DNA from: an uncultured Nitrospira sp.
Lineage (GTDB): Bacteria; Nitrospirota; Nitrospiria; Nitrospirales; Nitrospiraceae
Reading direction: 5' to 3'
NCBI GenBank assembly: GCA_964481215.1
Contig: CAYZTJ010000004.1
Coordinates: 36,202 to 68,201, forward strand
DNA: 32,000 nt
Under the pieces are notes generated by a model. That model worked only from the letters and a program-made list of their open reading frames with translations, searched no databases and was not told where the DNA came from. Position numbers and translations under genes: made by a program. This document shows positions 1 through 32,000 of the stretch, piece by piece; positions within the stretch are counted from its first letter, which is position 1; each line of letters starts with the position of its first letter.

Positions 1-336
1 GAGATTTTCCCCAGCGGCTTCGGACTCTTGTTGCAGACGGACCGTGCCGGGCTCTCGTTGTCGAAAGACCTCTCTGAGGCCTGGACGGTCTCGTTCAGCG
101 GCAGCGTCCTGCTCGCGTCGTCCATCGCGACGGTGGCGGGCGGGGTCTCGTTTCCACAGAACCGGTATATCAACGTGACGCCGCAGGTGACCTACAAGCC
201 CAGCCAATACTGGGCGATCAGCGCCGCCTACGGGTATTCCCACCGGCAGGTGGAGAGTTTCAACGAGACCGCCTTCGGCAATTTGGCAACGGTCACGGTC
301 ACCTATTTCCCGGTCAAGTGGACGGTGGGGCGATAA
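1..336 (+). CDS. C-terminal part of an outer-membrane beta-barrel protein (5' end outside the window), first visible gene of the exopolysaccharide export locus
   Basis: Frame 1 is open from nt 1 (EIFPSGFGLLLQTDR...) to TAA 334-336. Alternating beta-strand-like pattern (WAISAAYGYSH, VTVTYFPVKWTV). Directly upstream of the co-polymerase gene. Confidence 0.5.
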   Translation, partial: EIFPSGFGLLLQTDRAGLSLSKDLSEAWTVSFSGSVLLASSIATVAGGVSFPQNRYINVTPQVTYKPSQYWAISAAYGYSHRQVESFNETAFGNLATVTVTYFPVKWTVGR

Positions 337-345
337 GGAGGCAGC

Positions 346-2124
346 ATGGCACTCGTGGACTCTCTTCCCGCGCGAGCCGACGATCACGATGCGAAGTCGC
401 TCCGGGATCTGTGGCAGATGTTTCGCCGTCGGCGCTGGATCGTCGGCGCGGTCGGCGCCGGGATTTTCCTGTCCGGAACGGCGCTCGCCCTATTTTGGCC
501 GCCGGTGTACCAATCGAAAGCGACGATCCTCATCGAGGAACAGGAGATTCCCCCCGATCTGGTGCGGTCGGCGATTACCAGTTACGCGGATCAGCGGATT
601 GAAACGATCAAGCAGCAGGTGATGAGCCGGTCCACTTTGTGGAAGATCATCGAGCAATACGGCCTGTATGAGTCCCTGCGCCGTCGGCACTCGACCGAAG
701 AGGTGCTGGAGCAGTTCGTCAAGGACATCCATTTGAATGTGATCAACGCCAAAGTGATCGACCGTCGTTCTCAAGTGCCGACGCAGGCGACGATCGCGTT
801 CACGTTGTCGTATGACGGAGAAACGCCGGAGCAGGCTCAGAAGGTGGCCAACGAACTGACGAGCTTGTTCCTCGGGGAGAATCTCAAGACCCGCGAGCGC
901 CATGCGCAAGAGACGACGGCGTTTCTCAAACAGGAAGCGGACAGTCTGTCCAGGCATATCGAGGAACTGGAGACGAAATTGGCCGGGGTCAAACAAAAGG
1001 CCGACGGCGCCCTGCCTGAACTGGTGCAGCTCAACATGCAACTGATGAATCAGGCGGATCGGGAACTGATCGAGGTGGATCGAGAAATCCGCAGTCTCGA
1101 AGAACGCCGACGGTATCTCGAAGGCGAACTGGCGACCTTGAAACCGAATACGCCGATTCTGGCCGCCGGCGGAGAACGGATTCTGGATTCAGGAGAACGT
1201 CTCAAGGCCTTACGCGCGCAACATGCCAGCGCCTCGGCCTATCTGTCGGCGGAGCATCCGGACATCATCAAGATGGAGCAGGAGATCACGGCGTTGGAAC
1301 GGGAGGTCGGCGCGCCGGCTCCCGCGGAGGATGTGGCGAAACGGCTCAACGGTGAGCGGGCCAGCCTGGCGGCCCTCAAAGAGCGGTTCGGTGTGCTTCA
1401 TCCGGACGTGGTTCGGTCACGGGAAGTGGTCGCCTCGCTCGAAGCGGAGTTGCAGCGTATCGCGTCTCAGCCGGTGAAGGCGCTTCCGATCAAGCCGGAG
1501 AACCCCGCCTACATCAACATCCAGGCCCAGCTGTCCTCGACGACCGCGTCACTGCAAGCGCTGAAAGACAGCCGCGGCTCGATCAAGCGGCGGACGGAAG
1601 AGTATGCGAAACGGCTCGAACGCATGCCGCAGGTGGAACCCGAATATCTGGATCTCCAACGCGACCGGGAAAGCTCCGTTCGGCGGTATCACGAGATCCG
1701 GAACCGGTTGATGGAAGCGCAGGTGTCGGAAGGGCTGGAGATTCAGCGGAAGGGCGAACGGTTCTCGTTGATCGATCCGCCGGATTTGCCCGAACGGCCC
1801 GAACGTCCCAATCGTCCGGTGATCGTGATGCTGGCGGCGCTGTTGGCTTCGGTCGGCGGGCTTGGGGCAGGGGCGGTTACGGAGCAAATGGACGAAACCA
1901 TACATGGCCCGCGCCAGCTGGGACGGGCAGCCGGGGTGCCTCCGTTGGCCGTCATTCCGCATGCGCCGGAGGAAGGAGCATTGCCCGATAAGTGGCGGCG
2001 GGGAGCGGCGATCGGGTGGATCGGCGCGGCCGCGGTCGTCGTCCTGCTGGTCGTCAGTTATCTCTCGTCGATGCCCCTCGACGTGGTGTGGTATGCCGCT
2101 CTGCGTAAACTCGGCCTGACGTAG
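346..2124 (+). CDS. Polysaccharide co-polymerase / chain-length determinant (Wzz/GumC type, as found in PEP-CTERM-associated EPS loci)
   Basis: ATG 346 is preceded by AAGGAGG (335-341). N-terminal Wzz-like TM segment (RWIVGAVGAGIFLSGTALALFWPPVYQSKATILIEEQ), long central coiled coil, C-terminal TM (VIVMLAALLASVGGLGAGAV). Confidence 0.8.
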   Translation: MALVDSLPARADDHDAKSLRDLWQMFRRRRWIVGAVGAGIFLSGTALALFWPPVYQSKATILIEEQEIPPDLVRSAITSYADQRIETIKQQVMSRSTLWKIIEQYGLYESLRRRHSTEEVLEQFVKDIHLNVINAKVIDRRSQVPTQATIAFTLSYDGETPEQAQKVANELTSLFLGENLKTRERHAQETTAFLKQEADSLSRHIEELETKLAGVKQKADGALPELVQLNMQLMNQADRELIEVDREIRSLEERRRYLEGELATLKPNTPILAAGGERILDSGERLKALRAQHASASAYLSAEHPDIIKMEQEITALEREVGAPAPAEDVAKRLNGERASLAALKERFGVLHPDVVRSREVVASLEAELQRIASQPVKALPIKPENPAYINIQAQLSSTTASLQALKDSRGSIKRRTEEYAKRLERMPQVEPEYLDLQRDRESSVRRYHEIRNRLMEAQVSEGLEIQRKGERFSLIDPPDLPERPERPNRPVIVMLAALLASVGGLGAGAVTEQMDETIHGPRQLGRAAGVPPLAVIPHAPEEGALPDKWRRGAAIGWIGAAAVVVLLVVSYLSSMPLDVVWYAALRKLGLT

Positions 2125-2143
2125 TAGGACAAAGGAGCGCGCG

Positions 2144-2971
2144 ATGGAAGACTTGCAAGAAGCGCTGGAACGGTTTCGGACCGAAGGGGGGCGGGCAGGT
2201 CGGGGCGCCGGTCGCTCGACGCTCGTACCTGTGCCTCCGCCGATCGTGTACAGCCGGACGAAGGTCCTGGAATGCCCGGAAGACCTGCTGCGGCGCGGTC
2301 GAATTGTCGCGGGATTCGATCGCGGGCCGTTCGTCGAAGGCTACAATCTGCTGCGGACCCAGGTGCTTCATCGCCTTCGGGAGAACGGCTGGAATGTCCT
2401 TGGCGTGACGAGTCCGAACGAACGGGAAGGCAAGACGCTCACGGCCGCGAACCTGGCCATCAGCCTTGCCATGGAGGCGACGCAGACGGTCCTGTTGGTC
2501 GACGCCGACCTTCGGAAACCGGGGATGGACCGGCTGTTCGGGATGGACAAGCTTCCGGGACTGGCCGATGTGCTGCTGGACGAGATGCCACTCGAAGAGG
2601 CCCTGGTGCATCCCGGCATCGGTCGTTTGGTGGTGCTGCCTGGTGGACGGGCGGTGCCTCGCTCCGCTGAAACCCTGACCTCGCCCCGCATGACCGCATT
2701 GGTGCACGATCTCAAACACCGGTATGAGTCGCGCATTGTGGTCTTTGACTTGCCGCCGGTGCTTACGAGTGCGGATGTACTGGCCTTCGGTCCCTCCCTC
2801 GACGCGATCCTGATCGTCGCGGGGGACGGCGTCACGCGCCGGACGGACGTGGAGGAATCGATTCATCGCCTGAAGGGTGCTGTGCCGATCATCGGGACGG
2901 TGCTCAACCAAGTGGGACGGGAAGATAGAGCCCGTCGCAACGGCCGCCTGTCCGCGGCCGAGTCACCCTGA
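2144..2971 (+). CDS. CpsD/CapB-type P-loop ATPase (BY-kinase-like), encoded separately from the co-polymerase
   Basis: Walker A SPNEREGKT, Walker A' LLVDADLRKPG, Walker B IVVFDLPPV. The C-terminal tail (NQVGREDRARRNGRLSAAESP) has no tyrosine. Confidence 0.8.
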   Translation: MEDLQEALERFRTEGGRAGRGAGRSTLVPVPPPIVYSRTKVLECPEDLLRRGRIVAGFDRGPFVEGYNLLRTQVLHRLRENGWNVLGVTSPNEREGKTLTAANLAISLAMEATQTVLLVDADLRKPGMDRLFGMDKLPGLADVLLDEMPLEEALVHPGIGRLVVLPGGRAVPRSAETLTSPRMTALVHDLKHRYESRIVVFDLPPVLTSADVLAFGPSLDAILIVAGDGVTRRTDVEESIHRLKGAVPIIGTVLNQVGREDRARRNGRLSAAESP

Positions 2972-2990
2972 GCAGGAGGCTGGAACGATC

Positions 2991-4388
2991 GTGTACGAAT
3001 CGCACTATGGATTCCGGATGCATCCGTTCTCCCTGGTTCCGGATCCCGGGTTTCTCTATCTCGGCCGGCGCCACAAACTGGCGCTGAGTCTCCTGGAGTA
3101 CGGGCTGCTCAACCGCAGCGCATTCAGCGTGATCACAGGGGAGCCTGGCACGGGGAAAACGACCCTGCTCAACACGATCCTCGATCGGTCTGAGCGCGAG
3201 CTTACGTTGGGCGTTCTCTCACATACCCATGTCGGACTGGGGAGTCTGCTGCCCTGGGTGTTGATGACGTTCGGGATCGACGGAAAAGGCATGGACAGTG
3301 TGGAGCTGTATCGCGCCTTCGCCGGGTTCTTGAATCAGGAGCACGCCAAACATCGCCGGGTCGTCCTCGTGGTTGACGAGGCGCAAAACCTCGGCTCGGC
3401 GATGCTCGAGGAACTGAGGCTCCTGTCGAATCTCAACGACGGGCGGCGCCAACCGCTACAGATTATCCTCTCCGGTCAGCCGAATCTCCGGACCCTGCTG
3501 AAACAGGGCGAGTTGGTGCAGCTCGCGCAGCGCATTTCCGTCGACTATCACCTGGAACCGTTCGGCGAAGAAGAGACGCCGGACTACATCCGCCATCGCA
3601 TTCGAGTGGCCGGGGGGCCGGCCGTGTTGATGACGGATCTCGCGTGCCTGGTGGTTCACCGAATCACTCACGGCAACCCGCGACTCATCAATCAGGTCTG
3701 CGACGTCTCCTTAGCCTACGGATATGCGGCCAAGGCGCCGTACATCACGTCCCATGTCGTGCGTAAAGCGGCGACGGATCGCCGCGCCAATGGGATTTTG
3801 CCGTTGGCGGACGACGACTCGTTCCCTCCGTCGTCCAATGAGGAGCTGTCGGGTGAACAGCAGCAGTTGGCCCTGTTCCTTCGACCTGCGGCGTCCCAGC
3901 CTGCCGCCGAGCCGCCCGCGCAGCCGAACCGATCCGGTCGGGCGGTCTACGAGCGCGGCGTCGCGTTCAGGGAGGCCGGAGCCTTCAAACAGGCGATCGG
4001 CTATTTCCAACAGGCAACCGGCGATCCAGCCTATGCGGTCAGGTCCAAGACCCAGATCGCGCTCTGTCAGCACGCCAGCGGACGCCTTGTGGAAGCGATC
4101 GCCGCGTTTCGCAAACTCTTGGACAGCCGGCAGGGGACGGAGCATGAGACACGACAAATCCGCTACCTTTTGGCCCGGGCACTGGAATCAGCGGGCCAAC
4201 GGGATGAGGCGCTCGTGCAGTATCGCGCGTTACGGGAGGAACAATCCGACTACCGGGATGTCGCAGATCGATTTCGTCGACTCTCCGATCCACGAGGCAC
4301 AACGGTAATAGCGACCTTATCGAGTCGCGCGTGGATGCGCTCGATCTCGCGAAACTGGATTCAGCTCCTGCGCAGTTCGTTTTCGTAG
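2991..4388 (+). CDS. ExeA-like AAA ATPase with C-terminal TPR region (PEP-CTERM/EPS-locus secretion ATPase type)
   Basis: GTG 2991 follows AGGAGG (2974-2979) and gives an N-terminus (M)YESHYGFRMHPFSLVPDPGFLY typical of ExeA-like proteins. The longer ATG 2877 start would overlap the previous gene by 95 nt. Walker A GEPGTGKTTL, Walker B VVLVVDEAQNL. TPR-like C-terminus (AFKQAIGYFQQA...). Confidence 0.75.
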   Translation: MYESHYGFRMHPFSLVPDPGFLYLGRRHKLALSLLEYGLLNRSAFSVITGEPGTGKTTLLNTILDRSERELTLGVLSHTHVGLGSLLPWVLMTFGIDGKGMDSVELYRAFAGFLNQEHAKHRRVVLVVDEAQNLGSAMLEELRLLSNLNDGRRQPLQIILSGQPNLRTLLKQGELVQLAQRISVDYHLEPFGEEETPDYIRHRIRVAGGPAVLMTDLACLVVHRITHGNPRLINQVCDVSLAYGYAAKAPYITSHVVRKAATDRRANGILPLADDDSFPPSSNEELSGEQQQLALFLRPAASQPAAEPPAQPNRSGRAVYERGVAFREAGAFKQAIGYFQQATGDPAYAVRSKTQIALCQHASGRLVEAIAAFRKLLDSRQGTEHETRQIRYLLARALESAGQRDEALVQYRALREEQSDYRDVADRFRRLSDPRGTTVIATLSSRAWMRSISRNWIQLLRSSFS

Positions 4389-4560
4389 ACCGCCGACTAC
4401 CCCGTTTGCGCTCGTGAAGTCGCTGAGCGAATCTCCTCGTTCGCCTCGGAGACTGTGCCGACACGATTCCCTTCATACCCGACATGTCACGATTCACGCG
4501 CAAACTGCGGCGGCGGTGCATTCCCGGGGATGGCGTCGGCAGGGAAATGTCGATGTGTCC

Positions 4561-4626
4561 GTAAACTCGTTACGAGTTAACCAATCCTGGAACCCATCGT
4601 AACCTCGCTGTAATCGTCGGTTTCTA
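4561..4626 (+). promoter_or_regulatory. Cluster of GTAAAC/GTTACG/GTTAAC/GTAACC/GTAATC hexamers upstream of the porin gene; candidate response-regulator (Pho-box-like) site
   Basis: GTAAACTCG 4561-4569, GTTACG 4569-4574, GTTAACC 4576-4582. TTAACC 4577, GTAACC 4599, GTAATC 4610 and TTTCTA 4621 share an 11-bp register. The cluster lies 50-115 nt upstream of ATG 4675. Confidence 0.35.
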
Positions 4627-4674
4627 TTCTCCCCCACGCCGCCGAAGTGCCGTGGCGAACGACGTGGAGGAGCG

Positions 4675-6105
4675 ATGAACGGGTGTGTCAGACGGCTATG
4701 TTTCTGGGTCTGTTTCGGAGCGCTGGTCACCGCCGGATCGGCGGAAGCGGGCCAGCTGGAAGATCTGCTCCTCGAGAACAAACAAATCACCATCGACCAA
4801 TGGGTAAAGCTGAAGGCGGAGGAGGAAAAGCGCCAGGCGAAGGAACTCGAAGAAAGCCGCGGGGTGGGCGACGTACCGGTCCGGGAGCGCTGGTACGAGA
4901 AAATGAGCATCCGAGGCTACACGCAGTTCCGGTACAACCATTCCGTCAACAACGACCTCTTGACCAGCAGTCAAGGCGACCGGTCGATCGGCAAGAACAA
5001 TGAATTCTTTCTGCGGCGGGCCCGGATCATCTTCAGCGGCCAACCGCACGATCGCGTGTTCTTTTACGCGCAACCCGAGTTCGCCGGCCTCGTGAACGGC
5101 ACGGAGCAAGTCGCTGTCCTGCGAGACTTTTACTCCGATCTCTTTTTGAGTGAGAACAAGGAGTGGAGGATCCGGGCCGGTCTCTCCAAGGTGCCCTTCG
5201 GGTTTGAGAACATGCAATCGAGCCAAAACCGTCTCGCGCTTGACCGCGATGACGCCATTAACAGCGCCGCTCCGAACGAACGGGACCTCGGCGTCTTCCT
5301 GTACTATGCTCCGACCTCGGTGCGGGAGCGCTTTCGTCGGCTGGTGGAAAGCGGACTCAAAGGTTCCGGCGATTACGGCATGCTCGGGCTCGGCATCTAT
5401 AATGGACAAGGTCCCAATACGCGGGATCTCAATAAGAACAAACATCTTGTCTTTCACTCGATGTACCCGCATGAGTTTTCAAACGGACAAATCTTCCAAG
5501 TCGGCATGGACGCCTATACCGGTCAATATCAGGTGTCGACGACTCCGGTCGTGCCGCTCAATCCTTCGACGACTTCCCAAGGCGCGGCCCTGACGCCGAT
5601 CTTGCAGAACGGGGGCAATTACATCGATGAACGCGTCGCCTGGCACTTCGTGCTCTATCCGCAGCCGTTTGGGTTGCAAGGGGAGTATACGATCGGGCGG
5701 GGGCCGCAACTGAATCAGGCGAGAACGGCTGTCACGACGGGTAGCTTACGGGGGGGCTACTTACAGGCGTTTTACAACTATCGGTGCGACAACTTGTGCC
5801 AAAGCATTTTCCCGTTTGTTCGCTACCAGGAATACTATGGAGGGCGGAAAAGCGAAGACAACAGCCCGAGGAACACCGTTCGCGAACTGGAGGTAGGATT
5901 GGAATATCAGTTCAATCAGGCACTGGAATTGACGTTCATGTATACCTGGACACAACGTACGTCTTCCGACGCGTCCACCGTGCCTGCCTCCTGCGCCGAC
6001 ACGTCACTTGCCCAGGCCGGGTTGGCCACACCGCCCTGCGCCATTACACCCTACCAACTCCAGTCGGGCAACCTCGTGCGCTTTCAACTCCAGTGGAATT
6101 TCTGA
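4675..6105 (+). CDS. Outer-membrane porin, phosphate-selective porin O/P-like family
   Basis: Signal peptide (LCFWVCFGALVTAGSAEA), N-terminal coiled segment, FFLRRARIIFSGQ motif typical of Porin_O_P. Beta-strand pattern throughout; C-terminus ...RFQLQWNF ends in Phe as in OMPs. Confidence 0.65.
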   Translation: MNGCVRRLCFWVCFGALVTAGSAEAGQLEDLLLENKQITIDQWVKLKAEEEKRQAKELEESRGVGDVPVRERWYEKMSIRGYTQFRYNHSVNNDLLTSSQGDRSIGKNNEFFLRRARIIFSGQPHDRVFFYAQPEFAGLVNGTEQVAVLRDFYSDLFLSENKEWRIRAGLSKVPFGFENMQSSQNRLALDRDDAINSAAPNERDLGVFLYYAPTSVRERFRRLVESGLKGSGDYGMLGLGIYNGQGPNTRDLNKNKHLVFHSMYPHEFSNGQIFQVGMDAYTGQYQVSTTPVVPLNPSTTSQGAALTPILQNGGNYIDERVAWHFVLYPQPFGLQGEYTIGRGPQLNQARTAVTTGSLRGGYLQAFYNYRCDNLCQSIFPFVRYQEYYGGRKSEDNSPRNTVRELEVGLEYQFNQALELTFMYTWTQRTSSDASTVPASCADTSLAQAGLATPPCAITPYQLQSGNLVRFQLQWNF

Positions 6106-6133
6106 GAAAAGCCCCGGGCTGATCCGACAGCCT

Positions 6134-6850
6134 CTATCGGGTGGAGGATGATTCGACGGCTGCAGGTGCGTCCGGCAGTCGATCCAGACGAACGATCAAC
6201 TCACGGCGATCCCAATGAAAGAGTCGAGCCAGGCCTCGCGGGCCGTCGGTGCGGAGCGCGCCGGCGGGCTCGAAATGCAGGGTCCCTTTTTGGGGGGCGA
6301 GGGAGCGCAGCGGCGTCAACCGGTCGTCCGGGGTGTCGGCCATCCCGAGATCGGCGACATAGTGAGTATCCGACCGGTTATTGCTCAAGAGGAAATGTAA
6401 GTCCCCTCCCTGAACGTACACACCGCCCGACGTGACTTCCCGACGAACCGCGGACAGACGGTGTGTGCGATAAAACGTCACGACTTCTTCCGAGGTGGCT
6501 CTGGCCAGCGCGAGACTGAGCAGCGGCGCGAACAGTTCCACCTCGTCTTTCGAGAAGACGCGGTGGCGTCGCGGTACGCTGAGGTCGTCGTAGAGCGGCA
6601 TCCTGGTCAACGGTTCTTCGACGATCACGCCCTGGAGGATCGCCGCCATGCGTTCGGGCGACAGGGTGGCCGGATGCGCCAGGGATGAACCCTCCGTCAC
6701 CGCGCGATTGGTTTCCAGCCGAACGAATGCCTGCGGGCTGTCGTAGATGGTGAGGGTGGTGAAAGCCGCCGGCGTGCATCCCGTCCACAACATGGCGAGC
6801 CAGACGATGAGGGCCGCGGATGGGGACTGGCGTGACGATCGCACGCTCAT
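6134..6850 (-). CDS. Lipoprotein of unknown function, last gene of the CHAD-pstS operon
   Basis: Lipobox LWTGC after a hydrophobic N-terminus. Start is 4 nt downstream of the pstS-like stop on the same strand. Confidence 0.55.
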   Translation of the reverse strand: MSVRSSRQSPSAALIVWLAMLWTGCTPAAFTTLTIYDSPQAFVRLETNRAVTEGSSLAHPATLSPERMAAILQGVIVEEPLTRMPLYDDLSVPRRHRVFSKDEVELFAPLLSLALARATSEEVVTFYRTHRLSAVRREVTSGGVYVQGGDLHFLLSNNRSDTHYVADLGMADTPDDRLTPLRSLAPQKGTLHFEPAGALRTDGPRGLARLFHWDRRELIVRLDRLPDAPAAVESSSTR

Positions 6851-6854
6851 CCTC

Positions 6855-7922
6855 TCATTGGGCGATCGGCTGCTCGGGTGTCGGCAACTGCGCCGACTTG
6901 ACGGGCCCAGACCATTTCGTCATGAGACGCGTGATATCGGTCAAAGCCAGAGGGTAGTAGCCATAGTCGAGCACCGACTGCTGCCCCTGCGCGCTCAACG
7001 CAAAGCGGACCAGTTCGCTGAGGAGCGGCGAGGCAACCGTCTTCGGGGGTTTCGCGATATACAAGTACAGATGCCGGCGCAACGGGTAGGAACCGTCCGT
7101 CGCCGTCTCGAAGTTCGGCTCGACGTAGCGGCCGCCTTTGACGGCGGCGATCGGGACCGCCTTCAACGACGAGGTCTGGTATCCGATGGCGCTGAAGCCG
7201 ACCCCGTGCGGATCCTTGACGAGATCCATGATCACCGAGGCCGGGCCCTTGCTTCCGACGAGCTGTGGGTGAAACGTGCCGCCTTTACAGACTTCTTCCC
7301 GGAAGAAGTAACTGGTGCCAGAGTTCCCGTTACGGCCATAGATGCGGATCGGCGCGTCGAACCAGTCGTCGGTCAGGCCGACGAGCCCCCAGGTTGCAAT
7401 CGAATGATCGATCCCGCGCCGGCGCTCGCGGCAAAACATCGCATCCAGTTCCTCCAGTGAGAGGCCGACGACGGGATTGTCTTTGTGCACGAATACGGCG
7501 AGGGCATCGATCGCGACAGGAACTTCCGTCGGCTCGAAGCCGTATTCCTTGACGAACTCGGCGATCTCCGTCGCCGTCATCCGCCGAGACATCGCCGCGA
7601 CCTCGACCTGATGTTCCAGCAGCGCCTTGAGACCCGTTTGCGACCCGGCTCCACGCAGGGTCACTTTGACGCCGGGATGGCGCCGCGTCAAGTCGCCGAT
7701 CCAGCTCTGCAACAGCGGTTTCATGCTGTCAGATCCGGAGATGTCCAACGTCCCGTCGGCCAGCGCCAACGGCGCATAGGCCGGAATTTTGGCATTCAGT
7801 TCCGGCTTGAGTTGCGCCCAAGCCGGGGGCATCAGCAGGCTCAGCGCCACGAGCACCATCATGCCGCCCAGCACGCACGTGCGCGCCGACGGTCGACCGA
7901 CAGACTGTTTGTTTATATACAC
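6855..7922 (-). CDS. pstS: Phosphate ABC transporter substrate-binding protein, PstS family
   Basis: GTG start with GGAGGAG upstream. Signal peptide (VLVALSLLMPPAWA). ISGSDSMKPLLQSW...VTLRGAGSQTGLKAL pattern of PBP_like_2/PstS proteins. Confidence 0.75.
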   Translation of the reverse strand: MYINKQSVGRPSARTCVLGGMMVLVALSLLMPPAWAQLKPELNAKIPAYAPLALADGTLDISGSDSMKPLLQSWIGDLTRRHPGVKVTLRGAGSQTGLKALLEHQVEVAAMSRRMTATEIAEFVKEYGFEPTEVPVAIDALAVFVHKDNPVVGLSLEELDAMFCRERRRGIDHSIATWGLVGLTDDWFDAPIRIYGRNGNSGTSYFFREEVCKGGTFHPQLVGSKGPASVIMDLVKDPHGVGFSAIGYQTSSLKAVPIAAVKGGRYVEPNFETATDGSYPLRRHLYLYIAKPPKTVASPLLSELVRFALSAQGQQSVLDYGYYPLALTDITRLMTKWSGPVKSAQLPTPEQPIAQ

Positions 7923-7990
7923 GACTCCTCCGTCATTTCATTGACTCCGATATCATCGCCGCACCGTAGAGACCGCGGATTGCCGAGGGG

Positions 7991-8815
7991 TCAATGCGCG
8001 GTTAAATCGACGTTAACTTCCCCGGCTTTGTTCCACGACTTCGTCCGGCTTGCGGCGTCAAGTAACAGGCCAAGAGCTTCGACCAGACCGTCCACATCGT
8101 CGTGTACTCGGCGCGCCTTCTTTCGCGCCTTGCGCCACGCTGCCGTGATTACGGGTTGCGAGGTCAGCGACAGCGCCTTCCCCAGCTTGCGAAAGGCGGC
8201 AAGATCCTCGTAGGCACCGAGACGTCGTTGGAGGCGCTTCAAGCTCGGCACGATCCGCTCCACGCCGGGCGGAGACGTCCATTCCAGCTGATATCGGAGT
8301 TGTTTCATTCGAAGACGGAGCCGGTGTAACGCCTTTCGCTTCGGCTTGCGGGGCAATCGGCGGCCCATCCTGGTCAATTTCTCTCGATGACCCCGCCAGT
8401 TCCGTTCGAGCTGGACGCGGCCGATCCGCTGTTTCTCGAACGAAAGGCTCGCCAGTCCCCGATGAATCGACTCGAACAGGCGAGGGTGGTCGAGTTGCGC
8501 CGTCCGTTGCCGGATCAGGGCGCGAACCTTGCGCCGATCCGCTGCGGGAGCCCGGTGTTTGGCCAGCCACACATCGAAGACCTGTGCCGATCGAAGCGGG
8601 CTCAACTCGGAGATCTCGGCGCCGAGGGCCGACGCCTCTTGTCGCGCGCCGATCAACCGGAGCCACGCCTGCAACCGCCGGATCCCGACCCGCAGGCGGT
8701 GAAGGTGATCGGTGTCGACGACACGTGCTTGTTGCAATCGGTTCAACGACGTCAGCAACGTCCGGGACAGCCTCAGCGCTCGATCCGACGACGGAGTCCT
8801 GCCTCTGACGTTCAT
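7991..8815 (-). CDS. CHAD domain protein (polyphosphate-associated family)
   Basis: Arg/His-rich helical repeats HRLRVGIRRLQAWLRL and LHRLRLRMKQLRYQLEW typical of CHAD. Lies 68 nt upstream of pstS on the same strand. Confidence 0.7.
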   Translation of the reverse strand: MNVRGRTPSSDRALRLSRTLLTSLNRLQQARVVDTDHLHRLRVGIRRLQAWLRLIGARQEASALGAEISELSPLRSAQVFDVWLAKHRAPAADRRKVRALIRQRTAQLDHPRLFESIHRGLASLSFEKQRIGRVQLERNWRGHREKLTRMGRRLPRKPKRKALHRLRLRMKQLRYQLEWTSPPGVERIVPSLKRLQRRLGAYEDLAAFRKLGKALSLTSQPVITAAWRKARKKARRVHDDVDGLVEALGLLLDAASRTKSWNKAGEVNVDLTAH

Positions 8816-8866
8816 CTGCGCCCGCCTTTCCCGTCACGAGGGTAAGTCGAGATCATTGCCATCGGA

Positions 8867-8904
8867 TTAACAACATATTAAGGAACGGTTACGGCACGTT
8901 TCTA
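8867..8904 (+). promoter_or_regulatory. Four TTAACA-like hexamers with 10-11-bp periodicity in the divergent CHAD / regulator intergenic region
   Basis: TTAACA 8867, TTAAGG 8878, TTACGG 8889, TTTCTA 8899. Confidence 0.35.
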
Positions 8905-8930
8905 GCTGGATATGCCGATCCCATGACGAT

Positions 8931-8959
8931 GTTACGTAGTTTTAACAACATTTTAATGG
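8931..8959 (+). promoter_or_regulatory. Second TTAACA-type repeat set, near-duplicate of 8867-8883
   Basis: GTTACG 8931, TTAACA 8942, TTAATG 8953. TTAACAACATTTTAATG (8942-8958) matches TTAACAACATATTAAGG (8867-8883) at 15 of 17 positions. Lies 50-80 nt upstream of ATG 9010. Confidence 0.35.
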
Positions 8960-9009
8960 TGGATTCGCTTGCCCAGCGTATAGTTACCCGCGACGTTGGG
9001 GGAGGCCTC

Positions 9010-9708
9010 ATGATTATGGCAACATCCAAAGAACGTATCTTGTTGCTCACGGCCGATCAGCAGCCGCGGCAGCTCCTGATCAATAGCCTGATGGAGACAG
9101 GATACGACGTCACTGTCGCGCCGGACGATTCGACGCTGATGGAGGCGTTGCGCGATGGCGCTCCTTCCTTGATCGTCGCCGATCGCCAGGTCTGCAGTTT
9201 CGAAAAGCTCCGCCAACATAAGATGCTCAGGACCATTCCGATCATTGCATTGGGCGACCCAGACGGCACGTGCGGCGAGGAAGAGTGCATCGACGATCTC
9301 GAGCGGGGAGTCGACTTGGTCCTCTGCCAGCAGACGACGCGCGAGTTGATCGCTCGAGTGCGTGCCGTTCTACGGCGGAAAGATGCGCACACGAAGCCTA
9401 CGATACATTGTCTGGCCGGCGGCATCCGTATGGATCTGGACCGGCATGAGGTCACGGTCAATGGGAAGCCGGTCGATCTGACGCCGAAGGAGTTCCAGAT
9501 TCTCCGCTCGTTTCTCGAATCGCCGAGCCGGGTGTTTTCTCGCCAGGAAATGCTCAACTGCGTCTGGGGTGAAGGGTACGCACTGGAGGAGCATGCCCTC
9601 GACGTCCATATCCATTCGCTCCGCCAGAAGATCGAAGAGAATCCCGCGAAGCCCAAACTCATCGTCACTGTTCGGGGCATCGGGTACAAGCTGCGAGCGG
9701 GATCGTAG
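9010..9708 (+). CDS. OmpR/PhoB-family winged-helix response regulator with a degenerate (atypical) receiver domain
   Basis: ATG 9010 follows GGGGGAGG. C-terminal wHTH (LTPKEFQILRSFLESPSRVFSRQEML...VRGIGYKLR). The receiver keeps the Asp of LIVAD, but the acidic pocket, conserved Thr and conserved Lys are replaced. Confidence 0.8.
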   Translation: MIMATSKERILLLTADQQPRQLLINSLMETGYDVTVAPDDSTLMEALRDGAPSLIVADRQVCSFEKLRQHKMLRTIPIIALGDPDGTCGEEECIDDLERGVDLVLCQQTTRELIARVRAVLRRKDAHTKPTIHCLAGGIRMDLDRHEVTVNGKPVDLTPKEFQILRSFLESPSRVFSRQEMLNCVWGEGYALEEHALDVHIHSLRQKIEENPAKPKLIVTVRGIGYKLRAGS

Positions 9709-9799
9709 TCCGATCCTCATTCCGGCCGCTGAACGGCCAACAAAACGGAACATGGCCGTGTGCGACAGGGACTCGCGGAAAGCGACGGCGGGGCAGAGT

Positions 9800-10183
9800 C
9801 TACAGTTCGTCGACGGATACCGGCTTCAAAAAGTCGCGCACGGAGACGAGACCGATCAGGGTGCCGCCTTTGGTGACGCCCAGGTGGCGGGTGCGATGTC
9901 TGTTCATCAAGTCGGCGGCCTCGGTGATCGGCCGACGCTCTTCGATGCCCAGAACAGGGCTGCTCATGATCTCGTCGACGGGAATGAAGTAGGGCAGCCG
10001 GTCTCCGCCCACGAACTTCCTGACGATGTCGGATTCCGTCACGATTCCGACGATCTGTCCCTTCTTGGCCACCAGCACACTGCCGACGCTGCACGCCTTC
10101 ATCAGTTTGGCTGCTTCGACGACGGACGTTCCAGTGTCCACCGTCACCAGATCCTGTTTCATCAGTTGTCCTACCGTCACCAT
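9800..10183 (-). CDS. CBS-domain pair protein
   Basis: Two CBS repeats (VGQLMKQDLVTVDTGTSVVEAAKLM...GIVTESDIV, and IMSSPVLGIEERRPITEAADLM...GLVSVRDFL). Confidence 0.85.
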   Translation of the reverse strand: MVTVGQLMKQDLVTVDTGTSVVEAAKLMKACSVGSVLVAKKGQIVGIVTESDIVRKFVGGDRLPYFIPVDEIMSSPVLGIEERRPITEAADLMNRHRTRHLGVTKGGTLIGLVSVRDFLKPVSVDEL

Positions 10184-10315
10184 GCGCCAGTCCCTCCTGT
10201 TGGATTGAACGTTTGTCGGGTCGGAATGATAGCGCCTGGTCGTTGCTGTGCAGTTAGCGGGAGATTACTAACGTGTAAAAGATCGCGAGCAGATAGGCTT
10301 GAGCTGACGGCGGGA

Positions 10316-11023
10316 TCAATACAATGCGAAGTTATAGATGTCCGACGGTGCGCTTTCACCGGAGTGGTTGTACGCCACGACCGTAAAGGAATATTGCTGA
10401 TCGAGGGGCAGCGAGAGCGTCAACTCTGTTTGCAGTCCTGCATCGAAGTTGTATTGCATCGTGGACGAAAGGCTACGGACTTTGACTCGATAGCCGGTGG
10501 CTCGGTCAGAGGGGTCCCAGGCGAGCGTCACGGACTTCCGAGGCGTGCGATCGATCTGGATCCAGGGGAGCCGCGGGTCTTTTGTCAGGGGCGTTGTCGA
10601 GGGAGGAACGATCGGCGGTACCGAGATCGGTTCGACGGATTGCTGCCGCGCTTCTGCGGACAGCATGGGTGCTGTCGTCTCTTGTCGTTGTTCCGACTGC
10701 GCGCGCTCCATGATCGGCGCCGCCGGCCCGGGCGTGGTCGAGAGGGTGACCATCGGCTGGACCGGAATCGGTTCACCGGCCGGCTGCGGCGTCGGCATGC
10801 CATCCGTGATGGGCGCCGGTTGTGTCAAGGCGCTCTTTGTCGGTGCCGGCGTGGACAGGGTTTGACCGGCGCCGGCGCCAGGGTCCTGAAGGTCACCGCA
10901 GGAAGCGGTCACGATCGATACCAGTGACAAGATCACCAGCCAGGGCCATCGGACCACGAAGAGCAGGGAAAAAACACGCCTGAGCAACGATCCCTCCGGA
11001 CAAGAGTCGGTCAGACCATGCAC
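10316..11023 (-). CDS. Lipoprotein with Pro-rich linker and C-terminal fibronectin type III-like domain
   Basis: Lipobox VTASC. FN3-like C-terminus (SVTLAWDPSDRATGYRVKV...YSFTVVAYNHSGESAPS). The true start may be TTG 10987, which has GGAGGG upstream and gives M-LRRVFSLLF..., rather than GTG 11023. Confidence 0.6.
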   Translation of the reverse strand: MHGLTDSCPEGSLLRRVFSLLFVVRWPWLVILSLVSIVTASCGDLQDPGAGAGQTLSTPAPTKSALTQPAPITDGMPTPQPAGEPIPVQPMVTLSTTPGPAAPIMERAQSEQRQETTAPMLSAEARQQSVEPISVPPIVPPSTTPLTKDPRLPWIQIDRTPRKSVTLAWDPSDRATGYRVKVRSLSSTMQYNFDAGLQTELTLSLPLDQQYSFTVVAYNHSGESAPSDIYNFALY

Positions 11024-11028
11024 CCAGC

Positions 11029-11070
11029 TTGTTACAGCCTGTTGAAGATTCGTGTAACAAATGCGTTAAC
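11029..11070. promoter_or_regulatory. Perfect 8-bp inverted repeat TTGTTACA-N16-TGTAACAA followed by GTTAAC, upstream of the FN3 lipoprotein gene
   Basis: TTGTTACA 11029-11036, TGTAACAA 11053-11060. GTAACA 11054 and GTTAAC 11065 are 11 bp apart. Confidence 0.3.
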
Positions 11071-11360
11071 TGAACCATCGGCTGGAGGGAGCGGATTCTG
11101 TCCGAGGCGGCCGCCCGAGTGGGTGGCAGGCGGCCGGCGCGGTCATGAGCGCGAGTTGAGCGGGGAGGCTGATTCTCGCGTCGTCATGATGGGCTGAACA
11201 GGACGAGTGATGCATTCTTGCGGAAAGCGGTTAGGGCGACATCAGCCGCGGGTCAAGATCGCGTCACAAAGTTCCTGGGAAATGCCGTCAGAGGCCTTGA
11301 GGTTACAGATCCCTGAGGCTGCGGCAACATCCGGTTAATATGAGCGGGAGATAAGAGGCC

Positions 11361-13172
11361 GTGGCGGACTACCTGGCATCAATGACACGCTGTTCCTTCC
11401 CCCTCGCGACCACGACCCTATTGGTGGCCGCCTTGTCGGCTCTCTGGGCGGCCGGCACGGCGCGAGCCGAAATCACTCCGAGTCAAGTGGTCATCGTGGC
11501 CAACGAGGCGAGTGCTGAGAGTGTGCAGGTGGCACAGCACTATGCCCAGCGCCGTGGCATTCCGTTCCAGCAGATCGCAAAGTTGCCGCTCCCGATCGAA
11601 GAGACGATGAGCCGCACAGAGTACGAACGGGAACTGGTCGACCCTCTACGGCAATTCCTCCAATCCCGCCGGCTCCAATCCTCCGTCCGTGTATTGGTCA
11701 CCGTCTACGGCGTGCCGATTCGCGTCTCGGCGCCGACTCTGTCGGAGGAGGAAAAGCGCTGGCGGATCGATGCGAGAGATCGACTCACTTCCGCCAAGGC
11801 GATTCTGATCGATGTGGAACGAGAGGGGCGGGAACTCGCCGCGGCAGGCCGAGCGGTTGCGAAACCCGCCCCCAAGAAGGATTCGGCGCTGCGCGAGTTT
11901 GAACAGAATTTGGCGCTCCTGGAAGCCGTCGATCGCGTGGCGCAGGACGCCCTGACCCGCGTCAAGCAACTGGATGCTTCCGCGAGAGCGCCGTGGTATC
12001 CGCGCGTGGAAGCCTGGGTGCGGCGGTACCAGGGCCGAGCCGGAGTGACGCAACTGCACCGCGAACTGCCGCCCGAAACCGCGATCGACCAGGCCGGACT
12101 GGGGGCCCTCGGCGCGTTGCATGCGGAGGGCATGCAGCTATTGTTGGGTACGCAAGAACTACCCATCCGCCAGGAGCGTGCGGCACTCTACCGCCAGGTC
12201 GAACAAGTCTACGGTGCCTACGGGGTCTTTGCGCTGGCGGCGCTGGAGTTGAGCCGTGTGTCGAACGAGTTTGCGGATGCTGCCGTGGACAGTGAATTGA
12301 GCCTGCTCTGGTGGGATCGGCATCAATACGAGGTCGACTGGAGACAGGCCAATCCTCTGTACCATGGATACCGCAGACCCATTGCGTCGAGAGATCATGA
12401 GATTCCGGTGCTCATGGTCAGCCGCCTCGACGCCCCGACCGCCGACCTGGCGTCGAGATTGGTCGACCGAGCGCTACAAGCCGAGCGGGAGGGCCTGACC
12501 GGCACGATCTACCTGGATTCGAGAGGGCTCCCGCTGAAAGATAAAACGGACACCTACGGGTGGTATGACCAAAGTCTTCGGGATTTGCATGGCTATGTCA
12601 CCCGGCATTCCGGTTACCGGTCGGTGTTGGAGGACACCGAAACCCGATTCTCTCGCCACGGCGAGGCTCCAGATGTCGCGTTCTATGCCGGTTGGTATCG
12701 GCTACGGCAGTACGAAGACGCCTTTACGTTCCGTCCTGGAGCCATCGGCTACCATATGGCCTCGGCAGAAGCGGTGAGCGTGCGTCGCGCGTCGGAGACC
12801 GGCTGGTGCAAGAACGCCTTGGAACGTGGCATCACCGCCACACTGGGTTCGATAAATGAACCCTATCTCGACGCTTTTCCCGAGCCGCTGGAGTTTGCCG
12901 CGCTCATGACGACCGGTCAGTACAGCCTGGTCGAAGCGTACTATCTGACGAGCCGGTGGATCAGTTGGCGAATGGTGCTGTTCGGCGATCCCCTCTACAA
13001 TCCCTGGAAGCGCAAACCTGCGGCGCCGCGCGCCGCGCTCACCATGTTCACGCTCGCTCCGATCGCCCCGTCGGACCGGACGTTCGACGACCCGCTGAAG
13101 ATCAGGGAGGAGCGAACACGGCTTCAGGCATCGGGTCGCCGGAGATTGGAACAAATTCTCCAGCTTCCGTAA
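11361..13172 (+). CDS. Large secreted protein of unknown function (N-terminus recalls the TIGR03790 family)
   Basis: Signal peptide (LLVAALSALWAAGTARAE). VVIVANEASAESVQVAQHYAQRRGIP resembles the conserved N-terminal motif I recall for TIGR03790 proteins. Start may be ATG 11382 instead of GTG 11361. Confidence 0.55.
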   Translation: MADYLASMTRCSFPLATTTLLVAALSALWAAGTARAEITPSQVVIVANEASAESVQVAQHYAQRRGIPFQQIAKLPLPIEETMSRTEYERELVDPLRQFLQSRRLQSSVRVLVTVYGVPIRVSAPTLSEEEKRWRIDARDRLTSAKAILIDVEREGRELAAAGRAVAKPAPKKDSALREFEQNLALLEAVDRVAQDALTRVKQLDASARAPWYPRVEAWVRRYQGRAGVTQLHRELPPETAIDQAGLGALGALHAEGMQLLLGTQELPIRQERAALYRQVEQVYGAYGVFALAALELSRVSNEFADAAVDSELSLLWWDRHQYEVDWRQANPLYHGYRRPIASRDHEIPVLMVSRLDAPTADLASRLVDRALQAEREGLTGTIYLDSRGLPLKDKTDTYGWYDQSLRDLHGYVTRHSGYRSVLEDTETRFSRHGEAPDVAFYAGWYRLRQYEDAFTFRPGAIGYHMASAEAVSVRRASETGWCKNALERGITATLGSINEPYLDAFPEPLEFAALMTTGQYSLVEAYYLTSRWISWRMVLFGDPLYNPWKRKPAAPRAALTMFTLAPIAPSDRTFDDPLKIREERTRLQASGRRRLEQILQLP

Positions 13173-13285
13173 GGTCGTCCGTCGCCTCCGCTCCGTACTC
13201 TTGCCCGGCATTGTTGAAGCAAGATGTTACAGGATTGTGACAATGCCGCAACGAAGCGGTGACCTCGCCGGCGCTAGAATTCACC

Positions 13286-14155
13286 ATGTCCGGTTCTCTA
13301 ATCGGTATATTTCTCACGGTTGCCGGGATCGTGGTCGGTACGGACAGCGCCGCTCCGGGGCGATCACACTCGACTGGGGTGAGCCAGACGCGTGTCGAAA
13401 AGGCCTGTAGGACCGGCCCTCGCACGGTGGCCGTCATGCAAGGATGGTTCGGTGAGGACCTGTCCCTGAACCACGCGTTCCACGTCGTCTGCCGCGAGCT
13501 GGCCCGATCGAAGAAGGTGACGCTCGATCGACAAGCCGACCGCGCGATGCAACAGGTCGAACAGCGGTACCGTCGTCACCTCGGCACACTGCCGGCTCTC
13601 GTGCCCGAATTGCCCCCGCCGCTTCAACCGCACGTCGCCTATGTGGCCGTTGCGGGGTTCGATGGGGTCAACCCTGCCCTCACTGTCCGTGAGCTGCGAT
13701 GGGGGAAAAAGGAAGATGGACGGTGGCGGTTGGAAACTGAACGGGCCGCCTATCTGGATCTGCGAGGCTGCGGGTTGCGCTTCATCGGCACGCACACCAT
13801 CGCGAAGATGCTCTTAGACGGCGCTGGGCCGTTCGAGACGGACCAGCCTCGACCCGAGGTAGCGGCAGGGCGCGAGGTGGACGGACTGTCCAAGCGCGAG
13901 GAGTGCCGGGCGTCAACCTTTACAGTTCAGGAAGCCAAGGCACTATATGTGACGGCCGTGCGGGCCACCATCGACCATGCCGGCCGTTTCCTCGTAGATG
14001 CCACCGAAGTCGGCGGTCGCCTGCATCTCTTGACCATCCCACCCACAGGTCCTGTGCAGGAAGCGTTTCTCAGCCCCGAGGAATACGTCGGCGAGACGTC
14101 TTCGCCTAACGCGGATGGACCGGCAGAGCAGACCACACGTGAGCCGGCGCAGTAA
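13286..14155 (+). CDS. Hypothetical protein
   Basis: Long ORF with coding-like composition; start taken at ATG 13286. The N-terminus SLIGIFLTVAGIVVGTDSA is weakly reminiscent of Ntn-hydrolase/proteasome-beta strands, which I could not verify. Confidence 0.4.
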   Translation: MSGSLIGIFLTVAGIVVGTDSAAPGRSHSTGVSQTRVEKACRTGPRTVAVMQGWFGEDLSLNHAFHVVCRELARSKKVTLDRQADRAMQQVEQRYRRHLGTLPALVPELPPPLQPHVAYVAVAGFDGVNPALTVRELRWGKKEDGRWRLETERAAYLDLRGCGLRFIGTHTIAKMLLDGAGPFETDQPRPEVAAGREVDGLSKREECRASTFTVQEAKALYVTAVRATIDHAGRFLVDATEVGGRLHLLTIPPTGPVQEAFLSPEEYVGETSSPNADGPAEQTTREPAQ

Positions 14156-14167
14156 GGAGGTGTCTTG

Positions 14168-14299
14168 ATGACGGAAGTCCGTGGCGCGATGGTACTGATG
14201 TTGGCGCTTCTCTTCTTCGTGCTCATCATCGGCTTGTTCGCTCTCAGCACGGTCATGCGGCCGAGGCGTTGGAGCGAGCGGCCACGGTTGATCCAATGA
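14168..14299 (+). CDS. Possible 43-aa single-TM small protein
   Basis: AAGGAGG (14154-14160) lies 7 nt before ATG 14168. Product MTEVRGAMVLMLALLFFVLIIGLFALSTVMRPRRWSERPRLIQ has one hydrophobic helix and a basic tail. Too short for the ORF track. Confidence 0.35.
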   Translation: MTEVRGAMVLMLALLFFVLIIGLFALSTVMRPRRWSERPRLIQ

Positions 14300-14391
14300 G
14301 GCGACCGGTCGCTTCGCCTTGTCCGGCACGGTCGACCGGACGGCTGGACCGGCCTAGCGGACGGTGAGCCGGCATTGAGGACCTCTCCACC

Positions 14392-14766
14392 ATGAAGACA
14401 TGGCCGATGTGGGCTGCTCTGCCTCTGTTCTTGGTGGCATGTGCGCATCCCCCACCCAAATACCCTCCGCTCATCATCGGTGTGACGACCAAAGCGGAGG
14501 TGATCGAGCAATATGGCGAGCCTGATCTTCTCGTCCAGTCATCGACTGGGGAAACCGCCACCTATCGGTTTTCCAGCCGGATGAGGGCTCTGCCGCCCAT
14601 TCAGATCCCCACCGCGCAGGCCGGGCCCTTCGGCACAACTGCCACGAAGATGGAGCCGGTTCAGCCCGGACTGGAACGTGAGGCGGAACCCCATCCACCT
14701 CATGCGAAAGGCGGATTTCAGATTCGATACGACCGACGTGGCGTGGTGCAAGAAGTCTTTCACTAG
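14392..14766 (+). CDS. Small lipoprotein (BamE/SmpA-OmlA-like feel)
   Basis: Lipobox FLVAC; motif GVTTKAEVIEQYGEPDL. Confidence 0.55.
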   Translation: MKTWPMWAALPLFLVACAHPPPKYPPLIIGVTTKAEVIEQYGEPDLLVQSSTGETATYRFSSRMRALPPIQIPTAQAGPFGTTATKMEPVQPGLEREAEPHPPHAKGGFQIRYDRRGVVQEVFH

Positions 14767-14884
14767 TCTTGTGCTGTCAGGATCTGGCAACAGCCCCTAA
14801 GCTGTTGTCACATCGACGTTCTCCCTGATGAAACCAGCCTGTAACACGAGCCTGCGATACTGCGATATACAGAAAGGGGGCACC

Positions 14885-15355
14885 ATGGACCACAAGACGA
14901 CGCCCATGACGGAGCAAAAGACGATTGCTATCGTGGCGCACGACAACAAAAAGCAAGATTTGCTGGCCTGGGCGAGATACAACCGGGCGGCACTGGCGGT
15001 CCATACGCTGATCGCCACAGGGACAACCGGCAAACTGCTTGAGTCTGAACTGGATCTGCCGGTGACGCGGCTTCAGAGCGGGCCATTGGGCGGGGATCAA
15101 CAGATCGGGGCCAAGATCAGCGAAGGTGCGGTCGATGTGCTGATCTTCTTCTGGGATCCGTTGGAGCCGCACCCCCATGATCCGGATGTGAAGGCGCTGC
15201 TTCGCATCGCGGTGGTCTGGAACATCCCCATTGCCTGCAATCGTGCCTCGGCGGATTTCTTGATCTCCTCTTCCTTGATGCCGACCGAGTACCAGCGGCT
15301 GGTACCCGACTACGAATCTCATCTCAACCGCTTGGTGGGGCTTGATGTCGTATAG
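14885..15355 (+). CDS. mgsA: Methylglyoxal synthase
   Basis: [14 protein letters not shown]...[11 protein letters not shown]...[14 protein letters not shown]...[42 protein letters not shown] is the MgsA signature throughout. ATG 14885 chosen over the upstream ATG 14828. Confidence 0.9.
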
Positions 15356-16427
15356 CGGCGGGATAGGGGCTGAGCCATCGACGTTCGGCTCCCGACCTGC
15401 TCAAGGTAGGCGTCTGAGGATCGCCATTGCGACCGACGCCTGGCAGCCGCAGATCAACGGCGTGGTACGTACGCTTGGACAGACGGCGAGGCACCTGAAG
15501 GAGTTGGGCCACGACCTGTTGTTCATCACGCCGCTGGACTTTCGCACCTTTCCTTGTCCCACGTATCCCTCGATCAGATTGGCGTGGTTGCCCAAGCAGG
15601 GCGTCGCGCGCCGGCTGCGGGAGTTTCGCCCACACGCAATTCACATCGCGACAGAAGGGCCGATCGGGCATGCGGCCCGATCGTTCTGCCTGCGGCGGGC
15701 GCTGCCCTTCACCACCTCGTACCACACACAGTTTCCCGAGTATGTGCGCGCCCGCGTTCCGTTGCCCGTCAGTTGGTCCTACGCCTATCTGCGCCGGTAT
15801 CACGGGCGAGCGGACCGTACGATGGTGGCGACTCCATCGATGCGCCAGCGATTGGAAGAAAGAGGCTTCAAGAACTTGGCGATCTGGGCGAGGGGAGTGG
15901 ATGCCGAGGTCTTTCACCCGGGGCCGAAATCGATTCTATCCGGTCCGAGACCCATTTCGATGTACATGGGGCGGGTCGCCGTGGAAAAGAATATCGAAGC
16001 CTACTTGGATTTGGATCTGCCCGGTACGAAGTATGTGGTCGGCGATGGACCTGACTTGGAACAACTCAAGGCCCGATACCCCGCTGTTCGGTTCGTTGGG
16101 GAAAAGGTGGGAGAAGAATTGACCGCGCATCTTGCGGCGGCTGACGTGTTCGTGTTTCCCAGTCTCACAGATACATTCGGTCTCGTGTTGCTCGAAGCCA
16201 TGGCCTGCGGCGTGCCGGTCGCGGCGTACCCGGTGACCGGGCCGATCGATGTGGTGCAGCAGGGGAAGACCGGCATGCTCGATCGCGATCTCAAGCAAGC
16301 GATCCTCGGCGCCGTCACGCTGAATTCTGAAGACTGCATCGCCTACGCGCGGCAACACTCCTGGCGAAATTGGACAGAGCGATTCGTATCGTTGCTGGCG
16401 CCGTTCGAGGAGAGACGGTGGGACTAA
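15345..16427 (+). CDS. GT4-family glycosyltransferase, SQD2/Agt-like (candidate diacylglycerol glycosyl/glucuronosyl transferase)
   Basis: N-terminus [39 protein letters not shown] and C-terminal ...[28 protein letters not shown] (E-x7-E region) of GT4 enzymes. ATG 15345 overlaps the mgsA 3' end by 11 nt. Confidence 0.7.
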
Positions 16428-16693
16428 TGCCGTCATCACATCGTGGCTTTCACGCTGTCAGTGGTGGCACCCGTACGTTCTGGCGACCACTCGGAGAACC
16501 GCCCGATATGCATGGATACTAGCGCCATCCCGATCGAAACCGCCGAATATTGAAGGGGATCCTCGCACGGATTTTGGTCAAGCTTAGGAAGCCGTGCCAT
16601 CGAGAGTTTTTCCGCTAGACCTCCGGTGAGTCCGGGCCCTACACTGAAACAGCCTATCTACGTGCCCACCCTAGGCTGAAAACGAGTGCTCTC

Positions 16694-16987
16694 GTGAAAT
16701 ACGATATCGACCGGCACTTGCGGGCGAAACGCACAGTCGCGCTGGTCAGCGCCTGCGCCGTGACGCTCGAGACCGCCCTCGCCACCGTGATGTCTACCAT
16801 CGGCGGCACGGTGTTCGACATCAAGCTGAAAGAGATCAATCAGCGGGTGGTGTGGAGAGTCAAGCTTCTGCGCGACGGAGAGCGTGTGAAGGCCTATGTC
16901 GATGCCAGATCCGGCTTGATCGTCGAGGCCAAGGCCGAGGTCTCTGCCGCAGATCCGATGGTAGGGCTGCCCATCGCGTTCCCCTAA
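16694..16987 (+). CDS. PepSY-domain small protein
   Basis: TLETALATVMSTIGGTVFDIKLKEINQRVVWRVKLLRDGERVKAYVDARSGLIVE fits the PepSY pattern. Possible lipobox LVSAC. Confidence 0.55.
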   Translation: MKYDIDRHLRAKRTVALVSACAVTLETALATVMSTIGGTVFDIKLKEINQRVVWRVKLLRDGERVKAYVDARSGLIVEAKAEVSAADPMVGLPIAFP

Positions 16988-17232
16988 CAGGCTGTTGAGA
17001 AAGGGAGCAGGGTCTCGCCTGCTACTGTCGAGCCACTCGCTCCGGGTCCACGAACCCATCATCTTTCCCGTCGCGCCTACCTTATGTCTTCCTCGGCAGC
17101 GACCCCGGCGATCCGCCGCGGATCATCCGGCCTGCGTGGCAAATCGCCCTCCGCCCCTAGCATTTCAAAATAATATGGAGTAGCATCCGCCTCCCTTGGA
17201 CGTGAAGGTGTCGACATGACGGAGGGAAGCCC

Positions 17233-17493
17233 ATGACGAAGCTGTTTATTCTCCAAGAGATCAAGCGCACGACCGAAGCCAACGGAGGTCGACCGCTGCC
17301 TAAGAATTCTTTTGAAGCGAGAACAGGCATCAGGCGGTATGAGTGGTTCGGCGTCTATTGGGCACGCTGGAGCGATGCGCTGAGAGAAGCGGGCTGTCTC
17401 CCCCAGGATTTGCCTGTCTCAGCAGGGCACCACACGTTGAACCTCCTCCGGTCTAGACGTCAGCGACCACTGTCGGTATCCTCGCACGCATAA
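17233..17493 (+). other. Short ORF, possibly the N-terminal remnant of a larger gene
   Basis: ILQEIKRTTEANGGRPLPKNSFEARTGIRRYEWFGVYWARWSDALREAG resembles an N-terminal repeat found ahead of nuclease-type domains. The ORF then decays into Arg/Ser-rich sequence and stops at 86 aa. Confidence 0.3.
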
Positions 17494-17579
17494 GGCGTCT
17501 CACCACTCGCTTATCCTCACGCGCACTCGATCACTTTTTCGGTCAACTCTTCGAGCGGTGGGGCGAAGCGAGCATACCC

Positions 17580-18116
17580 CTACTGCTCCAGATACGCCCC
17601 CAGGGCATACTGCCCGGTCTGGAGAATCGGCAGGAGATACCAGTCGTCATGGGGAAAGCGCGTGGTCATGAAGAAGCCCCAGATGGTCAGGGTGGCGCCG
17701 ACATATTGCGGATGCGGCATGAGAGAAAAGGGAAAGCGGTTGCACCAGGGGACGTGATAGCCCAGCTTGTTGCCGTAGAACACGCCGATCTTGCCCAGCC
17801 TGAGAAACACGCCCGCGTTCAGGGTTTGACCGATCACGATCAGGATGCCCCCGGTCACGAACCAGGGTTCGTCGTCGCCTGGGGGGATAATCGTTCCTCC
17901 GCCGTACAGGTAGCACCAGCCGAGGAAGACGGCGAGCTGCAGCGTTTTGAAACAGAAAAAGACGTTGCGCAGCACATCGACCGGCTCTCCGAAGACGGCC
18001 ACTGCCGGTCTCGAACAGAACTTGCGGAACGACTCCGGATCGTACCAGACCCAGGCGTACCAGATCCGCTCCAGACTCAACGCGCCGGCGGCCGCCAGCA
18101 GGCTCCAGCCCGTCAT
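17580..18116 (-). CDS. PEMT/ICMT-type integral-membrane SAM-dependent methyltransferase (phospholipid N-methyltransferase-like)
   Basis: Start ATG 18116-18114 overlaps the upstream stop (TGATG). Multi-TM product with C-terminal ...FSLMPHPQYVGATLTIWGFF... motif of the PEMT family. Confidence 0.65.
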   Translation of the reverse strand: MTGWSLLAAAGALSLERIWYAWVWYDPESFRKFCSRPAVAVFGEPVDVLRNVFFCFKTLQLAVFLGWCYLYGGGTIIPPGDDEPWFVTGGILIVIGQTLNAGVFLRLGKIGVFYGNKLGYHVPWCNRFPFSLMPHPQYVGATLTIWGFFMTTRFPHDDWYLLPILQTGQYALGAYLEQ

Positions 18117-20428
18117 CAGTGCTTGGGAGCCGCCTGGTACATCGCATAGGGCGGAAGGATCGCCCGCCACGCGCTCGCTGTGCGCGGCCAGTAGGCCTTG
18201 ATGTCGGTGAAGGGGTCGGTCACGAGTTTGATGAACCAGATCATCGAGATCCTGAAGTCGTGCAGCCAGGCTAGGTAGGCGACGCGGCCCAGGATGACCA
18301 CGAGCGTCAGGCCCCACCACTGCTGGGCGATAGCCGGCCAGCGCTCGAGAAATACCGCCCAAGTCCAACTACCGGCTGTGAACATGTTGGCGAGCGGAAT
18401 CAGGCAATAGGCGGACACGATCATCGTCTTGTTGGGCGTGTTGAAGCCGAGCAGCAGCTCTTCCTTATCATGGCAGGGGGGTTCCACGATCGCATGTCCA
18501 AATTGCCGGACGAACAGCGCCGCCAGACTGGCCGTGACGGCGGTGGTGAGGTCGGTGAAGATCAGCACGTAGCAGTAAATGAACACGCTGGAACTCAATA
18601 AATGAAAGAATTGGTTCAGCGGATGGCTATGGGAGGCGATGTGGTCGTCGTGCTTGCGGCGCATCACTTCCGTATAGAAGGCATGCAGGGGCCGAGGCAC
18701 TTGCAGGATGCTGCCGAGCATTTCGCGCCGTAATTGTGACTTCATCGCCTTCCTCCGTTCAGGCTGTTCTAGGCCGTCCAGCCACCAGCCGTCCTGTTTC
18801 ATGCGGGAAGCGGCGGTCATCACTTTCTCCCGCAGTTCGTCATAGTGTTCCTGTTGGAACGCCATGTTGGTGAGGCACCGTCCGGTGCCCACCCAACTCA
18901 AGGTCACACCTTCGGCTCGCAGGTAATATTGCAGCAGCCAGTTATAGCGTCCCGGCTGTTGAAACAAGATCGTCCACACCGTGGACAGGTTGACAATGCG
19001 TAGTGGCAAATCCTGGGCGGCGAGATCCTTGTTCACCGCCCCGGCCCACGCGGCGCACCGCTGGTTCGCGTCGTCGTACATCTGGCGCACCTGCGGCCTG
19101 ATGACCCAGCGCAAGAACTCATTCATCGCCCCCATCACGTGCGGATGGGCGGAGAAGGTTCCGATTACGTACGCCAGCCGCATGGGATGGTTCGGATCGA
19201 AGCGGCGCATCAAGTCCCTCTTGCCGCAGCACACGCCGACGGGAAGTCCGCCGCCGATCGTCTTGCCATAGACCACGATGTCCGCTTGCACGCCGAAGTA
19301 TTCCTGCGCCCCGCCCGGTGCGAGCCGAAAACCCGAATAGACCTCGTCGAAGATCAAGGGGATCCCGCAGGAGGTGCACACTTCGCGGAGCCGGCGCAGC
19401 CACTGCGCGTACGGGGCGTGGCTCTCTTGCGTCTTCCGAATATCGCTGGTCAGGAGAATAGCATCGCTGGGGGGCGGTGAATTGGGATGAAAGGATTGGA
19501 TCGGGTTGACGACGACTGCGGCAATGTCTTTTTTCATGCGCCGAATAGCGTCCAACGAGGCGGGATGGACATCCTTCAGGGTGATGCAGTCCTTGATTTC
19601 ACGCTCGCTCCCCAAGCCGGGCTGTACGCCGTCCCACCAGCCGTGGTAGGCGCCGGCGAAACACACGATCTGCTTGCGTCCCGTATTGAACCGCGCCAAC
19701 CGGACGGCCGCCATGACCGCTTCCGTCCCGCTCATATGGAAGGAAACTTCGTCGAGTTTGGAGAGTTGCTTAAGCAGGCTGATGTTGTCCGCGACGATGG
19801 GATGGAGCGGGCCCAGCACGGGGCCGAGCTGTTTCACTCGCTCCCATCCGCGCTCCATCCATTCTTTATAGTGGTCGTACCCCGCGACGTTCACGCCATA
19901 GGAGCCGGTCACATCCAACGACCAATGGCCGTCGAGATCGCGCAGCTTCGGGCCCTCGGATGCCGTCACCACGGAGCAGAGTTCGAACTTCTCCCGCATC
20001 ACGCGAGCGAAGGGAAAGGGTACGCGTCCGGCATCGGTGAAACGCAAGTCGGACAGTCCCTCGCGAATCGTGTTGCCCCAGGCAATCGACTGAGGATAGC
20101 GCTCTTTGAAGTAGTCGGCGAGTTGATCCAAGGCCTTCCGCCGTCGGACGACGATGGCGTCATCCGCGCCGTCGGCTTTGAAGAAGTCGTCGCCAAGGTA
20201 GTCGTTCCGATTGACCCAAGCGGCGAGCAGTCGAGAGAGCGCCGGTGTGAAGGACCGGGCTCTGAGCGTCAAGAGGGTTCGGACCTGCGCCGCAAGCCTT
20301 CGCATGCCCCACCATCCGGCCAGTGCCGCCAGCGAGGACACCAGTGCGACATCCCAGCTGAACCGGCAAATCTCCAAGGCATTCAGCCCCGTGCACGAGG
20401 CCACGCGTTGCCAGGTGTCTTCGAACAT
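18116..20428 (-). CDS. 770-aa fusion: N-terminal TM anchor + HemL-like class III PLP-dependent aminotransferase/aminomutase + C-terminal DUF962/Mpo1-like membrane domain
   Basis: AAAGGAG lies before ATG 20428. HMSGTEAVMAAVRLAR, IFDEVYSGFR and the PLP-lysine motif VVYGKTIGGGLPVG mark the glutamate-1-semialdehyde aminomutase family. C-terminal HSHPLNQFFH...FGHAIVEPP sits within about four TM helices. Confidence 0.7.
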   Translation of the reverse strand: MFEDTWQRVASCTGLNALEICRFSWDVALVSSLAALAGWWGMRRLAAQVRTLLTLRARSFTPALSRLLAAWVNRNDYLGDDFFKADGADDAIVVRRRKALDQLADYFKERYPQSIAWGNTIREGLSDLRFTDAGRVPFPFARVMREKFELCSVVTASEGPKLRDLDGHWSLDVTGSYGVNVAGYDHYKEWMERGWERVKQLGPVLGPLHPIVADNISLLKQLSKLDEVSFHMSGTEAVMAAVRLARFNTGRKQIVCFAGAYHGWWDGVQPGLGSEREIKDCITLKDVHPASLDAIRRMKKDIAAVVVNPIQSFHPNSPPPSDAILLTSDIRKTQESHAPYAQWLRRLREVCTSCGIPLIFDEVYSGFRLAPGGAQEYFGVQADIVVYGKTIGGGLPVGVCCGKRDLMRRFDPNHPMRLAYVIGTFSAHPHVMGAMNEFLRWVIRPQVRQMYDDANQRCAAWAGAVNKDLAAQDLPLRIVNLSTVWTILFQQPGRYNWLLQYYLRAEGVTLSWVGTGRCLTNMAFQQEHYDELREKVMTAASRMKQDGWWLDGLEQPERRKAMKSQLRREMLGSILQVPRPLHAFYTEVMRRKHDDHIASHSHPLNQFFHLLSSSVFIYCYVLIFTDLTTAVTASLAALFVRQFGHAIVEPPCHDKEELLLGFNTPNKTMIVSAYCLIPLANMFTAGSWTWAVFLERWPAIAQQWWGLTLVVILGRVAYLAWLHDFRISMIWFIKLVTDPFTDIKAYWPRTASAWRAILPPYAMYQAAPKH

Positions 20429-20482
20429 CGGGAACTCCTTTCTTTGGTCGCCGGAGGCCGCCCGCTTGATCCGGGCGCCTTG

Positions 20483-21319
20483 TCAGACGACGACCGCTTC
20501 TTCATCGGGGAACAGGGTCAGTCCATCGTCGTCCGCGAATCGTGCCCACTTGAGGCTGGACATGGTATCGGCCCATCGCAGTAACTCGAGACTGCCGTCA
20601 TAGTGTTCGACCAAGGCGCTGCAGCTCTCGACCCAATCCCCGCAGTTGCAGTAGATGAGGTTGTTCAACCGTGAAATCTCCGGACGGTGGATGTGCCCGC
20701 AGACCACGCCGTCGACGCCGCGCCTCGCGCTTTCATAGGCGACTGCCTGCTCGAAGTTGCTGATGTACTGCACTGCGTTCTTGACTTTGTGCTTGAGAAA
20801 ACCTGCCAGCGACCAGTACGGCAAGTTCAGCCTCCGGCGGACGCCGTGGACCAGGTAATTCGCTTTCAACAGGTTGTCGTACAACCTGGTGCCCAGGATC
20901 GCCATGGCCCGGGAGCACCGCACGACGCTGTCAAATTTGTCGCCATGCGTCACCAAGAGGCGTCGACCGTCTGCATTGGTATGGATGGCCTCTTCGACGA
21001 TATGGACGTTGCCGAAAACCATGTCGTGAAAGTCGCGAAGCAGTTCGTCGTGGTTACCGGGCACGTACACCACTTTCGTTCCGTGTTTGGCCTTTCCGAG
21101 AATGGTGCGGACGACATTGTTGTGTGATTGCGGCCAGTAGAGCCGCTTGCGCATCTCCCAGACGTCGATGATGTCGCCGACGAGATACAGATGATCGGAA
21201 TGCACGGAACGGAGAAAATCGAGCAGGTGGTCGGCGCTGCAACCACGAAAACCCAAATGAATGTCGGAAATCCAGACGGTACGAAATGAGAGGACGTGAT
21301 CCTGACGCGGTTTAGTCAC
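20483..21319 (-). CDS. LpxH/PlcP-family metallophosphoesterase (candidate lipid-remodelling phospholipase C, or alternatively UDP-2,3-diacylglucosamine hydrolase)
   Basis: GTG start after GGAGAAGGGGAG. Motifs VWISDIHLG, YLVGDIIDVW, YVPGNHDE, LVTHGDKFD, VCGHIH. The segment YWPQSHNNV is what I recall from the PlcP-like subgroup. Confidence 0.6.
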   Translation of the reverse strand: MTKPRQDHVLSFRTVWISDIHLGFRGCSADHLLDFLRSVHSDHLYLVGDIIDVWEMRKRLYWPQSHNNVVRTILGKAKHGTKVVYVPGNHDELLRDFHDMVFGNVHIVEEAIHTNADGRRLLVTHGDKFDSVVRCSRAMAILGTRLYDNLLKANYLVHGVRRRLNLPYWSLAGFLKHKVKNAVQYISNFEQAVAYESARRGVDGVVCGHIHRPEISRLNNLIYCNCGDWVESCSALVEHYDGSLELLRWADTMSSLKWARFADDDGLTLFPDEEAVVV

Positions 21320-21680
21320 GCTCCCCTTCTCCAGTGCACTGCGCGACTTTCACGTTCGACATGGCTCAAGCGTACAAAGGCCGTGTTTCATGGCGATTAC
21401 ATTTCGGGCAACTTTACGTGAAGAAATGGTGGGATTTATGCGACGGAATTATGGATGCGTAACAGCAATGCCGTTCGAGGTGAGGACACGTGTTCTCAGG
21501 GGTACCACATTGCGACAATTTGTCGGCGTGCCTGGGTGACGCTGAGTCTCCGTCGGTTAAGATCATGTTACGGCCTGTATTCGTCGTTGACCGCTCGAAT
21601 CAAGCACTTCACAATCCTCGTTGGGCAGCGATCCGAACGTCCGGTCCAGTGTCGGCTCATTCTGTTGTCTGAATGTCCAC

Positions 21681-22376
21681 ATGCGAAAAGCGGTCAGGTT
21701 AGTGCTTTTACCCGGTCTCGATGGGACCGATGTCTTCTACCGTCCCTTGCTGGCCACGTTGCCAAGCTGGATCGATCCAGTGGTTATCCAATTTCCAACG
21801 ACGGGTGCGAACGAATATCCGGATCTCGTCAGGCTGGTCCGAAGTGCCCTGTCGAATACGCCCCGCTGCTATGTCTTGGGCTGGTCCTTCGCCGGACCGC
21901 TGGCGTTGATGGTGGGAGCAGCCGAACCGGAACGGATCCAAGGAGTCATTCTCGCTTCGACCTTCGTTCGACCGCCCCGTCGGCTCTATGCCAGGCTGCG
22001 GTGGGGCGCCCTCGCGCCCATCATCCATATGATTCGCGCCTGCCGAAGAGTCCCGATTTGGTTTTTTCGGCCGTCGACCGATCGAGCCCGTCAGGATAAG
22101 ACTGAGACCTGGAAGCGGGTGCCTTCTGGCGCGGTGGCGGCGCGGATCAGAGCGTTGCTCAGAGTCGATGCTCGCGGGTTGTTGCGTGACTCCCCCCATC
22201 GCGTGTTATGCCTGGCGGGCTGCGACGACGGCGTTGTGCCTCAGCACAATGTTGAGGACATTCTGTCGGTGCGGCCGACTGCTCAGGTCCGTGTCATTGA
22301 AGGCGGACATTTCGCGATGTACACGAATCCAAAGGCGGCGGTTCAGGCGATTGCAGAATTCTTGGGGAACGGGTAG
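21681..22376 (+). CDS. Alpha/beta-fold hydrolase
   Basis: VLLPGLDGTDVF..., nucleophile elbow GWSFAG, C-terminal ...GGHFAMYTNP. ATG 21681 chosen over ATG 21621. Confidence 0.7.
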   Translation: MRKAVRLVLLPGLDGTDVFYRPLLATLPSWIDPVVIQFPTTGANEYPDLVRLVRSALSNTPRCYVLGWSFAGPLALMVGAAEPERIQGVILASTFVRPPRRLYARLRWGALAPIIHMIRACRRVPIWFFRPSTDRARQDKTETWKRVPSGAVAARIRALLRVDARGLLRDSPHRVLCLAGCDDGVVPQHNVEDILSVRPTAQVRVIEGGHFAMYTNPKAAVQAIAEFLGNG

Positions 22377-22428
22377 AGAGAACCGGAAAAGAAGCGCACG
22401 CGATAGAACTCGTTGGGTGTTCCCCCGG

Positions 22429-23004
22429 TCACCGTGTCACGGCTAGATGGCCGCGTCGGTTCACTTGATAACAGGCCTCGGTCTGATCGAAGCAGAGCGG
22501 GTGTTCCTCGCCATACGATATGGCGGTGACTCGCTGTGCGGGGATGCCGAGTTCCATCAGATAGCTGCGAACGGCCAAGGCTCGCTTTTCTCCGAGGACA
22601 AGATTGTAGGCGGCGCTCCCCCGTTCGTCGCAGTGACCTTCGATCCGCAGTGTGGTGTCGGCATGATTCAGCAACCACTCCGCATCAACGTCAAGCGTGC
22701 TCATGCCGGTTTCGGTGAGAGTTGCGCTGTCGTAGGGGAAATAGACGTCCCGCAACCCCGCCGCAACGGCGTGCCACGGCTCGAGACGGCGCTCCTGCAT
22801 GCGATGCGCAGCCGTGGCAGGATCGATATCGGCCAGAGATTCCGGCGTGATCCGTTCGAATCTCCGGAGGGGTGTGTCCTGCGCCATCGCGTTCGAAATC
22901 GACCGATCGCTTCCTTCCTCCGAGTACGTGACGCGCTGGGCACAGCCCTGGCTCCAGGCCAGGACGGCGACGGTGGCAAGTATGTATATCCAATGTGAAG
23001 CCAT
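22429..23004 (-). CDS. pal: Peptidoglycan-associated lipoprotein (OmpA-C-like domain)
   Basis: Lipobox WSQGC. VYFPYDSATL...LRIEGHCDERGSAAYNLVLGEKRALAVRSYLMELGI...ISYGEE is the Pal/OmpA_C signature. Confidence 0.8.
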   Translation of the reverse strand: MASHWIYILATVAVLAWSQGCAQRVTYSEEGSDRSISNAMAQDTPLRRFERITPESLADIDPATAAHRMQERRLEPWHAVAAGLRDVYFPYDSATLTETGMSTLDVDAEWLLNHADTTLRIEGHCDERGSAAYNLVLGEKRALAVRSYLMELGIPAQRVTAISYGEEHPLCFDQTEACYQVNRRGHLAVTR

Positions 23005-23102
23005 GGGAGTTCATCCGAGGGCGCTGCTGAACCGTTATGTCGACCCAGCCTTACGGGATTCTCAAGGTGGTGTTAAATGTTGTTTACAACCAGGGCAAGG
23101 AC

Positions 23103-23816
23103 ATGAAACGACTTATCGCGATGGTTGCGCTGTGCACTATGGTCGGGCCGGTTTCCGTTGGGGTCGCCCAACGTGACGAAATGCCGCCAGGGTATCCCCA
23201 GTCGATTGAAGCTGGTTTGCAAGCGTTGCTCAATCGGTTGCGGCACGAGAAGCCGTCGACGGAGTTATTGGTGAAAGTGTCATCGACCTATTTCGATTTG
23301 GCCGACGACTTGCTGGTGGATGAGAGCAAGCGGCGTGAGGCCTATGAGGCGGGAGCGAAAGCCGCTGAGGAAGCGCTCAAGCTGGATGACACGATCGCCG
23401 ATGCGCATTTCTTCCATGCCGTAAATCTGGGCAGCGCCGAGCGGCTGAAGGGCCTCACGAACGCGGCAATGGTCGTCAGAGAACTGAAGCATTGTGCGCA
23501 GCGGGCGATCGAGCTCAACCCTCGGCATGCGCAGGCCCTGCAGTTCATGGGCGGTCTCCTGATCGAGCTGCCCTGGTTTCTCGGCGGCGACGAGAAAAAA
23601 GCGCAGGAATATCTCGAGCGGGCCGTTTCAGCGGATACGAACTATACGAACGCCCATCTCCTGCTGGCTAAGCTCTATCGAAAGCAAGGCCGCATCGAGG
23701 AAGCAACACAACATCTTGATGCCGTGATCCTTGCCGGGCGGCCCCATTATCGGTACACGTGGGAACGGAAGTACAAGCTCGAAGCGGAGCGGCTGCGGCA
23801 AGAAGTGGCACCCTAA
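23103..23816 (+). CDS. Secreted TPR-repeat protein
   Basis: ATG 23103 gives the signal peptide MKRLIAMVALCTMVGPVSVGVAQ. TPR-like helices (AQEYLERAVSADTNYTNAHLLLAKLYRKQGRIEEA). Confidence 0.6.
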   Translation: MKRLIAMVALCTMVGPVSVGVAQRDEMPPGYPQSIEAGLQALLNRLRHEKPSTELLVKVSSTYFDLADDLLVDESKRREAYEAGAKAAEEALKLDDTIADAHFFHAVNLGSAERLKGLTNAAMVVRELKHCAQRAIELNPRHAQALQFMGGLLIELPWFLGGDEKKAQEYLERAVSADTNYTNAHLLLAKLYRKQGRIEEATQHLDAVILAGRPHYRYTWERKYKLEAERLRQEVAP

Positions 23817-24264
23817 TGCTGTCGGGTCACAAGATGTGTCTTCTCGCCTGCCTGCTCGTGCTCCTCTGGGTCCCTGAGGCGTTGGCTCTGGAAGACCGGG
23901 AAGCCGATCTCGTGTCCATTAAGACGGTCTTGGATGATCCCCAGCACTTCAATCTTCACCGCGTACGGTTTGAGGGAAAATCGTCGAACTGAGAGTATTG
24001 CCATACGCCTCGGGTTGCGGGGCATTCGACGGATATGTGTTGCAACTGGAGGACGACACCGGACGCTTCGAAATATTCGACGCTAGCGGATGCGATGAGA
24101 ACGGCGCTCGGTTTCCCCCTCTGCTGATGTTGCAGCCGGATATGGCCAGACCCGGTGATCGCGTCACGTTGGCCGTGTCGGTCGTGCATCCAACCATACC
24201 GCCAGGTATTCGGCCTCACGGGCGACTGGAGTGGATCAAACGGTTGCCGGAAATCCGCAAATAG
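23816..24264 (+). CDS. Small secreted protein encoded in two frames, joined at slippery heptamer G_GGA_AAA (23974-23980): programmed -1 frameshift, frameshift mutation or sequencing error
   Basis: ATG 23816 overlaps the TPR gene stop (TAATG). Signal peptide MLSGHKMCLLACLLVLLWVPEALA. The 0 frame stops at 23990-23992. The -1 frame is open from 23974 and continues GK IVELRVLPYASGCGAFDGYVLQLEDDTGRFEIFD... to 24264. Confidence 0.5.
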
Positions 24265-24663
24265 GAGTCGTCCAGTCCGCCAATGTAATACCCTGTTTCC
24301 CGCAGAAATGGCTGCTTCACCGTTGTAACGCAGGTCAAAAGCTCTCGAGCCTGCTCGACTCTTACACGGTCTTCGAGATCGGCACCGCGCGACGTTCTAT
24401 CGGATGCTCACATCTTTAATGTGATCGTTACGCGTTATTGAGGCGGGACAGATCGTGCGGTAACGAACCAATGCGAGAGTGCCCTCGGTTAGGATCCTAA
24501 CACCATCACAACTTGTGCCGTCACATGCTGCACCTCGTCGTAATGGAGAGGATGCCATGCTACGGTTGTGCGCAAAACCATCCGGTGCAGCGTCGCGTCG
24601 CTGCATAACTCGCCGCTCTCGGTGGTATCGGGAGTCGTGCGACTGATTACAAAGGAGACAGTG

Positions 24664-26184
24664 ATGAAGAAGCTGAAACAGCAGGTTTCGAAATGGAGCG
24701 TGGCGGCGAGTAAGGTCGGTTTGGCCGCGGCGATGCTGGCGATCCCGGCGCTACCGGTGCTAGCCGACGACGAAGATTCTCACGATTACGGCGCGAGGGT
24801 TGAGCAGCGATTGAAGAACAGCTCCATGCATTGGTTTGGAATTCAGGGGCCGTTGGATGCTTCGGCGTCCGCGACAACCGGGGATTACCGAACGCCGGAA
24901 CAGAAGGCTCAGGACCAGGTGTCGCTGGCTCACAGTCTGAAAGCCGAATATGTCACACGCAATGTCGGGAACGCTGCCGACATGTTCGCCTTCTGGCCGA
25001 ACGACGACAACCCGACTCACCTTATCTTTTGTATCGAGGGTGGGCGCCAAGACCTTGGGACGTTCCTCCCGGGTGGACTGGTGAAGAAGTTTAATCCGAG
25101 CGTGCAGAGTGTTGCGTTAGCTGACGGTGCTGTTCAAACGATTCTCCGCGGCATGACCGCGTGCGACGGCATTCGTCGGACCCCTTGGGGAACCATTCTG
25201 GCCACCGAGGAAACGTCGAACGGCGGAGCCTATGAGATCATTCGTCCCTTGCAGCAGCTGAATCACACGATTACCGACCGCGCGCTGGGGACCGTCGTGG
25301 ATCAGAATGGTCTTGCCTCTCTCGCGATCGCCAAGCGGACGGCGTTGCCGACGATGGCCTGGGAAGGGTTGGCGGTGTTGCCCTCCGGAGTCGTGATCGC
25401 TGGAGACGAATTGCGACCCGGTACCGGAACACCGGATGTCGACGGAGGTGCAATCTTCAAGTTTATTCCCACCGTTCCTCGGACGGCTCAGGGGCTGGTC
25501 TCGAACTTGACGGAGTCACCCCTGACAGCCGGGAATGTGTATGCGTTGCGGATGAGCTGCACGACCGGCGTCCAATATGGTCAGGGTTGTGAAATCGGGA
25601 GCGGAGCTTGGATCGCCGTGGCGGCGGCGACTGCGCGTGCCGATGCCGATAAATTGGGTGCCACCGGCTACTACCGGCCGGAGGACTTGGAACAGGACCA
25701 GGAGTATAAGGGCGAAGGAGTCCGATTCTGCTGGACCAACACGGGGGAGAGCGACATTGCCAACTATGGCGAAGTTCTCTGCGGAGTCGATCGTGCACCG
25801 TTGGTCGCCGATCCCAATCAGCAGACTGTGACGGCCAATCGGTTTGTGGAAGGAGATGCCGATTTCAATCAGCCGGACAACTTTGCATTTCAGCCGAAGA
25901 CCGGCATCCACTATGTGATCGAAGATAATCCCAACGGCGATATCTTTGCCTGTCTGCCGGACGGTGCCGATCGGGATATCAAGACTGACGGATGCGTGAA
26001 AATCCTCTCGGTCAAGGATTCTTCAGCGGAGCCGACGGGTTTCAAGTTCACAGCCGATGGACGGACGGCCTATCTTGCCATCCAACACTCCAATGATGGC
26101 AAGATGCCGAAGTTCGATGACTATGCGACGGACGACATCATCAAGATCAGTGGGTTCAAGATCCCACATCGCTTCGAACGATAG
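24664..26184 (+). CDS. Secreted DUF839/PhoX-like beta-propeller protein (candidate alkaline phosphatase)
   Basis: AAAGGAG lies before ATG 24664. Sec signal (VGLAAAMLAIPALPVLA). RRTPWGTILATEETSNGGAYEI, QPDNFAFQPKTGIHYVIEDNPNGD and AEPTGFKFTADGRTAYLAIQHSNDG resemble conserved PhoX/DUF839 blocks. Confidence 0.5.
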   Translation: MKKLKQQVSKWSVAASKVGLAAAMLAIPALPVLADDEDSHDYGARVEQRLKNSSMHWFGIQGPLDASASATTGDYRTPEQKAQDQVSLAHSLKAEYVTRNVGNAADMFAFWPNDDNPTHLIFCIEGGRQDLGTFLPGGLVKKFNPSVQSVALADGAVQTILRGMTACDGIRRTPWGTILATEETSNGGAYEIIRPLQQLNHTITDRALGTVVDQNGLASLAIAKRTALPTMAWEGLAVLPSGVVIAGDELRPGTGTPDVDGGAIFKFIPTVPRTAQGLVSNLTESPLTAGNVYALRMSCTTGVQYGQGCEIGSGAWIAVAAATARADADKLGATGYYRPEDLEQDQEYKGEGVRFCWTNTGESDIANYGEVLCGVDRAPLVADPNQQTVTANRFVEGDADFNQPDNFAFQPKTGIHYVIEDNPNGDIFACLPDGADRDIKTDGCVKILSVKDSSAEPTGFKFTADGRTAYLAIQHSNDGKMPKFDDYATDDIIKISGFKIPHRFER

Positions 26185-26198
26185 GCCTGTCGGTCACT

Positions 26199-26225
26199 GT
26201 GCGCGCCCGTCAATCGGGCGCGCAC
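26199..26225. terminator. GC-rich hairpin between convergent genes (possible bidirectional terminator)
   Basis: GTGCGCGCCCG-tcaat-CGGGCGCGCAC: perfect 11-bp stem, 5-nt loop, 15 nt after the PhoX-like stop. No U-tract on either side. Confidence 0.45.
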
Positions 26226-26350
26226 ATCCACTCTCCCGCGAAGCAGCGACCATCACTTTACCGGCAGTCGACGAGCTGCCATGAATAATTGTCGTGACCG
26301 CATTCGAGACGGGATACCCCTCTTAGCGTATCTTCAGCAGGCGGTGTTTG

Positions 26351-26566
26351 CTATCGAAGTGGCGCTTGTCGGCGCTTCCACCGGTCGCTGCCGAAAATAG
26401 GAGTGCGAGGCCGTTTCGTCGGGGCTGCGGGCCGAGAAGTGCGATGAAAGAGAATCTTGCCGTCGGTAAGGTCGCCGCAATGGATGCACCGGTAGGCCAC
26501 GGCTCGCATCCCGCCATCCAACATGGTCTCCAGAACCCTTAGCCCGGCACAGCGCCCGCATTGCAT
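26351..26566 (-). CDS. 72-aa zinc-ribbon protein (CxxC...CxxC), basic tail; coupled to dksA; paralogue of 27645-27863
   Basis: GGAGGG (26571-26576, inside TAAGGAGGG with the dksA stop TAA at 26579-26577) lies 4 nt before ATG 26566, which is 10 nt after the dksA stop. Product MQCGRCAGLRVLETMLDGGMRAVAYRCIHCGDLTDGKILFHR... Confidence 0.6.
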   Translation of the reverse strand: MQCGRCAGLRVLETMLDGGMRAVAYRCIHCGDLTDGKILFHRTSRPAAPTKRPRTPIFGSDRWKRRQAPLR

Positions 26567-26576
26567 GCTACCCTCC

Positions 26577-27047
26577 TTAGTCCATATCAGGGAGACAAAG
26601 ACGTTCACGTCGTGTGTGGCCGCTTGCGACGAGGCCCGCTCGTTCATTCAAGGCCTGACAGGAGACGCACAGCACGGCGGACGGCTGGACTCGCAGTCGG
26701 GCAAATGGAATATCCTCTCCGCAACGGATGCAGAGCCCGTAGGCGTTATGCTCCATGTGGGCCAACGCGTTCTCGATGTCCCGCAGTTGTTCCCGGAGTC
26801 GCGCCTTCCCGATCAAGGTCAGCTCCTGCTCTCGATCCATCGAGGCTTGATCCATCACGTCCGAGAGGAGTCCTCCGCCCGTTCTTCTCACGTCGTCGAG
26901 CGTCATGCGTCGACGCAACATCGCCTGCTGACGCTTCAATTCGATCCACAGCTTCATGTAGAGAGTCTGATTCTTCCGTGACAGCCCTGAGCGAAACCGC
27001 GGCTTCGCTTCAATGATATCGTTCGAGAGCATTTGGGAGTACAGCAT
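26577..27047 (-). CDS. dksA: DksA/TraR-family C4 zinc-finger RNA polymerase-binding regulator
   Basis: AAAGGAGG lies before ATG 27047. Coiled coil with tip motif DVMDQA (DxxDxA) and C4 finger CIRCGEDIPFARLRVQPSAVLCVSCQ. Confidence 0.75.
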   Translation of the reverse strand: MLYSQMLSNDIIEAKPRFRSGLSRKNQTLYMKLWIELKRQQAMLRRRMTLDDVRRTGGGLLSDVMDQASMDREQELTLIGKARLREQLRDIENALAHMEHNAYGLCIRCGEDIPFARLRVQPSAVLCVSCQALNERAGLVASGHTRRERLCLPDMD

Positions 27048-27244
27048 GGGCGCCTCCTTTCGTCCTGGCTACGGCTGCTTTCTTAGCAGGTAGGTGGCAC
27101 ACCCAATTCATGGGAGGGTCAAGTTTCAGTAACGACGGGTGGCAGGTTGGCGCGGTTGTTGAACTGGGGGCTCGAGTGAAAAAAGTTAACGAATCTGTAA
27201 CAACGGCTTGTCGCGGATGTAATCAGGGTGGGGGACGATGTGTT

Positions 27245-27631
27245 GTGATTTACTGTTGTCCTCTCAGACGGTTCCTCTGCGTGTTCCTCCTTCTCGTTCT
27301 GGCTGCAGCCGGCTGTACGAGCCCTCATCAGTACATCGAGATCACGTGCGCGAAGTTGGCAGGGGATACGATGGTGGATCGAGAGGCGGCGATTCAGTGT
27401 CAAACGTTCAAGCAAACGGAAGCGGCGACAGCAGCCTATAACGAAGCCACGTTGCTGCTGAGATCGTATCGAGCTTGCCTGGAAAAGTACGAGGCGACAC
27501 CGGCGCGGGCCAAGGAATACTGCGCGCAGTATCCCAAGGCGTTGCAGGATATCGGCCTGCAAGTGAAGGAGCCGATCGAGCCTGCCGCCACGAGCGCAGC
27601 TCGGAGAGATAGTCCGTCGACGAGACGTTAA
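27245..27631 (+). CDS. Small lipoprotein of unknown function
   Basis: Lipobox LAAAGC after a hydrophobic stretch (FLCVFLLLVLAAAGC). The start is uncertain; GTG 27245 was chosen. Confidence 0.45.
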   Translation: MIYCCPLRRFLCVFLLLVLAAAGCTSPHQYIEITCAKLAGDTMVDREAAIQCQTFKQTEAATAAYNEATLLLRSYRACLEKYEATPARAKEYCAQYPKALQDIGLQVKEPIEPAATSAARRDSPSTRR

Positions 27632-27644
27632 TCCCTGTCTTCCC

Positions 27645-27863
27645 TCACACAGGTTCGATTGCTTCCGTGAGGGGCGTATCGCCCCACACTCCTTCCTCTT
27701 CGATCGGATCAGTGGTGACGACGCCGATACGATTTCGCAGGATTACGCCGTCCATCAAATCTCCGCAGATCACGCAACGCCACCCGACGGCGTGAATGTC
27801 CACGTCCCGGAACTCTTCGGAGATGACGAGTCCACCGCATCGCCAGCATCCGGTCGTCGCCAT
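27645..27863 (-). CDS. 72-aa zinc-ribbon protein, acidic tail; paralogue of 26351-26566
   Basis: AAGGAGGTG (27868-27876) lies before ATG 27863. Product MATTGCWRCGGLVISEEFRDVDIHAVGWRCVICGDLMDGVILRNR... Confidence 0.6.
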   Translation of the reverse strand: MATTGCWRCGGLVISEEFRDVDIHAVGWRCVICGDLMDGVILRNRIGVVTTDPIEEEGVWGDTPLTEAIEPV

Positions 27864-28179
27864 GAACCACCTCCTTGCTCGCAAGAAATTGTCGGTGGAC
27901 ACCACAATGTACGCACCACGGTAACAGCGTGGCGTTACGAACAAAGAAATCTGAGGTTAAGAACACGCAAAGTGTCTTGCCGTGTGGGACAGGGAGTAGT
28001 GGGAGCGGATCGATTGCTCAATGGATTGCGACATGTCGGTACCGTCTTTCCCAACATGGAGAAAGACGTACTTAAGGTGAACACATAGTCAGCAGAACAT
28101 TTGGTAACAGGGCGACTGTAATGTCGTGCTGATAAGATCTAGACCTCGACCGATACGATCCAACATAGAGGAGTTCAAG

Positions 28180-28883
28180 GTGAAACGGTTGCTCCAGAGT
28201 TCGAGAGGAATACTCGCCGGCGTACTCTCAATGCTATTGGAGATCTTGGCGCCGAATCCGGCTACCGCGGCTCTTGTCACTTATTCGTTTGAGGGCACAT
28301 TGCTGCAAATTGATGCTCCACTTTCGGGTATTTGGAGTGCCGGACAGGCCTTTTCGGGGTACTGCTCTTTTGAATCGAGCACGGGGGATTCCATTGCTCT
28401 TTCAGGTATGGAAGCACTGTATGAGCGATCCCTCAGGATATCCGAGCTATGATCGGTTCCTACCATATCACCAGTGGGGTCCCGGCGCAGATTGGCGGGC
28501 TGGGAAGCATTCGGATCAACAACAATGGTATTGCAGCTCTTGATTATTATCGCGTCGATATCATGACGTACGGAGCACCCATCGGGTCCCTAATGCCCCT
28601 ACTTGCTCTTGTCGATTTAACTGACCAGGCTGGCACGGCCTTGACCAGCAAGGCCCTCACCTCGGAGCCTCCCGTACTGTCGGCCTTTGCTCACCGAACC
28701 ATGACTTTCCAGTTCTCAGGTTTCAATCCAGGTAGCGGTGAGTTCCTTCAAGCCAATGCTGTAGGACAGCTTACGTCATTGGCCGCCGTTCCCATACCCG
28801 CTGGGGCAGTACTGTTCGGATGGGGACTTATCGGCCTGACGGGGTATCGGCGACGGAATTCCCGCAGTCAGAGTGGATTCTAG
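28180..28883 (+). pseudogene. PEP-CTERM-anchored secreted protein gene split into two frames (28180-28452 and 28449-28883)
   Basis: The first ORF (GAGGAG + GTG 28180) carries the signal peptide (GILAGVLSMLLEILAPNPATAA). The second has none but ends in the sorting signal VPIPAGAVLFGWGLIGLTGYRRRNSR. The second frame is open from 28425. Confidence 0.55.
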
Positions 28884-29218
28884 GGCCGGTTTCTCTCGGG
28901 TTTGGATTTGGTGTCCATCAGAGGTCTGCAGTCTAGGCGGTTCCACTGCTGGATCTTCTCCTGCTGATCGAACATGATGATGTAAGAAGCGCACTCAGTT
29001 TCTTTTCCTTGAAAGTCGTATTCCCACACCTGTCCGCCCTGCTTCGTCCGCTTCAGCCGTTGCGGGTAGCCGAACTTGGTGATGAGCTCCTCCTGTGTCG
29101 CCTGCTCCAATGAATCTTCCAGGTATTCGACTCGATAGGGTGAGGAGCAGGCCTGGAGCAGCGCCAACAAGCCGACGAGGCTGACGATGAAGGGGACGCA
29201 GCGCGACGGTTTCTCCAT
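28880..29218 (-). CDS. Small lipoprotein downstream of olsA
   Basis: ATG 29218 gives MEKPSRCVPFIVSLVGLLALLQAC (lipobox LLQAC). Stop overlaps the PEP-CTERM gene stop at a shared CTAG. Confidence 0.55.
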   Translation of the reverse strand: MEKPSRCVPFIVSLVGLLALLQACSSPYRVEYLEDSLEQATQEELITKFGYPQRLKRTKQGGQVWEYDFQGKETECASYIIMFDQQEKIQQWNRLDCRPLMDTKSKPERNRP

Positions 29219-29250
29219 GCCGTCGAGGATGCCGAAAATCTCGGCCCAAT

Positions 29251-30084
29251 TCAAGCTGTCGTGATCGGTTGGCCAGGCCAATCCAGTGACGGATCGGCAT
29301 AGGGAGGATCCGTGAAGGGAGGCTGCGCCGTATCGCACAGCCTTGACAGAATCGCGAAGCGAGCCGTCTCGGAAAGCTGATGGCGATCAGCGCGTGATCC
29401 TTCGAGCGGCTCGGCAAAATGCAGTTCCAGCAGGATCGTGGGCTGGCTCATGACCCGCCACATCGAGGCCACGAGCGATTGATCTCCGACGAAGGCGGCA
29501 ATGTCCGTCACCCGGCCGAAGGAGTTTCTGAACCGGAGTGCGACGGGCCAGACGATCGCCTCGCCACTGACGGCAGGCTCAAGCAAGCCTGAATGGAAGT
29601 GCAGCACGGAGCGCCCATTCGACGTGGTGCCTTCCGGAAAGACGGCCACGCATTGTCCACGAGCCAAGGCCGTACGGACTGACCGGTTCGCGCGCACCAA
29701 TTGCCGAGGACGGTCTCGATCGAGAAATATCGTTCCGGTCTTTGCGGCAAGCCAACCGATGATCGGCCAATTTCTCACTTCGGATTTAGCGACGAAGCGG
29801 ACCCGCTTGACGGCGTTGATGGCGAGAATATCGATCCACGAAACGTGATTCGCGACGATCAGGATCGAAGAAGTCCATTGAGTTGGGATCTCGCCGGTCA
29901 CCCGAACACGCACGTTGAGGAAACGCAGCGCGTCATGGCACCAGCGGGAAATCACGCGGTCCCGGTCACTGGGTTTCATATAGGGAAACAGGACCGCCAC
30001 GGTCATGACGCCCTTGGCGATGTGCCGGAGGAGCTGGAGTCCACGAACGAGTGCCGTCAGGCTGCGGTGGATTCGGTCAAACAT
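29251..30084 (-). CDS. olsA: PlsC-family lyso-ornithine-lipid O-acyltransferase
   Basis: Acyltransferase motifs NHVSWID (HX4D) and FPEGTTS. Immediately downstream of, and overlapping, the olsB-like gene. Confidence 0.7.
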   Translation of the reverse strand: MFDRIHRSLTALVRGLQLLRHIAKGVMTVAVLFPYMKPSDRDRVISRWCHDALRFLNVRVRVTGEIPTQWTSSILIVANHVSWIDILAINAVKRVRFVAKSEVRNWPIIGWLAAKTGTIFLDRDRPRQLVRANRSVRTALARGQCVAVFPEGTTSNGRSVLHFHSGLLEPAVSGEAIVWPVALRFRNSFGRVTDIAAFVGDQSLVASMWRVMSQPTILLELHFAEPLEGSRADRHQLSETARFAILSRLCDTAQPPFTDPPYADPSLDWPGQPITTA

Positions 30085-30833
30085 GGTCGCCCCATGAAAT
30101 GGCGCGCATAGCGCGGATTCATCTGTGCCAGCGGCAGCAGCATCAGTAGGTCCGCCGAATTAAATTCGCGATCCCAGGCAGGGTCCCCGCATACGTACGC
30201 GCCGAGCCGCACATACCCTTTGATGAGCGGCGGCAGGGGTGTCCGGAGGCTAGAGGGACGGTCTGCGAGAGGGAAGGGATGCCTGGGATATACACGCCAG
30301 TGGTCTGGGCTGAGGGCGCGTCCTTTCAACCCATGATAGGTCGACCTGGCGATTTCGCCGCCGTCATCGAGCTGGATGCTCGCGCAACCCATCAGATACT
30401 CCAGTCCTCGGGCCATCATGAACTGGGCCAATCCGGCCCATAGGAGTGTAATGACGGGTCCCTGGCGATAGCCTTGCCGAATACAAGAGCGGCCGACTTC
30501 GACCAGATGCGGGAACAGCGGCTTCAAGTTGCGCAGATCGAATTCCGATTCGGAATAAAACGAGCCGCACTCCCGGGCTTTCCCATGCGTGAGGATGCGA
30601 TAGGTTCCCACGACTTCTTCACGGTCCGAATCCCGCACGATCAGGTGGTCGCAGAATTCGTCGAACTCGTCGCGATCGATTCCTACATCCTTTGACTCAA
30701 GGCGGGCCCCGCACTCCAGAGCGAAGACCTCGTAGCGGAGTCGCTGGGCGGCGTAGATCTCATCATTGGTTTTGGCGAGCGACACTGAAAGGTTCGTCGC
30801 CGGCATAGTCAGTTGCTCGCGGTGCTGGTCCAT
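30057..30833 (-). CDS. olsB: GNAT-type ornithine N-acyltransferase (ornithine lipid synthesis, first step)
   Basis: AAAGGAGGAG lies before ATG 30833. EIYAAQRLRYEVFALE...VVGTYRIL...SESEFDL...LVEVGRSCI...LWAGLAQF is the OlsB/hemolysin-like N-acyltransferase pattern, paired with a PlsC-type gene. Confidence 0.7.
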   Translation of the reverse strand: MDQHREQLTMPATNLSVSLAKTNDEIYAAQRLRYEVFALECGARLESKDVGIDRDEFDEFCDHLIVRDSDREEVVGTYRILTHGKARECGSFYSESEFDLRNLKPLFPHLVEVGRSCIRQGYRQGPVITLLWAGLAQFMMARGLEYLMGCASIQLDDGGEIARSTYHGLKGRALSPDHWRVYPRHPFPLADRPSSLRTPLPPLIKGYVRLGAYVCGDPAWDREFNSADLLMLLPLAQMNPRYARHFMGRPCLTESTAA

Positions 30834-30885
30834 GGGCTCCTCCTTTCAAGGGATCGAGACCTCTAGGAAAGAGCGTGGCAAGCCT

Positions 30886-30932
30886 CTGTAACTGGCAGGT
30901 AAACTCTCGATGTTCTCGGTGTAAACTCTCGA
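30886..30932. promoter_or_regulatory. Phased direct repeats upstream of olsB: CTGTAACT, then GTAAACTCTCGA twice
   Basis: GTAACT 30888, GTAAACTCTCGA 30899-30910 and 30921-30932 (offsets +11 and +22). Lies 55-100 nt upstream of olsB ATG 30833. Confidence 0.4.
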
Positions 30933-30958
30933 GGCGTCTCTACTGGTAAGGGTTGGTG

Positions 30959-30986
30959 CCGGATGCGGAAGTTCGTCCGCATTCGG
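30959..30986 (-). terminator. Hairpin just after the response-regulator stop codon
   Basis: CCGGATGCGGA-agttcg-TCCGCATTCGG: 11-bp stem with one G-U pair, 37 nt downstream of the regulator stop (31023). No U-tract. Confidence 0.35.
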
Positions 30987-31022
30987 AGGCAGATGCAGCC
31001 GGATGTTGCCAGCTATCGAAGG

Positions 31023-31730
31023 TTAGATGGCGGACTGATGCTCCTTGAGCTTGTAGCCGAGCGATTTCACCGACAGGATCACATCGTTCAAGACAGGCAG
31101 CTTCTGCTTAATTCTCCGAACGTGGACGTCCACGGTTCTCGTTGTTCCGTGATAATCGTATCCCCATACGCTGTTCAACAGCACATCGCGGGTCAGGACC
31201 CGCCCGGCATTCCGCAGCAAGTGCTCCAACAGCCCGAACTCTTTAGCCGTCAAACTCACCTCACGACCGTTGATCGTTACTTCATGGCGGGAGAGATCGA
31301 GACTGAGGGAGCCATAGCGATAGACGGCGACTTCACGTTCGGTAGATCGGTCGAGCCTGCGAAGCAGCGCCTTGACGCGGGCCACGAGTCCCCGAGGGCT
31401 GAATGGTTTTGTGACATAATCATCGGCCCCCAGCTCGAGGCCGACGACGGTGTCGGATTCCTCGGTTTTTGCGGTCAGCATGATAATCGGCAGCATGGCG
31501 GTTTGAGGGGCTAAGCGGACTTTCTTGCAAACCTCCAGTCCGTCGATCTCTGGGAGCATCAAGTCCAAGATTACGAGGTCTGGGTGCTCAGAACGGATTT
31601 GACGCAGCGCTTCGATGCCGTTCGACGCCGTAAGAGTCCTGAACCCTTCCTTCTCGAGGTACAACTTGACCAATTGAAGAATATCCCGTTCATCTTCAAC
31701 GATCAGAACTTTCTTACTCGTAGTCACCAT
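31023..31730 (-). CDS. Canonical OmpR/PhoB-family response regulator
   Basis: GAGGAGAG lies before ATG 31730. Receiver with all conserved residues (LIVEDE, VILDLMLP, IIMLTAK, YVTKPF) and wHTH (LTAKEFGLLEHLLRNAGRVLTRDVLL...VHVRRIKQKL). No histidine kinase in the window. Confidence 0.85.
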   Translation of the reverse strand: MVTTSKKVLIVEDERDILQLVKLYLEKEGFRTLTASNGIEALRQIRSEHPDLVILDLMLPEIDGLEVCKKVRLAPQTAMLPIIMLTAKTEESDTVVGLELGADDYVTKPFSPRGLVARVKALLRRLDRSTEREVAVYRYGSLSLDLSRHEVTINGREVSLTAKEFGLLEHLLRNAGRVLTRDVLLNSVWGYDYHGTTRTVDVHVRRIKQKLPVLNDVILSVKSLGYKLKEHQSAI

Positions 31731-31807
31731 GGTCTCTCCTCTTAAGAGCTGGGTCACGTCGAGGGATCATCTTTTGCAGACATTATCCAAACCAAAGCTG
31801 CGAAGGC

Positions 31808-31842
31808 GTTACGGATTTGTTAACCCGCTGTAAACTTACGAG
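31808..31842. promoter_or_regulatory. Three hexamers GTTACG / GTTAAC / GTAAAC at exact 11-bp spacing upstream of the PhoB-like regulator gene
   Basis: GTTACG 31808, GTTAAC 31819, GTAAAC 31830, followed by TTACGAG 31836-31842. Shares GTTAACC, GTAAACT and TACGAG with the porin upstream region (4561-4582). Confidence 0.4.
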
Positions 31843-31895
31843 TCTGGTGGTCGGGAAATGGATAAGTCAAAGTGTTCTAGCCGAAGACTGAGGTT

Positions 31896-32000
31896 TTACG
31901 AAGGAAGCTCGGCGAGCCGGAGGGTGTAGAGGTAGTGGTAGAGCCCACGGCGCTCCATGAGTTCCGCGTGGGTGCCGCTTTCGGCGAGGCGACCCTGGTT
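31896..32000 (-). CDS. 3' end of an ABC exporter ATP-binding/permease gene (rest outside the window)
   Basis: Minus-strand reading from nt 32000: NQGRLAESGTHAELMERRGLYHYLYTLRLAELPS-stop (TAA = complement of 31896-31898), a typical ABC ATPase C-terminus. Confidence 0.55.
   Translation of the reverse strand, partial: NQGRLAESGTHAELMERRGLYHYLYTLRLAELPS

Follow-up and report, generated by a model that had tools for sequence, protein, structure and literature searches.

A small zinc-ribbon gene behind a DksA/TraR-family gene in a predicted phosphate-starvation island of Nitrospira

The described systems closest to the locus analyzed here are the DksA/TraR secondary-channel factors and, in Pseudomonas, the Zur-regulated DksA2, which occurs together with Cys-less ribosomal-protein paralogues. 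DksA2 has no Cys4 site, belongs to the Zur regulon and follows a theme of zinc independence. The present locus resembles that system in that a DksA paralogue lies in a putative nutrient-stress regulon and is clustered with small zinc-ribbon-type proteins, but here the DksA-like protein and the mini-proteins keep their Cys4 sites and the regulon signal is phosphate. Literature searches found no described pair of DksA with a zinc-ribbon protein and no Pho-regulated DksA paralogue. Nitrospira are the main nitrite oxidizers of soils, fresh water and wastewater treatment, and to our knowledge their nutrient-stress response is poorly known.

The window, i.e., the whole 32,000-nucleotide stretch of Nitrospira DNA that was analyzed, encodes an OprO/P-type porin, PstS, a CHAD-domain protein, PhoX, OlsB/OlsA, a metallophosphoesterase and a PhoB-like regulator. 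Judged by this gene content, it is a PhoB-type phosphate-starvation gene island. The features on which the analysis turns are as follows.

24568..26184, + strand: PhoX-family alkaline phosphatase gene (Pfam PF05787), convergent with gene A
26351..26566, − strand: small zinc-ribbon gene A, 71 aa (216 nt with stop)
26567..26579, − strand: junction of the DksA/TraR-family gene and A, with TAA at 26579-26577, then GGAGGGTAGC (Shine-Dalgarno GGAGG) and ATG at 26566; gap 10 nt
26577..27047, − strand: DksA/TraR-family gene, 156 aa, with tip DVMDQA and a C4 finger, CxxC-N17-CxxC
27185..27225, + strand: Pho-box-like array of four 11-bp-spaced units between the lipoprotein and DksA-like genes, scoring 28.3 bits (null maximum, 16.4)
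27245..27631, + strand: lipoprotein gene between B and the DksA-like gene, with a GTG start and Shine-Dalgarno site, signal peptide and lipobox LAAAGC
27645..27863, − strand: small zinc-ribbon gene B, 72 aa, with the same core as A and an acidic tail with a conserved Trp
27868..27876, − strand: Shine-Dalgarno site of gene B, AAGGAGGTG; consensus (A/C)AGGAGG(T/C)GG in 5/5 B-type loci
27932..27972, − strand: Pho-box-like tandem repeat upstream of B, CTTAACCT-cag-ATTTCTTT-gtt-CGTAACGC
31023..31757, − strand: PhoB-like OmpR-family response regulator gene, top NCBIfam match TIGR02154 PhoB

The 156-aa protein shares with the secondary-channel factors the CxxC-N17-CxxC finger and the DxxDxA tip, and it matches the Pfam model PF01258 (zf-dskA_traR) over residues 103-135 with 49.8 bits against a cut-off of 24.9. 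The tip and finger that a first-pass annotation of this DNA had assigned to a DksA gene are thus both in place. Scores against the NCBIfam DksA equivalogs are below cut-off (TIGR02420, 64 versus 115.5 bits; NF033459, 63 versus 105), and the match to the N-terminal coiled-coil domain of DksA, PF21157, is marginal (13.3 bits versus 27, E = 0.11). Because of the equivalog scores, we class the gene as DksA/TraR-family rather than as the housekeeping DksA; "DksA-like" is used below in this sense. Fifteen aligned Nitrospira orthologues keep the C4 finger and a tip of the form DPxDQA or DLxDQA. What sets this gene apart from the described DksA/TraR genes is its place among phosphate-starvation genes, with a zinc-ribbon mini-gene behind it. 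The junction of the two, with the TAA running into the Shine-Dalgarno site of A, reads directly from the sequence as the annotation had described it. The 10-nt spacing may reflect translational coupling, and A is probably co-transcribed with the DksA-like gene.

The product of A consists of the core CxRCxG..(20)..RCxHCGD..D..I..[NH]R followed by a basic tail with RxRTP(I/V)(Y/F)GSDRWK, in which R52 and R54 are conserved at 100%, T55 at 89% and P56 at 84%. Recomputation gave the same 20 identities in an ungapped 40-residue core of A and B (50%; BLASTP E = 2e-12 for the pair) and the same two CxxC pairs, separated in each protein by 20 residues, that had been noted at first reading. The opposite character of the tails also holds, Arg/Lys/Pro-rich in A and Asp/Glu-rich in B. 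Both products had been given as exactly 72 aa, which is correct for B but not for A. Gene B does have a Shine-Dalgarno site of its own, as had been said of the second small open reading frame at 27863-27645. The lipoprotein gene seen between A and B is likewise present but lies on the opposite strand; B is therefore convergent with it and outside the transcription unit of the DksA-like gene and A. A minus-strand reading of the lipoprotein frame was rejected, as its tblastn matches reflect antisense-frame conservation. Homologous lipoprotein frames lie divergent from the DksA-like gene in many Nitrospira loci.

Conservation and purifying selection indicate that A and B are real genes. Gene A has six close homologues at 49-83% identity, its A-clade has 46 members, and A-type orthologues have a median dN/dS of 0.26 and a maximum of 0.57 (449 pairs), with 0.125 for the window copy against locus L004. 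In the B-type orthologues (P0044, P0051, P0052, P0055, P0082, P0136 and loci L129-L132), W60 is invariant, dN is far below dS, and the reading frame, Shine-Dalgarno site and acidic tail are all kept. Selection against amino-acid change thus acts on both small genes. The exact 71-aa product of A is absent from the protein collection searched, so the source record probably lacks A or gives it a different start, and a word-index search with B alone returned only the self-match. The first of these absences is what one would expect if the small frames were chance or non-coding. Against hundreds of homologues that keep frame, Cys ligands and Shine-Dalgarno sites at dN/dS well below 1, such an explanation is refuted for practical purposes. 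The family is unnamed yet widespread, and annotation pipelines partly miss its members, A being an example.

Together A and B belong to a family of 45-100-aa proteins with at least 1,783 clusters at 50% identity (E ≤ 1e-3) and 42 representatives at E ≤ 1e-10, found mainly in Nitrospirota, Thermodesulfobacteriota and other "delta" lineages and labelled hypothetical in every source. The first-pass suggestion of a conserved family of small zinc-ribbon proteins is thus borne out by hundreds of homologues and by the purifying selection on A- and B-type genes. Phage and plasmid collections gave no match. In 89 aligned members C3, C6, C27, C30 and G31 are invariant, and R5, G8, D35, I38 and R42 are conserved at 90% or more. 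Most subfamilies have short Lys/Arg-rich C-terminal tails, and in a 47-aa subfamily the tail is almost absent. In the A-type copy of L132, CSRW replaces the first CxxC.

Searches of A, B and the 89 members against Pfam-A and NCBIfam gave nothing at or above a curated cut-off. The best curated-model matches were scattered sub-threshold zinc-ribbon models (E ~1e-3 to 1e-4), among them PRK00398, RNA polymerase subunit P, in 11/89 members (best E = 2e-4), and weak matches to rubredoxin and desulforedoxin models. Against PDB sequences, a profile search reached no significance (best E = 0.0087, rubredoxin knuckle only), nor did a Foldseek search with the AlphaFold2 model (best E = 0.6, with Rpb9 and the Nudix ribbon as top matches). 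The family, which the first reading could not place, therefore finds no match in Pfam, NCBIfam or the PDB either. The AlphaFold2 model of A has a mean pLDDT of 85, rising to 93-96 in the core, with strands at residues 9-17 and 20-27, a helix at 36-44 and a disordered tail; the model of B has the same fold, also with a disordered tail. The models thus predict a C4 zinc-ribbon fold in which two CxxC knuckles are carried on a β-hairpin, and the four cysteines would probably bind zinc. Generic zinc ribbons likewise have two CxxC knuckles flanking a β-hairpin, e.g., archaeal Rpo12/subunit P, Rpb9/TFIIS, TFIIB, the Nudix N-terminal ribbon, ribosomal L33/S27e and rubredoxin-like proteins. Unlike these, the A/B family has an Arg after the first Cys, a Gly two residues past the second, a [WR]RC motif and a helix with D..I..[NH]R.

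Such a fold leaves room for functions away from transcription. The four invariant cysteines, the C4 zinc-finger protein encoded next to a small gene, and the weak rubredoxin and desulforedoxin matches could be explained if the proteins were Cys4 zinc buffers or stores, or thiol-switch sensors, beside a zinc protein of the DksA type; zinc-containing ribosomal protein paralogues, which serve as zinc reservoirs, offer a parallel. We consider this very improbable, because the conserved non-ligand residues on one helix face and the tail motifs point to specific macromolecular contacts, and no Zur-type or metal-homeostasis genes occur in any neighborhood inspected. Somewhat better, though still unlikely, is a polyanion-binding role under phosphate starvation, in which A would hold RNA, DNA or polyphosphate through its ribbon and basic tail and B, through its acidic tail, would serve as mimic or competitor. 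RNA chaperone, ribosome-associated factor and polyphosphate-granule protein are examples of roles that A could have on such a reading. The Lys/Arg-rich tails of most subfamilies, the conserved core arginines, the weak fold and sequence likeness to ribosomal and RNA polymerase zinc ribbons, and CHAD-domain (polyphosphate-associated) genes in the window, L001 and L002 are all consistent with polyanion binding. The nearly tailless 47-aa subfamily means, however, that the tail cannot carry the core function of the family; B-type tails are acidic, and no member gave a significant match to any nucleic-acid-binding family.

The regulatory setting of the small genes can be read from repeats ahead of the island genes. 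Tandem repeats with an 11-bp period precede the porin, OmpA, lipoprotein and B genes, and a matrix built from these sites independently finds arrays before the pstS, CHAD and phoB-like genes, the last at 31835-31795, ~38 nt ahead of the gene start. The [C/T/G][T/G]TAAC[C/A] units resemble Pho boxes of PhoB/SphR-type regulators in their 11-bp period and in their position 20-110 nt before these seven genes (porin, pstS, CHAD, phoB-like, lipoprotein, OmpA and B). In Synechocystis the SphR box is built of at least three CTTAACCT units of 8 bp, separated by 3-bp linkers (PMC1906773), and the first unit ahead of B is identical to this 8-bp repeat. The outer two units ahead of B are kept in 5/5 B-type loci, at a distance of 70-107 nt from the start codon. 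At B the unit between them is degenerate, and the array scores 15.9 bits, just below the maximum of the shuffled null, 16.4. By sequence, then, B carries upstream the 11-bp-period tandem repeats expected of a Pho-regulon gene. The pattern TAAC-N17-GTAA occurs four times in the window against 0.10 expected (40-fold enrichment). A reading of it as an ECF-sigma promoter (−35/−10) was dropped in view of the extra units at 11-bp period, the identity with the SphR box and the arrays before the pstS, CHAD and phoB-like genes; ECF dependence of these sites is something that may apply.

The PhoB-like regulator scores 239.5 bits against TIGR02154, below the cut-off of 296, and is the probable binder of the repeats. 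Its ortholog lies upstream of c20, the DksA-like gene and the zinc-ribbon gene in Nitrospira loci. Upstream of the DksA-like gene of the window there is no sense-oriented array, only the divergent lipoprotein array. In 15 A-clade loci the region directly upstream of the DksA-like gene carries an array of 22-26 bits, in the sense of that gene and 80-120 nt before it in L018, L047, L049 and L066 and antisense in 11 others, GTTAAC units being palindromic so that orientation is ambiguous at some sites. The small genes may be induced by PhoB.

How far A and B are tied to DksA was assessed from gene neighborhoods, using crude greedy ORF calls in 8-kb chunks and a genome scan by a degenerate DNA pattern that covers members with the 20-residue Cys spacing; all counts refer to the loci listed. 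A DksA/TraR-family gene lies on the same strand within ~1.1 kb upstream of A in 26/31 informative Nitrospiraceae A-clade genomes, so that the linkage to dksA does extend beyond this genome. The order is kept while both flanks vary (PhoX, ArsC/Acr3, c10, c11 or c13 downstream; c20 or a divergent lipoprotein gene upstream), the PhoX gene being a conserved downstream neighbor in many A-clade loci. The gap between the two genes is 26-52 nt in six loci, including L004 (40 nt), L027, L060, L103 and L112, the last being the Nitrospira moscoviensis locus in NZ_CP011801 around 4.448-4.449 Mb; in most Nitrospira it is 139-242 nt with a conserved hairpin, or ~1.1 kb with a deacetylase gene inserted. Scans of the window from 25.9 to 28.7 kb for σ70 promoters, intrinsic terminators and Rfam families gave no matches. 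In L132, a distant metagenome contig, B, the DksA-like gene and A are contiguous in this order, and the stop of the DksA-like gene and the start of A overlap as ATGA. The triad thus occurs in two lineages, between which protein identity is only 40-56%.

Outside the A-clade, ~160 of the family loci listed have no DksA-like ORF save L130 and L132, which are B-type, and a second copy in L060. Their family genes adjoin genes for σ54 activators, CheY-like receivers, a T2SS-E ATPase, an M23 peptidase and SecA. Among the loci listed, a σ54 response regulator lies upstream in 15 and a CheY-like receiver downstream in 17, NarL-type regulators adjoin the family gene in L075, L078 and L110, and a canonical σ54 promoter stands 40-60 nt ahead of the small gene in 26. 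No such promoter was found upstream of A or B in the window; among the loci listed they occur only in the Thermodesulfobacteriota subfamily. One informative fusion was found among longer family matches, in which the A-type protein P0014 is joined to a LuxR/GerE HTH domain. The same Rosetta-stone check also turned up one HNH-repeat fusion. The proposal that the family is functionally tied to DksA therefore stands in part, for the Nitrospiraceae genomes and L132, and gene order partly supports a link within the Nitrospiraceae lineage but gives no support to one across the family.

The same neighborhoods could also be explained by a shared regulon, in which each of the three genes (A, B and the DksA-like gene) belongs to the island in its own right and their adjacency reflects common regulation and inherited order instead of a functional or physical partnership. 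The task of the zinc-ribbon proteins would in that case have nothing to do with DksA. Several pieces of evidence suggest this: (i) The family core occurs without DksA in the ~160 loci above. (ii) The place of the DksA-like gene is taken in 13 A-clade loci by a polysaccharide deacetylase gene of the XrtA system, 12-13 nt upstream of the small gene. (iii) No DksA-like gene lies nearby in five of the 31 informative A-clade genomes, nor in L001 and L002. (iv) The spacer between the DksA-like gene and A holds a conserved hairpin. (v) B would be transcribed separately, and on the short contigs of the B-type loci L129 and L131 no DksA-like ORF was detected. Moreover, the A-clade genomes are phylogenetically close, and part of the synteny may simply be inherited. 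However, the order persists though both flanks vary, the two genes stand very close together in several lineages (a 10-nt gap in the window, the ATGA overlap in L132, and 26-52 nt in others), and the triad recurs at such low protein identity. We regard a shared regulon alone as possible, a tentative alternative that deserves to be kept in sight.

The explanation that we favor, with a probability of roughly 0.45 for the whole, is that A and B are real zinc-ribbon genes, that A belongs to a unit headed by the DksA-like gene, and that the family product is a regulatory adaptor made under phosphate limitation. A and B would each be translated into a C4 zinc-ribbon domain of ~45 residues with a lineage-specific disordered tail, the two-knuckle β-hairpin being followed by one helix that would present the conserved D..I..[NH]R face. 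Family genes adjoin transcription and signalling regulators, and in Nitrospiraceae the A-type gene would be the distal gene of a DksA/TraR-headed unit inside the phosphate-starvation island, with B under its own promoter region carrying the Pho-box-like repeat. The most likely function would be that of a small adaptor acting under phosphate limitation by protein-protein contacts on the transcription apparatus, where the target could be the DksA-like factor, RNA polymerase or a response regulator. A and B may each have a partner on this apparatus, and the oppositely charged tails may tune or oppose each other's binding. A narrower version, in which A and B, one tail basic and the other acidic, form a PhoB-induced pair of a new kind that partners secondary-channel factors and turns their activity on and off in phosphate starvation, seems to us doubtful.

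In Nitrospira, the locus offers a lead to a DksA-family paralogue that is apparently in the phosphate regulon and not in the general stringent response, and a candidate Pho-box consensus for Nitrospirota from which regulons could be predicted in uncultured genomes. Binding of the mini-proteins to the DksA-like factor or to RNA polymerase, if it occurs, would bring a new level of regulation to the secondary channel. Were A and B to act as such partners, their target would be the DksA-like protein or the channel rim, and they would reprogram transcription in nitrite-oxidizing Nitrospira, and the wider family would be a general small modulator that plugs into σ54 activators and NarL- and CheY-type regulators.

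The two small zinc-ribbon genes, A and B, flank a lipoprotein gene and a DksA/TraR-family gene in the following arrangement.

27863..27645, minus strand: ORF B, 72 aa, with AAGGAGGTG at 27876-27868
27245..27631, plus strand: lipoprotein gene between B and the DksA-like gene, GTG start, lipobox LAAAGC
27047..26577, minus strand: DksA-like ORF, 156 aa, with the DksA/TraR C4 finger and tip motif DVMDQA
26566..26351, minus strand: ORF A, 71 aa, with its ATG start behind the DksA-like stop

The DksA gene with a DxxDxA tip and C4 finger described in the first-pass annotation is present, matching Pfam PF01258 at 49.8 bits (cut-off 24.9), and GGAGGGTAGC separates its stop codon, TAA at 26579-26577, from the ATG of A. 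The reported likeness of A and B also holds: they share 20 identities over 40 ungapped positions (BLASTP of the pair, E = 2e-12), each has two CxxC pairs separated by 20 residues, and their tails are opposite in character, basic in A and acidic in B. Both products had been given as 72 aa, which is correct for B but not for A. The small lipoprotein gene does lie between them, but on the opposite strand; thus, B is convergent with the lipoprotein gene and DksA-A divergent from it, and B is outside the DksA-A transcription unit. Overall, the earlier observation is confirmed with these minor corrections, and its interpretation is partly supported.

A and B are genuine genes, and spurious ORFs are excluded. 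A has six close homologues (49–83% identity) in which the tail is kept along with the core. Among 38 genes of the A-clade, the A-type mini-proteins of Nitrospirota, the median dN/dS is 0.26 and the value is at most 0.57 in all 449 informative pairs; between the window and L004, a related locus, it is 0.125. The tail of A is itself constrained, with R52 and R54 conserved in 100%, T55 in 89%, P56 in 84% and R62 in 82%. Orthologues of B (proteins P0044, P0051, P0052, P0055, P0082 and P0136 and loci L129-L132) have in common the acidic tail, an invariant Trp and a Shine-Dalgarno site, AGGAGG(T/C)GG, and their dN is far below dS. Purifying selection, for which a dN/dS comparison of orthologues had been proposed, is therefore evident in both genes. 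The exact 71-aa A product has no entry in a 15-billion-protein collection that does hold the DksA-like and B products of the same 68-kb NCBI contig, so A is probably either unannotated or annotated from another start, the upstream ATG 26647, which opens a 98-aa ORF overlapping the DksA-like 3' end.

When a small profile was run in a full HMMER search, 1,783 cluster representatives matched at E <= 1e-3, of which 42 reached E <= 1e-10; almost all have lengths of 45–100 aa. Alignment of 89 members shows no variation at the four Cys or G31, and conservation of at least 90% at R5, G8, D35, I38 and R42. When these 89 proteins, A and B were scanned against Pfam and NCBIfam, no curated family emerged, only scattered sub-threshold zinc-ribbon matches, including RNA polymerase subunit P (11 of 89 members), a desulforedoxin knuckle and the TFIIB ribbon. 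The best PDB sequence match is a rubredoxin knuckle (E = 0.0087), and source names are all ‘hypothetical protein’ or evidently automatic ribbon-type labels. For A, AlphaFold2 predicts a beta-hairpin ribbon (strands 9–17 and 20–27), a helix (36–44) and a disordered tail, with a mean pLDDT of 85; the predicted topology of B is the same. The best Foldseek match in the PDB, to Rpb9 and Nudix ribbons, has E = 0.6, and phage and plasmid collections contain no family members. The mini-proteins are thus a new family of classical fold, not yet curated, in keeping with the conserved small family with two CxxC pairs first noticed here. Its Cys4 ribbon-helix module and one face of the helix are conserved, and the tails are constrained and differ by lineage. 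Zinc or redox handling, which the knuckle matches might bring to mind, seems very improbable, and binding of polyanions (RNA, DNA or polyphosphate) seems unlikely. One A-type copy, at 6724-6945 of the distant contig L132, has CSRW in place of the first CxxC and has lost one zinc ligand; it keeps the basic tail and the ATGA overlap with the DksA stop.

For gene neighborhoods, species-representative genomes were scanned with a degenerate two-knuckle pattern, covering members with 20-residue Cys spacing, R5, G8, R26 and [DE]35. At least 119 loci were fetched as 8-kb blocks with the hit off-centre; 123 of the 128 loci then assembled hold a family ORF among the matches listed, and 80 metagenome loci fetched with a B-type profile were added. 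Because the greedy ORF calls defining the neighborhoods sometimes chose antisense ORFs, DksA was re-counted by HMM over all ORFs. On clustering, at least 46 mini-proteins from Nitrospira, Nitrospiraceae and other Nitrospirota form the A-clade, and B falls outside it, in a broad cluster that takes in the remainder of the family.

Among the matches listed, a same-strand DksA-like ORF lies within ~1.1 kb upstream in 26 of 31 informative A-clade genome loci and DksA is absent nearby in 5, counts that are non-independent events since the genomes are related. These DksA-like neighbors retain DPxDQA and the C4 finger, and the DksA > A order survives changes of flank, both downstream (PhoX, ArsC/Acr3 or several unknowns) and upstream (a c20 lipoprotein, of the orf28880-like cluster, or a divergent lipoprotein). 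In L132, whose identity to the window is 65% for PhoX, 40% for DksA, 44% for A and 56% for B, the order B > DksA > A is contiguous and the DksA stop and A start overlap as ATGA; L130 has, in this order, B, the antisense lipoprotein gene and the start of DksA. Among the matches listed for ~160 non-A loci, no DksA-like ORF was found (HMM E <= 1 or regex) except in the B-type loci L130 and L132 and for a second copy in L060. As for the proposed tie between the family and DksA, the pairing is therefore real and recurrent in this lineage, and neither obligatory nor family-wide.

Tight coupling of the two genes, as in L132, is likewise confined to some lineages, since the usual spacer where DksA immediately neighbors A is 139–242 nt. 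This spacer holds a conserved double hairpin (L018, L033, L034, L043, L044, L047, L066, L070, L084, L096, L110, L127), whose second stem, GCTTGTCCCTTCT..AGAAGGGACAAGC, has 12 pairs with compensatory changes at three. The element is missing from the window, has neither a U-tract nor an Rfam match, and could serve in termination, attenuation or transcript processing. Many Nitrospiraceae show a competing association with a polysaccharide deacetylase gene of the XrtA (PEP-CTERM/exosortase) system (TIGR03006, 298.7 bits versus 276.2). In at least 13 A-clade loci (L001-L003, L005-L007, L023, L028, L036, L045, L084, L107, L115) this gene lies 12–13 nt upstream of A, with DksA further upstream in some and absent in others. 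Another conserved neighbor is the small c20-type lipoprotein (window 28880-29338, minus strand; L132 4852-5097), located in Nitrospira between the phoB-like and DksA-like genes; predicted ORF P0027 places sequence resembling the c20 C-terminus directly ahead of an A-type mini-protein.

Aligning the upstream regions of B orthologues revealed the motif cTTAAC-N16-CGTAAc. In the window, TAAC-N17-GTAA occurs four times versus 0.10 expected, with every copy facing a gene; these are the genes of an OprO/P-type porin (4675) and an OmpA-family protein (23004), and those of the lipoprotein and B. In 11-bp register the sites resolve into tandem units, [C/T/G][T/G]TAAC[C/A], an architecture like that of PhoB-type Pho boxes, and the repeat unit is the same as that of the Synechocystis SphR box, CTTAACCT, which is repeated three or more times with linkers of 3 bp (PMC1906773). 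The arrays precede the porin, pstS, CHAD, OmpA, lipoprotein and phoB-like genes.

4576-4616, plus strand: Pho-box-like array
7977-8017, minus strand: Pho-box-like array
8853-8893, minus strand: Pho-box-like array
8930-8970, plus strand: Pho-box-like array
23048-23088, minus strand: Pho-box-like array
27185-27225, plus strand: Pho-box-like array
30887-30927, plus strand: Pho-box-like array
31795-31835, minus strand: Pho-box-like array

With a matrix built from the window units (shuffled maximum 16.4 bits), the arrays of the CHAD gene (23.3), pstS (17.5) and the PhoB-like response regulator (19.7) exceed the maximum, each 38–55 nt ahead of the start codon; the top-scoring sites are themselves in the training set, and only these three arrays and those of other genomes are independent of it. 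At least 15 A-clade loci have an intergenic array directly upstream of DksA, scoring 18.7–26.0 bits with the window-trained matrix (all but one at least 22); 4 of the 15 are in the DksA sense (80–120 nt before the start) and 11 face a divergent lipoprotein gene. The B array is marginal at 15.9 bits, and the prediction for B leans on the conservation of the repeats in 5/5 orthologues. The 11-bp-spaced units are a candidate PhoB-site consensus for Nitrospirota, and from these sites we infer that B and the lipoprotein gene would belong to the Pho regulon, as DksA-A probably does.

The gene content of the whole window (1-32000) points to an island for phosphate starvation and lipid remodelling. 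Encoded there are the OprO/P-type porin, PstS, CHAD, PhoX, OlsB/OlsA (ornithine lipid synthesis), a metallophosphoesterase, a GT4 glycosyltransferase, PEMT, a 770-aa class-III aminotransferase and the PhoB-like regulator (top match TIGR02154, 239.5 bits, under the cut-off of 296). The main rival explanation, that A, B and DksA merely have one regulon and an inherited gene order in common, is a plausible though less probable account of this shared context. Wzz, ParA-like and AAA-TPR genes occupy 346-4388. A PEP-CTERM protein gene (28126-28883, plus strand) is apparently split by a frameshift into a signal-peptide part (28126-28452) and a C-terminal part in another frame (28449-28883) ending in the VPIPAGAVLFGWGLIGLTGYRRR sorting signal.

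Elsewhere in the family, the neighbors that recur are regulators of transcription and signalling rather than DksA. The 47-aa type of Thermodesulfobacteriota has the gene order sigma-54 response regulator (upstream in at least 15 loci) > mini-gene > CheY-like receiver (downstream in at least 17) > LPG_synthase_C-domain gene > methyltransferase or FMN reductase. In at least 26 Thermodesulfobacteriota loci (L012, L021, L026, L037, L039, L048, L058, L059, L061, L067, L071, L072, L077, L088, L091, L095, L099, L105, L106, L111, L113, L116, L117 and others) the mini-gene is preceded at 40–60 nt (158 nt in L039) by a canonical sigma-54 promoter, TGGTA(T/C)-N5-TTGCT. The ‘VRCPRCDGAMVFERF’ type has a divergent T2SS-E/MshE ATPase gene on one side and genes for M23 peptidase and SecA on the other, and the ‘MTCERC..GYRCLLCGD’ type is located near CBS, CMD and DsrE-like genes and a GAF-sigma-54 activator. 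NarL-type regulators adjoin the mini-gene in at least three loci, and the only informative domain fusion found in the family, P0014 (142 aa, metagenome), joins an A-type zinc ribbon to a LuxR/GerE HTH (PF00196, E = 2e-13). The DksA link is lineage-specific. Specific binding of A and B to the DksA-like factor or RNA polymerase appears unlikely.

Genes for the module have regulators as neighbors and, in this lineage, follow a DksA-family gene within a phosphate island. The main reading, to which as a whole we give a probability of about 0.45, is that A and B would be small adaptors or modulators made under phosphate limitation that contact the transcription apparatus, the basic tail of A and the acidic tail of B serving to tune or oppose one another. 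Of the new leads, the phosphate-regulon context is the most useful.
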